Source: Rickettsia typhi (GTDB lineage: Bacteria; Pseudomonadota; Alphaproteobacteria; Rickettsiales; UBA1997). Taken from it: a stretch of DNA of 64,000 nucleotides. Location of the stretch: NCBI GenBank assembly GCA_945865905.1, contig CAMBFC010000001.1, forward strand, positions 174,127 to 238,126, given 5' to 3'. The notes beneath the pieces were generated by a model. It saw nothing but the letters and a program-made list of their open reading frames with translations, was not told the origin of the DNA and made no database searches. The number at the start of each line of letters is the position of its first letter. Position 1 is the stretch's first letter. Position numbers and translations under genes: made by a program. Of the stretch, positions 1 to 64,000 are shown piece by piece.

Positions 1-527
1 TTTATCGCATTGTGGCAATAGTTTCAATGCCCCAAACCGCCTTTGCTGCCAATGGCGCAGGAGTTAAAAGCTCGGTGATGTTTTTGCGTAAACATAAGCA
101 AAAAACTACAGATAAAATTGTTGCACAAAAAACTTTGCTAAAAGATAAATTAAAAAAAGAGGCTAATTTTTATGATAAAATTGAAGCTTTAGAAAAAGAA
201 AAATTGCAGCAAGTAAAAAAGCTAGAAGCTCAAACAAAAAACAAAAATTTCAAGGCCGATAAAAAAGAAATTGCCACTTTGGTCAAAGAAGAAAAAGAAG
301 CTTTACAAAATGAATTTAATAACAAGATTAACTTGGTAAAAGAAGAGCTTTCTGAAAAATATTTTAGCGAAAAACAGAAGATTTTAGATGATTACCCAAT
401 CTTTATGGCGATAGCTGAAGATATTGGCTATGATGCTACAGGGCGGCAGACTGGAAAGAATGAGTTGGTTGAAATATCAGAAGAATTAAGCAGATTTATT
501 GCACAAATTAAAAGCGACGAAGTATGA
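1..527 (+). CDS. hsdM: Type I R-M methyltransferase subunit HsdM, C-terminal part (5' end off-window)
   Basis: The frame is open from the window edge. YRIVAIVSMPQTAF..GAGVKSSVMFLRK resembles the region after the catalytic motif of N6-adenine HsdM proteins. A Lys-rich coiled coil follows, then a PIFMAIAEDIGYDATGR tail. The stop overlaps the next start (ATGA at 524-527) and hsdS lies in the same operon. Confidence 0.7.
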   Translation, partial: YRIVAIVSMPQTAFAANGAGVKSSVMFLRKHKQKTTDKIVAQKTLLKDKLKKEANFYDKIEALEKEKLQQVKKLEAQTKNKNFKADKKEIATLVKEEKEALQNEFNNKINLVKEELSEKYFSEKQKILDDYPIFMAIAEDIGYDATGRQTGKNELVEISEELSRFIAQIKSDEV

Positions 528-2107
528 TAATTAGAGGAATTTTAGACAGATCTCTAAGTAATCAAATCTGCATTCGCGGCTTCGCTAGAATTAAAGAATT
601 AGCAAGAATATCAAAAGCAAATCCAGAGTACCAAAGAGAGCTTATGGATAAACAAAAAAGTGATATTTCGAACTTTCTTACTAAGGAAAATTATCTCTTT
701 TTTCCAGAAGTCATTCTTAGCTTAAAATTAAAATATGACTCCACGGCAAAAAAAGCAAAAACCGATAAAACTCCAATTCAATCGGTTGAAGAAGGGGGGG
801 CTTTTACATCCAACATTGATGGCATTTCAATTACACGAATTAATAAGAAAAGTCGCATAATCCCCGCTGCCGATATTAGTGGAAAAAGTGAAATAGTTAT
901 TGTAGAAATCGAGATTTCTGAAGCAAAAATTGTGGAATTAATAAATGCGAATGAACATCCATTACACCGTATTGATGGCAACCATAGATTAAGCGCAGCA
1001 GAACAAATTAAAGAAGATTATCGAATCGAAAGAATGGACATACCATTTTGCATAGTCTTGCTAGAAGAGGTGACCTCATTAAAATTCAACCCAGAAACAA
1101 AGCTAGAAGAGAAGTTTACTGATAAAAAATACGAGAAATTCGAGAGGGTGGTATTTTACAATATAAACTCGAAATCAGAGCCTTTGACTTTAGAGCAGAA
1201 CCTGAAAGCTATTATTGACGACGGAAAAAATTTTGATGACGAAGAATTAAAAAGAATTTTTGGCATTAGCGGCCTACTTGCTAGAAAATTAATCAATAGG
1301 GTATCCCTAGATAGATTTAGTGGAATAAGTCACTTAATTAATCCTAGCCTTAGAAATCTTAGTAAAACTATATTTGAAGCACTAAAGGAAGCTTTGGAGA
1401 AAGAAAGTGAAGATGCAAAGGTAGAAATGGTTTTTGAATCATTTAAAGCTGTTGAACAACTCTATTTGTCAGAACAAAAATTAAGAAACAACAATAGCGA
1501 AGGTCTATTTACAGCCTTTCTGTATTACAACATCATAGATAAAGCTAAGTACAGTTTTTTCAAAGAATGGGTACTAGATAATCACATTTTCGACATAAAA
1601 GAAGCTAAATATCAAACGCTGATTGAGATTTTTGATAAACTCTCAGACCAAAATATTAAGGTGTTTGTAGCAATGCCCTTTTTTAGTAAACCAGAAGTAG
1701 AATCTTACAATCAAGCCTATCAAAGAGTGATTGATAGAATAAGAAAAGCCAATGAAACGATAAAAATAGCTCTTTATCCAATAATGCAGGATGCTGGCGA
1801 GACTTATAACATTTCCAACCAAATGATCGAACAAATAAAAAACTGCACAATTTTTATTGCCGATATAAGCTTGGGCAATGCAAATGTAGCTTTTGAATTG
1901 GGATATGCGAAGAATGCTGGTAAATCGGTTATTATGATAAAAAGAAATAATGATGATACAAAAACGCCTTTTGATTACGCTCAAGATCTACACTGTAACT
2001 ACGATGAAAAAGCCATTCACACGCTAGAAGACGTTTTATTTAAGAACATAAAGAAAATTCTTCAAGAAAGAGGTTTTATATTAAAGGGAGATGGCCATGA
2101 AAAGTAA
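524..2107 (+). CDS. Fusion protein: N-terminal ParB/DGQHR (DndB-like) domain plus C-terminal nucleoside 2-deoxyribosyltransferase-like/TIR-like domain
   Basis: N-terminus has YQREL..FFPEVILS and HRIDGNHRLSA (DGNHR at nt 974-988). C-terminus (aa ~379-527, nt ~1658-2104) has VFVAMPFF...IFIADISLGNANVAFELGYAKNAGKSVIMI...TPFDY, the pattern of NDT-fold/TIR-like proteins. The gene overlaps the hsdM stop and the hsdS start. Confidence 0.6.
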   Translation: MIIRGILDRSLSNQICIRGFARIKELARISKANPEYQRELMDKQKSDISNFLTKENYLFFPEVILSLKLKYDSTAKKAKTDKTPIQSVEEGGAFTSNIDGISITRINKKSRIIPAADISGKSEIVIVEIEISEAKIVELINANEHPLHRIDGNHRLSAAEQIKEDYRIERMDIPFCIVLLEEVTSLKFNPETKLEEKFTDKKYEKFERVVFYNINSKSEPLTLEQNLKAIIDDGKNFDDEELKRIFGISGLLARKLINRVSLDRFSGISHLINPSLRNLSKTIFEALKEALEKESEDAKVEMVFESFKAVEQLYLSEQKLRNNNSEGLFTAFLYYNIIDKAKYSFFKEWVLDNHIFDIKEAKYQTLIEIFDKLSDQNIKVFVAMPFFSKPEVESYNQAYQRVIDRIRKANETIKIALYPIMQDAGETYNISNQMIEQIKNCTIFIADISLGNANVAFELGYAKNAGKSVIMIKRNNDDTKTPFDYAQDLHCNYDEKAIHTLEDVLFKNIKKILQERGFILKGDGHEK

Positions 2108-3512
2108 TTTTGTCATATCTAAAACATTGGACAATAATAAGGTTTTTATAATCGACAACAGCAAGTTAGAAAGGCGACTCGATCCAAGCTGGTATTGCTA
2201 TTTAAGAAGCATTGAACAATTCAAGTGTAAAAAAGTTTTACTAAAAAATCTCTTGCTAAAAAATCCACAATACGGAGCTAATGAATCTGGAATAGAGCGC
2301 AAACACATAGACGAACCTAGATACATCAGAATTACTGACATCAATGATTTTGGCGAATTGGATAAGGATATAGGAAAAACAGCCTCAAAAATTGAAGAAA
2401 AATATTTTGTAGAAAAAAATGATCTATTGCTAGCCAGAAGCGGCAATACTGTAGGCAAATCTTACTTGCACAAAGATGTCGGTTATCAATGTTTTTTTGC
2501 TGGCTACATGATTCGCTTCAAGATTGATGAATCAAAAGCCCTGCCCGATTATGTTTTTACCTTTACCCAAACCAAGATTTACAAAAACTGGATCAATGCA
2601 ATTCAACGCACAACTGGACAGCCGAATATCAACGCTGAGGAGTATAAAAATTTAGAAATACCCTTGCCTTCAATTGAGATTCAGAAAAAAATTGCTGATA
2701 CTTATTTTGGATTTTTAAGACAGAAAAAACAAAACGAAGCAGAGGCAGAAAAACTTCTCGCCAGTATTGATGATTATTTGATGGCAGAGCTTGGTATTAA
2801 CTTTCCTAAACAGCCTGATAATAACCTAAAAAACAGAATGTTTTTCACTTCATTAAATAATATTTCGGGAGATAGATTTGATCCGTTTTATCATAAAATT
2901 GACTTCATAAAAACAATCGAACAAATCAAAAAAGGTAAATTTAAAGCCTGTCCATTTAAAAATATAATTTTAGATCTAAAAAATGGCGTTGAAATAAGAG
3001 ATTATGTAGATGATGGTATTAGGTATATGAGAGTTACTGATCTAGGAAAGAACGGCATTAACAACTCCTCAAAAAAATTTATTGCTCACCAAGAAATACC
3101 AGAGAAAATAAAATTAAACGATGATTGTATTTTAATTTCTCGCTCTGGTTCTCTAGGATTGGTTAATGTTGTAGAAAATGATATCAAAAACTCGATATTG
3201 TCCTCTCATATCTTTAAAGTCGAACTAATGACTGATAAAGTTTATACAAAATATTTAGAGGCTTATTTTAGGAGCTCACTAGGGCAATTGCAATTTTTTA
3301 GAAAAAACAACGGAGGAGTAATTCCTGAAATAAATCAAGATGCTTTAAAATCCATTATAATTCCCCTCCCACCCCTCACCAAACAAACCGAAATCGCTAA
3401 CCACATTTCCAAAATAAGACAAAAAGCCCAATCGCTAAAAGATCACACCACCATTGCCTTAGAAAAAGCCAACAAAGAAATTGAAAATATATTACTTGGC
3501 AACAAATCTTAA
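2091..3512 (+). CDS. hsdS: Type I R-M specificity subunit HsdS (two target-recognition domains)
   Basis: TGQPNINAEEYKNLEIPLPSIEIQKKIA central conserved region and IIPLPPLTKQTEIANHISKIRQKA C-terminal conserved region. The duplicated TRD layout is typical of HsdS. Confidence 0.9.
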   Translation: MAMKSNFVISKTLDNNKVFIIDNSKLERRLDPSWYCYLRSIEQFKCKKVLLKNLLLKNPQYGANESGIERKHIDEPRYIRITDINDFGELDKDIGKTASKIEEKYFVEKNDLLLARSGNTVGKSYLHKDVGYQCFFAGYMIRFKIDESKALPDYVFTFTQTKIYKNWINAIQRTTGQPNINAEEYKNLEIPLPSIEIQKKIADTYFGFLRQKKQNEAEAEKLLASIDDYLMAELGINFPKQPDNNLKNRMFFTSLNNISGDRFDPFYHKIDFIKTIEQIKKGKFKACPFKNIILDLKNGVEIRDYVDDGIRYMRVTDLGKNGINNSSKKFIAHQEIPEKIKLNDDCILISRSGSLGLVNVVENDIKNSILSSHIFKVELMTDKVYTKYLEAYFRSSLGQLQFFRKNNGGVIPEINQDALKSIIIPLPPLTKQTEIANHISKIRQKAQSLKDHTTIALEKANKEIENILLGNKS

Positions 3513-4627
3513 TTTTTTGCATTTTCTAAGCCCTCAATTTTCTTCATCATAACTTTAAGCATTAAACTAGTTTCACTTTCCGCCACCTCGCCTTTCTTAA
3601 ACTTCAGCCCCTTCACGATCTCGCCCTGCCTAAACTCATCAACATAACCGTAGCTCGTAAAAGTGGTCAAAACATTATCATGCCCCAGATTCTGACTATA
3701 AGCTTTAAACTCCTCCGGACTAGCACAAAACCTAGATGCAAGCATCGTTAGCGTATTTCTAAATGTATGTGGGGAGTAATATTTTAAACCAGCATTTTCA
3801 AAGGCAAATTTTACAATCTCGTCAATAGTATTAATGCTATGCAGATGGTTTTTCGATAAATACTCTTTGGTAAATCCGCCATTGCCATCATATTTGTTTT
3901 CAATCGCAGGAAAAAGCGGATCACTCGGCGAGAATAATTTCTCTTCTCGCAAAAATCTTACCCAATCAAAAAAGCAAGATTTTATCTCATCATCAACATT
4001 AATAAAATAAGTCGTGATCTGTTTTTTGCGCTTAGTATTAACCTCGCGCGGGTCTTGGTCAATAAGGCCTCTATCGAGATCAACATGCTTTAATTTTAGC
4101 GATATTAAAGCACTAACCCTTACTCCCGTAAGGGTTAGGAGAGAGAAAATAGCTTTATTTCTTTTTTCAATTTCATTGCCAATTGGCATTTTATCTATCG
4201 CCAACTTAATTTGCTCTAAACTCGCAAAATCTCTTGGCTTTCCTGCCTTTGCCTCTCTTTTATCATTCTCAGAAAGGTTAAAATTCTCAATCATTGGAAA
4301 GTTGATTTTTCTATAACCACTCTGCACCGACAACCAAATAAAAAAATCCTTCAGATTGTTAATTACCGATAGAAGCGAAGACTTGCTAATGTTTTCATTA
4401 GTAATCTTAGATTTAGAATTGGCAAATCGCTTTTTAAACTCGCTCGCCTGCTTTGGTGAAAAACTTTTGAAATCTTTAAAGTCGGTAAATTCCTCAAATC
4501 TGGCAATGGATTTCTTAACTTGAGTAATGGTTTTATCACTTAAGCCCTTAGCTTCTTTTAGGTGAAAAAAATATTTTCTTTTCACTCTTTCGTTTTCAGA
4601 ATTAATTTTGATTTTTGTTGCTTGCAT
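3509..4627 (-). CDS. Tyrosine recombinase / phage-type integrase
   Basis: C-terminal catalytic region TGVRVSAL...HTFRNTLTML...LGHDNVLTTFTSYGYV supplies the R..H-x-x-R..Y residues. The ORF extends to 4660, but MQATKIK at 4627 is the likelier start. It is convergent with hsdS with a 4-nt overlap. Confidence 0.85.
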   Translation of the reverse strand: MQATKIKINSENERVKRKYFFHLKEAKGLSDKTITQVKKSIARFEEFTDFKDFKSFSPKQASEFKKRFANSKSKITNENISKSSLLSVINNLKDFFIWLSVQSGYRKINFPMIENFNLSENDKREAKAGKPRDFASLEQIKLAIDKMPIGNEIEKRNKAIFSLLTLTGVRVSALISLKLKHVDLDRGLIDQDPREVNTKRKKQITTYFINVDDEIKSCFFDWVRFLREEKLFSPSDPLFPAIENKYDGNGGFTKEYLSKNHLHSINTIDEIVKFAFENAGLKYYSPHTFRNTLTMLASRFCASPEEFKAYSQNLGHDNVLTTFTSYGYVDEFRQGEIVKGLKFKKGEVAESETSLMLKVMMKKIEGLENAKN

Positions 4628-4685
4628 TTTGTTGATAAATTGAAGGTTAAAAAAGAACAAATAGAACTATAGCATAGACAACCTA

Positions 4686-5138
4686 TTAGGTGTTAACTTG
4701 ACAGTTAACAGATAAAACAAAAAATTGCCTAACTTCGCTCAACTTTCCTAAAGAATATTTTCGAGTCATAGAAGTTTCACAGACAACACATTTACTTTTT
4801 AGGTGCATAATCTTGTCATTTTCGTTAATTACAATTGCTTGACCTTCTAAAGCCTTTCTAGGCTCTCGACACTTGAAGCAAAACATCTCTTCAAAGCAAC
4901 AATGCTTCTTACCAGCCTTTTGCTTTGCGGTTAAAAAATCTCGCAAATCTTCGCAATGAACCATTATCGGCGTTTTACCATCAATAATTTTCAAGCCATT
5001 TTTTAGCCAATATCGCGCCGTTGTTTCGCAAATATTATACAACTCTCGCACTTCGCTAATGCTGTAGGAAGTATTGCTTTCAATCAGTCTGGGATTGAAT
5101 TTGCGCTTGTAAGATTTTAGCTTTATTTTCTTTGTCAT
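4686..5138 (-). CDS. HTH plus Zn-ribbon (CxxC...CxxC) DNA-binding protein, mobile-element associated
   Basis: YSISEVRELYNICETTARYWLKNGL looks like an HTH. CFKCREPR...CVVCETS is a pair of CxxC motifs. I recognise no specific family. Confidence 0.5.
   Translation of the reverse strand: MTKKIKLKSYKRKFNPRLIESNTSYSISEVRELYNICETTARYWLKNGLKIIDGKTPIMVHCEDLRDFLTAKQKAGKKHCCFEEMFCFKCREPRKALEGQAIVINENDKIMHLKSKCVVCETSMTRKYSLGKLSEVRQFFVLSVNCQVNT
4691..4710. promoter_or_regulatory. Inverted-repeat operator candidate TGTTAAC-N6-GTTAACA upstream of the integrase
   Basis: Perfect 7-bp arms. It lies in the last codons of ORF 4686..5138, about 65-85 nt upstream of the integrase ATG at 4627. Confidence 0.4.
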
Positions 5139-5140
5139 AA

Positions 5141-5356
5141 TTAAAAATTTAAGTTTTTTCTGATTTTATCAAAATCGGTTTCATGCTTTCTGATCCACTC
5201 ATTAAAAGCATCTATTCTATACAAAATCCGCTTTCCTAACTTGGTTCGCGGCGCGCCCTTTCTCCTAGAGGCATCCGTTCTTAAGGTTGGAATGGTTTTG
5301 TTTAGAATTTTTGAGACTTCCTCTTCGGTGTAGTAATCATCTAATGTATTTGACAT
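5141..5356 (-). CDS. Excisionase/AlpA-like small HTH protein
   Basis: 71 aa. YYTEEEVSKILNKTIPTLRTDASRRKGAPRTKLGKRILYRIDAFNEWI matches the AlpA/Xis-type helix-turn-helix layout. Located between the integrase and the regulatory module. Confidence 0.6.
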   Translation of the reverse strand: MSNTLDDYYTEEEVSKILNKTIPTLRTDASRRKGAPRTKLGKRILYRIDAFNEWIRKHETDFDKIRKNLNF

Positions 5357-5366
5357 TTTGTAAAAG

Positions 5367-5386
5367 TGTTTAGTTAATAGTTAACA
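5367..5386. promoter_or_regulatory. Operator candidate TGTTTAG-N6-GTTAACA upstream of the Xis-like gene
   Basis: The right half-site is identical to the other two sites and the left half matches 5/7. It lies 11-30 nt upstream of the start at 5356. Confidence 0.3.
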
Positions 5387-5402
5387 ATAAAAGCAAAAAA
5401 TT

Positions 5403-5987
5403 TTAATAACTCAAATCAAGTAAGCCTAGATATTTCAACCTATAAACCAAAGCCTCTCTTGATACTCTAAAAAATTTCATCATCTCGCCCAATACCTCTT
5501 TGATGGGGCAATTGTGATCAATTTCATTCCATTTTTTTATCATTACCTCTTTAGGCATTAAAATATATGCCGCAAACATATTTGCCTGCATTTCAAGCGC
5601 CTCCGTTCTTGGATCCGTAATATCATGAAATAAAGCCACATTTTCAGCTTTGCGATATTGCGGCCTGTGAAAGAAATAATGCCCACCTTCATGAGCAATC
5701 GTGTAATTGCATCGAGCTTCTTTTGTAAAATCTTCTTCTTCGGTATGATTCAAGCTTTCATCAAGCCAAATCGTTTTACCATCTAAATCTAAAGCCCCCA
5801 AAACTCCTTTAAAATCTTTATTCAAATCTGTAAAAAAGATTTTGAGCCTAAAAATCTTTTCAACAATCAAATCAATTGGCGTTGCGCTATCAAAGTTGTA
5901 AAATCCTCTCTTTTGCGCTTTTTGCAAAACTTCATTCGCCTTTCTTTCAAGAACTTCTGGCGTGCGAAAGCTAACTCCTTTTTCCAT
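5403..5987 (-). CDS. ImmA/IrrE-family zinc metallopeptidase
   Basis: HEGGHYFFH (HExxH) motif. It overlaps the upstream XRE gene by 17 nt, the typical ImmR-ImmA arrangement. Confidence 0.8.
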   Translation of the reverse strand: MEKGVSFRTPEVLERKANEVLQKAQKRGFYNFDSATPIDLIVEKIFRLKIFFTDLNKDFKGVLGALDLDGKTIWLDESLNHTEEEDFTKEARCNYTIAHEGGHYFFHRPQYRKAENVALFHDITDPRTEALEMQANMFAAYILMPKEVMIKKWNEIDHNCPIKEVLGEMMKFFRVSREALVYRLKYLGLLDLSY

Positions 5988-6333
5988 TTTTCTTGGCCTC
6001 CAGATCCTGCATAAATTTTTCTACATCTTCTTTTTTTACTCTACGCAAAAATGCCGCATATAGTTGAGGCTCGCGACCTATAATCTCTCCAAGATCAGAA
6101 GGGATTTTTCCAGCCATCGCCACTAATTTGTCTTCATTAACGCCGAGTATTTTTGCCATTTTTTTAATATTCTCTTCTTTCGGCGCCGCATATTCCCCCA
6201 CCTCCATTTTACTGATATAAGTGGCACTTATTCCGACTTTAGTTGCAAACTCTCTCAAGCCGATATTGAGATCAAGTCTGGTTTTTCTTACGAAATCACC
6301 AAAGTTTGACTTCTTCAATTTTTTATTAGGCAT
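5971..6333 (-). CDS. XRE-family HTH transcriptional regulator (ImmR-like)
   Basis: FGDFVRKTRLDLNIGLREFATKVGISATYISKMEVG is a canonical Cro/C1-type HTH. Confidence 0.8.
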   Translation of the reverse strand: MPNKKLKKSNFGDFVRKTRLDLNIGLREFATKVGISATYISKMEVGEYAAPKEENIKKMAKILGVNEDKLVAMAGKIPSDLGEIIGREPQLYAAFLRRVKKEDVEKFMQDLEAKKNGKRS

Positions 6334-6443
6334 AATAATTATTTATTTTGTTTTAGAGAAACACGCATTGATCCAGTAATCTCAGCAACTCTACCAATTA
6401 CTAAAATGCAGTGTTAAGGTAATACTAAACAGTAAATGTTAAG

Positions 6444-6463
6444 TGTCAACTAGAAAGTTAACA
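6444..6463. promoter_or_regulatory. Operator candidate TGTCAAC-N6-GTTAACA upstream of the XRE gene
   Basis: 6/7 plus 7/7 match to the 4691 site. It lies ~110-130 nt upstream of the XRE start at 6333. The flank AGTTAACAATAAA is shared with the 5379 site. Confidence 0.4.
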
Positions 6464-6574
6464 ATAAATGAAGATGTATTTTGAAGTAAAGCGAAATTAT
6501 GTTAATTAACGGACACCAGACGGACACGAGATTGCAAACTTAAACCTCTAAAACTTACCAGCCCTACAGCTGAT

Positions 6575-6650
6575 TGGTGGACTCGGGCGGATTCGAACCG
6601 CCGACCTACTGATTAAGAGTCAGCTGCTCTACCAACTGAGCTACGAGTCC
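6575..6650 (-). tRNA. tRNA-Lys (anticodon CTT), CCA encoded
   Basis: The reverse complement reads GGACTCGTAGCTCAGTTGGTAGAGCAGCTGACTCTTAATCAGTAGGTCGGCGGTTCGAATCCGCCCGAGTCCACCA. It folds as a cloverleaf with a 7-bp acceptor stem, a GTTCGAATC T-loop and anticodon loop CT-CTT-AA. Confidence 0.95.
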
Positions 6651-6703
6651 AATTTAGTAAAAAAATAAATCAAAGAATACAACTCTACAAACTTTCTACA
6701 TCT

Positions 6704-7225
6704 TTACAACCCTAATTGCGAGCCAACTTTTACTACCTTCCCTTCTTTCAAATCTTCAATAATTTTGAAAAAACTTTCTTTGGTTAAATCTTCAAAATAA
6801 TCATCATTAATTTGAATTACGGGAGCGTTGACACAAGCGCCCAAACACTCAACTTCTTTGAGAGTGAACATGCCATCTTTAGTGGTTTCTTCCATACCAA
6901 TTCCCAATTTTTCTTTGGTAACTTTCATCAACTCATCAATGCCGCGAAGCATACAGGGCGTGGTTTTGCAGAACTGGATGAGATATTTTCCTACGGGTTT
7001 TAAATTATACATCGAATAAAAACTCGCCACTTCATAAACACGAATTTCGGGGATTTCGATAACCTTAGCAACCGCTTCAATCACATCGCGCGAGATGTAA
7101 TTTTCGTTTTGTCTTTGCGCTAAATCAAGCAAAGGCATTACGGCAGATTTTTTTCTCGCCTCAGGATATTTTGCTAAAATTTCTACAACTGTTTTTTTGT
7201 TTTCTGCGTTAAATTCGAATGTCAT
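6704..7225 (-). CDS. nuoE: NADH-quinone oxidoreductase subunit E (24 kDa, 2Fe-2S)
   Basis: The Cys ligand pattern CKTTPCMLRG...CLGACVNAPV and overall length are typical of NuoE. Confidence 0.9.
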   Translation of the reverse strand: MTFEFNAENKKTVVEILAKYPEARKKSAVMPLLDLAQRQNENYISRDVIEAVAKVIEIPEIRVYEVASFYSMYNLKPVGKYLIQFCKTTPCMLRGIDELMKVTKEKLGIGMEETTKDGMFTLKEVECLGACVNAPVIQINDDYFEDLTKESFFKIIEDLKEGKVVKVGSQLGL

Positions 7226-7256
7226 TTTTTTAAATAAAAACTTGCGATTAATTTAA

Positions 7257-8036
7257 TTATTTTACTTTTTTCCAAACTAATTTTTTTGCCGCCAATAACA
7301 CAACTAGAAGCGCACCCAAGAAAATCATAGTGCGGATGCCCATTTTATTGCGACGCTCCATTTCTGGCTCTGCTGCCCATTGCAAAAAATTAACCACATC
7401 AATAACCATTTGCTCTTTGGTAGCGTAGGTTCCATCCTTGTAATCAACTTGACCATCATCAGAAATTGGTGCTGGCATTGCAATTTGCCGACCTTCAAAA
7501 TATGGGTTATAATTTTTGCCTTCAGTCATTGCAAAACCTTCTGGCGCCGTTGAATAGCCGGTTATTAAAGAATAAACATAATTTGGGCCATCATGACGCG
7601 CTTTGGTGATTAAAGAAAAATCTGGCGGAAGCGCTCCTCCATTCGATGCGCGGGCCGAGTTATCATTAGCGTATGGACCAACAAAACGATCCGATGGAAG
7701 CGCTGGGCGATCAAACATTTCGCCATCATCGTTCGGACCATCGCTGACACTATATTCTGCGGCGATTTGCTTAACTTCATCTTCAGAAAATCCAATTTCT
7801 TGTAAATTGCGATAGGCCACCAATTTTAAGCTATGGCAACTTGAGCAAATTTCTTTATAAACCTGAAAACCACGCTGAGCTGAGGCGCGATCTAGCGAAC
7901 CAAAAACACCATCAAAACTCCATTTCATTTGCTTGGGATGAAGCGCTGTAGTACTAAGAACCACTTCGCTTCCATGCTCGTTAGCAAAAGCAAATGTTGG
8001 GATTAAAAACGCAATTAGAATTAAAAATTTTTTCAT
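7257..8036 (-). CDS. petC: Cytochrome c1 of the bc1 complex
   Basis: Signal peptide, CSSCHS heme-binding motif and a C-terminal TM anchor. Follows petB. Confidence 0.9.
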   Translation of the reverse strand: MKKFLILIAFLIPTFAFANEHGSEVVLSTTALHPKQMKWSFDGVFGSLDRASAQRGFQVYKEICSSCHSLKLVAYRNLQEIGFSEDEVKQIAAEYSVSDGPNDDGEMFDRPALPSDRFVGPYANDNSARASNGGALPPDFSLITKARHDGPNYVYSLITGYSTAPEGFAMTEGKNYNPYFEGRQIAMPAPISDDGQVDYKDGTYATKEQMVIDVVNFLQWAAEPEMERRNKMGIRTMIFLGALLVVLLAAKKLVWKKVK

Positions 8037-8130
8037 TCTTAAAATAAATATTTATAACGCATAAAATTTTTCTGCAAAATCAATAATTTTGCCATTTTTT
8101 ACATTTACACCTTCTTTTTGCATCCATGTT

Positions 8131-9375
8131 TTATTTATGCTTTGCTTGATAGTCAGCATCAATGGATTCGGGCAATGGCAAGGTTTTTTCATGACGGCCT
8201 AACCATGGCAAAATTACCAAGAAATATGCGTAATAGAAAAAAGTTGTGAAGCGTGAAGCCCATACATACCAGCCATCCGCGGGTGATTTTCCGAGCCAAC
8301 CAAGGAATAAAAAGTTGGCGATGAAGAGCCAGAAGATTTTTTTGAACCACGGGCGATAGGCGCCAGACTTGACTTTAGAGGTGTCTAAGAATGGCAGCGC
8401 GAATAATAATGCGATCGCACCAAACATCATCAACACGCCGCCCAACTTATCTGGGATAGCGCGCAAGATTGCGTAGAATGGCAAGAAATACCATTCTGGA
8501 ACAATGTGAGCTGGCGTTACCATTGGGTTGGCAGGGATGTAATTATCTGGATGCCCTAATGAGTTTGGATGGAAAAATAGAAAATATCCAAAGACTAAAA
8601 AGAAGATCGTGAAGCCCACCAGATCTTTGATGGTGAAGTATGGATGGAATGGAATTATATCTTTTTTAGATTTTATTTCAACACCAGTTGGGTTGTTTGA
8701 ACCTACAGTATGAAGGGCTACCAAATGCAACAACACAATTGCTACAATGATAAATGGCAATATAAAATGCAATGCAAAAAAGCGATTAAGCGTTGGATTA
8801 TCAACGGAGAAGCCGCCCCAAAGGCCGAGCACAATTTTTGGTCCGATCACTGGAATTGCCGAAAATAAATTAGTGATAACAGTGGCGCCCCAGAAGCTCA
8901 TTTGGCCCCAAGGCAATACATATCCCATAAAAGCTGTGGCCATTGCAAGCAAGAAAATAATCACCCCAATCCACCAGAGAATTTCTCGTGGCGATTTATA
9001 AGATCCATAATAAAGCCCGCGAGCCATGTGGGCATAGAGCGCAACAAAAAACATTGAAGCGCCAACAGCGTGAATATAGCGAATTAGCCAGCCATAATTA
9101 ACATCGCGCATGATGTGTTCTACAGAATTGAAAGCCTGCGCCGTATTAGGCACATAGTGCATCGCAAGAAAAAGACCCGTGATAATTTGCACCAACAAAG
9201 AAATGCCAGCGATAGATCCAAAGCTCCACCAATAACTTAAATTTTTTGGATAAGGATGTCTTAAAAAAGTACCCTCAAACATTGCTATTATTGGCAAGCG
9301 GTCATTGATCCATTTTGCAACTTTGGATTTTTCAGTGATGCTTTGCGGTAAATCGTTTTGAATGTGATTGCTCAT
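8131..9375 (-). CDS. petB: Cytochrome b of the bc1 complex
   Basis: WWSFGS, the paired His heme ligands and [13 protein letters not shown] are conserved cytochrome b motifs. Confidence 0.95.
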
Positions 9376-9420
9376 ATTTTATATTTTTAAAAACCGCATA
9401 AAGCGGCTCTAGTATTGGGT

Positions 9421-9945
9421 TTAACCAATTTTAATTTTGTTATCGCTGACAAATTCATAAGGCGGAACTTCTAAATTTTTTGGTGCTGGGCCTTTGCGAA
9501 TGCGGGCCGAAGTATCATATTGCGAACCATGGCACGGACAAAACCAACCCTTATATTCACCCTCACCCATAATTGGAATGCAGCCCAAGTGGGTGCAGAT
9601 TCCGATGGTAATGAGCCATTCTTCTTTGCCAGTTTTAACGCGCTCAGCATCGGTTTGTGGATCGCGCAACTCGGCTAAATCAACGGTTTGCGCGGCGGCG
9701 ATTTCTTCTTTGCTGCGGCGCTTGATGAAGATTGGCTTGCCTCGCCACATAACTTTTTTTTCTTCGCCAACTTTAATGTTAGCAAGATCAACCTCAACCG
9801 AAGCTAGAGCCGCAACATCTTGTGCGGGATTCATGCTATCAACCAAAGGCAAAATTGCACAGGCCAAGCCAATGCCAGCAGCGGTGTAGGCTGTGCCAGT
9901 TAATAATTTGCGACGCTTTTCATCTTGAACTGTTTCTTGCGACAT
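9421..9945 (-). CDS. petA: Ubiquinol-cytochrome c reductase Rieske iron-sulfur subunit
   Basis: CTHLGC and CPCHGS Rieske boxes. Confidence 0.95.
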   Translation of the reverse strand: MSQETVQDEKRRKLLTGTAYTAAGIGLACAILPLVDSMNPAQDVAALASVEVDLANIKVGEEKKVMWRGKPIFIKRRSKEEIAAAQTVDLAELRDPQTDAERVKTGKEEWLITIGICTHLGCIPIMGEGEYKGWFCPCHGSQYDTSARIRKGPAPKNLEVPPYEFVSDNKIKIG

Positions 9946-10079
9946 TTTTGTATGACAATTTTTATGTATTTGCAGCGCAATAAAAATTGCACTAACAAAT
10001 ACTTATAAAGTTGATTTAGTATAAAAAAAATATAGACTCATTTTTAGTTACTTACACAAATTTTTTCAACTTATTATTT

Positions 10080-10523
10080 ATGACAATTCTTAAAATAAAA
10101 AAACTTGATAACGGCAAAGACCTTCCTTTGCCAAAATACGAAACCACCGGCAGCGCAGGAATGGATTTGCTCGCAGCGATTGATGAACCAATTATTATTA
10201 AATCTGGTGAAATAAAATTAGTTAAAACCGGAATCTCTATCGCGCTTGAAAAAGGCTTTGAAGCTCAAGTGCGGCCTCGCTCTGGCTTAGCATTAAAAAA
10301 CGGCATCACAGTTTTAAATAGCCCCGGAACCGTTGATTCTGATTATCGCGGTGAGGTTTGTGCAATTTTAATTAATCACTCGCAAGTTGATTTTACGATA
10401 ACTCGCGGCATGAGAATTGCACAAGTTGTGATTGCGCGCCATGAGCAAGCACAAGTGGTTGAGGTTGCAGATTTAGATGAAACTATACGCGGCAGCGGTG
10501 GTTTTGGCTCTACCGGACACTAA
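10080..10523 (+). CDS. dut: dUTP diphosphatase
   Basis: [26 protein letters not shown] and the C-terminal [10 protein letters not shown] motif. Confidence 0.95.
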
Positions 10524-10548
10524 ATATTTGAACATAATCAATATATCA

Positions 10549-11295
10549 ATGTTATCTGAGCCACAAAAACAACGCTATCTGCGCAACACTATTTTGCCAG
10601 AAATCAATGAAGCTGGGCAATTGCAACTTTTGGCAGCAAGGGTTTTGGTAATTGGCGCTGGCGGGCTTGGCTCATCTGTCTTATTTTATTTGGCAGCTGC
10701 GGGCATAGGAAATATTGGCGTGATGGATGATGATGTGGTCGAGCTTTCTAACTTACAGCGTCAAGTGATTCACAACTTTAGCGATTTAGGAAAAAAGAAA
10801 GTTGCGAGCGCGCAAGAAAAAATTTCTGCATTAAATGAAGATGTAAATTTGCAGATTTATGATTGCCGCGCAACCCATGATTCTCTAAGCAAAATCGCAC
10901 AAGATTATGATTATATTTTGGATGCTACCGATAATTTTTCTACGCGCTTTATGATTAATGAGGTTTGTCATAAAGCACACAAACCCTTGATATTTGCGGC
11001 AGTAAAAGGTTTTTTGGGGCAAGTTTCGGTGTTCAAATCTTATGAATCTGGCCCTTGCTACACCTGCTTTAATCCCAATATTGTTGATAAAAATTTTTCG
11101 CTACCACTATCTGAAAAAGGAATTTTGGGAAGTGTTGCTGGCACTGTAGGAGCCCTTCAAGCCACCACGGCAATAAAAGAAATTTTGGAAATTGGCGAGA
11201 GTTTGGTTGGTAAAATCTTGGTTTTTGATTTTTTGAAAAATGAATTTCGTAAAATCAAATTATCCAAAAATATTAATTGCACTATTTGTAGATAG
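10549..11295 (+). CDS. ThiF/MoeB/HesA-family E1-like adenylyltransferase
   Basis: VLVIGAGGLGS nucleotide-binding loop, LQRQ, and two CxxC pairs (CYTCF, CTIC). The track ORF starts at 10477 inside dut. The M at 10549 (MLSEPQKQRYLRN) is the plausible start. Confidence 0.8.
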   Translation: MLSEPQKQRYLRNTILPEINEAGQLQLLAARVLVIGAGGLGSSVLFYLAAAGIGNIGVMDDDVVELSNLQRQVIHNFSDLGKKKVASAQEKISALNEDVNLQIYDCRATHDSLSKIAQDYDYILDATDNFSTRFMINEVCHKAHKPLIFAAVKGFLGQVSVFKSYESGPCYTCFNPNIVDKNFSLPLSEKGILGSVAGTVGALQATTAIKEILEIGESLVGKILVFDFLKNEFRKIKLSKNINCTICR

Positions 11296-11367
11296 CTTGC
11301 CAAAAGCGTCTCTGAATGGCGCTTGGTTAGTCAATTTTAAAAAGGCACCTCAAGAATTATAGCAGGA

Positions 11368-11396
11368 TTGACTCTTAAGTTTTTTTGCGATAGAAT
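11368..11396 (+). promoter_or_regulatory. Sigma70-like promoter for the tRNA-Tyr/tRNA-Gly unit
   Basis: TTGACT, a 17-nt spacer, then TAGAAT, about 34 nt upstream of the tRNA-Tyr 5' end. Confidence 0.5.
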
Positions 11397-11429
11397 ATTG
11401 ATCTCTGTTTTTTATCGCAGATAAATTGG

Positions 11430-11515
11430 GGATAGGTGGCCGAGTGGTCAATGGCAACAGACTGTAAATCTGTCCGCGCAAGCGTACGCAGGTTCAAATC
11501 CTGCCCTATCCACCA
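11430..11515 (+). tRNA. tRNA-Tyr (anticodon GTA), long variable arm, CCA encoded
   Basis: GGATAGGTGGCCGAGTGGTCAATGGCAACAGACTGTAAATCTGTCCGCGCAAGCGTACGCAGGTTCAAATCCTGCCCTATCCACCA. The acceptor stem GGATAGG/CCTATCC pairs, and the anticodon loop is CT-GTA-AA. Confidence 0.95.
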
Positions 11516-11626
11516 TTTAAATTTACCGCTACTGCGGGCGTGCTTTCGCTTCGCTTACGCAAGCGCTTCTTGCGCACTGCTTTTAGTGGTTTTGTTTTTT
11601 AGTGGTTTTTGTGGTTTTTCACCTTA

Positions 11627-11700
11627 GCGGGTGTAGCTTAATGGTAAAGTTCTAGCCTTCCAAGCTAGCCATGAGGGTTCGATTCCCTCCACCCGCTCCA
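11627..11700 (+). tRNA. tRNA-Gly (anticodon TCC), CCA encoded
   Basis: GCGGGTGTAGCTTAATGGTAAAGTTCTAGCCTTCCAAGCTAGCCATGAGGGTTCGATTCCCTCCACCCGCTCCA. The acceptor stem GCGGGTG/CACCCGC pairs, and the anticodon loop is CT-TCC-AA. Confidence 0.95.
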
Positions 11701-11780
11701 ACCAACACTTCTTCTTGACTCTTGTATTAATACTCAATAAAAAATCTGCACAATAGAGCTTATAATAAATTTTTTAGATT

Positions 11781-11951
11781 ATGTCAAAAGGTCAGCGCAC
11801 AATTCAAATTGATAGAAGAGAGATCACTCCAGAAAATATATCTCTTGAAGATGTGGCATTGGTTATGAAAAATTTTAGAAAATTAATTTGGCAACAAATC
11901 AAGGCAAAAAAAGATCAAGATTTTTCACTAACAGATATTAGGGGGATGTGA
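11781..11951 (+). CDS. Small hypothetical protein (56 aa), not in the ORF track
   Basis: ATG..TGA ORF reading MSKGQRTIQIDRREITPENISLEDVALVMKNFRKLIWQQIKAKKDQDFSLTDIRGM, just upstream of the 568-aa gene. No family recognised. Confidence 0.25.
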   Translation: MSKGQRTIQIDRREITPENISLEDVALVMKNFRKLIWQQIKAKKDQDFSLTDIRGM

Positions 11952-11979
11952 TGTTAACTTTTTTCCCAGCCAAAATGAG

Positions 11980-13686
11980 ATGTCGATAGTTTTTAATGAC
12001 GCTTTAAAACAATCTTCATTAGAAACTTTTGAGAGAGATAAAAAAATATACCAACAGGCAAAAAAAGACCTTCCTGCCGCGCACACATCATTCAAAGCTG
12101 CGGAACGAAATTTTGGACGCCTGATGAATGGTTCAGCAGCAGCATCAGAAGAAGAAATGACCTTATCTTCTTCTCTCGAGACAGATGCACGAGAAAATTT
12201 AAATCGTATAAATCAAATTTTATTAAAATTTGGCACTACCGCTCATGATACTATAAAATTAAAAAATGGCATAGCGCAATATGGCTCAGAGATATTCACA
12301 ATAAGTTTTGCAGATGATCATTGTGTGTCTCAATCTTTTGAGCCATTACAGATGGGAGCATCCTCTGAAGGCTCTCGAGATTTAAATGATCCAGCAATAA
12401 AATCTAGGATTTTTGAAACTTTATTGAATTTGGATCTCTATATAAAAAAACTTTTTGCCGCCCAAGATTCACCTTCAAAACAACCCATTCCATCCGTTTT
12501 TCAATCGCAAACCCCCAAACCTTTGGCGGCAGCATCTTTACCAGCAGCTGCTGCAGCTAAGGCCGCGGTGGCAATTTTGCCAGCAATATCAATTGCAGAG
12601 CAAAAAGTTCTGGATCATCTTCCGGATCTAGCAGAGTTTAAAGTAGTCGCTCCTCCCCAACAATCAACTGGATGGGCAGCGGAACAAGTTGAGAAATGGC
12701 AAAGAGAATGGCGAGAGAAATCTAGGAAGCAAAGGGAAGCGGAAGAGGCTTTAGAATCAGAAAAAACTTCTGGCATTAAAGCAAAAATCACAGAGATTGA
12801 TTCAACCAACTTAACCGAGAAGCATATTTGGAATTTTTCTAGATATATTTATTCTTCTTATTTGCAGCGAAAGAAATCAGTTAACAATCAAAATGGTTAT
12901 TACAATATTTTAAACAGAGGAACCTCGCAAGTTGCAAATGTAGATGATATTCAGATTATCTCAAAAGCCCCAGATGCAGAGCTATTCATTCTTCATTGTA
13001 AAAAAGTTGGAGATATTCAAATTTTTAAGATTAATGCCGCGGCTAAAACAAAAGAAGTTACAGCTTCTTTTTCTTCTGCACAGACAGAACAATTTTATGA
13101 TTTTATTCGCAATGTTGCAAAAATAGAAGGATTGTCTGATGAGAATTTGAATAAGGTTTTGTTGGAAGGTAAGTTGGGTAAGGAAACTGTGAAAACACCA
13201 AGGCCAATGATGGCAGCGGCATCGCGCCCAGCGGGATTTATGGCAGCAAGATCTTCTGTTGGCGAAGTTGCTCCTTCTGCCGCGACTGCGAGGAATTCAT
13301 TTGCGGCCGCTAAAACACCTTTGCCAAGAAGACTAGAGCCATTGATGGGGATGGTTTCAAAAAAATTGGCTCCAATTGCGCCTATTAATAATCCGGCTTT
13401 GTCTTCTGTTGCCGTTGCGACTAGCGCTCCTTCAGTTGGTTTTGCTGTTGCGGCAGCGGCTTCTGCTTCTGTTGCCACTACAGCAACTGCACAAATCGCT
13501 CAACCTCCTAAAAAGCCACAACCTCCGGCAGCAGCGCGCCCACCAAAATCACGTCCAGTAGTGGCATTTGGTGGAATAGTTAGAGATCGAAAAAAATCGG
13601 CAAAAGAAGCGGGGGAAAGACCCGCTGTAGCAACTGCCAAACCATCGGCAGCGGCAGCCGCAGCGACAACACAACAAACTAAATAG
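11980..13686 (+). CDS. Orphan Ala/Pro-rich protein (568 aa), candidate secreted or effector protein
   Basis: Long ORF with low-complexity Ala/Pro/Ser tracts (AASLPAAAAAKAAVAIL, PPKKPQPPAAARPPKSRP). The locally GC-rich coding creates antisense shadow ORFs. No family recognised. Confidence 0.6.
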   Translation: MSIVFNDALKQSSLETFERDKKIYQQAKKDLPAAHTSFKAAERNFGRLMNGSAAASEEEMTLSSSLETDARENLNRINQILLKFGTTAHDTIKLKNGIAQYGSEIFTISFADDHCVSQSFEPLQMGASSEGSRDLNDPAIKSRIFETLLNLDLYIKKLFAAQDSPSKQPIPSVFQSQTPKPLAAASLPAAAAAKAAVAILPAISIAEQKVLDHLPDLAEFKVVAPPQQSTGWAAEQVEKWQREWREKSRKQREAEEALESEKTSGIKAKITEIDSTNLTEKHIWNFSRYIYSSYLQRKKSVNNQNGYYNILNRGTSQVANVDDIQIISKAPDAELFILHCKKVGDIQIFKINAAAKTKEVTASFSSAQTEQFYDFIRNVAKIEGLSDENLNKVLLEGKLGKETVKTPRPMMAAASRPAGFMAARSSVGEVAPSAATARNSFAAAKTPLPRRLEPLMGMVSKKLAPIAPINNPALSSVAVATSAPSVGFAVAAAASASVATTATAQIAQPPKKPQPPAAARPPKSRPVVAFGGIVRDRKKSAKEAGERPAVATAKPSAAAAAATTQQTK

Positions 13687-13709
13687 AGCAATCCTGTAAT
13701 CAAAACCAA

Positions 13710-13967
13710 TTATTTATCCATCTCTACTTCAGGCAAATCAACCTCTAAAATCTTCAAGCGCGCGGTTTCTCCGCTTAAAATTCTCACCTCGCCTCTTTTT
13801 ACTTTAAAATACTCTGAGACAATTTTTATTACCGCAACATTTGCTTTGCCATCTTCCGGTGATGCAGTAGTTTTTATTTTTAGCACACGATTGCCATAAG
13901 CATTGACACCGCCTTCTTTGACGAGGTCTTGCATTGAATTTGGAGTAACTTTAACTGCGATTTTCAT
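13710..13967 (-). CDS. DUF167/YggU-family protein
   Basis: 85 aa. KVTPNS...ASPEDGKANVAVIKIVSEYFKVKRGEVRILSGETARLK matches the YggU pattern. Confidence 0.7.
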   Translation of the reverse strand: MKIAVKVTPNSMQDLVKEGGVNAYGNRVLKIKTTASPEDGKANVAVIKIVSEYFKVKRGEVRILSGETARLKILEVDLPEVEMDK

Positions 13968-14139
13968 TTTGTATTTAAAGATTGACTATAATGTTATAAT
14001 TATAGATGTTTTGATATTATAGTATAGTTCATTCTAACAATTTTTGACCCAAAACCACAAGAGCCATTTGCAACGAAGCCGGTTTGTGATTAATTTGGTT
14101 TTAGCAATTGCGTGGTAAATTTTGTTAGAACTAATAAAT

Positions 14140-14940
14140 TTAAAAAAAATTATCAATAACTTTGCGCACACCAAATTGAATTGTGCTGGTTCTGCGATAG
14201 GTGCCATCATTACTCTCATCATATCCCATAAAGACTGGCTGACTTCCATATAAAATACTAAAGGCCAGATTATTTGATTTTATAAATTTAAAGCCCGCTT
14301 GATAAGAATGAAAATATCCCGGAGAATCTCGTGGTGAATTTGGAGTGCCATTATAACTTTCCATAAAAAGACGAAAATCTTTGCGAAGCAATGCTACATC
14401 TATTGCCACACCAAGCTGTGTGCGATATAAATTTTTGCCCGTAGGTAAATCATAAGAAACTTTGGGGCCGCTATTTACGTGAACTATTAGGTTATTATCA
14501 AAAAAATAGCTCGAGAGAATTCCGATAAGATAATAATTTGTTGCTGTGTCATAATATTGCCCGCGACCGTTCTTATTCACATATCCAGCGGATATTGCAA
14601 CGGAGGGAATTGCGGTATTTTTTGGCTGAAAAATCACCGATTTTACCTGCAAAATCGGGTTCATTAGAGCAAGAGATTGATTGTGAAAATCATAGCCTGC
14701 AAGAGCCGCAACCCCAACTTCTAATTTATCTGAGAGGCCATAGGCTAGACCTAAATATTGCCCTAATAAATTAGAAGATTCGTTATCGGATTTTTTTGGT
14801 AAATGCCAAATTTCGGTATATTCTTCGATTAATAATTGATTGCGATTGGCAATTGCCGCATCATCAGTAGCAAATGGCAAGGCTGCGAAGGCTTGATTGG
14901 CGGTAGTTAAGAGCAATAATAAGATTACGAATTTACACAT
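14140..14940 (-). CDS. Outer-membrane beta-barrel protein (transporter-like)
   Basis: Signal peptide MCKFVILLLLLTTANQAFA from the internal M at 14940 (track ORF extends to 15027). Alternating beta-strand pattern and a C-terminal aromatic residue (..DNFF). Confidence 0.6.
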   Translation of the reverse strand: MCKFVILLLLLTTANQAFAALPFATDDAAIANRNQLLIEEYTEIWHLPKKSDNESSNLLGQYLGLAYGLSDKLEVGVAALAGYDFHNQSLALMNPILQVKSVIFQPKNTAIPSVAISAGYVNKNGRGQYYDTATNYYLIGILSSYFFDNNLIVHVNSGPKVSYDLPTGKNLYRTQLGVAIDVALLRKDFRLFMESYNGTPNSPRDSPGYFHSYQAGFKFIKSNNLAFSILYGSQPVFMGYDESNDGTYRRTSTIQFGVRKVIDNFF

Positions 14941-15045
14941 AATTTTTATTTTTTCTGTATTCAACTGTTGCATTTTTTGCAACGGTTGAAGGTGGATAAC
15001 ATTTGAACTTGTTCCATTGTGGAACAAGTTGCTTTAATTGATAAA

Positions 15046-16245
15046 TCACAATTCTTCACCTTCAACCACAAAAAACCTTTGTGCAAATTCTGCAAAACTT
15101 TGCGATTCAATTGCGGCGCGGATTTCGCGCATTAAATCTTGATAGTAAAAAAGATTATGCTCGGTTAAAAGCATCGCGCCAAGCATTTCTTCTGCTTTGC
15201 TGAGATGGTGCAGATAAGCGCGGCTGTGGTGTTTGCAGGCATAGCATCCACATTTTTCATCAAGTGGATTTTTATCTTCGCGATATTTTGCGTTGCGAAT
15301 ATTTATAACACCGCCCTCAATTTCTGGGCGCACAAAAGCTTGCCCAGTGCGGCCTGAGCGCGTTGGGATCACGCAATCAAACATATCGACTCCGCGCGCA
15401 ACTGCACCAACAATATCGCTTGGCTTGCCTACTCCCATCAAATATCGCGGCTTATCTTGTGGCAAAAAATCTGGGATATAATCTAGCACTTCAAACATAA
15501 TTTTTTGGCCCTCACCTACAGCCAAGCCACCAATCGCATATCCATCAAAACCAATTTTGACTAATTCATCAGCAGAAACTTTGCGCAAATCTTGATAAAC
15601 GCCACCTTGCACAATTCCAAAAAGCCCATAACCATCACGATTTACAAAAGCATCTTTAGAGCGCGCAGCCCAAGCAAGAGAACGCTCCATCGCTTTTACA
15701 GTTTGTTCATGCGTTGCCGGAAATTTTATACATTCATCAAAAATCATCGTAATATCCGCGCCAAGTTTATGTTGAATTTCCATTGATTTTTCTGGCGTGA
15801 GAAAATGTTTTGAACCATCAATGTGCGAAGAAAATTCAACACCATCATCGGTGATTTTGCAGAGACCAATTTGTTTTGTGGCACCGCTCGCATCGCCTTT
15901 TGCAGCCGAACCTCCCGCCATTTTTGCCCCCGCCAAAGACATCACTTGAAAACCACCCGAATCAGTTAAAATCGGCCCATCCCACCCCATAAATTTATGC
16001 AAACCACCAAACTGCGCCACTAAATCTGCCCCCGGGCGCAACATTAAATGATAAGTATTTCCTAAAATAATTTCTGCACCAGAATTTTTAACATCAGAAA
16101 TCTTCATCGCCTTAACAGTGGCTTGAGTTCCTACTGGCATAAAAGCGGGGGTCTGAATTGATCCATGTGCAGTAAAAACTTCACCTCTTCTTGCTTTATT
16201 ATCAGTAGTTTTTAAGGTGAAGGAAAATTTTTTTTGTTTTGTCAT
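15046..16245 (-). CDS. tgt: Queuine tRNA-ribosyltransferase
   Basis: [18 protein letters not shown], the Zn site CGCYAC..H and YLMGVGKP. It carries an extra Gly/Ala-rich insert (see findings). Confidence 0.95.
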
Positions 16246-16260
16246 TTTCTAAAATTTTTT

Positions 16261-16830
16261 ATGAAAAAAATACAGCGTTTTTTGCCGTTTATAATTTTGT
16301 TAAGCTTTGTGGCTGTAACCTCTATCGCAATTATCAAAAGCACTTCAAAGCAAAATCTTGATGAAAATCAATTATCAAATGAATTTTCGGCAAAGTTATT
16401 GAAGCAAAAAATTAAATTACCAGAATTTTCACTGCCCGATCTTTTTGATGAAAATAAAAATTTTTCAACCAAAGATTTAATTAATGATAAAAAAAGATAT
16501 TCTATAATAAACTTTTTTGCCTCTTGGTGCACTACTTGCCTTGCTGAACATGAAGCTTTGATGCATTTGCAAAGTGAAAACATCGCCGATGTTTATGGTG
16601 TAGCATGGCGCGATTTTGGCAAAAATACTATAAAATTTCTAGATAAAAACGGCAATCCATTTAAAAAGGTAGCATTAGATGCGCAAGGCTTATTTACTCG
16701 AATTTTGGGCATTAAAGCAGTGCCCGAGACTGTGGTTGTTGATCCCGATGGCAATGTGATCTTGCGCTATCAAGGCAATCTTTCTCACGAAACAGTTATC
16801 GAAATTAAAAACTTTTTAAGCAAAAGATGA
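16261..16830 (+). CDS. ccmG: Thiol:disulfide oxidoreductase, CcmG/DsbE (TlpA family)
   Basis: N-terminal TM anchor and the WCTTC thioredoxin motif in FFASWCTTCLAEH. The start is taken at MKKIQRF (track ORF begins at 16234). Confidence 0.8.
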   Translation: MKKIQRFLPFIILLSFVAVTSIAIIKSTSKQNLDENQLSNEFSAKLLKQKIKLPEFSLPDLFDENKNFSTKDLINDKKRYSIINFFASWCTTCLAEHEALMHLQSENIADVYGVAWRDFGKNTIKFLDKNGNPFKKVALDAQGLFTRILGIKAVPETVVVDPDGNVILRYQGNLSHETVIEIKNFLSKR

Positions 16831-17798
16831 AGAAAAACTCTAAAATTATACAAAATCAAATGTTTGGTTTGAAAAAAATATTGGCCTTTTGCTTGATATT
16901 TTGCCGCACATTTTTGATTTTATCTTTTTTAAAATTTGTGCGAATAGCAAAATTTTTAGCGATTTTTTTTGTTGCTATTTATATATCCAGTTTAGCTTCG
17001 GCAGAATCCTTACAAAAGAATCTTTCTAACAACGATATAATTCGTGAGGTTGAAAAAACTCTTCTTTTTAGCGATGCCGAAAAATCGAAAACAGAATTAA
17101 TGCAACGACAACTCAATCAAAAAAGTGATTTTAATATCGTTGCGGGCGAAAAAAATTATGATAAAAATGATGCGATAATAATTAACATCAAAGAAACCAA
17201 AAAAGTTGTCGATGTTGATACGCGCACCAAAGAAAAAATGGCCTATAATGCCACGCTAAATGGTCAATATGAGGTAGCTATTGAACTTTACAAGCAAGTT
17301 ATTGTATCTGAGCCTGATAATAATTATGCCCTGCTTTCTCTTGCAACAATTTATCAAAAAGTTGGGCAATTGCGTCAAGCAAAAACTATTTATTACACTC
17401 TGCTACAAAATAATCCTGAAAATAAAGAAGAAATTGTCAGCAACATTTTATCAACACTATCAGCTGAGTCGCCGCGAGATTCTCTATATCTGCTTGTCCG
17501 GCTTTCAACATCCAATCCACAATCGCCTTATATTTTAGTGCAAACCGCCTTGGCTTATAGTGGCGTTAAAAATTATGAAAAGGCTTCAGATCTTCTTCTT
17601 AAAGCGATTGCACTAGATCCTGATCGCCTTGATTATAAATATAATCTTGCCATTATTTATGATAAAGCGGGCAATTACAACAAAGCTTTTGCTTCTTATC
17701 AAGAGGTAATTCATGGCTATGATGATAATAAATGGGCAACGACAATTTCTTTAAAGGCGGTGCAAATGCGCCTTGCAACCATTCAAGATAAAATATAA
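16827..17798 (+). CDS. Membrane-anchored TPR-repeat protein (possibly CcmI/CycH-like)
   Basis: N-terminal hydrophobic segments followed by TPR-like repeats (YEVAIELYKQVIVSEPDNNYALLSLATIYQKVGQ...). ATGA overlap with the ccmG stop. Confidence 0.55.
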   Translation: MKKNSKIIQNQMFGLKKILAFCLIFCRTFLILSFLKFVRIAKFLAIFFVAIYISSLASAESLQKNLSNNDIIREVEKTLLFSDAEKSKTELMQRQLNQKSDFNIVAGEKNYDKNDAIIINIKETKKVVDVDTRTKEKMAYNATLNGQYEVAIELYKQVIVSEPDNNYALLSLATIYQKVGQLRQAKTIYYTLLQNNPENKEEIVSNILSTLSAESPRDSLYLLVRLSTSNPQSPYILVQTALAYSGVKNYEKASDLLLKAIALDPDRLDYKYNLAIIYDKAGNYNKAFASYQEVIHGYDDNKWATTISLKAVQMRLATIQDKI

Positions 17799-17799
17799 T

Positions 17800-18822
17800 A
17801 TGCTTAATCAAATTCTTTCTCATGCTATTAATAGCAATGCTTCAGATATTCATATTCGCAGCGGAGAAGTTCCTATGTTGCGCGTTGAAGGTGAGTTAAT
17901 TGTAATTTCGGAATATAAAGCTTTAAATGATGTTGCGGCGCTAGAGTTGGTTGAAGCTTTGATGAATGAGCATCAAAAAATAATTTTTCAAAAAGATCTT
18001 GAAGTTGATTTTGCGATGCAATTTGAAAATACTCGTTTTCGCGTTAATGCTTTTCGCACAATTTATGGTGCGGCTGCCTCTTTGCGCTTGATTCCACAGC
18101 AAATAAGAAGCATGTCAGATTTGCAAATTCCACAATCGGTTCGCGACTTAACCAAATTGAGTCAGGGCTTAATTTTATTTACCGGCCCTACTGGCAGCGG
18201 AAAATCAACTTCACTAGCTTCGCTGATTGATGATATTAATACTAATAGATGTTGCAATATCATTACAATTGAAGATCCGATTGAGTTCATCCATAGATCC
18301 AAAAAATCCTTGATGGCACAGCGCCAAGTTGGTGAAAATACCCTATCTTTTGCCGCCGCATTACGCAGCGCACTTCGCGAAGATCCTGATGTTATTTTGG
18401 TAGGAGAAATGCGCGACCTTGAAACAATCCAACTTGCTCTTACTGCCGCAGAAACTGGCCATTTGGTGTTTGGAACCCTTCACACTAATTCTGCCGCACA
18501 AACAATTAATCGAATCATTGATGTTTTTCCTAGCGAAAGCAAATCAGCAATTCGTTCAATGTTATCAACATCTTTGCGCGCCATTATTTCGCAGCGATTG
18601 ATCAAATCAAAAAATACTCGCTGCTCTGCTTTTGAGGTATTATTGGTTAATAATCCAATCAGAAATTTAATTCGCGAAGATCAAATTCCACAAATTCAAT
18701 CAATGATGGAAATTGGCAAAAAACACGGGATGGTTACCATGAGAGATTCAGTTGCTAGTTTGATAGAAAAGGGCCTTATAATGCCCGAAGATGCTACAGA
18801 TACACTGCAAGCCTATGATTAA
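17800..18822 (+). CDS. pilT: PilT-family type IV pilus retraction ATPase
   Basis: SDIHI, Walker A GPTGSGKST, GEMRD and HLVFGTLHTNSAAQTINRIIDVFP. Start taken at MLNQIL. Confidence 0.85.
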   Translation: MLNQILSHAINSNASDIHIRSGEVPMLRVEGELIVISEYKALNDVAALELVEALMNEHQKIIFQKDLEVDFAMQFENTRFRVNAFRTIYGAAASLRLIPQQIRSMSDLQIPQSVRDLTKLSQGLILFTGPTGSGKSTSLASLIDDINTNRCCNIITIEDPIEFIHRSKKSLMAQRQVGENTLSFAAALRSALREDPDVILVGEMRDLETIQLALTAAETGHLVFGTLHTNSAAQTINRIIDVFPSESKSAIRSMLSTSLRAIISQRLIKSKNTRCSAFEVLLVNNPIRNLIREDQIPQIQSMMEIGKKHGMVTMRDSVASLIEKGLIMPEDATDTLQAYD

Positions 18823-18903
18823 TTGCAGTTAAAAATTGCAAATTAAAAAATAATAGTTTAGACAAGTAAGCATTAATTATTTATAAATAATCCTTACTGC
18901 AAA

Positions 18904-20283
18904 ATGAAATTTCGCACAAAAACAATTGAAAATTTAGTTAGTGGCGCAAGAGCTAAGCCTCTCAAAAAAACCCTCGGAGCGCTTGATTTAGTTTTTCTCG
19001 GAATTGGCTGCACAATCGGCACCGGAATTTTCGTTTTAACAGGAATTGCCGCCGCTCAATACGCGGGTCCAGCCATTGCTATTTCATATTTAATCTCAGG
19101 AGTTGCCTGCATTTTTGCTGGCCTTGCTTATTCTGAATTAGCGGCTGCGATTCCCGTTGCTGGCGGCACTTACACTTATACTTACGCAATTCTCGGCGAA
19201 TTTTCTGCTTGGATGGTCGCTTGCGGAATCTCGCTTTGCTACACTATTGGCGGTGCAACCGTTGCTGCGGGCTGGTCTGGCTATTTTGTTGGCATTATGG
19301 AAGCGGGCGGATATCATATTCCTGAAGCGCTCACAAAAATCCCCTCTGAAGGCGGAATCGTCAATCTTCCTGCGGTTTGCATCACATTATTTATTGGATT
19401 TATTTTAATGCGCGGCACCAAAGAAAGTATCGCGTTAAATCGTTTTCTTGTTGTGATTAAACTTATTGCGATCGCTCTCTTTATTTTTATCGCAGTTCCT
19501 CACATTAAAGTTGAAAACTGGACTAATGATTTTATGCCATTTGGACTCACTGGAGTTTTCACTGGTGCTGCCGCAATATTTTTTGCCTATACCGGTTTTG
19601 ATGCAGTTGCAACTGCGGCCGAAGAAACCAAAAACCCCAATCGCGATTTGCCAATTGGTATCATCGGATCATTATTAGTATGCATTGTGCTTTACATTGC
19701 AGCATCTCTTGCACTTACCGGAATCACTAATTATTCTGAACTCAACAACGCTGAACCAATGGCTTTTGCACTGCGCCAAAATGGCAGCAATGTTGGTGGT
19801 GCAATCGTTGGAGCTGGTGCTCTTGCTGGAATGGTAGCAGTTTTATTAGTATTTATGTATGGCCAATCACGAATATTTTTTGTGATGGCGCGCGATGGAT
19901 TGCTGCCAAAATTCTTCGGCAAAATGCATAAAAAGTTTGAAACTCCCTACATTAGCTGCATCGTAGTAACTATTGCCGTCGCTTTGTTCACTGGCTTTGT
20001 TCCAATCAAAACAATCGCCAGCATTACTAGCCTTGGTGCTTTGTTTGCATTTATCGTTACTTCGTTTGGCGTAATGGTTTTGCGCGTTAAAAGACCAAAA
20101 CTTGATAGACCTTTTCACTGCCCAGCAGTTTTTGTTTTAGCCCCATTAGCAATTCTTATTTGCGGATACTTGCTTTATTCATTATTTATGGTCACCATTC
20201 AAGCCTCATTAATCTGGTTAGTCTGTAGCATATTAGGATATTTTGTTTATGCTTACCGCAAAAGTCCCCTAGGGCGTGATTAA
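18904..20283 (+). CDS. APC-superfamily amino acid permease, tandem paralog 1
   Basis: 459 aa, polytopic, with GIGCTIGTGIFVLTG near the N-terminus. Collinear with the next two genes. Confidence 0.85.
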   Translation: MKFRTKTIENLVSGARAKPLKKTLGALDLVFLGIGCTIGTGIFVLTGIAAAQYAGPAIAISYLISGVACIFAGLAYSELAAAIPVAGGTYTYTYAILGEFSAWMVACGISLCYTIGGATVAAGWSGYFVGIMEAGGYHIPEALTKIPSEGGIVNLPAVCITLFIGFILMRGTKESIALNRFLVVIKLIAIALFIFIAVPHIKVENWTNDFMPFGLTGVFTGAAAIFFAYTGFDAVATAAEETKNPNRDLPIGIIGSLLVCIVLYIAASLALTGITNYSELNNAEPMAFALRQNGSNVGGAIVGAGALAGMVAVLLVFMYGQSRIFFVMARDGLLPKFFGKMHKKFETPYISCIVVTIAVALFTGFVPIKTIASITSLGALFAFIVTSFGVMVLRVKRPKLDRPFHCPAVFVLAPLAILICGYLLYSLFMVTIQASLIWLVCSILGYFVYAYRKSPLGRD

Positions 20284-20308
20284 AAATTTAAAGTTACTTT
20301 TTTAAAAC

Positions 20309-21688
20309 ATGAAATTTCGCGTAAAAACAATTGAAAGCCTGATTAGCGGCGCAAAAGCTAAACCACTTAAAAAAACTCTGGGCGCAATAGATTTAATATT
20401 TTTAGGAATTGGGTGCACAGTTGGCACAGGGATTTTTGTTTTAACAGGCATTACCGCCGCACAATATGCTGGCCCCGCAATTGCACTTTCATATTTAATT
20501 TCTGGTATTGCCTGCATTTTTGCTAGCCTTGCTTATTCTGAATTAGCAGCAGCAATACCGGTTGCTGGTGGCGCTTATACCTACACTTACGCTATTCTTG
20601 GAGAGTTTGCCGCTTGGATGGTTGCTTGCGGAATCTCGCTTTGCTATACTATTGGTGGCGCAACCGTTGCAGCGGGCTGGGCAGGCTATTTTGTTGGCAT
20701 CTTAAAAGCGGCGGGCTATCACATTCCCGATGCGCTAACAAAAATTCCTGCTGAAGGCGGAATCATCAATCTTCCCGCTGTTGGCATCACATTATTAATT
20801 GGTCTATTTTTAATTCGCGGCACCAAAGAAAGCATTGTTCTTAATCGCGTTCTGGTTGTTTTAAAACTGGCGATTATTTTTATTTTTATTTTTCTCGCCG
20901 TTCCCGATATTAAAATCGAAAACTGGACCAATGATTTTATGCCATTTGGTATCACTGGAGTTTTCACTGGCGCCGCCGCAATTTTCATCGCTTATATTGG
21001 ATTTGAAGCCGTTGCAACAGCTGCTGAAGAAACTAAAAATCCCAATCGTGATTTGCCAATTGGCATCATTGGATCACTTATTGTTTGCATCGTACTTTAT
21101 ATTGCAGTTGCACTTTCTCTCACCGGAATCACTAACTATTCTGAACTAAACAATGCCGAACCAATGGCTTTTGCACTTCGTCAAAATGGTAGCAATATTG
21201 GCGGCGCTTTGATAGGAGCTGGCGCCCTTACTGGCATGGTGGCAGTTTTATTGGTTTTAATGTATAGTCAATCACGAATATTTTTTGTAATGTCACGCGA
21301 TGGCTTGTTACCAAAATTTTTTGGAAAAACACACAAAAAGTTCGAAACTCCTTACATAAGCTGTATCATTGTGACTCTTGCTGTTGCTTTATTTACAGGA
21401 TTTGTTCCGATTCAAACAATTGCCAGCATCACTAGTTTAGGAATTTTATTCGCCTTCATGGTTACTGCATTTGGTGTGATGGTTTTGCGCATTAAAAGAC
21501 CAAAACTTGATAGACCATTTCGCTGCCCTGCGGTTTTTGTTTTGGCCCCATTAGCAATTTTGGTTTGCGGCTATTTGCTTTATTCTCTATTAATTGTAAC
21601 CATGCAAGAATCTTTGATTTGGCTGACTTGCAGTGTGATTGGATATTTTCTTTATGCTTATAAAAAAAGCCCTTTAGGTCAAAAATAA
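20309..21688 (+). CDS. APC-superfamily amino acid permease, tandem paralog 2
   Basis: 459 aa. Most positions are identical to paralog 1 by eye. Confidence 0.85.
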   Translation: MKFRVKTIESLISGAKAKPLKKTLGAIDLIFLGIGCTVGTGIFVLTGITAAQYAGPAIALSYLISGIACIFASLAYSELAAAIPVAGGAYTYTYAILGEFAAWMVACGISLCYTIGGATVAAGWAGYFVGILKAAGYHIPDALTKIPAEGGIINLPAVGITLLIGLFLIRGTKESIVLNRVLVVLKLAIIFIFIFLAVPDIKIENWTNDFMPFGITGVFTGAAAIFIAYIGFEAVATAAEETKNPNRDLPIGIIGSLIVCIVLYIAVALSLTGITNYSELNNAEPMAFALRQNGSNIGGALIGAGALTGMVAVLLVLMYSQSRIFFVMSRDGLLPKFFGKTHKKFETPYISCIIVTLAVALFTGFVPIQTIASITSLGILFAFMVTAFGVMVLRIKRPKLDRPFRCPAVFVLAPLAILVCGYLLYSLLIVTMQESLIWLTCSVIGYFLYAYKKSPLGQK

Positions 21689-21748
21689 AAACTATGTAAA
21701 TTGAAAGTTCAACTTGCAATTTACATAAAATTTAAATCATAAATAGTT

Positions 21749-23137
21749 ATGAAATTTCGCGTAAAAACAATCGAGCATTTAATCGCTGATGCTAAAGCTA
21801 AGCCTCTTAAAAAAACCCTAACTACTCTCGATTTAGTTTTTCTTGGAGTTGGCTGCACAATCGGTACCGGAATTTTTGTTTTAACAGGAATTGCCGCCGC
21901 TCAATATGCTGGTCCCGCAATTGCAATTTCATATCTAATTTCAGGAATTGCCTGCATTTTTGCTGGCCTTGCTTATTCTGAACTTGCTGCAACGATTCCT
22001 GTGGCAGGCGGCTCTTATACCTTTAACTATGCTATTCTTGGTGAATTTGCTGCGTGGATGGCATCTTGCGGGCTTTTTCTTGGCTACGCAATCGCCGCTG
22101 CAACCGTTGCCGCGGGCTGGTCAGGCTATTTTGTTGGCATAGTCAATTCTGCTGGATATCACATCCCAGAAATGCTCACAAAAATTCCGGCTGAAGGCGG
22201 GCTCGTCAACCTTCCTGCCGTATTAATCGCTCTATTAATTGGCGTTATTTTAATGCGCGGCACCAGAGAAAGCATCATTCTAAACCGCGTTCTTGTTATT
22301 ATAAAACTTGTCGCAATTTTTCTCTTTATTTTCATCGCCGCTCCTCACATTAAAGTTGAAAACTGGACTGATGATTTTATGCCTTTCGGTCTCAACGGAA
22401 TTTTCACCGGCGCCGCGGCAATATTTTTTGCCTATAATGGATTTGATGCCGTTGCTACCGCAGCAGAAGAAACCAAAACTCCTAATCGCAGCCTGCCAAT
22501 CGGCATTATCGGTTCACTTTTAGTGTGCATCGTGCTTTATACCGCGGTTGCTTTGGCACTTACCGGAATCACTAACTATTCTGAACTCAACAACGCCGAA
22601 CCAATGGCTTTTGCACTCCGCCAAAATGGCAGCAATATTGGCAGTGCCTTGATAGGAACTGGCGCTCTTACTGGAATGATGGCAGTTTTGTTGGTATTGA
22701 TGTATGGTCAATCACGAGTATTTTTTGTAATGTCACGCGATGGATTATTGCCAAAATTCTTCAGCAAAATGCACAAAAAATATGAAACACCTTTTTTGAG
22801 CTGTCTTGTAGTAACTGTTCTTGTTTGTGCTTTTGGTGGATTGGCACCGATCAAAACAATCGCCAGCCTAACTAGTATTGGTATTTTGTTTGCTTTAATT
22901 TTATGCGTGATTTCAGTTATGGTTCTTCGGTTTACGCGCCCTAAACTTGAAAGACCATTCCGCTGCCCCGCACTTTTTGTTATCGCACCTTTGGCAATTT
23001 TAATTTGCAGCTACTTGATTTACGCCCTTATGGGAGAGGTGTTTGTGCCGTTTTTGATTTGGTTGTTTTGTGGTGTGGCGGGGTATTTTCTTTATGGATA
23101 TAGAAAAAGCCCTTTGAATGAGAGGAATAAAAAGTAG
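21749..23137 (+). CDS. APC-superfamily amino acid permease, tandem paralog 3
   Basis: 462 aa. Same architecture, somewhat more diverged, especially in the last ~100 aa. Confidence 0.85.
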   Translation: MKFRVKTIEHLIADAKAKPLKKTLTTLDLVFLGVGCTIGTGIFVLTGIAAAQYAGPAIAISYLISGIACIFAGLAYSELAATIPVAGGSYTFNYAILGEFAAWMASCGLFLGYAIAAATVAAGWSGYFVGIVNSAGYHIPEMLTKIPAEGGLVNLPAVLIALLIGVILMRGTRESIILNRVLVIIKLVAIFLFIFIAAPHIKVENWTDDFMPFGLNGIFTGAAAIFFAYNGFDAVATAAEETKTPNRSLPIGIIGSLLVCIVLYTAVALALTGITNYSELNNAEPMAFALRQNGSNIGSALIGTGALTGMMAVLLVLMYGQSRVFFVMSRDGLLPKFFSKMHKKYETPFLSCLVVTVLVCAFGGLAPIKTIASLTSIGILFALILCVISVMVLRFTRPKLERPFRCPALFVIAPLAILICSYLIYALMGEVFVPFLIWLFCGVAGYFLYGYRKSPLNERNKK

Positions 23138-23187
23138 GTAGCAAGAAAATAGCGCGGTGATAATTAAGAGGGTCAAGGCGACGGTCC

Positions 23188-24084
23188 TTAGGCGCCAATT
23201 TTCCACATACCTTTTTCTAAAAAGGCCTCAATAGTTTGTCTGCCAGCTTTATTTAACAAGTTTGAATGTGATAATTTTTTCTTTTTTGCATATTCTGCAA
23301 GTGTCATAATTTTTTTACTTTCTAAATAAGCAAGTCTCTTGTGATAGCTATTTGCAAGGGCTCGAGCCACTATTTCTTCCATCACATCTGTTTTGCCTTT
23401 GCGATCAAATTCTTTAAAGGCCTCATAATATTTTTGACGCTCAATAAATTTAATATTGATCGGCACATATCCTTCGCGAATTAATAAAAAATTATTGATA
23501 ACACGACCAATACGACCATTACCATCAACAAAAGGATGAATATACTCAAACCTCAAATGTAATCGTGCAATGCGCTTAATAATGCCTTGCGATATTGATC
23601 CGTGATATTCCGCTAACATTTCTTCAAGATTTTTGACAATATGTGAGGGCGCGCACGCTATATGATTGGCCACTTTAACAAACTCGTTCTTTTGACGAAA
23701 CCTTCCAGCAATATTATCGCGAATATTTGAGATTAGCATTTTGTGCAAAGACAACATCATATCCAATGTCAACTCTTTTTCCTTAGCCTTCTTGCTGATA
23801 TAATGCACAACGCGCGCCAAGTTTTTTGCCTCAAAAATTTCGTGTTCGGTTATATAGCGATCAAGATCAATCTGTAAAAGAATTTTTTCGGTTTCCTCAA
23901 GGCTGAGCGTGCTATTTTCTATAGCATTAGAGTTGTAGACTTGCTCCGCCACTTCAGTTTCTGCGATGATGGATAGCAGAGATTCTTTGTTGGACGCCTC
24001 TTTGTAGTAGCGTTGACGCAGTAGTTCTATTTTTGTGAGATTGGTCATTTTTGCTGTAAATGATTCATTAATATTAACGTTCAT
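23188..24084 (-). CDS. Fic-family protein (AMPylase-type) with an N-terminal inhibitory motif
   Basis: Fic motif HPFVDGNGRIGR. The N-terminal SNAIEN fits the (S/T)xxxE(G/N) auto-inhibition motif. The C-terminal ~60 aa look like a winged-helix region. Confidence 0.9.
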   Translation of the reverse strand: MNVNINESFTAKMTNLTKIELLRQRYYKEASNKESLLSIIAETEVAEQVYNSNAIENSTLSLEETEKILLQIDLDRYITEHEIFEAKNLARVVHYISKKAKEKELTLDMMLSLHKMLISNIRDNIAGRFRQKNEFVKVANHIACAPSHIVKNLEEMLAEYHGSISQGIIKRIARLHLRFEYIHPFVDGNGRIGRVINNFLLIREGYVPINIKFIERQKYYEAFKEFDRKGKTDVMEEIVARALANSYHKRLAYLESKKIMTLAEYAKKKKLSHSNLLNKAGRQTIEAFLEKGMWKIGA

Positions 24085-24092
24085 ACATTACA

Positions 24093-24202
24093 AATCGTGA
24101 ATATCAAGTATAATATGTGATCTATTAATGATTTTATCAAAATAATCGTGAAATTATGAGACAAAAGATATTTATTCATGATTTTTATCTGTAAATCGTG
24201 AA
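24093..24202. repeat. Three direct repeats AATCGTGAA at 24093, 24144 and 24194 (50-51 bp spacing) upstream of fic
   Basis: Exact 9-mers. Units 2 and 3 share a longer ~30-nt similarity (TNATGATTTT..ATC..TAAATCGTGAA). Unit 1 sits 8 nt from the fic start codon. Confidence 0.6.
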
Positions 24203-24206
24203 TAGT

Positions 24207-24376
24207 GTTAAAAAAGTTAAATGAGAATTTGTGAAGGGGGCGAGACGATGGTCCTCTGCTGCTCAGACACCCTTTTTATTTGATTTAAAGCAAGCGTAGC
24301 TTGCAATAAAAATGGAACTCGCCTCAGAGGACCATCGTCTCGCCCCCTTCCCAAATTCTCATTTAACTTTTTTGAC
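24207..24376 (-). repeat. Nested palindromic element, copy A (66-nt core 24259..24324 with 52-bp copy-specific arms)
   Basis: The arms GTTAAAAAAGTTAAATGAGAATTTGTGAAGGGGGCGAGACGATGGTCCTCTG and its reverse complement differ at 2 positions. The core is shared with copies B-E. It lies 5 nt downstream of the acs stop. Confidence 0.85.
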
Positions 24377-24381
24377 ACCTA

Positions 24382-26304
24382 TTATTTTTTTGCTTCTTCG
24401 CCAATTATTCTCTTTAACTCTTCCGCAATATCAGGGTTTACTAGGGTTGAGGTATCACCCAAATCACTTTCTCCTGCGATGATTTTTTTCAAAACGCGAC
24501 GCATGATTTTGCCTGAACGGGTTTTGGGTAAATCGCTGGTGATGTAGATTTTGTCGGGCTTGGCGATGTTGCCGATTTCTTGTTTTATCAGCTCAATAAT
24601 TTCATCTTCGAGTTGCGTTTTTGATTGTGGGGTAGTTTTTGGAATTACAAAAATACAAATGCCCTCGCCTTTTATTTGATGAAGAAATCCTATTGCCGCT
24701 GATTCAGCAACATTTTCGTGCATGTTGACGGCATTTTCAATTTCGGCAGTGCCGATTCTGTGGCCAGAAATTTTTAGCACATCATCGGTGCGACCTATGA
24801 TTCTGTAGAATCCATCTTCACTTCTAAAAGCACCATCGCCAGCAAAATAATATCCCGAAAAATGTGCAAAATAGGTATCATAAAATTTTTGACGATCTCC
24901 CCAAATAGCGCGAGCCATGCTTGGCCAAGGTGTTTTAAAACAAAGATTGCCCGTTTTATTTGCCTCGGTTATTTCAACGCCATCATCATCAAGCAAAATT
25001 GGTGAGATTCCACAAAGTGGCAAGCCGGCATATGTGGCGCGGCTTTCGGTGATTTTTGATAGAGCAGAAATCATGATGCCACCAGTTTCGGTTTGCCACC
25101 AAGTATCAACAATTGAACATTTTCCGGCACCAATTTTATCATGATACCATTGCCATGCTTCTTCATTAATCGGCTCTCCCACTGTTCCCAGCGTTTTTAG
25201 TGATTGCAGATTATGACCTTCAGCAAATTTATCGCCCTTTTGCATTAATGCCCTGATTGCAGTTGGTGCGGTGTAAAAAATATTAACTTTGTGCTTTTCA
25301 ATAATCTGCCAAAACCTTGCAGGAGTAGGATAAGTTGGCACTCCCTCAAACATTAAAGTTGTGGCGCCATTTAAAAGTGGGCCATAAATTAAATAAGAAT
25401 GGCCAGTGATCCAGCCAATATCGGCACTGCAAAAAAAGATATCACTGCTGTGATATTGAAAAACATTGCAAAAAGAATATGCCGAATAAACCATATATCC
25501 ACCATGGGTATGAACAATACCTTTCGGCTTTCCTGTAGAGCCCGAGGTGTATAAAATAAAAAGTGGATGTTCGGCGTCGGCCTCAAAATGTGGCGCATCG
25601 GCTTCGTATTTATTTATTTCATCTTGCCAAATTAATGTTTTTGAATTTGCAGGAAGATCTTCTTTTGCTCTTTTATAAACAATGACGCGCTCAACGCTGG
25701 GGCAATCTGCTAACGCTTCTGCAGCAATATCAAATAATTGAATTTTTTTATCGCCACGAAAAAGCAAATCTGCTGTGATTAAAATTTTTACCTGCGAATC
25801 TTGCATGCGACTTGCCAAAGCCTTCGCCGAAAAACCAGCAAAAACCACGCTGTGAATAGCGCCAATACGGGCACAAGCCAACATTGCCACCGCAGCTTCG
25901 GGAATCATTGGCATATAAATGCAAACGCGATCCCCCGCCACAACACCTTGCGCGATCAATAAATTAGAGAATCGCAGCACTTTTTCATATAATTGGCGAT
26001 AAGTAATTTTGCGCGTTTCTTCTTGCGGATTATTGGGTTCAAAAATAATCGCGATCTTGTCTTTAGTGGTTTCGTCGCAATCATCTTCGATTAAATGACG
26101 ATCTAAACAATTGTAAGAAATGTTGGTTATTCCGCCTTTAAACCATTCAATTTGTAACTTGCTAAAATCGCAATCCATCACTTGATCCCACTTTTTAAAC
26201 CAACGAAAATTTTTTGCGATATCGCCCCAAAAACCTTGCGGATCTTGGATTGAGCGCGAATATTCTGTTTTATATTGTTCGAAAGATGAAATTTGAAAAG
26301 TCAT
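24382..26304 (-). CDS. acs: Acetyl-CoA synthetase
   Basis: 640 aa. YTSGSTGKPKG AMP-binding motif, the WWQTETGG region and the C-terminal LPKTRSGKIMRR motif. Confidence 0.95.
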   Translation of the reverse strand: MTFQISSFEQYKTEYSRSIQDPQGFWGDIAKNFRWFKKWDQVMDCDFSKLQIEWFKGGITNISYNCLDRHLIEDDCDETTKDKIAIIFEPNNPQEETRKITYRQLYEKVLRFSNLLIAQGVVAGDRVCIYMPMIPEAAVAMLACARIGAIHSVVFAGFSAKALASRMQDSQVKILITADLLFRGDKKIQLFDIAAEALADCPSVERVIVYKRAKEDLPANSKTLIWQDEINKYEADAPHFEADAEHPLFILYTSGSTGKPKGIVHTHGGYMVYSAYSFCNVFQYHSSDIFFCSADIGWITGHSYLIYGPLLNGATTLMFEGVPTYPTPARFWQIIEKHKVNIFYTAPTAIRALMQKGDKFAEGHNLQSLKTLGTVGEPINEEAWQWYHDKIGAGKCSIVDTWWQTETGGIMISALSKITESRATYAGLPLCGISPILLDDDGVEITEANKTGNLCFKTPWPSMARAIWGDRQKFYDTYFAHFSGYYFAGDGAFRSEDGFYRIIGRTDDVLKISGHRIGTAEIENAVNMHENVAESAAIGFLHQIKGEGICIFVIPKTTPQSKTQLEDEIIELIKQEIGNIAKPDKIYITSDLPKTRSGKIMRRVLKKIIAGESDLGDTSTLVNPDIAEELKRIIGEEAKK

Positions 26305-26315
26305 AAATACTTCGA

Positions 26316-27743
26316 TTATTTTGCATGATCCTGATTAATAAACCCCTTAACCGCATCAAATAAATCAAACAACGCATCGCGAATTTTTGCATCAAAACCA
26401 ATATTTTTTTTCGCCCATTCTTTTACCCAAGGGCGCGCAAGTTCCCAAATATTTAAATTAGGATCAAGCATAACTCCTACTCCCTCAACCAATAGCAGCG
26501 TTTTTTGCAACAATAATAAATCTGGCCTTGTATCCATTTGATATTCGCGCGTCATCTCAATTAAATGCGTTAACAATGATGCGAGAGAAATTTCTTTGAC
26601 TGAAGATCCAACAACTGTTTCGCCAATTTTTTGACAAGAAAGAGAAAGATCATATAAGTTGGTGCCTTTTGGAACAAGGCCCGCATCAATGTGCAACTTT
26701 GCCACTCTTTTATAATCTTTGTGCAAAAATCCGATGAAAATTTCTGCCACGGCGAGGCGAGTTTTTTTATCAATTTCGCCCATAATTCCAAAATCTACCA
26801 CAACAATATCGCCCGCTTTTGCGCCATTATGCAGATTTTGCACCGCATCATTTTTCATTAAAAATAAATTTCCCGGATGCATGTCGGCATGAAAAAATCC
26901 ATCAGAATAAACTTGCGTAAAATAGCTAATCACAAGGTTCTTCGCCACTAATTGTTTATCGAGAGAAGTATTGTGAATTGCTCGTTTATTAGAAAAAGGA
27001 ACGCCATTAATCCATTCACTAACCAAAATATTTGGCGTTGAAAATTTTAGAAAAATTTGCGGCACATAAAAACCTTGCAAATTTTTTAAATTATTTTTTA
27101 AACGCACTGCATTCGATGCTTCTTTTAATAAATTTAGCTCACTTTTTGTGGATTCTTTGAGAACAGAATTAATATCTTTTAAAGTTTTGGCGCTAAATTT
27201 TGAGAAGAGATATGCAAGGTTGGCGATCAGCTCAAGAGTAACAATATCACGGGCAACGATTCGTTTAATATTGGGACGAAGAATTTTTATTGCAACACTT
27301 TGCCAATGACCTTTTTTGCCATTTTGCTCACTATTTTGCTCATGATTTTTTTTGCTATCAAAATTTTTTGCATCGACATCTTCAATAAAAATTTTTGCTT
27401 TGTGAACTTGTGCAATTGATGCAGAGGCTTGTGCCACATAGTTAAAATCAATAAACTTTTTCTCAAAATTTTCACCAAATTCGCGGCGCAAAATCTTTTT
27501 TACTTTGCATGAAGAAAATGGCGGAAGGCGATCTTGAAAATGCGCTAGAGTTTCTGCCAAAGGCTCTCCAATTAGATCTGGTCTAGTTGAAAGGGCCTGC
27601 CCTAATTTAACAAAAGAAGGACCCGCAAGTTTTAAAAATAAATAAATTGCGCGCTTTTTTAAAAAAGGATAAAGCAGAAAAAATACACCAAACAGAGCTA
27701 TTAGACGGAATAAATTGAGGATTGAAATAACTAAAATAATCAC
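26316..27743 (-). CDS. ubiB: UbiB/ABC1-family atypical kinase (ubiquinone biosynthesis)
   Basis: FVKLGQALSTRPDLIG, ASIAQVH, HADMHPGNLF and DFGIMG motifs. Confidence 0.9.
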   Translation of the reverse strand: MIILVISILNLFRLIALFGVFFLLYPFLKKRAIYLFLKLAGPSFVKLGQALSTRPDLIGEPLAETLAHFQDRLPPFSSCKVKKILRREFGENFEKKFIDFNYVAQASASIAQVHKAKIFIEDVDAKNFDSKKNHEQNSEQNGKKGHWQSVAIKILRPNIKRIVARDIVTLELIANLAYLFSKFSAKTLKDINSVLKESTKSELNLLKEASNAVRLKNNLKNLQGFYVPQIFLKFSTPNILVSEWINGVPFSNKRAIHNTSLDKQLVAKNLVISYFTQVYSDGFFHADMHPGNLFLMKNDAVQNLHNGAKAGDIVVVDFGIMGEIDKKTRLAVAEIFIGFLHKDYKRVAKLHIDAGLVPKGTNLYDLSLSCQKIGETVVGSSVKEISLASLLTHLIEMTREYQMDTRPDLLLLQKTLLLVEGVGVMLDPNLNIWELARPWVKEWAKKNIGFDAKIRDALFDLFDAVKGFINQDHAK

Positions 27744-27781
27744 CGTTGCAATTTGACTTTATTTTATGACAACAGCAATCA

Positions 27782-28156
27782 CTATTTTGCTGGATTTGGC
27801 ATGGCACTGCCTGCGGCATCTAAACCAGCTGGATGCTGATTTACATCAATCTTGATTTTATTAAGATCAACTTCAACGCCAGCCCAACCGAGCAACTTGC
27901 TCAGCAATTGCGAAATGATATCGAGAATGTTTCCTGTAAGTTCTTGCACTCTAGAAACTACGAGCTTAAAGGCACTTCCTGCTTCAGGAGATAAATGAAG
28001 GATTGTGATGGTTTCATCAACTGTAATAATGTTTAAAACTAACATCACAAATAATAGCGAAAATGCTGTAGAGGCAAACACTAGAAAGGTTCGCAATGTG
28101 AAGAACGCTATTAAATCATTCATAAATTCGATTTTAATTGATCTGTTAATCTTCAA
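27782..28156 (-). CDS. Hypothetical small membrane protein
   Basis: 124 aa with one clear TM segment (FLVFASTAFSLLFVMLVLNII). No family recognised. Overlaps the rsmA stop region. Confidence 0.4.
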   Translation of the reverse strand: MKINRSIKIEFMNDLIAFFTLRTFLVFASTAFSLLFVMLVLNIITVDETITILHLSPEAGSAFKLVVSRVQELTGNILDIISQLLSKLLGWAGVEVDLNKIKIDVNQHPAGLDAAGSAMPNPAK

Positions 28157-29000
28157 TCACATTAGAGTTAGATGTTTTATTTTCAACAAATTTCGCTAGC
28201 TGACAAAATTGCTGTATCGTCAAATTTTCGGCGCGCAAATTTTCGGCGATATCGCATTTTTTTAACGCCTCGCTAGTATCACAAATAAAAGGGAAATTTT
28301 TGAGCGACGATTTTATCATTTTGCGGCGCTGCCCAAATGCTGCAGCAACAAGTTTTTCTAATTTTTCAAACTCGATATTGTGTGACAAATTTTTATCAGG
28401 AACAATTTGCACAATCGCCGAAGTAACTTTTGGCGGCGGCACAAAAACCATGCGACTCACCGTAAAAAGCATTTTGCTTTGCGCCAAATGATTTGCCATC
28501 ACCGCTAACCTGCCGTAATGCTCTGTGCTTGGCTTGGCAACGATTCGATCAACTACTTCTTTTTGTAACATTAAAGTCATCGAAGTAATTTTTGGCGCAA
28601 TTTTTAGCCATTTAATTAATAAAACCGTGCCAATATTATAGGGCAAATTAGCGATTATTTTTATTTTTCCTTTGCCAGAAAATAATTTTTCTTCATCAAT
28701 TTTTAACGCATCGGCGCTGATTATTTCTAAGCGATCACCATAAAATTCTTTAAGTTCGGCAAGCGCAGCTAGGCATCTTTCATCTTTTTCAATTACTGTG
28801 AGTTTTTTTGCGCCAGCATCTAAGATTGAGCGAGTGAGGCTTCCGGGGCCGGGGCCGATTTCTAATACCTCACATTCGCTTAAATCACCAGCGGATCTAG
28901 CGATTTTATCTGTGACATTTTTATCAAGAATAAAATTCTGCCCGAGGGATTTTTTTGCGTCTAGGCCGTATTTTTTTATTAGTTCGGATGTTGAAAGCAT
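28146..29000 (-). CDS. rsmA: 16S rRNA (adenine1518/1519-N6)-dimethyltransferase
   Basis: SLGQNFILD, VLEIGPGPGSLT and ANLPYNI motifs. The start is taken at MLSTSELIKKYG. The track ORF (to 29123) extends into repeat copy B. Confidence 0.9.
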   Translation of the reverse strand: MLSTSELIKKYGLDAKKSLGQNFILDKNVTDKIARSAGDLSECEVLEIGPGPGSLTRSILDAGAKKLTVIEKDERCLAALAELKEFYGDRLEIISADALKIDEEKLFSGKGKIKIIANLPYNIGTVLLIKWLKIAPKITSMTLMLQKEVVDRIVAKPSTEHYGRLAVMANHLAQSKMLFTVSRMVFVPPPKVTSAIVQIVPDKNLSHNIEFEKLEKLVAAAFGQRRKMIKSSLKNFPFICDTSEALKKCDIAENLRAENLTIQQFCQLAKFVENKTSNSNVIED

Positions 29001-29094
29001 GTTGTATTGGGTTGTTGAAAACTTTATGCTTTCAAAATATTGTTGCAACCAGTTATTTAAATCACAAGGAATTAGGAAGAGACAAAAAAAACTT

Positions 29095-29242
29095 AAAGAA
29101 AGGCTTAAGAGCTTTACTGGCAAGGCTCTGAGCCGAGTTCCATTTTTATTGCAGGCTACGCTTGCTTTAAATCAAATAAAAAGGGTGTCTGAGCAGCAGA
29201 GCCTTGCCAGTCAAGCTCTTCAGCCGAGGGCGAGATCTATAA
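29095..29242 (+). repeat. Nested palindromic element, copy B (core 29131..29196)
   Basis: The core matches the reverse complement of the copy A core at 64/66 positions. Middle arms are TTACTGGCAAGGCTCTG and CAGAGCCTTGCCAGTCAA. Outer conserved ends are GAAAGGCTTAAGAGCT and AGCTCTTCAGCCGAGGGCGAGATCTATAA. Confidence 0.85.
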
Positions 29243-29329
29243 GCAAAAGAAGATTACAAAATCCTTTTAAACCAAAAAAGGCGAGGCCACAAAACGCACC
29301 TCGCCTTCTCTAAAAAAATATAAAAACTT

Positions 29330-30445
29330 TTACGCCAATAAACCTTCAGGCGCAACAAACGAGTGCCCAAGGGCATCCGCAACTGCTTTATAACAAACTT
29401 TTCCATCAATAACATTCAAGCCATTGCGCAAGTGCTTATCATCAAGCAAAGCCTTTTTAAAGCCTTTATTTGCAAGAGCCAAAGAGAATGGCAAAGTAGA
29501 ATTTTCTAGCGCTTGAGTAGAAGTGCGCGCAACTGCCCCTGGCATGTTGGTAACGCAATAATGCACAACACCATCAACGGCGTAAGTTGGATTGCTATGT
29601 GAAGTTGGTTTGCTGGTTTCAAAACATCCACCTTGATCGATTGAAATATCAACCATAACTGAACCTTTTTTCATTTTTTTAACCATTGCTGCCGTAACTA
29701 ATTTTGGCGCAGCTGCACCAGGAATTAGAACCGCACCAACCACAACATCAGCGTCAAGAACGCTTTTTTCGATATTAGCCGTTGAAGCATAAAGAACCTC
29801 AGCTGAATTGCCAAAAATATCGCACAAATAACGGATTCTTGCAAGTGAGCGATCAAGAATAATAACTTCTGCGCCCATACCGATAGCCACTTTCGCAGCG
29901 TTAGTACCAGAAACGCCGCCACCAAGAACTACAACTTTGCCACGAGCAACCCCCGGAACGCCGCCAAGAAGGATTCCGCGTCCGCCTTGAGCTTTTTCTA
30001 GAGCACGCGCTCCTGCTTGAATTGAAAGTTTGCCCGCAACTTCGCTCATTGGAGCAAGAAGTGGCAATGAACGATCTTCAGCGCTGACAGTTTCAAACGC
30101 AACCGCTACGCAGCCAGATTTGATCAGCAATTCGGTAAGTTCTGGTTCTGCAGCTAAGTGCAAATAAGAGAAAATAATTTGGCCTTTGCGAATGATTGAA
30201 CATTCAGCTTTTTGTGGCTCTTTAACTTTGAGAATCATTTCAGCTTGGCCATAAACATCAGCGGCTGAGGCCACGATTTTAGCGCCTGCAGCAACATATT
30301 GATCATCAGTAAAATCGATTGCGGTGCCAGCATCTTTTTGCACAAGAACTTGGTGGCCAGCGTTTACTAGCTCACGAACTCCGGCAGGAGTAGCGCCAAC
30401 ACGATATTCGTGATCTTTTATTTCTTTAGGAATTCCGATTAACAT
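29330..30445 (-). CDS. ald: Alanine dehydrogenase
   Basis: [18 protein letters not shown]-terminus, the [13 protein letters not shown]-binding loop and a length of 371 aa. Confidence 0.9.
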
Positions 30446-30464
30446 AGTGATAATTTTAAGTTAG

Positions 30465-31091
30465 TTAATTTATGTTAGAAAGCTTGATAATCTTGCTTTC
30501 AGACGATGTTAAGCTAGGAAAAAGTTCGTAAGAGAAGGAGAATTGAGTTTTAGCAATTTCAAGTTCTTGTTCGAGATTTTTTCCCTTGAGAAACAGCGCA
30601 TAACCGTCATTTTTAAGGAATTTTTTACTATAAGCAAGCAATTTATCAAGGCTGGCTAAAGCGCGCGAAGTTATAACATCGAACTTACGCTCAGCTAGCT
30701 CTTCAAGCTTTGCTTGATGGATAAAAATTCGCTCAGGAGATAATAATTTTGCTTTGCGCAAAAATTCGCATTTGCGAAAAGATTTTTCGACCAAGTGCAT
30801 TTCTTTGACTCCCAAAACTGATAACACAAAACCGGGAAAACCAGCGCCAGAGCCAAAATCTGCCACTTTAATATTTTTATCCGGAATATATTGCAGCAAC
30901 TGCGCCGAATCAAAAATATGACGATTCCACGCATCATCGATGGTTGATTTTCCGATTAAATTAAATTGCGTGGTTTCTTGTAAAAGCAAAATAATAAAAT
31001 CTTCTAACGCCTTTATTTGCGGCAAAGTTAAGTTGTGAAACTTTTTAATTTGAGCGATTGTAGCTTGTTGTTTTTGTTCAAAAATTGTCAT
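30465..31091 (-). CDS. rsmG: 16S rRNA (guanine527-N7)-methyltransferase
   Basis: DFGSGAGFPG SAM-binding motif and a GidB-like length and layout. Confidence 0.85.
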   Translation of the reverse strand: MTIFEQKQQATIAQIKKFHNLTLPQIKALEDFIILLLQETTQFNLIGKSTIDDAWNRHIFDSAQLLQYIPDKNIKVADFGSGAGFPGFVLSVLGVKEMHLVEKSFRKCEFLRKAKLLSPERIFIHQAKLEELAERKFDVITSRALASLDKLLAYSKKFLKNDGYALFLKGKNLEQELEIAKTQFSFSYELFPSLTSSESKIIKLSNIN

Positions 31092-31096
31092 TTTAA

Positions 31097-34000
31097 TTAT
31101 TTTCTTTCGGTTGTTCTGTCTGTTTGATTTAGTGGTAATCCCGCAGGATCTTTGAGGTTTTGAGGGGGAGGAGCCTCTTCTATATCTGAAAGGGTTGGAC
31201 TGCTAGTGCTCCAGCCTGGCGCTGGAGAGCGGGGGCCGTCTATATTTGGATCGTAGTTTTGACCGTCATTGTCAAACCCATCAAGAGCGGCTTGAAATCT
31301 TGCGCGCGAATCAAGACTATTAGATAACGGGTCTACCACCGAACCTGAACTACTACTTCTAGCCATTGCTGCTCCTGCGGGTAGATCATCAACGCGCGAC
31401 TCTGCCACCACTACTTGACCATCTCGATCTCGCTGCATCATATCTGTTTGAGGTGCTGCCTCCAAGGGGCCACCCATCGGCCCTAATTCTACATCGGCAG
31501 TCTCTACTCGATACACTGTTTCTGGAAACACTCTATTTCTATCAGGACGATTTCTTAAATATTTTATGGTAACGCCAGCTGCAACAAGAGCAGCTGCTAA
31601 TGAGACGGTTATAGTAGGCACCAATACAGATGCTTCGGCATTGCCTCCGTCGTTATTAGGTGGACTTTTTGATGTGCTAGAAATTGGATCTTCCGTTGTA
31701 ATAGGATCGGATTGCGCTTTAGTAGTTGGAGTATTTGAAGCTGTTGGAGTAGTTGGAGCCGTTGGAGCCGTTGCAACAACAGTGCTTGCGCTTCTGGTAT
31801 ATGTTGTAACAGAATAGGTTGCGGTGGCGGTATCATAAGAATCTGGGCTCGATTGAGAAATCGAACTCGATTGAGAAGTTGGTCGCAAAGTTGCGGCGGT
31901 CGAAGTGTCGGGCTGCGTCGCCAAAGTGCTTGCAACGGTCGCTGGATCTGATTGCGAATCTGACTTTGAGGTTGAAAAAGTTGAAGAATCTGCGGTTGGA
32001 GATGAAGCTGAAGATAAACTAGAAGTGGTATCAGAAACTGAATTTGAAATTGAACTTGATTGAGAAGTTGGCTGCAAAGTTGCGGCGGCCGAAGTATCGG
32101 GCTGCGTTACCGAAGTGCTTGCAACACTCGCCGGAACTTCTGTAGTTACAACCTGCAACTGCGATATAAGATTGGCAACAAACTCTTGATTTTCTCCATA
32201 AAATGTAATATTGGTGTTTCCCGGAAAAATCGCTTTAACCGAAGCAACACCATCAACATCAACCATTTCAGTAACAACCGATTGCGCATTGATCGGCTGT
32301 GGAAAAAAAAGCTTCGCATTGCCGCCCTGATTAACCATTGTATAGCTTGCATTTGCCGCAAAAACAATATTGGCGCCCTGAACTGAAGGCGGAACTATTA
32401 TTATAGTAGAATGACCAGCAATTGCTTGATCGCCACTAAAAGAATTTGCAACATAGGTTTCATTATTCGCAATAGAATAAGCTCTTATATTTTCGATATC
32501 GGTTCTTATTCCATTAGGATTAGAAAAAGTTGCGGCGGTGATAACATTTCCGTTAGCAGATATTTCGTTAAAACCAACGACAACCTGACTATTTGCTGGC
32601 GTCTCTAAGGCGGGATGATCGGCCAATGGGCTTGATGTGATTGATAAATCTGTGGCATTTACTAGATATCCATCCTGCGGTACTCCACCTTTGCTAAAGG
32701 CAGCAAAAACATTATTACCTTCTGGCACAACGCCATTCACTGCTATTGTGCGACGAACTCTGGAAAAAACTGAGCTTCGAATGCCAGCATTAATTTCTCT
32801 AAATCCAGCAATAATTTTACCATCTTGAGAAACAGCCATAACCACCCCAGCGGTTTCTGCTGTGCCAATATCATAAACAACAGCCGCCTCTACATTGCCA
32901 TCTGGCAATGGTCTGGTAGAAAAATCAGTAATAGTGAAGGTTCCTGCCGATATTGATTCTGTGTTATTTGTTGGTATTGCAGTATCTGTTGAGCCAACGG
33001 GGCCAGTATTTGCAATCGAAAAAAGCACATTATCTTGAGCCGCTAAATGAACGCCACTCGCGGTATAAAATTGTTGCACTAATTGTGGCAGACCATCAGC
33101 GCCAGTTACTTTGGCAATAGTGTAAAAATTGCCACTGCTTGCTTTGTAAAGCTGCATATTTCCATCATAACCAACCGCATCAGGTTGCGCTGTGGCACTG
33201 TGAACATATGGCGCATTGGTAACAAATGCTGGCGTTGCAGGAAAAATTCCTAGAACATTCGCCACCGAATTTGATGCAGCTGGATCAGGGCTTAGGCCCT
33301 CAATTGCGATACTACCGCCATTTAATGCCCCGCTACCAAAAAGCGTCACACTATCTGCGTTTAGCACTAGATTGATTGCTGGCGATAACAAGCTGAAGGT
33401 ATTATTGCTTGCGGCACTCTGATAGGCTGCACCACTCAACGGTACTCCGTTAACAGATAACACGACCTGCGCTACACCAGAGGGAATTATTAAAGTAGAT
33501 TCACCTACTATACCATTTGCAGTGGCATTAACTTGAAAATTTACTGCAAAATTAGGATCGGTTAATCCGCTATTTTCAGCTATCGCGGTTAGATTAACAT
33601 TTTCAGGCATTTGTGCGTTCACGCTAATGATGTTGCCATTAACTTGAGCGAGCAATAATGGCACATCTTTTCTTGTGCGCTCTTTTTTATTCGCTGCTTG
33701 ACTAACAGCAACAGGTTGTGGCGTTGCGAGTTCTATCTTAGTTTTTGGGGCTTCTACAGGGGCTTCTACAAAATATGAGCTAGCTTGGTTTATTGCACCT
33801 TGCACAGCTTTTCTTATTTCACTTGCAACATTAGCTGCTATTTCTAACCAAGAACGCTGATTTGCGGCTTCTTCAGCAGCTTTTTTAGCGGCTTCTTTAG
33901 CGGCTACACGCTCAGCTTGAGCGGCTTTTTTTCCAACTCTTTGCTCTGCCAATCTTTCTTCTCTGGATTTTTCATGTTCGAATGGTTCTTCTCTTGGTTG

Positions 34001-34165
34001 CCCATGCCTATTAAGACCACCACCAAATTGAGTTAATGGCCCCAAACCATGAGGGACATTAACAGGAAAGTTCTGCACTCTCGTAGGTTGTTGCGGCAAA
34101 ACTGCTGGCGGAGCATATGAAGGGGGGGCCGTTACACCACGAGCAACAGGAAAATTATCGGTCAT
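31097..34165 (-). CDS. Large orphan protein, paralog 1: ~500-aa conserved domain, Ser/Thr-rich stalk, single TM helix, Pro-rich tail
   Basis: Collinear similarity to ORF 34279..36585 (LVQQFYTASG vs LVQRFFTATG; IIIVPPSVQGANIVFAANASYTMVNQGG vs IIIIPPSVVGAVITFVANAAANITYTLVNQGG). TM segment VLVPTITVSLAAALVAAGVTI followed by KYLRNRPDRNR. The likely start is MTDNFPV at 34165 (track ORF extends to 34231). Confidence 0.7.
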   Translation of the reverse strand: MTDNFPVARGVTAPPSYAPPAVLPQQPTRVQNFPVNVPHGLGPLTQFGGGLNRHGQPREEPFEHEKSREERLAEQRVGKKAAQAERVAAKEAAKKAAEEAANQRSWLEIAANVASEIRKAVQGAINQASSYFVEAPVEAPKTKIELATPQPVAVSQAANKKERTRKDVPLLLAQVNGNIISVNAQMPENVNLTAIAENSGLTDPNFAVNFQVNATANGIVGESTLIIPSGVAQVVLSVNGVPLSGAAYQSAASNNTFSLLSPAINLVLNADSVTLFGSGALNGGSIAIEGLSPDPAASNSVANVLGIFPATPAFVTNAPYVHSATAQPDAVGYDGNMQLYKASSGNFYTIAKVTGADGLPQLVQQFYTASGVHLAAQDNVLFSIANTGPVGSTDTAIPTNNTESISAGTFTITDFSTRPLPDGNVEAAVVYDIGTAETAGVVMAVSQDGKIIAGFREINAGIRSSVFSRVRRTIAVNGVVPEGNNVFAAFSKGGVPQDGYLVNATDLSITSSPLADHPALETPANSQVVVGFNEISANGNVITAATFSNPNGIRTDIENIRAYSIANNETYVANSFSGDQAIAGHSTIIIVPPSVQGANIVFAANASYTMVNQGGNAKLFFPQPINAQSVVTEMVDVDGVASVKAIFPGNTNITFYGENQEFVANLISQLQVVTTEVPASVASTSVTQPDTSAAATLQPTSQSSSISNSVSDTTSSLSSASSPTADSSTFSTSKSDSQSDPATVASTLATQPDTSTAATLRPTSQSSSISQSSPDSYDTATATYSVTTYTRSASTVVATAPTAPTTPTASNTPTTKAQSDPITTEDPISSTSKSPPNNDGGNAEASVLVPTITVSLAAALVAAGVTIKYLRNRPDRNRVFPETVYRVETADVELGPMGGPLEAAPQTDMMQRDRDGQVVVAESRVDDLPAGAAMARSSSSGSVVDPLSNSLDSRARFQAALDGFDNDGQNYDPNIDGPRSPAPGWSTSSPTLSDIEEAPPPQNLKDPAGLPLNQTDRTTERK

Positions 34166-34278
34166 AAATTTATTACAAAAAATTATAAAAAATACATTTG
34201 AAACAGTTTCAAATGACAAATTAAAAATCAATAAACAAGATAGCTCAATGATTTAGGCTTTATATCAAGTTTATTTGA

Positions 34279-36552
34279 TTAAACTCGTGACTCGTGATTA
34301 CGCTCATTACTTGCCACTAATTTATTCGCTGCTGGTACTCGCAATGGTGGCAATTCGTTCCTTGGCTGTTGCAAAACAGCTTGAGGTGGTGGCAATGCCG
34401 CGGCATCTTGTTGATCTGGCTGCGGCTCTGGAGCAAAAGCGTTAGTGCGAGACCTAGGCGGTTGTAGCCTATCTTGCACAGGAGACAATTCGACAGCTTG
34501 TTGATCTGGCTGCGGCTCTGGAGCAACAGCGTTAGTGCGAGACCTAAATTTATTGTAAAGCCACGCCCCACCCATAATAGCGAGAACACCGCCAATAACA
34601 CCACCTATAACATATGGATTGACAGATGAGGAAGGATTCGGACTTGGACCTGCAATAGTAGTAGCGGCAGGCGCCAGAGTTGTGTTAGGCAGAGCCACAA
34701 TTGTGGGCAATGCTGTTAATTCACGAGTTGCGCTTTCAGTAGTATCGGGGCGCTGCGTAGAAGTGCTTTGACTGGTCTCGATAGAAGGATCAGCCGAAAC
34801 CCCTCCTTTTGAGGTACTTGGATTTTGCGTAGAAGATGCTATCGAGCTGCAATCGTTAAGCTGCGCCACAAGATCAGTGACTATATCCACACCTTGCCCA
34901 ACAAAGATAATATTAGCGCCGCCAAAATGAACCACTGATGACGGAGCGCCATCAATATTAACCGCATCAATGATTGGATTTTGAGTATCAATCCCAGAAA
35001 AACAATAAGAAGCCCCGCCACCCTGATTAACCAAAGTATAGGTAATATTAGCAGCAGCATTTGCAACAAAAGTGATTACGGCCCCAACAACAGAAGGAGG
35101 AATGATAATAATTGGCAAATCATCACTCGCCTCATTTGCAACAACATATTCTTCGCCATTTTCAATAACATGAACTTCACAACCCGCAATTTCTTCTAGC
35201 GCAGTAGTGTTAGAAAATTGCCCAATAGTTACTCTTCCTCCAGCAGAACTAGCAGAACTATAGCCATCAATAGCGATCTGGTTATTTTCTACAGGCAATA
35301 ATACTTGATGATCTGCGACAAGGCTTTGCTCTATTAAACCCGCTGTTGCATTATAAAATATTCCTTCCGCGGGCGAATTTCCGCGTCGGCTAAAAGCCGC
35401 AAAAAAATTATGGCTATCTGGATCTACCGCATTAGCTTCTGCGCCCACTAGAGCAATTTTGCGCTGCAAGAAATTAAAAGCGGTTGATGTAGCAGGAAAA
35501 CTAACATCTCGCGCGCCAGCAGTCATGTTTCCCATTTGATCAATAACCATAGAAATTCCACCAGTTTCTACAATGCCGCGATTGTAAGTTGCGGCAATAC
35601 CTATTGCGCCATTAGATAATTGTCGCGCAGCAAAATTAGTGATCGCAAATCCTGCAAAATCAGTATTATTCATTGGGATATCTTGCTCTGCTACTCCAGT
35701 TGGATTAGGTCCTGAATTGACATAAGTAATAATATCGCGCTGCAGCTCTGGCATTGGCGCACCAGTTGCGGTAAAAAATCTTTGCACTAATCGCGGCGCA
35801 TCGCCACTATTATCTATAGCAAAGGTAGAAAAAGTGCCATCTAGGTTGCTAAATAGCTGCGCATTTGTATCAAAATTTTGTGATTGATCTATCGTGAATT
35901 GTCTTTTATAAAGCACATCAACAGTATAATCTTGAATTGCTGGCAAAACTCCTAAACAATTTACAATAGAATTGGGGCTTGCGGGAATAGAATCCAAACC
36001 AAAAATTCTGATAGAACTATTATCAATCTGCGCACTACCGCTATTAGCAAATATTGCACCGCCATCACTATTTAACAGCAAAGTAGTTGGTGAATTAGTA
36101 AAAGGAAAACTGCCACTATCTCTATCATCTGAACAAACAACGCCACTTAGCGAAACTCCATTAACAGTTAAAGCAAGAGGCGAGCCATTATTAGGACATG
36201 TTAAATTAAGCTTGCCAACAATGCCTTGGCTGCCATCTTGATTAAAATAGTCAAAGTTAAAAAAACATATTTTTTCTTTTTCTACACCAAAAGCCTCAGC
36301 TATTTGACCTAAATCAAAAGAATTTTCAAGAATTGTTTCGTTGCGATAAAATCTGATATTAAAAACATCACTACCATCATTATTTGGCGCGACTAAAGAA
36401 CCACCTTCAATGTTAACTCTTTCGCCATTAAGAGAAATAAACAGATTATCATATCTACTCAAATCTGTTCTGCGCACCGCAGTAATTGGTGATCTAATCA
36501 AGCGAACAAATGCAGCCGCAGCACGACTGATATATCCAGAAGGTATATCCAT
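34279..36552 (-). CDS. Large orphan protein, paralog 2: same architecture
   Basis: Same conserved domain, a Ser/Thr/Pro stalk, TM segment VIGGVIGGVLAIMGGAWLY followed by NKFRSR, and a duplicated 30-aa tail repeat. The likely start is MDIPSGY (track ORF extends to 36585). Confidence 0.7.
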   Translation of the reverse strand: MDIPSGYISRAAAAFVRLIRSPITAVRRTDLSRYDNLFISLNGERVNIEGGSLVAPNNDGSDVFNIRFYRNETILENSFDLGQIAEAFGVEKEKICFFNFDYFNQDGSQGIVGKLNLTCPNNGSPLALTVNGVSLSGVVCSDDRDSGSFPFTNSPTTLLLNSDGGAIFANSGSAQIDNSSIRIFGLDSIPASPNSIVNCLGVLPAIQDYTVDVLYKRQFTIDQSQNFDTNAQLFSNLDGTFSTFAIDNSGDAPRLVQRFFTATGAPMPELQRDIITYVNSGPNPTGVAEQDIPMNNTDFAGFAITNFAARQLSNGAIGIAATYNRGIVETGGISMVIDQMGNMTAGARDVSFPATSTAFNFLQRKIALVGAEANAVDPDSHNFFAAFSRRGNSPAEGIFYNATAGLIEQSLVADHQVLLPVENNQIAIDGYSSASSAGGRVTIGQFSNTTALEEIAGCEVHVIENGEEYVVANEASDDLPIIIIPPSVVGAVITFVANAAANITYTLVNQGGGASYCFSGIDTQNPIIDAVNIDGAPSSVVHFGGANIIFVGQGVDIVTDLVAQLNDCSSIASSTQNPSTSKGGVSADPSIETSQSTSTQRPDTTESATRELTALPTIVALPNTTLAPAATTIAGPSPNPSSSVNPYVIGGVIGGVLAIMGGAWLYNKFRSRTNAVAPEPQPDQQAVELSPVQDRLQPPRSRTNAFAPEPQPDQQDAAALPPPQAVLQQPRNELPPLRVPAANKLVASNERNHESRV

Positions 36553-36770
36553 AAAATATTTAATAAGTATATTAATATGACTCACTATCTTCTACAACAA
36601 ACTAAGCTTTTAATCAAGATTAATTTGACCTGATTTTTTTACAGAATTTTATCGAATTAGTTTATAAAAATTGTCTTATTCTAATTTAATTGCAAAATTT
36701 TGTTTAATTTAACAAAATTAAATCTAATCTATCGATATCGAAAATTCTAAATAACCAAACTATTTTGCAA

Positions 36771-37697
36771 ATGAAAATCTCAACCAAAGTTAAAAAAATT
36801 CTTTCATGCTACGAAAGCGATAACGCTGGCACCAAAACAAATTTAGCGCGCATTTTGATGCATGGCAAACTTGGCGGAACTGGCAAATTAGTTATTTTGC
36901 CAGTTGATCAAGGCTTTGAACACGGCCCTGCCCGCAGTTTTGCTGTTAATCCAGATGCTTACGATCCTCACTATCATTTTCAATTAGCAGTTGATGCGGG
37001 CTTAAGCGCTTACGCGGCTCCACTTGGCATGCTTGAAGCTGGAGCAGATAGCTTTGCTGGCGCGATTCCATTGATTTTAAAAGCCAATAGTTCAAATTCT
37101 TTACATAATGGTGGAACAGCTCCACACCAAGCTACAACTGGCTCGGTGAAGGATGCTTTGCGCCTTGGCTGCTCAGCAATCGGCTTTACAATTTATCCCG
37201 GTTCTGATGCTGCTTTTGATATGATGGAAGAATTTCGTGAAATCTCTGAAGAAGCCAAATCTTATGGGCTTGCAACTGTTTTGTGGTCTTATCCGCGTGG
37301 TGGCGATCTTTCTAAAATTGGCGAAACTGCTGTTGATATTTGTGCTTATGGCGCGCACATGGCGGCATTGCTTGGCGCTCACATTATCAAAGTTAAAATT
37401 CCTACTCAAGCATTAGAAAATCTTGAAGCAATCAAAGCTTATGAAAAAAATAAAATCTCTGTTGCAACTACAGAAGAGCGCATCAAACATGTAATGCAAA
37501 CCGTGTTTAATGGCCGCAGAATCGTAGTATTTTCTGGCGGAAATGTCAAAAGTGATCAAGAACTTTATAGCGAAATTAGTGCGCTTTATAAAGGTGGTGC
37601 AAACGGCTCTATTATTGGTCGCAACACTTTTCAAAGACCTCGCGAAGAAGCATTGACAATGTTAGAAAAAATTATCGATATTTATCAAGGCAAATAA
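36771..37697 (+). CDS. Class I fructose-bisphosphate aldolase (DhnA/FbaB type)
   Basis: DNAGTKTNLARILMHGKLGGTGKLVILPVDQGFEHGP and the downstream IIKVK region, which could hold the Schiff-base Lys, are typical of the archaeal-type class I aldolase family. Confidence 0.8.
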   Translation: MKISTKVKKILSCYESDNAGTKTNLARILMHGKLGGTGKLVILPVDQGFEHGPARSFAVNPDAYDPHYHFQLAVDAGLSAYAAPLGMLEAGADSFAGAIPLILKANSSNSLHNGGTAPHQATTGSVKDALRLGCSAIGFTIYPGSDAAFDMMEEFREISEEAKSYGLATVLWSYPRGGDLSKIGETAVDICAYGAHMAALLGAHIIKVKIPTQALENLEAIKAYEKNKISVATTEERIKHVMQTVFNGRRIVVFSGGNVKSDQELYSEISALYKGGANGSIIGRNTFQRPREEALTMLEKIIDIYQGK

Positions 37698-37717
37698 TTT
37701 TTTCTTTATACAATGGC

Positions 37718-39268
37718 GTGTTAATAAAAAATCTAACAATTGAATTTCTCAATTCATCTGGCTTTGAACCATCTAAAATCAAGGTCGTAGATGATGTTTC
37801 TTTTTCTTTGCCTCACGCAAAAATCACTGCTTTAATCGGGCAAAGTGGCTCAGGAAAATCAGTCACCGCTTTGGCAATTTTGGGGCTTTTGCGCAAAGCA
37901 AAAATTGCTGGAGAAATTATTTTTGACGATATTGATCTGTTAAAACTAAATGACCGCGCGCTTTGCAAAATAAGGGGTGGCGATATTGGAATTGTTTTTC
38001 AAGATCCAAATTCTTCACTAAATCCACTGCATAAAATTGGCCAGCAAATTGCCGAAAGCATTTATATTCACAATAAAAAATTTTCGCGCGATAAAATCAA
38101 AAAACGCGTTGCAGAATTGCTTGAGCTTGTTGATCTTAAGCCTTTGATTTCAAGACTAGATGATTATCCGCATCAACTTTCTGGCGGGCAAAAACAGCGC
38201 GTAATGTTAGCGATCGCTCTCGCCAATAATCCCAAAATTTTAATTGCTGATGAACCAACAACCGCGCTTGATATTGATACTCAAGATGAGATTCTAGAAT
38301 TGCTGCAAAAACTGCGCCGTGAGCTTGGTTTAACGATTTTATTCATCACTCACAACTTAAAAATTGTGAAAAAAATTGCTGATAAAATTGTGATTTTAAA
38401 AGATGGAAAAATTGTTGAAAAAGGTGATGCAAAAACTATTTTTGCCAATGCCAAAGATGATTATACAAAAAAATTATTAGCAGCAGCAAAACCACCCCAA
38501 TCCTTATCAGCAAAAGATTTTGCTCAAGAAATTCTGCAGGTAAAAAATCTTTGCGTCATCCACAAAATTAAAACAGGATTTTTTAAATCTAAAAATTTTT
38601 ACGCTAATAAAGATATAAATTTTTCGCTAAATTTAGGAGAAAATCTAGGATTGATTGGCACCAGCGGATCAGGAAAATCAACACTTGCCAAGGCTTTGAT
38701 GAGTTTAATAAAACATGATGGCGAAATTATTTATTTGCAAAATCATAATGCAAAAAATTCTGCCCATAAAAAAAATTCATCGCAAAAATTATCAACAAGA
38801 CAAGGTGATTTTTTTGCTAAAACAGATTCTTCGCCAAGCAGTCACGCGCAAATCGTTTTTCAAGACCCATTCTCTAGCCTTAATCCGCGCATGTTAGTGA
38901 AGGATATAATCGCCGAAGGATTGATAATTCGCGGTCAAAAAAATCCACAAAAACAAGTTGATAAAATCTTGCAGAAACTTGATTTTGCTACTTCTATTAA
39001 ATATCGCTACCCTCACGAATTATCAGGAGGACAGCGCCAACGCGTTGCCATTGCTCGCGCATTAATTTTAAATCCACAAATATTAATTTTGGATGAACCG
39101 ACTTCAGCCCTTGACTTACTTACTCAAAACGAAATAATTGATCTATTGCTAGATCTGCAAAAGAAACAAAATATTTCATATATAATAATTTCTCACGATC
39201 TTGATGTAGTGGCCCGCATCGCTCATCGCACTATAATTTTGCGGGATGGAAAAATTTTAAACTCATGA
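37718..39268 (+). CDS. Duplicated ABC-transporter ATPase (peptide/nickel family, YejF-like)
   Basis: Two Walker A sites (GQSGSGKS, GTSGSGKS), two LSGGQ signatures and two Walker B sites (LIADEPT, LILDEPT). Non-ATG start in the track. Confidence 0.85.
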   Translation: MLIKNLTIEFLNSSGFEPSKIKVVDDVSFSLPHAKITALIGQSGSGKSVTALAILGLLRKAKIAGEIIFDDIDLLKLNDRALCKIRGGDIGIVFQDPNSSLNPLHKIGQQIAESIYIHNKKFSRDKIKKRVAELLELVDLKPLISRLDDYPHQLSGGQKQRVMLAIALANNPKILIADEPTTALDIDTQDEILELLQKLRRELGLTILFITHNLKIVKKIADKIVILKDGKIVEKGDAKTIFANAKDDYTKKLLAAAKPPQSLSAKDFAQEILQVKNLCVIHKIKTGFFKSKNFYANKDINFSLNLGENLGLIGTSGSGKSTLAKALMSLIKHDGEIIYLQNHNAKNSAHKKNSSQKLSTRQGDFFAKTDSSPSSHAQIVFQDPFSSLNPRMLVKDIIAEGLIIRGQKNPQKQVDKILQKLDFATSIKYRYPHELSGGQRQRVAIARALILNPQILILDEPTSALDLLTQNEIIDLLLDLQKKQNISYIIISHDLDVVARIAHRTIILRDGKILNS

Positions 39269-40869
39269 AACGCCCAGAACTATTGCTTCCAGCAGGCACG
39301 CTTGATCGTCTAAAAACCGCCATTCTTTATGGTGCCGATGCTGTTTATTGTGGCACACCCGATATGTCGCTACGCGTAAAATCTGGTTTCACACTTGAAG
39401 ATGTCGTTGAGGGCATTGAGTTTGCGCATGCGCGCGGCAAAAAAGTTTATCTTACGCTCAATCTTTTTTCACATAATAAAGATATCGAAAAACTGCCTGA
39501 ATTCATTGAGACTGTAAAGCTGGCAAAACCTGATGGCTTGATTATTTCTGATCCGGGAGTTTTTAATTTTGTTAAAGAACATGCGCCAGATCTAGAGCTG
39601 CATATCTCTACGCAAGCCAATGTTTGCTCTTGGCTTACAGTTGATTTTTGGGAAAAACAAGGCGCATCATTAGTTGTAATGGCCCGCGAAGTAAGCTTTG
39701 AAGAGCTCGCTGAGATCCGCAAAAAATGCCCCAATATCAAAATTGAAACTTTCGTGCATGGTTCAATGTGCATGACCTATTCAGGAAGATGCTTGCTATC
39801 AAACTTTCTCGCCGAGCGCGGAGCCAATCAGGGCAGCTGTGCGCATAGTTGTCGCTGGGGTTATAAATTAAAAATAAAACTCAAAGATAACACTGAGCAT
39901 GAAATAGAAATCAATGAAGATAACAAAGATTTATTCGATTTTTTCTTGGAAGAAGAAGTGCGCCCGGGCCAGTTGCTGCCTTTTGAGGAAGATGTTCACG
40001 GTTCTTATATTTTAAACGCCAAAGATTTATGTTTGCTGCCAAAACTTGATGAATATATCAAGATTGGACTCGATTCTTTTAAGGTTGAAGGACGCAACAA
40101 AACCGAGTTCTACGCTGGTTCGGTGGCCCGCGTTTATCGTGCCGCGATCGATGATTACATGAAAAATCCCGATGATTGGAACGCTGATGATTATATGGAT
40201 GAAATAAACTCAGTTGCCAATCGCGGCTACAGCCTAGCGTTTCACGATGGCCGCCTAACTAACCTCGCCCATGATTATGAAAGCACTGGATCAACCTCAT
40301 TTTATGAATATGCTGGCCGCGTTGTAGAATGGCAAGGCGATGATATGATCGTTGAAGTCAAGAACCGCCTTGATGCAGGCGATGTGTTAGAATTTTTATC
40401 ACCATTCAAGCGCGAGCCAATTTTGCTGCGCATGTATGAATTTCACGATGTTAAAAAAGATAAAATTGTTGAGGTAATGCATGCGGGCCAAAAGCCTATG
40501 ATTCGCGTTCCTGCGGCACTTTTTCATTTAGAAACTGTTGAAAAATTAAAAGAATTATTGCCACCACTTTCTTTGATCAGAAAAGAAAAAGGATTGGAAG
40601 AAAGTGAAAAACTAAAAGTTGAATCGCGTCAATTGTCGCACCAGCTTGAAGGTGGTTCAATTCGTGAAGAAAAATACGATAATAAGCGCAAAAAATATTT
40701 TAAAGCACTAGAAATCACCGACTCCGAAATTTCTCACCGCACACCGCGCATTGGTAAAGATGGCTGTTGTGGCAAGGGTTGCAACGGCTGCTTGATGTTT
40801 TGGCATGATGATAAATATGCGAAGGCGCGTGAGATTTTGAAGGGGAAAAAGATTGGCGAGATGTTATAA
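39265..40869 (+). CDS. Peptidase U32 family protein with a C-terminal CCxxGCxxC extension
   Basis: The N-terminus MKRPELLLPAGTLDRLKTAILYGADAVYCG is typical of U32 (YegQ/TrhP-like). The C-terminal motif is GCCGKGCNGCLMFWHDDKY at nt 40762-40818. ATGA overlap with the upstream ABC ATPase. Confidence 0.8.
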   Translation: MKRPELLLPAGTLDRLKTAILYGADAVYCGTPDMSLRVKSGFTLEDVVEGIEFAHARGKKVYLTLNLFSHNKDIEKLPEFIETVKLAKPDGLIISDPGVFNFVKEHAPDLELHISTQANVCSWLTVDFWEKQGASLVVMAREVSFEELAEIRKKCPNIKIETFVHGSMCMTYSGRCLLSNFLAERGANQGSCAHSCRWGYKLKIKLKDNTEHEIEINEDNKDLFDFFLEEEVRPGQLLPFEEDVHGSYILNAKDLCLLPKLDEYIKIGLDSFKVEGRNKTEFYAGSVARVYRAAIDDYMKNPDDWNADDYMDEINSVANRGYSLAFHDGRLTNLAHDYESTGSTSFYEYAGRVVEWQGDDMIVEVKNRLDAGDVLEFLSPFKREPILLRMYEFHDVKKDKIVEVMHAGQKPMIRVPAALFHLETVEKLKELLPPLSLIRKEKGLEESEKLKVESRQLSHQLEGGSIREEKYDNKRKKYFKALEITDSEISHRTPRIGKDGCCGKGCNGCLMFWHDDKYAKAREILKGKKIGEML

Positions 40870-40997
40870 ATCTTGCTTATTACTCTCCATATCTTGAGAT
40901 CTCGCTATTTTTGCAAAGCAAGAGATCGGTCTTTATAAATTTAAAGCAATCAACATAATAACTGACCTATAGAGCAATTTGGTAAATATTTTTTACA

Positions 40998-42419
40998 ATG
41001 ATAATCTTCTCCTTCAGCGCTTTCCTCTTTGTTTTTATCGCCATCGGCCTGCTTTCTACCTTTAAAAGCAAGCATACCAGCGCCGATTATCTCATCGCCA
41101 GCCACAGCGAAAAACCATGGCTCATCGCGCTCTCAGCGGTTGCCACCAACAATAGCGGCTACATGTTTATCGGCATGATCGGCTACGCTTACACCAACGG
41201 GCTCTCGGCAATTTGGATCATGATTTGCGCCATCACCGGCGATTTTTGCGCCTCACTTTTCATCCACAAAAAATTACGAATTTCGTCAGGAAGGTCTCAC
41301 GCTCTAAGCTTTCCCGAGGCAATTAGCAAATGGAATGGCACTGATTATCCAATTTTGCGCGTTGTTGGCGCCTTAATTGTGGTAGTATTTTTAAGCGTTT
41401 ACGCCGCGGCGCAATTGCAGGCGGGCGGCAAGGCGCTACATGTTTTATTCGGCTGGAATTTTGCCATCGGACCAATAATCGGCGCGGTGATAGTGCTGGT
41501 CTATTGCTATGCCGGCGGCATTCGCGCTTCAATTTGGAGCAACACAGCGCAATCCTTTGTGATGATTGCCTCGATGGCCATTTTATTTTTTGCCTCACTC
41601 AAAAAAATCGGTGGATTAGATGCGATGATTCTTGGACTGCAAAATGTTTCACCAGAATATTTCAGCATTTTTCCTCACGATTTACTTTTTAACAAAGGCT
41701 TGGGATTGGCTCTATTTATAGTTGGATGGTTTTTTGGCGGCTTTGGAATTGTTGGCCAACCTCATGTAATGACCAGCTTTATGGCAATGAACAAGCCCGA
41801 AAGCATTGGCCGCGTGCGCCTTTATTATTATAGCTGGTATGTGATATTTTTCTCTTTCACTTTAGCCACTGGCCTAGCGGCGCGCCTTCTGCTGCCTATG
41901 CATGCAGGCTTTGACCCCGAGCTAGCTTTGCCGATTTTATCGCAACAAATTTTGCCCGATATATTAATTGGCTTGATTTTGGCCGGATTATTTTCAGCAA
42001 CAATGTCATCGGCAGACTCACAGATTCTAGGTTGCTCAGCTTCTATCACCAATGATTTATTTCCTAAAAAACGCAGCAGTTATTTTGCGGCAAAATTGGC
42101 GACGATGGTCGTTACAATTATCGCATTATTAGTTGCAATTGGTAACAACCAAAGTGTTTTTGCCCTAGTAAACATTGGCTGGCTGGCCCTCGCCTGCTCT
42201 TTTACACCAATAATTACAATTTATGCTTTGGGCCAAAAAATGTCGCAAAAAATGGCATTGACCTGCATGTTTACGGGGTTTACTGTGATGATGATTTGGC
42301 GCCATTTTAATTTGGGATCAGCTATATATGAGGCCGCACCCGGCATTATTGCGGGCGCGTTGCCTTATTTGATTGACCAAGTTTTTAAGAGATACTGGCG
42401 CCGTTTGGATTGCAAATAA
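40998..42419 (+). CDS. Sodium:solute symporter family (SSF) transporter, PutP-like
   Basis: 473 aa and polytopic. The GGIRASIWSNTAQ and SATMSSADSQIL regions are typical of the SSF family. Confidence 0.75.
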   Translation: MIIFSFSAFLFVFIAIGLLSTFKSKHTSADYLIASHSEKPWLIALSAVATNNSGYMFIGMIGYAYTNGLSAIWIMICAITGDFCASLFIHKKLRISSGRSHALSFPEAISKWNGTDYPILRVVGALIVVVFLSVYAAAQLQAGGKALHVLFGWNFAIGPIIGAVIVLVYCYAGGIRASIWSNTAQSFVMIASMAILFFASLKKIGGLDAMILGLQNVSPEYFSIFPHDLLFNKGLGLALFIVGWFFGGFGIVGQPHVMTSFMAMNKPESIGRVRLYYYSWYVIFFSFTLATGLAARLLLPMHAGFDPELALPILSQQILPDILIGLILAGLFSATMSSADSQILGCSASITNDLFPKKRSSYFAAKLATMVVTIIALLVAIGNNQSVFALVNIGWLALACSFTPIITIYALGQKMSQKMALTCMFTGFTVMMIWRHFNLGSAIYEAAPGIIAGALPYLIDQVFKRYWRRLDCK

Positions 42420-42502
42420 CAAAACAAAAACTCAACGGAGTTTTTGTCAACAAAGAGAAGCCTTTAACAGCATTTTATATATCATATTTTATTACAAGTT
42501 CT

Positions 42503-43210
42503 ATGAAAAAACCTCTTCTAATTGCTATCGATGGGCCATCTGCTTCAGGCAAAGGCACTGTTGCTAAAAAAATTGCAGCACACTTTAACCTGCCATATCT
42601 CAACACCGGCGCGCTTTATCGCCTTGTTGCATTGCGAGCAATTGAACAAAAAGTTGCGGTGAATAGTTTTTTTAATGCCGGCAAAAATGATGCAATTGCA
42701 CCCGATGATAGTGAAGAAAATTTCAATCTTGTCACTTTTGAACAATTATTAGATTCACTCACAAAAAATATCACTGAAAATGAATTAGAGCAAGAAGTGT
42801 TATTTGGTGAAGATGTTGGCGCTGTAGCTTCGGTGATTGCACAAAATTCTTTACTAAGAAAAAAACTTTTTACCTTTCAACAAGAATTCATCGCCAATAG
42901 CAAAGAGCAAAAGGGTGGCGCAGTGCTTGATGGACGAGATACCACAACGGTTATTTGCCCAGATGCAACGAACAAATTTTATATCACCGCAGCAGTAGAA
43001 ATACGCGCCCAAAGAAGATTTAATCAACTAAAAAACCAAGGAAAAAATATAGCTTTTGAAGAAATTCTCACTCAATTAAAAACGCGCGATGAAAATGATT
43101 CAAACCGCAAAGACTCTCCCTTGTTGATTGCAAAGGATGCGATAGTTATTGATAACGGAACTTTATCAATTGAAGAAGGATTTAAAAAATGTTTGAGCTT
43201 TATTAATTAG
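42503..43210 (+). CDS. cmk: Cytidylate kinase
   Basis: IAIDGPSASGKGTVAK P-loop and the DGRDTTTVICPDA region. Start taken at MKKPLL (track ORF begins at 42410 inside the upstream gene). Confidence 0.9.
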   Translation: MKKPLLIAIDGPSASGKGTVAKKIAAHFNLPYLNTGALYRLVALRAIEQKVAVNSFFNAGKNDAIAPDDSEENFNLVTFEQLLDSLTKNITENELEQEVLFGEDVGAVASVIAQNSLLRKKLFTFQQEFIANSKEQKGGAVLDGRDTTTVICPDATNKFYITAAVEIRAQRRFNQLKNQGKNIAFEEILTQLKTRDENDSNRKDSPLLIAKDAIVIDNGTLSIEEGFKKCLSFIN

Positions 43211-43251
43211 TTTAAATTTTGCTATCGAGACAAATCTTACAAATAATCTTG

Positions 43252-44298
43252 TTAATATTTACTGCTGCTTTTAAAAAATTTACCAAGTGCCGCCAAAGCT
43301 CCAATAGTGATGGCAGTTCCCTTAATTTCTGAACTTGGCGTAGTTTGTTTTGATATATTTTGAGCCATGCGCGATTCTGCTCTAAGGGCAACAAGCTCAG
43401 AAAATTTTCCATCACCAAAAACTTGTAAAGCGTTTTCGGTTTTTTTCCATTCTTGTTGAGCGCCCTTTATAGCCTCTTCGGCGACTTTCTCAAAATATAA
43501 ATTCATGTCTTTATCAGAAGGAGGGGTTTTTTTTGTTAGCAGCGATTCTTGATAAGCTTGATAGACAAGAGAAAATGGCACAGAGCCTGCAATTAATTGA
43601 TCCACTTCTGCAATATATGCTTTGTATGTCAAATGAGCTTGGTTCATTTGTTGCGTCTCATAAGGGCTCGCAACCTTTGTTAGCAATTTATTTGCTTGGT
43701 CAGCAAATCCTTCGTTAGTGCCAGCAGAAACAATATATGCGCCTAAAGTTTTTGGAATTGTTAATCGCGAAAATTTTCTCATATCCAACTCTAAAACAAC
43801 TGGGGCTAGTTTATCAAATTTACCTCCAAGTTGCGCAACTATAGAGCGAAAATCTACACTATTTTGATCTAAGGTTTTTATTAAATAATCATTATTTATA
43901 AAAGATCTTCCTAATGATGCATCCCACAATTGATAAGAACGCAAATTATAACCAACATTCAGGTTATTTAGCGTATCAACAAGAACTACAATGGTTTGTT
44001 CTGTTAAAATTTTAGAAACATCTGATTTTGGGGCCAATCTATATTTTGAAGACAGAGAGCGTATTGATTCATCACTCATAGATCGCACCATTTGCAATCC
44101 GATATTTTGCATCTGTTTTGCAAAACCATTACTTACCTCTGGATTTATTGCGGCACGAACTAACCCTATAGCTCTACTAGCATCAGGAATGTATTTGGTT
44201 AAGAGCTCTTCTGGCACTTTTGATGCAACCTCCATTCTCGCAATACCAACAATGCTTTTCAAATGTTGTAATGCTGCCGATGGATTTGGTTTTGTCAT
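43252..44298 (-). CDS. Orphan hypothetical protein (348 aa)
   Basis: Long ORF with native-looking composition and a hydrophobic C-terminal stretch GTAITIGALAALGKFF. No motif or family recognised. Confidence 0.5.
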   Translation of the reverse strand: MTKPNPSAALQHLKSIVGIARMEVASKVPEELLTKYIPDASRAIGLVRAAINPEVSNGFAKQMQNIGLQMVRSMSDESIRSLSSKYRLAPKSDVSKILTEQTIVVLVDTLNNLNVGYNLRSYQLWDASLGRSFINNDYLIKTLDQNSVDFRSIVAQLGGKFDKLAPVVLELDMRKFSRLTIPKTLGAYIVSAGTNEGFADQANKLLTKVASPYETQQMNQAHLTYKAYIAEVDQLIAGSVPFSLVYQAYQESLLTKKTPPSDKDMNLYFEKVAEEAIKGAQQEWKKTENALQVFGDGKFSELVALRAESRMAQNISKQTTPSSEIKGTAITIGALAALGKFFKSSSKY

Positions 44299-44390
44299 AA
44301 AAATAAAAACTATATTGAATTTGAAACAAAGAAATTTAGACTCAAAGAATTAGTTTTGATTGTCAACCATATAAATCGCTGAAATTGCTA

Positions 44391-45530
44391 ATGAAAAATA
44401 TCAAAATCACACCACAATTAATTAAAGATCACAACCTCACCGACGGTGAATATTCTAAGGTGCTCGAGATTTTGGGACGCGAACCTACCATCACCGAACT
44501 GGGGATTTTTTCTGCAATGTGGTCCGAACATTGCTCTTATAAATCTACCAAAAAGTGGTTAAAAACCATGCATACCAAGGCTCCATGGGTTATTTGTGGC
44601 CCCGGTGAAAATGCTGGCGTGATCGATATTGGCGATGGCCAAGCTGTAGTATTTAAAATGGAAAGCCACAATCACCCTTCATTCATCGAGCCTTATCAAG
44701 GTGCGGCGACTGGTGTTGGTGGAATTTTGCGCGATGTATTCACGATGGGAGCGCGCCCGATTGCAAATTTAAATGCGTTAAGATTTGGCGAAATAGATCA
44801 TCCAAAAACGCGCCAGCTGGTTAACGGAGTGGTTTCGGGCATTGGTGGATATGGTAATTGCGTTGGTGTTCCAACTGTTGGTGGCGAAGTCACTTTTCAC
44901 AAAAGCTATAATGGCAATATTATCGTAAATGCGATGACTGTAGGCTTGGCAGATTCAAACAAAATATTTTATTCAGCCGCTTCTCAAGTTGGCGCATCCG
45001 TAGTTTATGTTGGATCGAAAACTGGTCGCGATGGTATAAATGGCGCAGTTATGGCCTCAGATGAATTTAAAGAAGGCGATGAAGATAAGCGCCCAACGGT
45101 GCAAGTGGGTGATCCATTCACTGAAAAACTAGTACTTGAAGCATGCTTAGAATTAATGCAATCAGATGCGATTTTATCCATACAAGATATGGGTGCGGCA
45201 GGCCTCACCTCTTCTTCCTTCGAAATGTCAGGCAAAGGCGGAACAGGGATCGAATTGAATTTAGAAAATGTTCCGCAACGCGAAACGCAAATGACGCCAT
45301 ACGAAATTATGCTATCTGAAAGCCAAGAAAGAATGCTGATGATTTTAAAACCAGAAAAAGAAGAATTTGCGCGCAAAATTTTTGAAAAATGGAATTTGGA
45401 TTTTGCGGTAATAGGCGTTGTTACTGATAGTGGTCGCGTGGTGATAAAAATGGATGGCGAGGTTTATGCGGATATTCCTTCTGATCCACTTTCAGAAGCG
45501 GCGCCAGAATATGACCGCCCTTGGATTTAG
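44391..45530 (+). pseudogene. purL: purL (FGAM synthase II), N-terminal half only; truncated
   Basis: Collinear with the first ~380 aa of small-type PurL ([52 protein letters not shown]). It stops at ..EYDRPWI where full-length PurL continues for ~360 more aa. No continuation is found downstream in any frame. Confidence 0.7.
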
Positions 45531-45654
45531 ATACATTATTGATTCATAAAGGGTCGAGTTAATTATACATAATTGACTTCAATTTTTTTCTACTTTATTT
45601 TTGCAAATGGCCTAATATGCGGGCTTTTTTGATTTCAACTAAATAAAATAATTT

Positions 45655-46347
45655 ATGAAAAAAATTAGTTACATTGTGTCGGTTCTTGCTGTATTAGCAA
45701 GCGCATCTGCCTCTGCAAAAACTGAAGGAAATTTTGCTGATTTTAGCGTTTTAAGATCAAGTATAGAATTAAAAGAAAACGAAGAATTTAACAAGAAAAG
45801 TGATTCATCTTTTGGTTTTGGCTTTGCTTACAAACACGCAATCAGCTTTAATGATTTTTTCGTGGCTCCCGGTGTATTTTTTGATCACCTTGGAAACGAA
45901 ACAAAAGAATCTGGAACAGACGGAGGTATTGGTTTTGTAAGTTCTTTCTCTAATAAAGGATCAATCAATAATAGATATGGCGCAAAGTTAGACCTTGGAT
46001 ATGATTTAAATGATCAATTTTCTGTTTATGGAACTGGCGGATTATCATATTTATCATACAACATTAGGTCTTCTTTATCTTGGGATGATACCACCACCCC
46101 CGCCAATCCTGACACTACTTCTTTTTCTAAAAAAGGAAGAAAATCTAGTCCATTTGTTGGAGCAGGTTTTCTTTATAAGATTAACAAAGACTTAGCTTTA
46201 ATGGCAGAATATACTATGCAAAATGTTAATATAAAAACACCTGGGTCATCTTCTACAAATGGAGTAGAATTTAATCCTTCAATCAGTGCCTCTACCGCTA
46301 AAATCAAACTAAACATCTTAAAAGTTGGTCTTTCTTACCACTTCTAG
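45655..46347 (+). CDS. Outer-membrane beta-barrel protein (Omp25/OmpA-like small porin family)
   Basis: Signal peptide ..ASASA, alternating strands and a C-terminal LKVGLSYHF. Confidence 0.75.
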   Translation: MKKISYIVSVLAVLASASASAKTEGNFADFSVLRSSIELKENEEFNKKSDSSFGFGFAYKHAISFNDFFVAPGVFFDHLGNETKESGTDGGIGFVSSFSNKGSINNRYGAKLDLGYDLNDQFSVYGTGGLSYLSYNIRSSLSWDDTTTPANPDTTSFSKKGRKSSPFVGAGFLYKINKDLALMAEYTMQNVNIKTPGSSSTNGVEFNPSISASTAKIKLNILKVGLSYHF

Positions 46348-46368
46348 TTTTGGTTGCAATACTTGTAT

Positions 46369-46408
46369 AAAAAAAGGCGGCTCTTATTAATTTAAGGGCC
46401 GCTTTTTT
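46369..46408 (+). terminator. Rho-independent-like (bidirectional) terminator after the porin gene
   Basis: AAAAAAGGCGGC, a loop, then GCCGCTTTTTT. GC stem with one bulge, flanked by an A-run and a T-run. Confidence 0.45.
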
Positions 46409-46525
46409 ATTGATAATTAACGATAAAAATCTATTATTCTTTCATCTCTCAAACTAAAAAAGTCTACACTTCATTCTTTGGCCGCTTAAAAATTTTAAGA
46501 TTAAAAAAGCCAACATTATAAAAAT

Positions 46526-47731
46526 ATGAAATATTTAAAAAATCTTTATATCCAAGTTTTAATCGCCATTTGCTTGGCAATAATTTTTGGCATATCTTTT
46601 CCTGAAAGCGCACAAAGCATGAAACCGCTTGGTGATTGCTTTATCAATCTTGTTAAAATGTGTATAGCACCAATAATTTTCTGCACTATCGTTAATGGCA
46701 TTGTTGGCGGTGCAAGCGCTGGCAGCATTGGTCGCGTTAGCATTAAATCCTTAATTTATTTTGAAGTTCTCACCACAATTGCTTTAATAATTGGCCTTGG
46801 AGTTGCCCTGCTGTTTAAACCGGGAAGCGGCATGAACATTGATCCTAGCACTATTGATGCCGCATCGGTTTCTGCTTATGTGCAGCCACATCTGAGCGCA
46901 GTTGATTTTATTTCCAACATCATTCCAACCACTATTTTCAAGGCTTTCACTGAGGATAACATTCTTTCAATTTTATTCATCGCCATAATTTTTGGCCTTG
47001 CATTATCTTCGCTGCGCGAACGCGGCAAACTAGTTGCCGCTGGTGTTAGAGAGCTATCACGAATCTTTTTCAAAATTATCAATATCATAATGTATCTGGC
47101 GCCAATCGGTGCATTTGGCGCAATGTCTTACACCATTGGCAAATATGGCGCCATCTCACTTTTTCCGCTGGCAAAATTAATGATTTCTTTTTACATCACC
47201 TGCTTTTTATTCATAATTATAATTTTAGGACTCGTGATGAAGCTTTGCGGCTCTTCGATTTTCAAACTTTTAAAGCATATCAAAGAAGAAATATTCATGA
47301 CGCTCGGCACCTCTTCATCAGAATCTGCCCTGCCAAATTTGATTGCCAAAATGGAAAAATTCGGCTGCAAAAAATCTATCGTCGGCATCGTGATACCAAG
47401 TGGTTATTCGTTTAATCTTGATGGCACTTGTATTTATTTTACGATGGCGATTTTATTTATTGCACAAGCTTTTAATATTGATCTTTCTTTGGCAGAAATT
47501 ATAAAGATAATGCTTGTGTTATTGTTAACTTCAAAAGGCGCCGCTGGCGTTACAGGAAGTGGGTTTATAACTTTGGCCGCAACTTTATCTGTGGTGCACG
47601 CGGTGCCAATGGTTGGCTTAGCATTGATTTTGGGAATCGATCGTTTTATGTCAGAAGCGCGCGCCGTTACTAATGTGATAGGCAATGCGGTTGCCACAGT
47701 TGCTATTTCGCACTGGGAAAGAAAAAAATAA
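46526..47731 (+). CDS. dctA: C4-dicarboxylate/amino acid:cation symporter
   Basis: Collinear with DctA (MKPLGD.F..LVKM.IAPIIFCT, GTSSSESALP, PSGYSFNLDGT, GIDRFMSEARA). Confidence 0.85.
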   Translation: MKYLKNLYIQVLIAICLAIIFGISFPESAQSMKPLGDCFINLVKMCIAPIIFCTIVNGIVGGASAGSIGRVSIKSLIYFEVLTTIALIIGLGVALLFKPGSGMNIDPSTIDAASVSAYVQPHLSAVDFISNIIPTTIFKAFTEDNILSILFIAIIFGLALSSLRERGKLVAAGVRELSRIFFKIINIIMYLAPIGAFGAMSYTIGKYGAISLFPLAKLMISFYITCFLFIIIILGLVMKLCGSSIFKLLKHIKEEIFMTLGTSSSESALPNLIAKMEKFGCKKSIVGIVIPSGYSFNLDGTCIYFTMAILFIAQAFNIDLSLAEIIKIMLVLLLTSKGAAGVTGSGFITLAATLSVVHAVPMVGLALILGIDRFMSEARAVTNVIGNAVATVAISHWERKK

Positions 47732-47733
47732 TT

Positions 47734-49134
47734 ATGGCTCTAGATGATCTTTTTGAAAAGCAAAAACGCATCTTCCCGCAATCGGTTAAAGGCCGATTTC
47801 GCAGATTAAAATGGCTGCTTAGCGCAATATTTTTATCAATCTATTGTTTTGCGCCCTTTTTGCGCTTTGATCGCGGCCCTTCTGCGCCAAATCAAGCAAT
47901 ATTAATCGACATTTCTAATTCACGGCTTTATTTTTTCTTCATCGAAATTTGGCCACAAGAAATTTATTATTTAGCAGGAATTTTAATTTTAGCCGCCGTA
48001 ATTTTATTTTTTATAACATCGTTGTTTGGCCGCGTCTGGTGCGGTTATGCTTGTTTTCAAACGGTATGGAATGATATTTTTTATGCGGTAGAAAAAATTT
48101 TTCAAGGCGATCGCAATGCGCGCATTTTGCTTGATCGCAAAAATTCTTTTGAAAAATTCTACAAAAAATTTCTCACTCACGCAGTGTGGATTTTAATTTC
48201 ACTAATCACTGGCATCACATTTGCTGGCTACTTCAACGATGCTTTTTTATTAACAAAAAATTTATTCAACGGACAAATCAGCCTAAATGTTTTATATTGG
48301 ATACTAGGAATCACCGTCTCAACCTACATCATGGCAGGCTTTGCGCGCGAACAAGTTTGCAACTTAATGTGCCCCTATGCACGATTTCAATCAGCAATGT
48401 TTGATCGCGATACTCTTATTATTAGTTATGATGAAAAACGCGGCGAACCTAGAGGCAAGCTCACCAAAGATGCAATCAGAACCAGCGGCGATTGCATCGA
48501 TTGCAAACAATGCGTCGTGGTTTGCCCACAAGGAATCGACATTCGCAACGGCCTGCAAATGGAATGTATCGCTTGCGGCCTTTGCGTTGACGCCTGCGAT
48601 GCAGTAATGGAAAAAATCGGATTGCCCAAAGGCCTTATCCGCTATGATACCGAGGCCAATCTTAAAGAACCAAATGCTAAAAATAAATTTCATATTTTAA
48701 AGCCGCGCACTTTTTATTACGCAACAATTTTACTCATAGTTAGTTTTGTTATGATTCATAGTTTGTCAACAAAACCAACACTAGAAATCAGCGCCATTCC
48801 TGATCGCAACCCACTTTTTGTTAAATTATCTGATGGATCAATTCGCAATGGTTATACGCTTAAAATTTCTAACAAAACTCACGGTGATAAAATTCTTTCC
48901 TTCAAATTATTAAAGCCGCAAGAAGCTGAGATAAAGGTGGAATCCTACGAAGGAGTAAGCGCAGATAACCTTCCTGTTAAAGCTGAAGAAGTGCGTGGAT
49001 TTAAAATTTATGTTTCACTGCCGCTTGAGTTTTTAGAAAAAGTTGCAGAAGAAAATATTTTTCTTGATGCTGTAGTGATTGATAGCTCTAGCCTTGAAGA
49101 ATATAAGGTTAGGATAGTTTTTGTGGGAAGGTGA
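47734..49134 (+). CDS. ccoG: Cytochrome c oxidase accessory protein CcoG/FixG (4Fe-4S)
   Basis: Ferredoxin clusters CIDCKQCVVVCP and CIACGLCVDACD, N-terminal TM segments and an Ig-like C-terminus. Confidence 0.85.
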   Translation: MALDDLFEKQKRIFPQSVKGRFRRLKWLLSAIFLSIYCFAPFLRFDRGPSAPNQAILIDISNSRLYFFFIEIWPQEIYYLAGILILAAVILFFITSLFGRVWCGYACFQTVWNDIFYAVEKIFQGDRNARILLDRKNSFEKFYKKFLTHAVWILISLITGITFAGYFNDAFLLTKNLFNGQISLNVLYWILGITVSTYIMAGFAREQVCNLMCPYARFQSAMFDRDTLIISYDEKRGEPRGKLTKDAIRTSGDCIDCKQCVVVCPQGIDIRNGLQMECIACGLCVDACDAVMEKIGLPKGLIRYDTEANLKEPNAKNKFHILKPRTFYYATILLIVSFVMIHSLSTKPTLEISAIPDRNPLFVKLSDGSIRNGYTLKISNKTHGDKILSFKLLKPQEAEIKVESYEGVSADNLPVKAEEVRGFKIYVSLPLEFLEKVAEENIFLDAVVIDSSSLEEYKVRIVFVGR

Positions 49135-49274
49135 TTTTTGGTTTAATGCGAAAAATCTTATAATAACTGAAGCGAAAGAAAAAGAATTACGACTTTTTCT
49201 TGATAGTTAAAAATTCTTAAAGCAATCTTATAACGAGTTACCACTCTTCAAAATTAAATTTACAATAATAGCAT

Positions 49275-49811
49275 ATGAAAAAAATACTTCTAGCCCTTAT
49301 TGGCGTTATCGCTTTAGTTCTATTAGTTGCAGCATTGATGCCAAAAGATTTTAAAATTGAAAAAGAAATTGTTATCAATAAACCGCAATCACAAGTATTT
49401 AATTATTTGAAAATGGTAAAAAATGGTAATGAATGGAATCCTTGGATGAAAAAAGATTTTAATAAAGGTCCAAATGATGTACAATCTTTTAAAGGTGAAG
49501 ATGGTGCCGTTGGTTTTGTAAATTCTTGGTCATCAGATGATAAAGAGCTCGGCGTTGGTGAAGAACAAATCACCGCTATCGTTCCAAATGAAAAAATCGA
49601 GTTAGAATTGCGTCTTATCAAGCCAGCAAAAGCAACGCATCATATCTCATTTACCACTGTATCAGTTGGTGAAAACCAAACTAAAGTTACTTGGACAATG
49701 ACTGGCAGAAACGACTTTCCTTTCAACATAGTTTGCTTTTTCATGCAAAAAGAAGCTAGCAAAAATTTTGTTACTGGTTTGACTGATTTGAAAGCGGCTT
49801 TAGAAAAATAG
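49275..49811 (+). CDS. SRPBCC (START/polyketide-cyclase-like) family protein with a signal anchor
   Basis: N-terminal hydrophobic segment followed by a ~150-aa domain whose layout is typical of the SRPBCC family. Confidence 0.55.
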   Translation: MKKILLALIGVIALVLLVAALMPKDFKIEKEIVINKPQSQVFNYLKMVKNGNEWNPWMKKDFNKGPNDVQSFKGEDGAVGFVNSWSSDDKELGVGEEQITAIVPNEKIELELRLIKPAKATHHISFTTVSVGENQTKVTWTMTGRNDFPFNIVCFFMQKEASKNFVTGLTDLKAALEK

Positions 49812-49898
49812 ATTTGTGATTAGAAGAAAAGCATCAAGGTCCTTTGCTTGCATGATATCGCGCCTAAAATAATAAGTTTGCACCACAGAAGAATCAGC

Positions 49899-50174
49899 CT
49901 AGAATCTATAATTCAACCCCGCCGTAGCAAGCTTAACAGTAAGATTAGAACTAACATCAAGCGGACTTGCCGTGCTCTCCTCTCCGGGGTTACTAGAAAC
50001 AACAAGACCTTTTGCGGTTATTTTGCCAAAATCCATATATGAATATTCGATAGCCAAACTCCAGTGCTTATCTAGAGCCAACTCAAAACCGCCCCCAACA
50101 ACAAAACCTTGTTGCCATTTTTGTTTAGAAGCCCTTTCGCTACCACCAACATAATCACTGTAGAAATTACTCAC
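49899..50174 (-). pseudogene. C-terminal remnant of a small porin (Omp25-like)
   Basis: Only the last ~90 aa are present (..GGGFELALDKHWSLAIEYSYMDFG...ATAGLNYRF). There is no signal peptide or N-terminal strands. It abuts the 5' end of the Ser/Thr-rich gene. Confidence 0.55.
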
Positions 50175-50264
50175 TTTGACATCTATTGCCGCTAAGCGGC
50201 AACTCGGGCTTTAACTACTGCTAGCTCTACTACGGCGAGTCCTACTACAGGGAGTCCTACTACG

Positions 50265-52016
50265 GTGAATGCTGATACTATTGCTACATTAGCTACTACA
50301 TTAGCAACTCAGATCACTGAAGCGGCAACTCAGGCTACTACGGCTAGTTCTGTTAGTGTGAGTTCTACTACGGTGAGTTCTAATACTATAAGCCCTACTA
50401 CTGCTGCAACTGCAGAACTAACTACAACTATAAGCCCAACCACCGCCAACAAAACAATCACAAACACCACTGGCGAACCCACTGCTCAAGAAACTCCAAA
50501 CAAACCAGCGTCATTCACACCAAAAATCGTTGGTGGTGCACTTGGAGCTGCCGCAGTTCTGATAGCAGGGGCAGCAGCTCTAGCAAAAAGAAGAAGAAAT
50601 CAAACAGGAAGCTATGGAATTGCTAGCTTTGACTTTTCTAATATAGCAAATAGTGAAAATGACCAAAACCCTGGAACACACACAACGATCAACATCGACA
50701 ATTTTTCGACATCAAATCTAGAAAATCTAGATTCGTTTCAGAGCAATTCTAGAACCAATCCCGCTACACCACCACCTATGCCCAGCTTCAGAGGCGCGCT
50801 ACCGTCAACAGTCACAAGAGTCATCGTGTCGCCAATGAGTAGCACAAATCCAACATCAGCGCATCTTCCAGAAACACCGCCAACGGCACAAGCAGCAAGT
50901 CCTAGTAGCAATAGAGTAGTGCGAGATGATACAATACCGCCGCTCACAAGAATGCAAACTGAACGCACTCAGACTCATCCAGCACCAAGAATAAATCAAC
51001 CACAAGCACATCTTCCACAAACGGCACCAGTAGTGGCAGCAGCATCTAAAAAAACTAGTCGCAATAAAGTAGCGCCAGAAAAAGAAATGCCGGGTAGAAC
51101 ATCACTCACAGTAATGCAAACCACTCAAACGCCGCCGCCACCAACAGTAAACAAATGGACAGAAGGCAGCGGAGAAGTAATCCAAAGGATTGTCGTTACT
51201 CCAGCACAGGCAACACAAGCAGCAGCGCAATTGCCAAGCGATGAAGAAATCAGAGAAGCGATAGAAGCCCTTGAAATACTTGCTAAAAAAATATCGGATT
51301 TAAAAACGATAACAAGATATTTAAATACAAGACACAAAACCGATACATTGTTAGATGCTGCACAAAAAATTTTGGGAGGAACGCCAAGGCCTCCTCAAGC
51401 ACTATCCCAACAACGAATCGAAGAAGATTTAAAGGATGTAGCCAACGCGATTTTTGAACATTCCGCTAGAGATATACAAGCTTTGAAAAAAGTAATAAAC
51501 TCAGGCTTGATAAAAGAAGACGAAAACTTGACAGCAAAAGAAGTCTTTACGCTGCTTGCGGTTCAAATGCAATCTTTGCAAGCAACAATAAATTCAAGCA
51601 TACATGATGAGAATGAAGGCGCTTTTGCAAACGCTTTTCGTGCCCTTGATAACAGCGCTATCAATATAGGTTCTTTGCAAAGAATAATAGCTACGAATAC
51701 AATAGTCAGAACTGAAGGAAGGGAAGAACAAGTTGTTGAAGATGTACGAACACTCCATCTAGCTATAGCTCCAGCCAAAGGCGGCATAAGAAGAGAGACT
51801 CCTTTATCAACAGCAAGGGGTCATCGCGCTATGGCAGCAGCACCCACAGAAACTCCACATCCGGATGATGGCGCTATGGCAGCGACACCAACTAGAAGAT
51901 ATGGACGAACTGCAACCGTTCATCCTGAAATGCAACCAGCTCAACAACAGCGTCCACCACAAAAATTCTCAGCCACACCTTTAGGCAAAGAAAGGCCAAA
52001 CACCCCAACGATCTAA
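50265..52016 (+). CDS. Orphan Ser/Thr-rich stalk, TM helix and Pro-rich tail protein (583 aa; GTG start assumed)
   Basis: Starts directly in the Thr/Ser-rich region. TM segment IVGGALGAAAVLIAGAAALA followed by KRRRNQ, then a long Pro/Gln/Thr-rich tail. The frame is open from 50196 and there is no ATG before 50265. Confidence 0.55.
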   Translation: MNADTIATLATTLATQITEAATQATTASSVSVSSTTVSSNTISPTTAATAELTTTISPTTANKTITNTTGEPTAQETPNKPASFTPKIVGGALGAAAVLIAGAAALAKRRRNQTGSYGIASFDFSNIANSENDQNPGTHTTINIDNFSTSNLENLDSFQSNSRTNPATPPPMPSFRGALPSTVTRVIVSPMSSTNPTSAHLPETPPTAQAASPSSNRVVRDDTIPPLTRMQTERTQTHPAPRINQPQAHLPQTAPVVAAASKKTSRNKVAPEKEMPGRTSLTVMQTTQTPPPPTVNKWTEGSGEVIQRIVVTPAQATQAAAQLPSDEEIREAIEALEILAKKISDLKTITRYLNTRHKTDTLLDAAQKILGGTPRPPQALSQQRIEEDLKDVANAIFEHSARDIQALKKVINSGLIKEDENLTAKEVFTLLAVQMQSLQATINSSIHDENEGAFANAFRALDNSAINIGSLQRIIATNTIVRTEGREEQVVEDVRTLHLAIAPAKGGIRRETPLSTARGHRAMAAAPTETPHPDDGAMAATPTRRYGRTATVHPEMQPAQQQRPPQKFSATPLGKERPNTPTI

Positions 52017-52109
52017 CGATCGCCCAAAAAATCTAACCAAACACAACCTACAATCTTGCAAATTAACGCAAAAGAGCCTATTTTTATTAACAACAAAGCT
52101 TAACCAATC

Positions 52110-52623
52110 TTGCAAAAACAGTTATCAACACTAACTAAAAAAACCAAACCACAAATTGCAATCTTTCAGCCACTTGAAGAAGGGCAAAAAATTCGCTTTA
52201 CAATTGAAGATGAAAATGTGTGGCTTGCTCAAAAGCTAATTGTCGAACTTTTTGAAGTTGATGTGCGCACGGTTAATGAGCATTTAATAAATATTTATGA
52301 TGAACAAGAATTAGAAGAAATCCCAACTATCCGGAATTTCTGGATAGTTCAAAAAGAAGGAAACAGAGAGGTTGAGCGCGATATTAAACACTACAACCTT
52401 TGCCGAGTTGCAGGCAAGCTCGGGCCGCTTGATGAAAATGCAAGATTGGATAAAAAAACTCGATGAATTTTTGACCATTTCCGATAAAAAACTTTTGCAT
52501 ACATCTGGCAAAATAAGCGCCAAAGAAGCAGAGGAAAAAGCCCTAGAAGAATTTGAAAAATTTCGCCAAAGACGAGATAAAAACTATATTTCAGATTTTG
52601 ACCGCGAGATAAAAAAATGTTAA
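52110..52623 (+). pseudogene. rhuM: rhuM-family gene with internal deletion and frameshift
   Basis: The N-terminal RhuM part (VWLAQKLIVELFEVDVRTVNEHLINIY...VQKEGNREVERDIKHYNL) is in one frame. The C-terminal part (AELQA..LMKMQDWIKKLDEFL...SGKISAKEAEEKALEEFEKFRQRRDKNYISDFDREIKK) is in another. The central ~200 aa are missing. Confidence 0.75.
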
Positions 52624-52706
52624 AAGATAAAAAACACACCGATTGATTCTTTTATAAAACCTTCCCCGCATCAAAGCATAGAAAATGCATAATTTATTTA
52701 AGCGCT

Positions 52707-52925
52707 CTAACCACAAATTCTATTCACTAATTTATGCACAATTGGTGCAACAAAAAAAGCGGTTGGAAATGCTACTAAAAAAGCTATTCCAAAAGACTTA
52801 AGCCATATCGCAAAAAAATTTTCAACAAAACCTAGATTGATCAAAATCATCGCCCCCGATATTATTGGAGCCATAGTCAAAGCCATAAAAAATGGAAAAA
52901 GAAATCGTGGAGTTTTTAGTTTCAT
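52707..52925 (-). CDS. DUF2798-family small membrane protein
   Basis: 72 aa with two hydrophobic helices. The pattern PFFMALTMAPIISGAMILINLGF..WLKSFGIAFLVAFP is typical of DUF2798. Confidence 0.55.
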   Translation of the reverse strand: MKLKTPRFLFPFFMALTMAPIISGAMILINLGFVENFFAIWLKSFGIAFLVAFPTAFFVAPIVHKLVNRICG

Positions 52926-52945
52926 AAATTTTATTTTTTATTGAG

Positions 52946-53629
52946 TTATTTAAGCAAACCTTTAGCACACTTATTCATCCCTACTCTGCCAACAATTGGC
53001 AGCTTTAACGCTGGATGCAAAAAATCAACACCAAAAGATAATCCGATCACATTAAATTCAATTCCTTCGCGCAAACCAAGTGTAAATCCCAACATTCCAT
53101 AAAGTGAGAACTGAACCCCTGTACGGGTTTCGGTAATACCAAAAAATCGCGCATTATGAATCCAATCTTTGCCAATCGCATTGCTTGGCAGCTCAACATC
53201 AAACCCAGAAACCGATCGCATAATATGTGAAATGAATGAATTGCTATTGGGGCCGGGATAGGCGCGGTAAAGATCGGGATAGGGATAAGATTTTACTGCC
53301 TCATAAATTTGCGGAATCATTTTTGCCGCTTTTTCTTTGCGTGCTAAAAAAATCAATGTGGGCTTGGCACCAAACCAATAGCGGTCTGGCAGATCTTTTT
53401 GAATTGTTACCATGCTATTGCCATAATATTTTCCCCACATCAAAACATGAAAAATTATATAGCTATCGGCATTTTTTTCTTTGGTTGCAATCCAACTATG
53501 AACGCTAAAATATCCGCGCCAAGCAAAAGCCTTTGCTGTATAAATTTGCACCTGCGCTTCTAGATCTTCATGCGGCAATGGCGCAATATTGGCGCTTTCT
53601 CGCGATGCGGTTTGCCAATCTAGAGCCAT
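52946..53629 (-). CDS. DUF3750-family protein
   Basis: WQTASRESANIAPLP..QVQIYTAKAFAWRGYFSVHSWIATK resembles DUF3750. Start taken at MALDWQ. Confidence 0.5.
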   Translation of the reverse strand: MALDWQTASRESANIAPLPHEDLEAQVQIYTAKAFAWRGYFSVHSWIATKEKNADSYIIFHVLMWGKYYGNSMVTIQKDLPDRYWFGAKPTLIFLARKEKAAKMIPQIYEAVKSYPYPDLYRAYPGPNSNSFISHIMRSVSGFDVELPSNAIGKDWIHNARFFGITETRTGVQFSLYGMLGFTLGLREGIEFNVIGLSFGVDFLHPALKLPIVGRVGMNKCAKGLLK

Positions 53630-53674
53630 TTGAAAATTTGATTTTTGTGTTATAAAATAAAAGACCAACCCATA

Positions 53675-54115
53675 CTACAACCCATCCTTAACCCATTTTC
53701 CATCAACCTTCTTATAAGCATTAACCTTCTTAAAATTCTTCGCAAATTTCTTCACTGCGACAGAATCTTGCGCTTCATAAAAATAAAAAATCCGCGCAAA
53801 GCTTGAAATAAAATCCTCAGACGCCTCAGCAACCAAAACCAAATAATCCGCCTCATTCACATTTTCTTCTTTATCCACCAAAAAAATCGGTTGGCGTTTC
53901 CAGCCAAATTCCGCCACATCCTTATCTGCTAAAGTTGCGTGAGCGACAAATTTATATTTGCCATAAGACCAAAGTGAATCATCAATTTCTTTAAATTTTT
54001 TGGCATCAGAACAAAGAATTAACGCTTTCTTCTTCTCATCCGTTATTTTAATTAATAGCGGCGCGAGTGCCTTGGTTATTACATCGTCAATTTGGTAAAA
54101 ATTTATTTCAGTCAT
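53675..54115 (-). CDS. holC: DNA polymerase III chi subunit
   Basis: MTEINFYQIDD...KALILC...LWSYGKYKFVAHA matches the HolC layout. The track ORF (to 54199) runs into repeat copy C. Confidence 0.75.
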   Translation of the reverse strand: MTEINFYQIDDVITKALAPLLIKITDEKKKALILCSDAKKFKEIDDSLWSYGKYKFVAHATLADKDVAEFGWKRQPIFLVDKEENVNEADYLVLVAEASEDFISSFARIFYFYEAQDSVAVKKFAKNFKKVNAYKKVDGKWVKDGL

Positions 54116-54143
54116 AAAAATAAGATGCAAATATATAAAATTT

Positions 54144-54291
54144 AAAAAATAAAGAGAAAGCCTAGGTTGGAGAAAGAGGGTCTGAGGCGAGTTCTGCAAA
54201 TATCGCGAGCTACGCTCGCTTTAAATCAGATAGTTGCGGTGTCTGAGCAGCAAACCCTCTTTCTCCAACCTAGGCTTTCTCTTTATTTTTT
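54144..54291 (+). repeat. Nested palindromic element, copy C (core 54185..54250), divergent with compensated stems
   Basis: 38-bp arms AAAAAATAAAGAGAAAGCCTAGGTTGGAGAAAGAGGGT and its reverse complement. The conserved blocks AGGCGAGTTC, TTTAAATCA and TGTCTGAGCAG are retained. The inner stems are changed but still complementary. The right arm overlaps the rppH 3' end. Confidence 0.85.
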
Positions 54292-54794
54292 AAAAACTCA
54301 GCAAAATCATTAATAACATCTTCATAAAGTTCTCGTTTAAACGAAACAATATGACTAACAATTTCTGCTAACGAAACCCATTTCCACTCCGAAAATTCAG
54401 GATCTTCAGTGGCAATATTAATCGCAGAATCATCACCAACAAACTCAATTAAATACCAGCGTTGTTTTTGCCCCAAATATTTGCCACCCCAAAATTTTTT
54501 CTGCAATTTATAAGGCAAATTATAATAATAGTGGCCGAGGCTTTTGCTGATTACTTTGACATGATTTGAACTGATGCCAGTTTCTTCTTTTAGCTCGCGC
54601 AACATTGCATCATCTTCTTGCTCATTAACATCGATCCCACCTTGCGGCATCTGCCATGCATCCGAATTATTATCAATTCTTTTTCCAACAAAAATTTGTT
54701 TTTGCGCGTTAATTATCATGATTCCAACGCCGCTGCGATAGAGATAATCTGGCTTGGTACTGTTTTGATCTTTGATAGAATCGCTTATTTGCAT
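54270..54794 (-). CDS. rppH: RNA pyrophosphohydrolase (Nudix)
   Basis: Nudix box GGIDVNEQEDDAMLRELKEETG and RppH/NudH-like flanks (WQMPQGG, QKQRWYL). Confidence 0.9.
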   Translation of the reverse strand: MQISDSIKDQNSTKPDYLYRSGVGIMIINAQKQIFVGKRIDNNSDAWQMPQGGIDVNEQEDDAMLRELKEETGISSNHVKVISKSLGHYYYNLPYKLQKKFWGGKYLGQKQRWYLIEFVGDDSAINIATEDPEFSEWKWVSLAEIVSHIVSFKRELYEDVINDFAEFLKNKEKA

Positions 54795-54912
54795 TTTTTA
54801 ATTTTTGACTGTCTGAAATTTTAAATTATAATCTACAAGGATAAATTATTTAATTCAAACTTATAGCTCAATTTAGGCAAAATATTTGTGAACAAGATCT
54901 AAATTATAAAAA

Positions 54913-56319
54913 ATGAAATATATTTCGACCCGCTCAAACGCCAAAAAACTTTCTTTTGAAGAAGCCGTTTTTCAAGGATTAGCAACTGACGGCGGACTTT
55001 ATGTGTCAGAATTTTTGCCTTCTTTTAGCGCCAAAGATTTGCAAAATCTGCGTCATTTATCTTATGAAGAATTATTTTTTGAAGTTACTAAACATTTTAT
55101 TGGTGGAGAAATTCCTGAAAAAATCTATCGCGAAATCATCAAAAAATCTTACAGCAATTTTTCTCACGCCGCCATCGCGCCTACAAAACAAATCCATGAT
55201 AATCAATTTTTGCTAGAATTATTTCACGGCCCTACCCTCGCTTTTAAAGATTTTGCGCTGCAATTTTTAGGAAATTTACTCGATTACTTTTTACAAAAGC
55301 GCGGTGAGCAAATCGTGATTATCGGCGCTACTTCTGGCGATACTGGCTCTGCGGCAATTCAAGGCTGTATGCATTGCCAAAATGCACAAATTTTTATTTT
55401 ACATCCGCATAAAAAAGTTTCAGAAGTGCAAAGACGCCAAATGACCAGCGTGCTCGCGCCAAATGTTCACAATATTGCACTAGAAGGAAATTTTGATGAT
55501 TGCCAAGCGATGGTAAAAAAAATGTTCGGCGAGCAAGATTTTCTTGGCGGCAAAAGAATGGTCGCAGTTAATTCAATAAATTTTGCTCGCATTATGGCGC
55601 AAATTGTTTATTATTTTTATGCGGTATTAAGGCTTGATGCGCCTAATGATAACCCAATTTCTTTCACCGTTCCTACAGGAAATTTTGGCGATATTTATGC
55701 AGGATTTTTAGCAAAAAAAATGGGTCTGCCAATCAAGCGCCTCATAATTGCAACCAATTCTAACGATATTCTCACGCGCTTTATAAATAATAATAATTAT
55801 AGCAAAAGCGCGATGATTGAAACGATCTCGCCAAGCATGAACATTCAGGTTTCAAGCAATTTTGAACGCTTGCTTTTTGATGTTCATAAAGATTTTAAAA
55901 ATGAAAAAAAACTCGCAAAGTTAATGCATGATTTTGAAATAAACGGCGCAATAAAAGTTGAAGAAGCGACGCTAGCAGAAATCAAAAAAACCTTTATCGC
56001 CTATGCAATTGATGATAGCGAAACCGCAAAAACAATTACACAAACATATCGCGATACAACAGAAACAGTAGATCCACACACGGCAGTTGCAATTAATGCT
56101 AGCAAAAAATTTATGCAAAGCGATTTATATGATGATGAATTTATAGTCAACATCGCCACCGCTCATCCAGCAAAATTTCCTGATGCCGTAACCAATGCTG
56201 GAGCACCTCAACCAGCATTGCCCGATTTTCTTAAAGATTTATTTGAGAGAGAAGAGCGTTATGAAATTTTGGGAAATAATTTGGATTTGGTGAAAAAATT
56301 TATTGCTCGAAATTGTTAG
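54913..56319 (+). CDS. thrC: Threonine synthase
   Basis: MKYISTRS N-terminus, the PLP-Lys region FHGPTLAFKDFA and the GATSGDTGSAA loop. Confidence 0.95.
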   Translation: MKYISTRSNAKKLSFEEAVFQGLATDGGLYVSEFLPSFSAKDLQNLRHLSYEELFFEVTKHFIGGEIPEKIYREIIKKSYSNFSHAAIAPTKQIHDNQFLLELFHGPTLAFKDFALQFLGNLLDYFLQKRGEQIVIIGATSGDTGSAAIQGCMHCQNAQIFILHPHKKVSEVQRRQMTSVLAPNVHNIALEGNFDDCQAMVKKMFGEQDFLGGKRMVAVNSINFARIMAQIVYYFYAVLRLDAPNDNPISFTVPTGNFGDIYAGFLAKKMGLPIKRLIIATNSNDILTRFINNNNYSKSAMIETISPSMNIQVSSNFERLLFDVHKDFKNEKKLAKLMHDFEINGAIKVEEATLAEIKKTFIAYAIDDSETAKTITQTYRDTTETVDPHTAVAINASKKFMQSDLYDDEFIVNIATAHPAKFPDAVTNAGAPQPALPDFLKDLFEREERYEILGNNLDLVKKFIARNC

Positions 56320-56474
56320 ATTATAGATCTCGTCCGCGGCTTGAGAGCTAGTTAGGTAAGGCTCTGCTGCTCAGACACCCTTTTTATTTGAATTAAAGCA
56401 AGCGTAGCTTGCAATAAAAATGGAACTCGCCTCAGCAGAACATCTTCAGCCAATCTCCTCGGCCTTTCTTGAAG
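56320..56474 (-). repeat. Nested palindromic element, copy D (core 56367..56432)
   Basis: The core matches copy A at 65/66 positions. The outer end TTATAGATCTCGTCC starts 1-2 nt after the thrC stop. The middle arms are degenerate. Confidence 0.8.
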
Positions 56475-56560
56475 TTTTTTAGGTGGTTTTTAAATCTTTA
56501 CCGCAACAACCCAAAAGGACTTTATTATTGAAAGAATAACCTTAATATAAAAATACTAGA

Positions 56561-56703
56561 AGAAAGGCTTTAGAGCTTGCTGGTGATGCTTGAATGCGAG
56601 TTCCATTTTTATTGCAAGCTACTCTTGCTTTATTCAAATAAAAAGGGTGTCTGAGCAGGCGAGTATCACCAGCAAGCTCTAAAGCCGAGGACGAGATCTA
56701 TAA
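56561..56703 (+). repeat. Nested palindromic element, copy E (core ~56594..56658)
   Basis: Core with a few substitutions and a 1-nt deletion. Arms are GCTTGCTGGTGAT and ATCACCAGCAAGC. The outer end is AGCTCTAAAGCCGAGGACGAGATCTATAA. Inverted relative to copy D. Confidence 0.8.
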
Positions 56704-56746
56704 ATTTAAGCCACAAAGTAAAAATCATGAATTAAGAATCACAAAA

Positions 56747-58633
56747 ATGGCACCAACACTAGGATTCACAACACTTCTACTAATAATCGCCCTAACCCTA
56801 TTCTTGCCATGCTATTTTATTTTCAACAAATCTAAGCAAGAATCGGCAGAAATCTCACTAACAACAATGGGGCTAATTTTCTTCCTCGCAATTTTCGCCC
56901 AAGGCTGCCTAATCTACTCCTATATAGTTTCCGATTACTCCGTTCTAAATGTCTACCAAAACTCACACCACCTCAAACCACTAATTTTTAAAATTGCTGG
57001 CTCATGGGGAAACCACGAAGGATCAATGCTGCTGCTGATCAGCGTGCTTTCGGGCTATAGTTTATTTTTTGCCCTGCGCGATAAAAGTGAATTCAAAACC
57101 ATTACCCTTTCCTCGCAATGCCTTATCATTCTAGGCTTCACCAGCTTTACCGCCTTCACCTCCAATCCATTTGAAAGACTTTTTCCTGCGCCAATCGAAG
57201 GCCTCAGCCTCAATCCGCTTCTACAAGATATTGGCCTCGCGCTTCATCCGCCAATGCTTTATGTTGGCTATATTGGCTTTTCCGTTGTTTTTTCACTTAT
57301 AATTGCTGGCCTGTTACAAGAAAAAATCACCCCCGCACTAGCTAAAATCATGCAATTTTGGCTATTTTTATCATGGGGATTTTTAACCCTAGGAATCGGT
57401 CTCGGATCTTGGTGGGCCTATCGCGAGCTTGGTTGGGGCGGCTATTGGTTTTGGGATCCTGTAGAAAATGTTTCACTAATGCCATGGTTGGCTGCAACCG
57501 CACTAATTCACGCTCTCAAGCTACTCAAAACCCAAAATATTTGCAAAATTTGGGTGACTTTGCTCGCCATCACCAACTTCACCTTATGCCTCATCGGAAT
57601 CTTTCTAACCCGCTCTGGCCTTCTTACCTCGGTTCACTCTTTTGCGGTTGATGCCAAGCGCGGATTTTTTATCATTCTATTAATCACCATAATCAGCGGT
57701 ATCGCAATGTTGATTTTTGCTCTCAAAGCCAATAAAATCAAGCCTTCACAGCAATCAAAAAATATTAGATTCTTCTCTAAAACTGGCATGATTTTTAGCA
57801 ATAATTATCTCTTAATTATCGCCCTTTTTACAACTTTATTAGGCACTTTATACCCAATTTTATCCCAAACCATCTTCGACCAATCAATCTCAATTGGAGC
57901 AAAATACTACAACCAAATCTTCACGATTTTACTACTGCCTTTCTTAATTTTTTTGATCATCTCCTATTTTACCCATTATAAAATCCAAGCCAGCAAAATA
58001 AAAATCATCACCAAGCGCAACTCCTTAATATTACTAGCTTCGGCAAGTTTGACATTTTTGGCTTATCTTAAAACAAATAACGCCTCTTTTAGTGAAATTA
58101 TCCTATTATTTTTAGCATTAAATGGCTCATTTCTAGCTCTCTTATCTCGCAAAACCGTCTCGAACATTGCCCATCTAGGCTTTACTTTGTTAGTAATTGG
58201 AGTTATACTATCATCTCTTGGATCCGTCAAAGAAGTAAATATTAAACAAGGTGAAATAATAAATGTTTCTGATGATGAAAATTATCAGATTCGTTTCGAT
58301 CGTATCGACTACAAAGCGGGGCAGAATTTTTTAGCGCGTGAAGGAATTTTCACAATTTTTGAAAACGGCAAAGAATTAAATCGTATCAAACCACAGCTAC
58401 GATATTATCCTGTATCCGACCAAACCACCAACGAGGCAGCGATCCGACATGGATTTTTTGGAGATCTTTATTTAGCTATCGGCAATAAAGATGAAAATAA
58501 TTTCTATGCTCTAAGAATTTATTACAAACCATTTATTTATCTGATTTGGCTGGGCTGTTTAATAATGTCAGTTGCGGCAGCTTTAAAAGTTGTGCAGTTT
58601 TTTATTGGTAAAAAAAATGAAGTTTTATTGTAA
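56747..58633 (+). CDS. ccmF: Cytochrome c-type biogenesis heme lyase CcmF
   Basis: 628 aa and polytopic. WGNHEGSMLL and the WWAYRELGWGGYWFWDPVEN (WWD-like) motif. Confidence 0.9.
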   Translation: MAPTLGFTTLLLIIALTLFLPCYFIFNKSKQESAEISLTTMGLIFFLAIFAQGCLIYSYIVSDYSVLNVYQNSHHLKPLIFKIAGSWGNHEGSMLLLISVLSGYSLFFALRDKSEFKTITLSSQCLIILGFTSFTAFTSNPFERLFPAPIEGLSLNPLLQDIGLALHPPMLYVGYIGFSVVFSLIIAGLLQEKITPALAKIMQFWLFLSWGFLTLGIGLGSWWAYRELGWGGYWFWDPVENVSLMPWLAATALIHALKLLKTQNICKIWVTLLAITNFTLCLIGIFLTRSGLLTSVHSFAVDAKRGFFIILLITIISGIAMLIFALKANKIKPSQQSKNIRFFSKTGMIFSNNYLLIIALFTTLLGTLYPILSQTIFDQSISIGAKYYNQIFTILLLPFLIFLIISYFTHYKIQASKIKIITKRNSLILLASASLTFLAYLKTNNASFSEIILLFLALNGSFLALLSRKTVSNIAHLGFTLLVIGVILSSLGSVKEVNIKQGEIINVSDDENYQIRFDRIDYKAGQNFLAREGIFTIFENGKELNRIKPQLRYYPVSDQTTNEAAIRHGFFGDLYLAIGNKDENNFYALRIYYKPFIYLIWLGCLIMSVAAALKVVQFFIGKKNEVLL

Positions 58634-60380
58634 ATTTTTCACCGCATTTTTTCTTCTCTTTGCTCTTTCGCAAAATGCAAATTCAAACGGAGCCCCCAAC
58701 AACGATAACTGGACTGGCGAAAGCGCGGCTAAAATTCGCAATCTTAGAACCATCTCTGGCAAAAAATACATGATCAGTAGCGCTGATGAATTGGCTAGCC
58801 AAGCTGGACAAAAAATGATCGAGCAAGGTGGCAACGCAATTGATGCAGCAATCGCAACGCAAATGGTTTTGAATGTGGTTGAGCCACATTCTTCGGGGAT
58901 TGGTGGCGGTGGATTTTTGCTTTATTATCACGCCAAAACTGCCAAAACAATTTATTTCAACGGTCGCGAAACCGCGCCAGCCGCATCATTTTCTAAAATG
59001 TTTTTGGATAAAAATGGCAAAGCGCGCGATTTTACTGATGTAGTTCGCGGCGGCTTATCTGTAGGCACGCCGGGTTTGTTAAAAATGTTCAAAGAAGCTC
59101 ATGATAAATATGGCAAGCTTCCTTGGGCAACTTTATTTGAACCAGCAATCGAAATAGCACGCAAAGGATTTGTTGTTAATGATAGAATGCGCGCGCTTTC
59201 AACACAAATTTCTTACCTCAAAGATTTTGATGAATCTGCCGAAATTTATCTTACTAAAGATAAAAAACCAAAAGCAATTGGTGATATAATCACTAATCCA
59301 AAACTGGCTGCAACCCTAGAAACCATTGCCGAAGAAGGCATTGATTCTTTTTATAAAGGACGCATCGCACAAGATATTGTTAATGCAGTTCGCAATTCAA
59401 AAGTTAATCCGGGAACCTTATCTTTAAAAGATCTCGCAAATTATCAAACAACCACAGGTGATTTAATTTGTGGCACTTATCGCGTAAAATATAAAATTTG
59501 TTCAATGCCTTTGCCAAGCTCTGGCGGCATTACTTTGTTGCAAATTTTAGGTATCTTAGAAAATTTTGATTTAGCAAATTTGCGCCCAGATTCAAAAGAA
59601 GCGGTGCATTTAATCACTGAAGCTTCGCGCTTGGCATATGCTGATCGCAATGAATATATCGCAGATATAAATAATGTTCCTGTAACGCAAATGCTTGATA
59701 AGCTTTATTTAAGACAACGCAGCAAGCTAATCAAAACAAGCCGCGCGATGGCAAAAGTTAACGCAGGAAAATTCTCTGATTCAAAAATTATCGCCAATAA
59801 ACTTGCAAAAGTTAAAGCTGTTGAACCACCATCAACAACACATATTTCGATTGTTGATGAAGATGGCAACGCTGTTTCTCTAACCACTTCAATTGAATAT
59901 TTCTTTGGATCAGCTTTATCGGTTGATGGATTTATGTTGAATAACCAGCTCACAGATTTTTCTCTCACGCCTTTTGTTAACGGCAAATATGTTGCCAATC
60001 GTTTGCGCGCTGGCAAGCAACCTCGCAGTTCACTTACACCAACATTAGTGTTTGATCAGAATGATAAATTATTGATGGTGGTTGGATCGCCTGGCGGTCC
60101 GCGCATTATTCAATTTACCTTGAAATCAATTTTAAATCACCTTGATTGGAAAATGGATATTCAAAAATCTATTGCAGCACCTAATTTTGTAGCATTAAAT
60201 GGCGCACTTGAGCTTGAAGAAAATACCGCGGTGGCAAAATTAAAACCACAGCTTGAAGAAATGGGGCACAAAGTAAAAGTGATCGACATTGTAAGTGGAA
60301 TTCACGCTATTACCATTGATGATCGCAAGCTAAAAGGTGGCGCTGATCCGCGTAGAAATGGCATGGCAATTGGAATGTAG
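58617..60380 (+). CDS. ggt: Gamma-glutamyltransferase
   Basis: Signal peptide MKFYCKFFTAFFLLFALSQNANS, the autoprocessing site PPSTTHISIVD and the GSPGGPRII region. Confidence 0.9.
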   Translation: MKFYCKFFTAFFLLFALSQNANSNGAPNNDNWTGESAAKIRNLRTISGKKYMISSADELASQAGQKMIEQGGNAIDAAIATQMVLNVVEPHSSGIGGGGFLLYYHAKTAKTIYFNGRETAPAASFSKMFLDKNGKARDFTDVVRGGLSVGTPGLLKMFKEAHDKYGKLPWATLFEPAIEIARKGFVVNDRMRALSTQISYLKDFDESAEIYLTKDKKPKAIGDIITNPKLAATLETIAEEGIDSFYKGRIAQDIVNAVRNSKVNPGTLSLKDLANYQTTTGDLICGTYRVKYKICSMPLPSSGGITLLQILGILENFDLANLRPDSKEAVHLITEASRLAYADRNEYIADINNVPVTQMLDKLYLRQRSKLIKTSRAMAKVNAGKFSDSKIIANKLAKVKAVEPPSTTHISIVDEDGNAVSLTTSIEYFFGSALSVDGFMLNNQLTDFSLTPFVNGKYVANRLRAGKQPRSSLTPTLVFDQNDKLLMVVGSPGGPRIIQFTLKSILNHLDWKMDIQKSIAAPNFVALNGALELEENTAVAKLKPQLEEMGHKVKVIDIVSGIHAITIDDRKLKGGADPRRNGMAIGM

Positions 60381-60425
60381 AACCAAAATACTATTCATAA
60401 CAAATTAGTGCTTACAGCAAATTTC

Positions 60426-60971
60426 TTAGATTGAGTCAAAATTAATTCTCAATAAATTAAATTTAGTTCCCCAGTCACGATAAGCAACATCTCCATCAGA
60501 GCTAAAGCCAAGCTTGCGTAATAGCTTAATGCAGGCAAAATTCTCTTTATTAACTCTTGCTGGCACGCTTATTTCAGGAAAATTATTAAAAAAGAATCGT
60601 AAAAATGCTGATGAAAATTCATAACCATAGCCAAGGCCCGCATTTTTTGAGGCAACCATAATTAAAAATTCAATTTTATCAGAAAGAACTAAAGAGCCAT
60701 CATTTAAAGATTCTTGATTTTGCACGCCGCCAAAACCGATAAATTCATTATTTTTTTTGGAGAAAAATAAATAAGATCCAATATTTTGGTTTTCTTGGTA
60801 ACATTTTTTGACTAATTCAATATCTTTCATCACATCAAGCCCCTCTAGGTATTGCGTGCTGCCATCGGCATTGTAAAGATCAATAACAAAGTGCTGATTT
60901 TGCGGCGTTAAAAAATGCGCTTCGAGGCGATCGGTGGTAAAGGCAATTTTTTGTTCGAAAAAACTTAGCAT
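60426..60971 (-). CDS. GNAT-family N-acetyltransferase (RimJ/RimL-like)
   Basis: NAGLGYGYEFSSAFLRFFF and the ARVNKENFACIKLLRKLGF region are typical of GNAT motifs A/B. Confidence 0.65.
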   Translation of the reverse strand: MLSFFEQKIAFTTDRLEAHFLTPQNQHFVIDLYNADGSTQYLEGLDVMKDIELVKKCYQENQNIGSYLFFSKKNNEFIGFGGVQNQESLNDGSLVLSDKIEFLIMVASKNAGLGYGYEFSSAFLRFFFNNFPEISVPARVNKENFACIKLLRKLGFSSDGDVAYRDWGTKFNLLRINFDSI

Positions 60972-60980
60972 ATTTTAAAA

Positions 60981-62780
60981 TCAATAAACACGTTTTTTTG
61001 GTGGAAAAGCCTGAACATCGTTGGTCATAGGCTTTAACACCACATCACGATAATCAATTTTTGTTTCACCTAGACTGTTGCACCAAATAATTGTGTGCTT
61101 CATCCAATTTTCATCATCGCGATCTTTGTAATCTTCGCGAGCATGCGCGCCACGGCTTTCTTTGCGATTTTGTGCCGCTCTAATTGTAACTAAAGCTTGC
61201 GAACGCAGGTTATCAAGTTCTAAACTTTCAACTAAATCACTGTTCCAAACTAGTCCGCGATCAGTAATATGAAGATCTGCAAAGCTTTTGAAAATTTCTA
61301 ACATTTTATCGCAACCTTTTTGCAAAATTTCTTCATTACGAAAAACTGCTGAATGATCTTGCATACATTTTTGCATTTCGCTGCGAATTTTTGCTGATGG
61401 AGATTTGCCGTTAGCATTGCGAATTTTTTCAAAGCGCTCGATTGATTCGGCGCCAGCATTTTCTGCAAATTCAGCTTGCGGTGCATTTGGCTTGATTAAT
61501 TCTGCGGCGCGAATAGCGGCAGCGCGGCCAAATACCACAAGATCTAGCAATGAATTTGAACCAAGACGATTGGCGCCATGAACCGAAACACAAGCCGCCT
61601 CACCAATAGCCATAAGGCCTGGTACAATTTCTGTTTTACCATTTTTAACGGTAAGAACCTCGCCTTTTACATTTGTTGGCACGCCGCCCATGTTATAGTG
61701 AACTGTTGGCAGCACTGGGATCGGCTCTTTTGTAACATCTACACCAGCGAAAATTTTTGCCGTTTCTGAAATGCCGGGAAGGCGTTCATGCAAAATTTTT
61801 GGATCAAGATGATTTAGGTGCAAATAAATATGATCTTTCTTGGGGCCAACACCGCGCCCAGCAATGATTTCCATTGTCATCGAGCGCGAAACTACATCGC
61901 GGCTAGCAAGATCTTTGGCGTTAGGGGCATATCGTTCCATAAAACGCTCACCTTCAGAATTGACGAGATAACCGCCTTCGCCGCGCGCGCCTTCAGTGAT
62001 TAGGCAGCCTGAACCATAAACCCCAGTTGGGTGAAATTGTACGAATTCCATATCTTGCAGAGGCAGCCCCGCTCTAAGCACCATAGCATTGCCATCACCC
62101 GTGCAAGTATGTGCCGAAGTGGCAGAAAAATAAGCGCGGCCATAACCACCAGTAGCAAGCACAACGATTTGTGCTTTAAAACGATGCATCGTTCCATCAA
62201 GCAAATTAAGTGCCGTGATACCGCGACAGACGCCGTTTTCCATGATTAAATCAAGCGCGAAATATTCGATAAAAAATTGCGCATCATGCTTGATTGATTG
62301 CTGATAAAGCGTGTGCAAAATTGCGTGACCAGTGCGATCAGCGGCGGCACAAGTGCGTTGCGCTGGCCCACCTTCACCATATTCTTTGGTCATTCCGCCA
62401 AAAGGGCGTTGGTAAATTTTGCCTTCTTTAGTGCGCGAAAATGGCACGCCGTAATGTTCAAGCTCAATAATTGCGTCTGGTGCTTCGCGGCACATATATT
62501 CGATGGCATCTTGGTCGCCAAGCCAGTCTGAGCCTTTTACTGTATCAAACATGTGCCAGCGCCAATCATCTTCGCCCATGTTGCCAAGTGCGGCAGAAAT
62601 TCCACCTTGCGCCGCCACAGTGTGTGAGCGAGTTGGAAACACTTTTGAAATGCAAGCAGTAGATAATCCTTTTGCCGCCATACCCAAGGTTGCGCGCAAA
62701 CCAGCGCCGCCAGCGCCTACAACCAAAACATCAAACTCGTGATCAACAATATTATAATTTCCGATTTTTTTCTCTGTCAT
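60981..62780 (-). CDS. sdhA: Succinate dehydrogenase flavoprotein subunit
   Basis: [14 protein letters not shown] loop, the SHTVAAQGG covalent-FAD His region and the [11 protein letters not shown] motif. Confidence 0.97.
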
Positions 62781-62803
62781 TTTTTATATTTATAAAAATT
62801 TAT

Positions 62804-63169
62804 TTATCCAACCAAGTGCAACCTTACAATCGAAAGGATCGCCGCAATTGCCGTAGTAATAGAAAGAAAATGCACCGCCACAATTAAAAAGCGTCGCGCA
62901 GTTTTATGCGCCACATAATCTTCAAGGATAACCTGCATGCCAAGACTGCCGTGATAGAGAGCCGTGCTCACTAGTAGAACTCCCATTATCGCATTAAATG
63001 GATAGGCAAAAAACACTGCCATATTGGCTTCAGGATCTTGGATTATGCGCACAAAAGATATTGCGAGCCAAATCATTAATGGCAAAAGTGCCGCCGCAGA
63101 AACTCTTTGCATCAGCCAGTGATGGGCTCCTGTATTGGTTGCGGGAGCGATTTTAATTTTTCTAGTCAT
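62804..63169 (-). CDS. sdhD: Succinate dehydrogenase membrane anchor subunit
   Basis: 121 aa with three TM helices, the HHWLMQRVSA start and its position between sdhC and sdhA. Confidence 0.85.
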   Translation of the reverse strand: MTRKIKIAPATNTGAHHWLMQRVSAAALLPLMIWLAISFVRIIQDPEANMAVFFAYPFNAIMGVLLVSTALYHGSLGMQVILEDYVAHKTARRFLIVAVHFLSITTAIAAILSIVRLHLVG

Positions 63170-63172
63170 AAG

Positions 63173-63589
63173 TTACATAAATTTAAAATAAGCAGCAAAA
63201 CCAATGGTAAGGCCAGTAAAAATAACCGCCATCAAAATAGCTAAAAAGCCTGTAAAGCGCGCTACTCTAAGATCATAGCCCTTGCCAATATCCCAAAATA
63301 AATGGCGAATTCCATTGCATAAATGATAATAAAGCGCAAAAACTACACCAACTATTGCGGCATAAAAAACATATTCCAAAGCTTGTTTCCATGGGCAATC
63401 ACATTGCTCAGAAGCCCCATCAACATTGACTTGATAGGCATAAAAAACCACATACCACGAAATTGCAATAATTGAAAAATATAGCAAAACTCCCGTAAGT
63501 CGATGCAAAATTGAAGTAAGGGAAGAGATGTTCCAAGCATATATCTGCAAGTGTGGCGAGGTAGGTCGCGAATCTTTTTTATTGGTCAT
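63173..63589 (-). CDS. sdhC: Succinate dehydrogenase cytochrome b556 subunit
   Basis: RPTSPHLQIY motif and three TM helices. First gene of the sdh cluster. Confidence 0.85.
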   Translation of the reverse strand: MTNKKDSRPTSPHLQIYAWNISSLTSILHRLTGVLLYFSIIAISWYVVFYAYQVNVDGASEQCDCPWKQALEYVFYAAIVGVVFALYYHLCNGIRHLFWDIGKGYDLRVARFTGFLAILMAVIFTGLTIGFAAYFKFM

Positions 63590-63738
63590 TTTTATAAATT
63601 TTAAAGATCAAAAACTATTTTTGTATAACAATAAAATAAATGTTATATAAATTCTTTACAACGAATTTCTGATTTTTGCTTGAGCAAGCCAAATATAATA
63701 ATATAATTTCTTAAATTTCAACTTATCCAAAATTTAAA

Positions 63739-64000
63739 ATGAAAAAAGCTCTTATCACCGGAATTACTGGCCAAGACGGCTCTTATTTAACCGAATTTTT
63801 GCTAGCTAAAGGCTACGAAGTTCACGGCATTATACGCCGCTCAAGCAGCTTTAACACTGGCCGCATCGATCATCTTTATAGCAATCCCGATATTTACGGC
63901 AAAAAATTATTTTTACATTATGGCGATTTAGCTGATGCCTCTTGTATTTCACGCTTGCTTGAAAAAGTTGTTCCAGATGAGATCTACAACCTAGCGGCGC
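63739..64000 (+). CDS. gmd: GDP-mannose 4,6-dehydratase, N-terminal part (runs off the window)
   Basis: [47 protein letters not shown] is a near-textbook Gmd N-terminus. Not in the ORF track because no stop occurs in the window. Confidence 0.9.

Follow-up and report, generated by a model that had tools for sequence, protein, structure and literature searches.

A lineage-restricted family of hairpin repeats with a conserved asymmetric tip in uncultured freshwater alphaproteobacteria

The window, the whole 64-kb stretch of DNA analyzed here, carries five copies of a previously undescribed hairpin repeat family that is confined to a small group of uncultured freshwater alphaproteobacteria. Family members are ~110 to 270 bp long and each forms one long continuous hairpin, whose tip is a nearly invariant asymmetric module and whose underlying stem varies freely as long as complementarity is kept. 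We tentatively favor, with a probability of about 45%, the explanation that the family is a lineage-specific, non-autonomous element of the REP/BIME/RPE type, which would fold as a single strand and be recognized and moved in that form.

Copies in the window and in related genomes

Exactly five copies of the core are present in the window, where none is expected by chance. They are the only matches to a degenerate pattern for the core (CGAGTTC-N35-50-GGTGTCTGAGCAG), which had no match in 100 shuffles, and a covariance model recovered the same five copies and no sixth (Table 1). These are the places at which a sequence-only reading had put the repeat, and its hand counts of core identity (64/66 for A versus B and 65/66 for A versus D) also hold, as the full 66-nt core has 0 mismatches in copy A, two in copy B and one in copy D. 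The core of copy A comprises a 5' box (AGGCGAGTTC), a variable P2 stem, the apical hairpin GCAAGC-TAC-GCTTGC, a 9-nt bulge (TTTAAATCA) and the 3' box (GGTGTCTGAGCAG); the apical hairpin and the conserved one-sided bulge had both been recognized earlier.

Table 1. Coordinates of the repeat copies and of a related motif in the window
Feature	Class or description	Element	Strand	Core	Degenerate-pattern match	Covariance model score
Copy A	T3-like	24205..24378	-	24259..24324	24259-24321(-)	119.6 bits
Copy B	T1	29095..29242	+	29131-29196	29134-29196(+)	
Copy C	T3-like	54141..54294	+	54185-54250	54188-54250(+)	
Copy D	T1, decayed or chimeric	56320..56474	-	56367-56432	56367-56429(-)	78.9 bits, partial model
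Copy E	T1, junction variant CTTGAATG/GCAGGCGAG	56561..56703	+	56594-56658	56597-56658(+)	
Lone TTCAACAACCC	Motif found 3' of the 3' arm in T3 copies	29009..29019	-			

The copies differ in the make-up of their arms. Inverted-repeat arms had been reported for copies A and C and are present in both, at lengths of 54 nt (96% complementarity) and 44 nt (98%) rather than 52 and 38, and the arm of copy E, previously given as 13 bp, measures 32 nt at 88% when its G·T pairs are counted. Copy B has arms of 29 nt at 93% between its 5' end, AAGAAAGGCTTAAGAGCT, and its 3' tail, CCGAGGGCGAGATCTATAA. Copy D keeps an intact core, 3' arm and tail but has lost its hairpin, because its 5' arm (GAAAGGCCGAGGAGATT...) no longer pairs with the 3' arm; of the outer ends once thought common to B, D and E, copy D thus retains the tail, and its 5' end shares only GAAAGGC. 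Copy C shows compensatory changes in its P2 and apical stems relative to the other four copies.

All copies are intergenic or touch only a stop codon, in agreement with the earlier placement of the five in the window between genes or at gene ends. Copy A has the same orientation as acs and does lie just past that gene, although its hairpin edge (24378) is 3 nt from the acs stop codon (24382) and not 5 nt as first stated. Copy B is antisense to both genes beside it and has an ortholog in the related contig L044. Copy C is located between a NUDIX gene and the DNA polymerase III chi gene, and the former takes its last 6 codons and its stop codon from this copy. Copy D begins immediately 3' of the thrC stop codon, and copy E is positioned head-to-head with it, 44 nt upstream of ccmF. 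The position of the lone TTCAACAACCC is the exact site at which L044 carries a T3 copy that is extra relative to the window, with only one of its junctions on the contig; the motif is either a target site without an insertion or the remnant of a hairpin that was deleted.

Two further copies lie outside the window on the same contig, within 82 kb, and ~46 more were found elsewhere, 14 of them in a Lake Baikal 'Rickettsiales' MAG and ~32 in JGI freshwater contigs. No true match to the core was found in any other genome among 185,579 species representatives, the core pattern had no match in the Rickettsia genomes of that set, and viral contigs, plasmids and phages likewise yielded none. Of 27 genome matches, 16 were discarded as chance occurrences in GC-rich DNA (L001, L002, L004, L006, L007, L009-L014, L019, L021, L022, L024, L026 and L027 in the list), as was L049. 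The sequence-only reading had suggested an Rfam search and a covariance model. In the former, Rfam 15 matched no family to the repeat: the whole window returned only 3 tRNAs at the gathering threshold, and positions 54100-56800, searched at E-values up to 10, returned only spurious microRNA-precursor hairpins. The latter revealed strong covariation among copies restricted to this lineage.

Architecture of the hairpin and its folding strand

The tip is built from the boxes CGAGTTC and GGTGTCTGAG, tandem G·A pairs and two small internal loops, and it also holds the variable P2 stem, the one-sided 9-nt A/U bulge and the 6-bp apical hairpin. Across 49 copies, 98.3% of stem cells are paired, and sliding the partner lowers the value to 34-42%; changes on both sides are found in 25 of 40 pairs, and the observed covariation score was reached in 0 of 500 shuffles. 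Covariation extends into the flanks of the core, which had been described as conserved and unpaired. The pair G22:C87 covaries to C:G and A:U, and the AGG/CAG block is replaced by AAC/GGG, ATA/TAT or GAG/CGC in other copies, which indicates that the flanks are mostly paired; as judged from the alignment, the helix runs through them without a break and includes tandem A·G/G·A pairs as well as a 1x2 and a 2x3 loop. Since the blocks taken to be unpaired are largely helical, the argument that they give the repeat the look of a functional RNA is weakened.

The mismatches tolerated in the hairpin point to a preferred strand. In the distal arms, G·T plus T·G mismatches number 24, as compared to 2 for A·C plus C·A, and in the model alignment the corresponding counts are 111 and 9, or 26 and 9 once two conserved wobble columns (U27·G80 in 49/49 copies and U30·G77 in 36/49) are set aside. 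The same bias is seen in copies that are antisense to both neighboring genes. As nearly all mismatches are G·T rather than A·C whatever the direction of the neighboring genes, we infer that one particular strand folds, namely the 'sense' strand on which the core is written. Folded as RNA, this strand has the greater stability in 47 of 47 copies, with a mean difference of 8.3 kcal/mol, and on it the apical hairpin is followed by UUUAAAU and resembles a small terminator. G·T tolerance fits RNA and single-stranded DNA equally. Two other roles for the core region were considered and rejected: a peptide encoded by the core or arms, because indels in P2 shift the frame and reading frames differ among alleles, and an IHF site spanning the bulge and P2, which fits a single P2 allele.

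Three classes of conserved termini (T1, T2 and T3) are built on one common core. The arms are consequently not simply copy-specific, as had been proposed, although their sequence does vary between copies. The hairpin feet are AAGAAAGG in T1, AGATAAATC in T2 and TTGAAAAAGATG in T3, and the ends of the element are asymmetric (e.g. AAGAAAGG... versus ...GATCTATAA). T3 stems are closed by A-runs and T-runs, T1 is followed on the antisense strand by CCTTTCTT-N-TTTTTT, and the 5' flanks of the three classes are wholly different. The T1 and T3 end motifs are nearly confined to the neighborhood of a core (10/11, 8/8 and 4/5 occurrences), and no coreless T1 or T3 hairpin was found in the ~330 kb searched; because these motifs occur almost only beside the core, the arms belong to the unit. 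A T3 target motif, e.g. TTTT^CAACAACCC, is possible.

Stem lengths range from 30 to 95 bp. The distal arms of 19 of the 49 copies are unlike those of any other copy, and the arms of non-orthologous copies within a class are related by descent. No pair of non-orthologous copies has near-identical long arms, and there is no direct sign of recent copy-and-paste. The elements are mosaic in architecture, T3 having an accessory AT hairpin on its 5' side and T2 one of 'family 3', and further coreless hairpin families are present in these genomes. Copy L042 is not a fold-back assembly artefact, as its palindrome ends after ~95 bp per arm. The arms do not appear to be guides to other loci, with only two 17-18 nt matches outside the elements. 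Neither AGATCT, which occurs at ~2x its expected frequency yet mostly within genes, nor TTCAACMMCCC, which is not enriched, is a general genomic signal.

Turnover between close strains and genomic context

Copies come and go between closely related strains. Contig L040, whose flanks are 96-98% identical to those in the window, lacks copies C and D, and at the site of copy E it carries a copy with another P2 allele and other arms. L008 and L032 have copies of different classes, T3 and T1, at one orthologous site, and in L035 and L052 the same orthologous gene end holds hairpins of different families. Deletion has produced a chimera (L025 versus L045) and has removed an arm while leaving the core intact (L003 versus L050). 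The core is kept even in copies with decayed arms (D and L003), an observation that could mean that it functions in place. Copy C is inserted in the 6-nt junction of an apparent operon and alters a protein C-terminus. The corresponding empty site in L040 holds no hairpin and shows no visible target-site duplication, the adjacent coding sequence having also diverged, which keeps the empty-versus-filled junction from being clean, and the native gene end there matches the distal arm of copy C at 14 of 17 positions. A second candidate empty site, at 60380-60426, was withdrawn as the ortholog of the L003/L050 copy, since the neighboring gene differs and synteny is not conserved.

Orthologous copies whose flanks diverge by 1-2% differ by 18% in each arm and by 0% in the core, and their changes, indels included, are mirrored between the arms; the boxes are invariant even between populations ~10% apart in their flanks. 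Hypermutation of the arms was rejected, as arms diverge at about the flank rate in pairs with 10-15% flank divergence, and for the same reason the excess arm divergence in very close pairs is, on these sequence comparisons, best read as episodic replacement and not continuous diversification. From the mirrored indels it is clear that some of the covariation has its origin in DNA, where one arm templates the other or whole alleles are replaced, and covariation alone is therefore no proof of RNA function.

With respect to neighboring genes, the 38 classifiable copies comprise 11 in the sense and 15 in the antisense orientation, 11 between convergent genes and 1 between divergent genes; copy F, which lies outside the window, is a second case between divergent genes. 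At least one gene 3' end is faced by 37 of the 38. Copies are scattered among housekeeping genes and packed 0-5 nt from stop codons, and head-to-head pairs are located between convergent genes. By eye, the ORFs between paired copies are housekeeping genes, which we take to be purM, tig, aroA, tuf, folD and similar.

Upstream of the copies, the best sigma-70-like score is 7.9/12 on the sense strand and 7.6/12 on the antisense strand (p = 0.08), amounting to no promoter excess upstream on the strand that folds. The T1 tail ...GATCTATAAT was rejected as a promoter, as it has no -35 partner. No Y1/HUH protein, reverse transcriptase or DDE transposase was found in 82 kb of the contig that carries the window or in ~240 ORFs around copies elsewhere, and no recurrent neighbor gene emerged from all-against-all clustering of 240 flanking ORFs. 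In the window, two copies lie on one strand and three on the other under a uniform sign of GC skew, so there is no bias toward the lagging-strand template.

Explanations for the family and its relation to known hairpin repeats

In the explanation that we favor, a non-autonomous REP/BIME/RPE-like element, the asymmetric tip would be the module by which a protein supplied in trans recognizes the element in a strand-specific manner. The likeliest such protein would be an enzyme acting on folded single-stranded DNA, like the HUH/Y1 transposases of REP and IS200/IS605 systems or the integron integrases, and it would copy or move the element. Arm complementarity may be kept partly by selection for foldability, and partly by copying of one arm from the other or by recombination that replaces the entire hairpin; these DNA-level processes would explain the mirrored indels. 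Copies at gene ends would be co-transcribed passengers with a possible terminator-like or RNA-stability effect, which would be a side effect and not the cause of core conservation. The sequence-only reading had left the choice between a selfish element of the RPE/MITE type and a structured RNA/DNA module, and the data support a blend of both. The copies behave as selfish elements in being dispersed, lineage-restricted, polymorphic between close strains and subject to deletion decay and recombination, and as structured modules in their strand-specific folding with very strong covariation. A dedicated RNA gene is disfavored by the random orientation, the lack of a sense-strand promoter signal and the lack of an Rfam match, and an ordinary TIR/TSD MITE by the asymmetric ends and the lack of a visible target-site duplication.

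Several other explanations were weighed. It is unlikely that the copies are a family of structured RNAs expressed by transcription of each copy on the sense strand, in which the long stem would be a processing stalk (e.g. for RNase III) and the tip a mature scaffold, sponge or ribozyme. Expression as RNA would accord with the strong covariation, the tolerance of G·U on one strand only, the two conserved wobble columns, the greater stability of the sense strand in 47/47 copies, the boxes that are invariant between populations ~10% apart, the core left intact where arms have decayed, and the terminator-like apical hairpin with its UUUAAAU. However, such RNAs would have to be expressed without promoter enrichment upstream on the sense strand, from 5' flanks that differ completely between T1, T2 and T3, and in random orientation 0-5 nt from stop codons; mirrored indels are not expected under RNA selection, no Rfam family was found, and the very high copy number, narrow distribution and presence or absence between near-identical strains are traits of selfish repeats. 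The position of 37/38 copies facing a gene 3' end, the head-to-head pairs between convergent genes, the A-run/T-run closure of T3 and the antisense CCTTTCTT-N-TTTTTT of T1 would be natural for host cis-elements, i.e. mosaic hairpins of the BIME or SPRITE kind that spread mainly by recombination and are selected at each locus as terminators, insulators, mRNA 3'-end stabilizers, or sites for nucleoid or RNA-processing proteins. This explanation would also accommodate the mosaic architecture with accessory hairpins and the different hairpins at the same gene end (L035 versus L052; L008 versus L032), but we regard it as unlikely, as an invariant asymmetric tip of 66 nt is more than termination requires, the U-tract of T1 is antisense whereas the wobble bias marks the sense strand, copy C in its apparent operon has the look of an insertion that is tolerated rather than of a terminator that is required, and copies are dispensable in strains that are 96-98% identical.

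The arms and the mirrored changes bear on two further proposals. If only the core of ~80-100 nt were mobile and inserted in the tips of hairpins already in place, in the way that IS1397 targets REP loops, the copy-specific arms would be accounted for, and the unique distal arms of 19/49 copies, the location of copies at gene ends where terminators occur, the 14/17 resemblance of the distal arm of copy C to the native gene end, and the existence of other coreless hairpin families would all be in keeping. We consider this highly improbable, because the T1 and T3 end motifs are essentially bound to the core with no coreless T1/T3 hairpin in ~330 kb, the empty C site has no hairpin, non-orthologous arms within a class are related by descent, and stems of 30-95 bp far exceed ordinary terminators. 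It is doubtful, too, that the invariant tip is the recognition or active module of an undescribed mobility or RNA system, of which fold-back-primed transposition and a new RNA fold are variants. In the former, one arm and the core would be transmitted and the second arm made by fold-back priming during single-strand transposition, which would account both for substitutions and indels that are mirrored perfectly and for the surplus of G·T mispairs; in the latter, a new protein-binding or self-cleaving fold would sit on an RNase III-type stalk.

Among known systems, the family resembles REP, REPIN and BIME repeats in consisting of high-copy, extragenic, lineage-specific, non-coding hairpins at gene ends that show compensatory changes in their stems, as do REPIN spacers (PMC3116915), in forming mosaics with other motifs, and in undergoing deletion and recombination between copies. 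In REP systems, too, the fold of one strand is read via bulges and mismatches (PMC3116915, PMC8266576), and such irregularities give strand-specific recognition of folded single-stranded DNA by TnpAREP, IS200/IS605 TnpA, IntI and relaxases (PMC8266576). The two architectures are reversed, however: a REPIN consists of two inverted conserved REPs at the hairpin base and a less conserved spacer in the center (PMC3116915), whereas here the center is invariant, the stem varies and the conserved part is no such doublet. A REP is a short imperfect palindrome preceded by GTAG (PMC8266576), but no GTAG is found at the foot of the palindrome here, the sole GTAG in the element lying inside the apical hairpin on the antisense strand. 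REP/REPIN repeats flank a single-copy RAYT, and no RAYT was found in the 82 kb and ~240 ORFs. The likeness to RPEs, palindromic repeats of ~100-150 bp in small AT-rich alphaproteobacterial genomes, includes the ability to extend or alter ORFs, as copy C does by adding 6 NUDIX codons. RPEs are often inserted in-frame within genes and encode a conserved peptide (PMC10969869), whereas the copies here are intergenic and their variation is compensatory at the nucleotide and not the codon level. By sequence the family is separate from RPEs insofar as its core, the pattern used for this search in place of an RPE consensus, has no match in Rickettsia genomes.

Like the Correia, ERIC, Coxiella QMITE2 and pneumococcal SPRITE repeats, the copies are short, non-coding and intergenic, often at gene 3' ends. 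Hairpin MITEs also form stable hairpins on co-transcription, and known members affect termination and processing by RNase III or RNase E (PMC10969869). They have conserved terminal inverted repeats, usually target-site duplications, and a parent IS, whereas this family has asymmetric ends and inverted arms that differ from copy to copy; no transposase was found in or near the copies, and no plasmid, phage or viral contig matched. Asymmetric ends without terminal inverted repeats or visible target duplications, together with imperfect hairpins on one strand, are shared with IS200/IS605 elements and PATEs. These carry two short subterminal hairpins with a 4-5-nt target/cleavage motif and show a lagging-strand bias; the present family has one long hairpin, its copies in the window lack this bias, and neither tnpA nor tnpB appeared in the 82 kb of the window contig or the ORFs around other copies. 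Integron attC sites are likewise folded single-strand hairpins of conserved structure and variable stem sequence, and their strand choice is set by extrahelical bases and unpaired spacers. However, attC conserves its base (RYYYAAC...GTTRRRY) and varies its tip, and it occurs in cassette arrays beside intI, whereas the ends here lack such motifs and the copies are scattered, with no array.

To our knowledge, bacterial hairpin repeats such as REP, REPIN, RPE, ERIC and Correia are common, their movement and persistence are mostly poorly understood, and the mobilization of RPEs is still unknown. The present family is an unusually clean case, as it has a conserved asymmetric tip that something must read, stems that record how complementarity is maintained, mirrored indels included, and a strand asymmetry that can be measured independently of host transcription. 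For annotators of these lineages it matters that copies can alter gene ends, and that metagenome assemblies are broken at the apex of the repeat. If identified in complete genomes of the clade, the partner protein could reveal a new form of folded-single-strand recognition.

Anatomy and modular arms of the hairpin repeat

The five copies of a palindromic repeat that the sequence-only reading had placed in the window (copies A to E) were borne out by a degenerate pattern spanning the two most conserved boxes, which matches these copies and no other window site (chance expectation 0), and by a covariance model built on 16 copies, which recovered A-E and no sixth copy. The near-identical 66-nt core that it had described held as well, with 0 mismatches in A, 2 in B and 1 in D. 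The elements have a G+C content of ~50% as compared to ~39% for the window, and the contig bearing the window carries 7 copies in 82 kb, two of them (F and G) just outside the window.

Every copy folds as a single long hairpin. When 49 copies are aligned with the guidance of the model, 98.3% of the cells are paired, and displacing the 3' partners by 1-3 columns lowers this to 34-42%; both-sided changes occur at 25 of the 40 pairs (RNAalifold was also run), and the observed covariation score was equalled in 0 of 500 shuffles. From the tip downward, the core contains a 6-bp apical hairpin (GCAAGC-UAC-GCUUGC) in which A-U is exchanged for G-C in 9 copies, a semi-conserved one-sided bulge of ~9 nt (UUUAAAUCA), and a variable stem of ~11 bp, P2, that occurs as several fully compensated alleles, including CCATTTTTATT/AATAAAAAGGG, CTGCAACCATC/GATGGTTGCGG and CTGCGCTTCATC/GATGAGCGCGG. 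The invariant boxes, CGAGTTC and GGTGTCTGAG, form C:G, A:U and G:C pairs together with an invariant U·G pair, a 1x2 loop and a 2x3 loop. Under these boxes, most copies have an AGG/CAG block, paired as A·G, G·A and G:C, and others have AAC/GGG, ATA/TAT (fully Watson-Crick), GAG/CGC or ATG/CAG; with such base-pair variants across copies, these flanks, previously described as unpaired, behave as a helix.

The arms had been taken as copy-specific, but they are modular rather than random, as their ends are conserved in three classes around a common core. T1 (B, D, E and 11 other copies) has the 5' end AAGAAAGGCTKAAGAGCT and the 3' end AGCTCTTMAGCC, which is followed by an unpaired tail, GAGGRCGAGATCTATAA; T2 has CGTTAMAGATAAATC and GATTTATCGYGAAAGCAAGATCTAAAAAC at its 5' and 3' ends, respectively; and T3, which A and C resemble, opens with a small A/T hairpin, then TTGAAAAAGATG, and closes with CATCTTTTTCAA, behind which CAACMMCCC follows. 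The T1 tail is similar to the 5' box of the core (GAGGGCGAGATC versus GAGGCGAGTTC), and the T1 and T2 tails differ from each other by transitions. The variable portion of each arm is its middle. Arms span ~20 to ~95 bp and are perfect in most copies; the distal arms of 19 of the 49 copies are unlike those of any other, and no near-identical arms were found between non-orthologous copies among these 49. The end motifs are nearly confined to core-adjacent positions, and the arms are therefore part of the unit. In two orthologous copies (L017 and L034), GTCTGAGCAG and the entire 3' arm are tandemly duplicated; the duplication begins exactly at the invariant 3' box, and its second unit has diverged in L034.

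A second hairpin family (family 3), absent from the window, is often located 5' of T2, at a distance of 70-110 nt and in like orientation at three loci. It consists of GATAAATTATA, a variable compensated stem, CATTTTATTTCGC-GCGMAAGCACA-GCTACATAAAATG... and the end TATAATTTATC, and its 5' flank, CTTTCACGATAAAT, is the reverse complement of the T2 tail.

Coordinates of the repeat copies and neighbouring features (window positions unless a contig handle, L0xx, is given; arms from inverted-repeat detection)
Feature	Position	Strand	Details
Copy A	24205..24378	-	arms 54 nt, 96% complementarity; 3 nt from acs stop codon
Copy B	29095..29242	+	arms 29 nt, 93% complementarity
Copy C	54141..54294	+	arms 44 nt, 98% complementarity; provides last six codons and stop codon of NUDIX gene
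Copy D	56320..56474	-	hairpin lost; begins directly behind thrC stop codon
Copy E	56561..56703	+	arms 32 nt, 88% complementarity
NUDIX hydrolase gene	54270-54794	-	
DNA polymerase III chi gene	53675-54116	-	
Genomic island	1-6650 and upstream (L068:5034-15810)		adjoins tRNA gene (6578-6650)
Amino-acid permease genes	18904-23137		three tandem paralogues (459, 459, 462 aa), DNA identity ~70-79%
Large ORFs	31097-36585 (-), 11980-13686 (+), 50265-52016 (+)		1044, 768, 568, 583 aa; no recorded Pfam hit
Family 3 sites	L016:4285-4370, L023:3447-3531, L031:394-474, L057:1492-1576		
Tandem 3'-arm duplication	L017:3860-3930, L034:1800-1870		
Third palindrome	L052:2547-2743		orthologous position to family-1 copy L035:4070-4177
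Contig ends	24300 (L029), ~56387 (L064), inside E (L066/L067)		

Distribution and genomic context

The window derives from a 125-kb metagenomic contig (ERZ27280309) whose genes are an ordinary aerobic alphaproteobacterial housekeeping set. In a single pass over 185,579 species genomes, 27 loci were recovered, of which 11 are true and all belong to the 'Rickettsiales bacterium Baikal-deep-G64' MAG (13 copies by pattern and 1 more by model); the remaining 16 were rejected as chance matches in GC-rich genomes. JGI metagenomes, also scanned once, yielded 27 true loci from freshwater samples, two pairs of identical contigs included, and 34 model hits. Searches of viral contigs, plasmids, phages and Rfam gave no match. 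Some related loci (L018, L038, L040 and L044) are 93-99% identical to the window contig, and JGI contigs and their orthologues in the Baikal MAG differ by ~10% in other pairs. Within the Baikal bin, SHWK01000008 (L018) is ~98% identical to the window contig whereas SHWK01000038 (L003) is only 69% identical, over the window ggt gene; this bin possibly combines two related populations. In other assemblies (Logan ERR3719165 and ERR3719154, ENA ERZ27280278), contigs of this organism end at or near the apex of A, D or E, and the repeats thus fragment short-read assemblies of this lineage.

Copies crowd gene ends. Where both neighbours are visible, 11 copies are sense and 15 antisense to co-directional genes, and the neighbours are convergent around 11 copies and divergent around 1, with copy F a second divergent case. 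Wherever two copies are adjacent (7 instances), they are head-to-head, 5' side to 5' side; since the partners differ in class, the pair is not a composite element. The available flanking sequence holds no recurrent protein family, the sequence available shows no transposase, reverse transcriptase or HUH gene, and promoter-like sites are not in excess upstream on the folding strand. The tRNA-adjacent genomic island, which encodes two tyrosine recombinases, a type I/IIG restriction-modification set (N6_Mtase/Eco57I, Methylase_S), an HTH protein with a Peptidase_M78 protein and an SLFN/AlbA_2 ATPase, contains no repeat copies.

Turnover, arm evolution and the folding strand

The L040 contig is 96-98% identical to window 53890-57353, yet C and D are absent from it and its NUDIX-chi gene spacing is only 6 nt. 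In the window, insertion of copy C split these two genes and altered the NUDIX C-terminus from ...FLK* to ...FLKNKEKA*; the final ~15 codons of this gene are unusually diverged between the two contigs. L044 has an additional T3 copy upstream of its B orthologue; all that the window shows at this junction is TTTTCAACAACCC, which is an empty target or else a relic. Copy E and its L040 orthologue share one site with different P2 alleles and different arms, and other orthologous sites have T3 in one lineage and T1 in another, or, in one case, an unrelated hairpin family. A third nested palindrome (L052), unrelated to the repeat, has arms of >50 bp containing AGATCT and the core TAGGTCAGCGTATCCCCGCAGGGGATATAACGTGACCTA. 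Decay is also seen: one copy is a deletion chimera from a head-to-head pair, and another is short of 21 nt in one arm.

Between copy G and its L038 counterpart, the flanks differ by 1-2%, the core by 0% and each arm by 18%, and all arm substitutions are mirrored in the opposite arm, as are 1-nt and 2-nt indels. Where the flanks of two compared copies are 10-15% diverged, arm divergence is close to that of the flanks and pairing is still perfect. We conclude that stem complementarity is actively maintained. The mirrored indels suggest that one arm is copied from the other, or that recombination replaces the entire hairpin, in addition to any selection for folding; covariation alone is therefore no proof of RNA function.

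Mismatches in the distal arms are G·T or T·G in 24 cases versus A·C or C·A in 2, and in the model alignment the same types number 111 versus 9 (26 versus 9 without two conserved wobble columns); some wobbles are inherited, such as a recurrent G·T at stem position 9, which lowers the number of independent events without removing the asymmetry. When both strands are folded as RNA, the sense strand has the more stable structure in 47 of 47 copies; the mean difference is 8.3 kcal/mol, ~7 of which come from the shared core. The wobble bias also occurs in copies antisense to both neighbouring genes, and thus stems from the element itself rather than from host transcription. One-sided mismatches cannot be explained by a symmetric DNA cruciform; they can be by a folded single strand, ssDNA or RNA.

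A probable selfish repeat, proposed to be read as a folded strand

The repeat has the profile of a selfish intergenic repeat, not an RNA gene, because it has many copies, occurs in a narrow range of hosts, turns over between close strains and is randomly oriented, and shows no excess of promoter-like sites, no coding capacity and no associated gene in the sequence available. The two possibilities raised by the sequence-only reading, an RPE/MITE-like element and a structured module, are each supported in part, and the evidence fits a blend of them: the tip, which is invariant and asymmetric, and the restriction of the wobble bias to one strand point to a reader of one folded strand. Enzymes that act on folded ssDNA choose their strand by exactly such hairpin irregularities (PMC8266576), and compensatory change is known in REPIN spacers (PMC3116915). 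These precedents, the selfish profile and the tip and wobble asymmetry favour a non-autonomous element that is recognised and propagated as a folded single strand, to which we assign a probability of roughly 0.45. Foremost among the alternatives is an expressed RNA family on a processing stalk, in which the folded strand would be RNA; it is unlikely, given a profile other than that of an RNA gene. Next, and about as unlikely, is a host-maintained cis-element of the BIME/SPRITE kind. A mobile core that invades existing hairpins is very improbable, as it is disfavoured by the near-confinement of the end motifs to core-adjacent sites.

The repeat behaves like REP/REPIN sequences, RPEs and hairpin MITEs, yet it departs from each in defining features. 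The GTAG-plus-palindrome and inverted doublet of REP/REPIN are absent, as are the conserved terminal inverted repeats of hairpin MITEs and the in-frame genic insertions of RPEs; no target-site duplication was seen, and no Rickettsia genome in the species scan matched the repeat, which also has neither integron attC boxes nor a pair of IS200/IS605 ends. Relative to REPINs its polarity is reversed: the centre is conserved, the stem varies and the ends come as three alternative modules. If the element is indeed propagated as a folded single strand, any terminator-like or RNA-stability effects would be by-products.

Follow-up and report, generated by a model that had tools for sequence, protein, structure and literature searches.

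What kind of element leaves, between two housekeeping genes, a long hairpin whose stems change on both sides at once while its unpaired nucleotides stay the same? The question is raised by copy C, a 154-nt hairpin at 54141–54294 (+) between an rppH-like gene and holC. It is one of five copies in a window of 64,000 nucleotides, which covers positions 174,127 to 238,126 of contig CAMBFC010000001.1 in an assembly listed as Rickettsia typhi (GCA_945865905.1). Copy C comprises an outer stem and a 66-nt apical module and scores 103.4 bits against the covariance model of the family described below. The 5′ arm of its outer stem (54141–54184, 44 nt) is 98% complementary to the 3′ arm (54251–54294). Between the arms lie, all on the forward strand, the 5′ side of an internal loop, AGGCGAGTT (54185–54193), with G-C and C-G pairs to the 3′ side that covary elsewhere in the family; the 5′ arm of the middle stem, CTGCAAATATC (54194–54204); an apical hairpin, GCGAGC-TAC-GCTCGC (54205–54219); a one-sided, asymmetric bulge of 9 nt, TTTAAATCA (54220–54228); the 3′ arm of the middle stem, GATAGTTGCGG (54229–54239); and the 3′ side of the internal loop, TGTCTGAGCAG (54240–54250). 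The minimum free energy of the fold is −91.2 kcal/mol (z = −13.6), against −87.5 for the opposite strand.

The middle stem of copy C contains nine Watson-Crick pairs, one U.G and one A.G, in line with a first-pass annotation of the sequence, which had counted nine Watson-Crick pairs and one T-G out of 11. In L057, a 99%-identical strain, the same stem is perfect (TGCAACTATC/GATAGTTGCG) and the 3′ arm of the outer stem begins CAG, whereas in the window a C-to-A change at 54200 has produced the A.G, and a G-to-A change, by which the 3′ arm begins CAA, has placed an A.C mismatch atop the outer stem. Both are recent, single, uncompensated mutations without counterpart in L057. The outer arms of the two strains differ by one fully compensated pair, and their HolC proteins are 99% identical. 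Copy C thus belongs, with slight damage, to the 'type 2' class of middle stem, which is the predominant one in the family, and is not an isolated compensated variant. Its 3′ arm also supplies the final five codons and the stop of the rppH-like gene (− strand); in the window and in L057 the reading frame enters the arm, and the product ends ...FLKNKEKA* in place of ...FLK*. The TTTAAA at the distal end of copy C matches native rppH sequence.

All five copies in the window are intergenic and lie amid alphaproteobacterial housekeeping genes (acs, ksgA, pntA-like, rppH, holC, thrC and ccmF). Copy A (24205–24378, −; core 24259–24324; 109.3 bits) begins 3 nt past the stop codon of the acetyl-CoA synthetase gene, in sense orientation, and has outer arms of 54 bp with 52 Watson-Crick pairs and two mismatches. 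Copy B (29092–29242, +), which is antisense to both neighbouring genes, represents a short-arm subfamily, with 29-bp arms at 29102–29225, a 5′ extension cttaaagaaa and a 3′ tail GAGGGCGAGATCTATAA; the arms of its orthologue in strain L038 are perfect (29/29). Copy D (about 56320–56478, −) is chimeric or degenerate, with an intact core (56367–56432) and 5′ and 3′ arms that are mismatched to each other. In the window it is a chimera, in which the D 5′ arm leads through the conserved core into a 3′ arm and tail derived from a short-arm copy; in the 99%-identical strain L058 it is an intact hairpin with perfect 27-bp arms. Copy E (56556–56703, +; hairpin 56566–56686), again of the short-arm subfamily, has 27-bp arms with two G.U pairs, the loop variant AATGCGAG/GCAGG and the tail GAGGACGAGATCTATAA, and is sense to ccmF and head-to-head with copy D. 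The outer stems of A, C and B/E are unrelated in sequence, yet each is a long, near-perfect palindrome. A covariance model scan of the window returned nothing past these five copies.

Relatives of the five were collected in three steps. A pattern scan of one genome per species recovered 11 true copies, all in the MAG 'Rickettsiales bacterium Baikal-deep-G64' from Lake Baikal, the remaining 10 loci being chance matches without hairpins. A second pattern, anchored differently, recovered 28 loci in a handful of JGI freshwater metagenomes. A covariance model built from 16 copies then identified 51 copies, 49 of them distinct, in 266 kb drawn from the window, the Baikal MAG and the freshwater metagenomes, with scores of 80–112 bits on the sense strand and about 15 on the reverse. 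All share one architecture and measure 120–230 bp: an outer stem of 22–81 bp, which differs between copies and is usually perfectly paired, surrounds the conserved, asymmetric apical module of 66 nt. The short-arm subfamily (B, D, E and relatives) has arms of 26–29 bp with frequent G.U pairs and occasional mismatches, and behaves more like a classical structured molecule. Its arms are fairly conserved (GGCTTAAGAGCTTGCTGG...), as are its flanking extensions, namely an A-run and CTYAAGAAA upstream and GAGGRCGAGATCTAWAA downstream. Type i copies carry a similar tail (...GAGATCTAAAA), and type iii copies a small A/T hairpin upstream (CTATTTTTTCTCCAAAAAAATAG). The arms of subfamily iii start TTGAAAAAGATG and finish CATCTTTTTCAA, so that the 5′ arm has an A-tract at its base and the 3′ arm a T-tract; subfamilies i and ii are without a T-tract.

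Outside this set the repeat was found in neither IMG/VR, Rfam nor the literature searched. IMG/VR contained no true copies with either pattern, on which ground a phage origin was rejected. A scan of the window with Rfam 15 at gathering thresholds returned three tRNAs only, and E-value scans of copies C and A matched only generic long-hairpin microRNA models, far under threshold. The core sequence occurred in no relevant paper, and the Baikal MAG is named in none. No copies were found in 78 kb from relatives with HolC proteins 77%, 72% and 57% identical to that of the window, the closer of which partly share its gene order near holC. The relative with 57% HolC identity carries other palindromes. 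The family is undescribed and confined to a narrow clade of freshwater Rickettsiales-like bacteria.

The enlarged sample allows the pairing of the apical module to be assessed. Within the window, TGTCTGAGCAG with at most one mismatch occurs six times against 0.52 expected, a count reached in 0 of 100 shuffles. Across the 16 copies of the initial model, 95.5% of cells pair, compared with 77.7% after shuffling and 38–50% with slid partners, and both sides change in 18 of the 29 pairs. Pairing was preserved when the sample grew to 50 distinct sequences (97.7% of cells, against 80.4% shuffled and 34–50% with slid partners). The apical stem GCGAGC/GCTCGC of copy C had been read as a double compensatory change relative to GCAAGC/GCTTGC, and this reading is borne out by the corresponding pair (41–75), which is AU in 40 and GC in 9 of 49 copies with zero mismatch. 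The middle stem has invariant ends and a hypervariable centre of 3–4 bp, in which the Watson-Crick combinations AAC/GTT, AAT/ATT, GCC/GGC, GTT/AAC, TCC/GGA and others occur; at one of its pairs 36 of 50 copies have U.G and the others C-G.

Covariation extends into the internal loop. Loop pair 18–108 is GC in 44 copies, CG in three and AU in one, and AGGC/GCAG is replaced by AACC/GGGG in three copies and by GAUAC/GUAUC in another. Part of the nominally 'unpaired' loop is thus helical, with two G-C pairs, and the invariant loop that remains is GAGUU/UGUCUGA. By inspection, candidate tandem G.A pairs flank the G-C pairs. A kink-turn or box C/D-like motif was considered and rejected: the module does contain CUGA and GA, which could form tandem G.A pairs, but the covarying G-C/C-G pairs directly adjoin the GA and leave no 3-nt bulge. 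Ribozymes of the hammerhead, hairpin or twister type were likewise rejected, as the topology is a two-way loop junction and no model matches.

Rates of change separate the two kinds of position in the module. In eight orthologous pairs whose flanks differ by 6–20%, unpaired blocks differed at 6.3% of sites and the apical stem at 4.2%, compared with 16% for the middle stem and 14.6% for the inner arms, and unpaired blocks are 2–3 times slower to change than stems. Stems drift yet remain paired, and loops stay constant. The claim that the unpaired blocks are unchanged among the window copies is exact for C against A only, as B has AGCCGAGTTC, E has ATGCGAGTTC and TTTATTCA, and D has TTTAATTCA. 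The broader proposal, that the fold of one strand is under selection as well as its sequence, still holds in a sample 10 times larger, where stems covary and unpaired blocks are conserved. The apical module is thus shown to carry two forms of constraint, on sequence at its unpaired nucleotides and on pairing in its helices, and to be read single-stranded on one strand.

Which strand this is can be read from the imperfections of the outer stems. In 45 distinct copies these comprise 1704 Watson-Crick pairs, 31 G.U, 2 A.C and 10 other mismatches, and because the imperfections are G.U and not A.C, the folded strand is AGGCGAG...CUGAGCAG. Symmetric scoring of G.U and A.C gives 24 vs 3 (p = 5e-5), although the G.U counts overstate the independent events, as some G.U pairs have been inherited by related copies. 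In 43 of 44 copies the sense strand has the more stable fold, with a mean core energy of −32.5 kcal/mol compared with −26.1 for the antisense strand; with DNA parameters the sense core is still the more stable and the gap is smaller (−21.6 vs −19.0), and for a typical core it amounts to 7.5 kcal/mol with RNA parameters and 2.6 with DNA parameters. Between the orthologues of copy E in the window and in L058, whose HolC proteins are 99% identical, three outer-stem positions toggle between G.U and Watson-Crick pairs, never to A.C. The strand argument, which had at first rested on two pairs, now draws on these counts together with the middle-stem U.G. The AGGCGAG...CUGAGCAG strand is the one that folds, in either orientation to the neighbouring genes, and the direction is unambiguous.

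That A.C is purged but G.U is not at orthologous sites in situ suggests constraint on resident copies. Such constraint is not obviously needed by a purely selfish DNA transposon and fits a transcribed, functional RNA at least as well. We therefore considered a structured RNA family with a host function, transcribed from its own promoter or pervasively, in which the apex would bind a protein, the stem would serve as an RNase III substrate or as a stabilising or terminating hairpin, and the sense-strand fold would be kept up by selection on resident copies. The preference for G.U over A.C at resident orthologous copies, including the single-step toggles between G.U and Watson-Crick pairs, is what such a family would show, and the larger energy gap with RNA than with DNA parameters points the same way. 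Also in keeping with it are the candidate tandem G.A pairs and the fixed U.G, which are typical of RNA motifs, and the A-tract and T-tract at the arm bases of subfamily iii, as in bidirectional terminators. Most of the evidence from genomic context, given below, weighs on the other side.

The outer stems call for a separate explanation. They are flawless in 24 of 44 copies (median 40 bp) and reach 80 pairs of 81. Nine comparisons of related or orthologous long-arm copies, counted as those nearly free of one-sided changes, contain about 65 two-sided changes and one one-sided change. A broader set of 12 related pairs contains 77 two-sided changes, of which 38 are of the transversion type and so cannot have passed through a wobble intermediate, together with 12 mirrored indels. 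At L013 and L028 a solo 3′ arm is duplicated in tandem beside the hairpin; the one in L028 retains the ancestral CTTAACTCAATC while both hairpin arms have shifted together to CTTAGGTTAATC/GATTAACCTAAG, which indicates that the arms co-evolve in place. Stepwise compensatory selection does not give such an all-or-none pattern at a roughly neutral rate; arm-to-arm copying does. The two-sided changes with their transversion doubles and mirrored indels point to templated copying of one arm from the other rather than to stepwise compensation, and compensation in the outer stem is largely mechanistic. Quasipalindrome template switching, a replication error documented in E. coli that perfects imperfect inverted repeats (PMC7202029), converts an imperfect into a perfect inverted repeat in one event, multi-base and indel changes included, and matches the all-or-none differences between arms. 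It is a mutational mechanism and not an element family, and has been studied on short quasipalindromes in E. coli reporters, not as what maintains a dispersed repeat (PMC7202029). Two further accounts of the arms were set aside, namely that they arose when flanking target DNA was duplicated in inverted form (the TTTAAA reads the same on both strands, and whole arms recur among paralogues) and that they are guides to other loci (only short, A-rich chance matches were found in 266 kb).

Could the element then be a plain DNA palindrome under no structural selection, all of its compensation due to arm-to-arm conversion or template switching and its core conserved by youth? The first-pass annotation had dismissed conversion between arms. 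For the long outer stems this dismissal was too quick, conversion being the better explanation there: the perfect arms, mirrored indels and transversion doubles show that templated copying operates, and the mechanism itself is established (PMC7202029). Its conclusion stands for the core, since templated copying can maintain neither the bulge and internal loop nor the fixed U.G and the G.U bias, all of which need selection. Asymmetric features would be lost if one arm were copied from the other, yet all 49 copies retain the 9-nt bulge, the 10/11-nt loop, the fixed U.G and the A.G of type-1 stems. The ratio of G.U to A.C, 24–31 to 2–3, is strand-specific. Nor are the copies young, as the arms of paralogues differ by 20–40% and the unpaired core blocks are nearly invariant. 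Persistent asymmetry, wobble bias and the divergence of paralogous arms largely refute conversion as the sole process, and we regard it as scarcely tenable.

Comparison of close strains reveals that copies come and go. The spacer between rppH and holC measures 179 nt in the window and in L057, made up of 25 nt of filler and the element, and it is empty in L034 (8 nt, in DNA 96–98% identical), L061 (1 nt) and L060 (30 nt); copy C is present in the 99%-identical strains L057 and L058. Filled and empty sites were compared by reading the sequences directly, a global MAFFT alignment being uninformative. Copy D is also absent from L034, and L038 has an extra copy beside B that the window lacks. L026 and L006 have undergone reciprocal loss: of an ancestral head-to-head pair, each has one copy left and only a remnant of its partner. 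Spacers between convergent genes are occupied in 9 of 26 cases and those between divergent genes in 1 of 24 (p = 0.011). Copies are thus shown to undergo insertion, loss and recombination over the time in which strains diverge, and to survive mostly near gene ends, not in divergent promoter regions. From gain and loss between strains and from the absence in relatives with 57–77% HolC identity, the family is young and clade-restricted, its copies individually dispensable.

These observations bear directly on a host-functional RNA. The preference for the 3′ ends of genes fits it. The orientation of the copies relative to flanking transcription, described as mixed from the five in the window, stays so in the larger sample, and copies between co-directional genes show no bias (11 are sense and 15 antisense), which speaks against a role linked to host mRNAs. 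No conserved promoter was found upstream beyond about 10 nt and an A-run, and since sigma-70-like matches occur at the level of shuffled sequence, a promoter belonging to the element was rejected. A terminator scan called only the small apical hairpin, in D and E, and an example of the genome's own terminators (GGCGAGG...CCTCGCC with a T-run, 29274–29305) is unlike the elements. Copies are lost, truncated or chimeric in close strains, sister lineages that share the gene order have none, and no Rfam family matches. A structured RNA with a host function is accordingly a possible explanation, though a distinctly less probable one than that of a mobile repeat.

If the repeat moves, a classical MITE, that is, an insertion sequence shortened by deletion, which a transposase moves in double-stranded form by binding its terminal inverted repeats, comes to mind, given that it is small, non-coding, multi-copy, intergenic and polymorphic for presence and that the short-arm subfamily has fairly conserved arms and conserved flanking extensions. 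In most copies, however, conservation is lowest in the terminal repeats and highest at the centre, opposite to what a MITE shows, and a strand-specific wobble bias is unexpected for a double-stranded substrate. No direct repeats were seen flanking the copies, and the one good empty site, that of L034 compared with copy C, shows the 25-nt filler, locally elevated divergence and a junction in the self-complementary TTTAAA, with no duplication of the target. Neither an insertion sequence with matching ends nor a transposase was found in the sequence examined. A Pfam scan of the window ORFs of at least 150 aa, apart from two permease paralogues and one ORF overlapping copy B, detected no transposase, no reverse transcriptase and no recombinase other than the integrase of a tRNA-linked island (3509–4660), the sole tyrosine recombinase in the window. 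A crude motif scan for HUH-Y1 (IS200/RAYT) enzymes, which took in the related loci (roughly 200 kb, a small part of any genome), gave no match in 720 ORF segments, and a paralogue search of the Baikal loci gave no multicopy gene. We consider a classical MITE very unlikely.

Elements that act as folded single strands offer closer parallels. The attC sites of integrons work as a folded single strand of defined polarity, in which the structure of the stem and not its sequence is conserved and extrahelical or asymmetric features mark the strand. The present repeat follows this principle, with its G.U bias and asymmetric conserved bulges, but this is a shared working principle, not evidence of membership. 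attC sites keep conserved boxes (R''/L'', L'/R') at the base of the stem, vary at the tip and stand in cassette arrays next to intI, whereas the stem bases of the present repeat are variable and its copies are solitary, in both orientations, between housekeeping genes. REPINs are doublets of REP sequences that form hairpins and are mobilised by RAYT transposases (Bertels and Rainey 2011, PMC3116915). Like the present repeat they are non-coding, high-copy, extragenic hairpin repeats with compensatory changes, proposed to act as single-stranded DNA or RNA, that form higher-order clusters and decay to singlets or remnants (PMC3116915). REPINs have invariant ends and a variable, compensated central spacer; in the present repeat it is the centre that does not vary and the ends that do, no RAYT gene turned up in the part examined, and the arms are perfect and reach 81 bp. 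It is this reversed arrangement of conserved and variable parts that sets the repeat apart from both REPINs and attC sites. By analogy, it would nonetheless work most like these two, as a folded single strand with a code of structure plus bulge.

A further comparison, by described features and not by sequence, is with the Rickettsia palindromic elements (RPEs), palindromic repeats of about 150 bp in genomes of the Rickettsiales type that can fuse to the ends of ORFs, as copy C does by adding five codons to the rppH-like gene. RPEs are grouped with bacterial MITE-like repeats such as Correia, ERIC and SPRITE (review PMC10969869), and as for these, the present repeat may plausibly influence mRNA stability, processing by RNase III or termination. 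An RPE is conserved from end to end, codes for a conserved peptide and lies in frame inside a gene, whereas the present copies are intergenic with hypervariable arms; all are intergenic or reach over last codons only, and the core contains stop codons.

Taken together, the evidence favours, at a probability of roughly one half, a lineage-restricted, non-autonomous, selfish or semi-selfish palindromic repeat that is recognised as a single strand, RNA or ssDNA, and has a self-templating outer stem. The 66-nt apical module, with its loop, 11-bp helix, 9-nt bulge, and 6-bp apical stem with UAC triloop, is the functional determinant. The outer stem of 22–81 bp is free of sequence constraint and kept near-perfect mainly by in situ copying of one arm from the other, probably through quasipalindrome template switching during replication, and selection on the sense strand against disruptive mismatches acts atop this copying. 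We infer that a trans-acting protein would recognise the folded apical module on single-stranded nucleic acid and spread the element; by analogy with IS200/IS605-RAYT and integron attC, it could be an ssDNA transposase or recombinase. Rapid turnover, dispensability, indifference to orientation and avoidance of promoters all fit a selfish element. Against the mobile-repeat model stand the purging of A.C at resident copies, the failure to find a cognate transposase, recombinase or reverse transcriptase in the window and in the small part of related genomes examined, and the lack of a target-site duplication or of a clean junction at the insertion. The head-to-head arrangement of all closely adjacent pairs (7/7) is unaccounted for by the mobile-repeat model.

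Dispersed palindromic repeats are common in bacteria, and their spread and selection are understood for very few, chiefly the REP/RAYT system. The present family cleanly separates a constraint on sequence, at unpaired nucleotides, from a constraint on pairing, in helices with a strand-specific wobble signature. It adds a third process, arm-to-arm templated copying, which mimics covariation of the RNA type without selection. This carries a warning for covariation-based RNA discovery, as perfect compensation combined with transversion doubles and mirrored indels points to a DNA mechanism and not to selection on RNA. The inverted layout, with a conserved apex and free ends, suggests a mode of recognition unlike that of MITEs and REPINs. 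A more novel reading, though an unlikely one, is that the repeat belongs to a new class of hairpin mobile elements or a new family of RNA genes, built from a conserved apical module for recognition that is carried on a self-templating stem. On that reading the regeneration of one arm from the other would leave the stem sequence free to change at close to the neutral rate, and even to lengthen as flanking DNA is copied in, and each of the genomic copies, roughly 100 by extrapolation, would carry a unique, perfect duplex of 40–80 bp. If these were also transcribed, they would be bacterial precursors of locus-specific double-stranded RNAs on a common protein-binding handle. The family provides a tractable natural system in which to address whether such elements act as ssDNA or as RNA.

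The hairpin element carries flanking sequences characteristic of its subfamilies. A conserved tail, GAGGRCGAGATCTAWAA, lies immediately 3' of short-arm copies, both in the window (29226-29242, 56321-56337 and 56687-56703) and at many related loci, and within the window the exact 11-mer of the motif occurs only next to copies B, D and E. Type-i copies are followed by a tail, ...GAGATCTAAAA, which is related to that of the short-arm copies. Type-iii copies carry a small A/T-only hairpin, CTATTTTTT-CTCC-AAAAAAATAG, directly 5' of the large hairpin (e.g. L006, L027, L031, L039, L044 and L045), and this feature is kept among paralogues. At one locus, L046, the element copy has the AGATCTAAA motif on each side. 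A solo tandem duplicate consisting of GTCTGAGCAG and the 3' arm lies right behind the element at L013:3860-3914 and L028:1816-1870; the duplicate is kept in both of these orthologues, and in L028 it retains the ancestral arm sequence.

Copies that lie close together show a consistent arrangement. All seven pairs separated by no more than approximately 250 nt (window copies D/E and the pairs at L011, L037, L038, L039, L045 and L048) are head-to-head, with a minus-strand copy followed by a plus-strand copy, and neither tandem nor tail-to-tail pairs were seen among the seven.

The element is absent from L055, a more distant Rickettsiales MAG (GCA_017999675.1) in which other long palindromes are present (L055:13429-13504 and L055:20204-20324). 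One of its long palindromes belongs to the widespread CGTCATTGCGAGCGAAGCG... type, and another, situated in the ccmF-thrC spacer, which in the window is occupied by copies D and E, forms a hairpin whose arms measure 46 bp. The rppH-holC spacer, the site of copy C in the window, measures 178 nt in the 79% relative (L064:869-1048) and holds a different direct repeat, two units of TGCGATTGTTGAA..., in place of the hairpin element. In the 77% relative, named by HolC identity, a 596-aa gene without a Pfam match lies between rppH and holC (L052:8155-9945). The same locus encodes an 822-aa protein (L052:12841-15309) with a weak match to RhoGAP, a eukaryote-like domain, which hints at a host-associated lifestyle.

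Duplicated and repeat-bearing genes were also observed in the window. Three amino-acid permease paralogues of 459-462 aa are arranged in tandem at 18904-23137, and their identities of 75-84% at the protein level and ~80-84% at the DNA level indicate a local triplication. Neighbouring minus-strand ORFs of 1044 and 768 aa (31097-36585), neither with a Pfam match, share 35% identity and contain internal direct repeats at 31857-32138 and 34401-34546. A repeat of CTACTACGGCGAGTC-like units with a 15-nt period (50212-50419) lies within, or at the beginning of, an ORF of 583 aa (50265-52016) that is likewise without a Pfam match. The start of the window (1-6650) is probably an integrated island adjoining a tRNA gene (6578-6650, minus strand); it encodes the specificity subunit of a type I restriction-modification system (2091-3512), a tyrosine integrase (3509-4660, minus strand) and an IrrE/M78-like peptidase (5403-5987), together with further ORFs lacking Pfam matches.

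A canonical intrinsic terminator of the minus-strand pntA-like gene (29274-29310) lies close to copy B. Read on the minus strand, it consists of GGCGAGG-N12-CCTCGCC followed by a T-run, and provides an example of the form taken by the source genome's own terminators.
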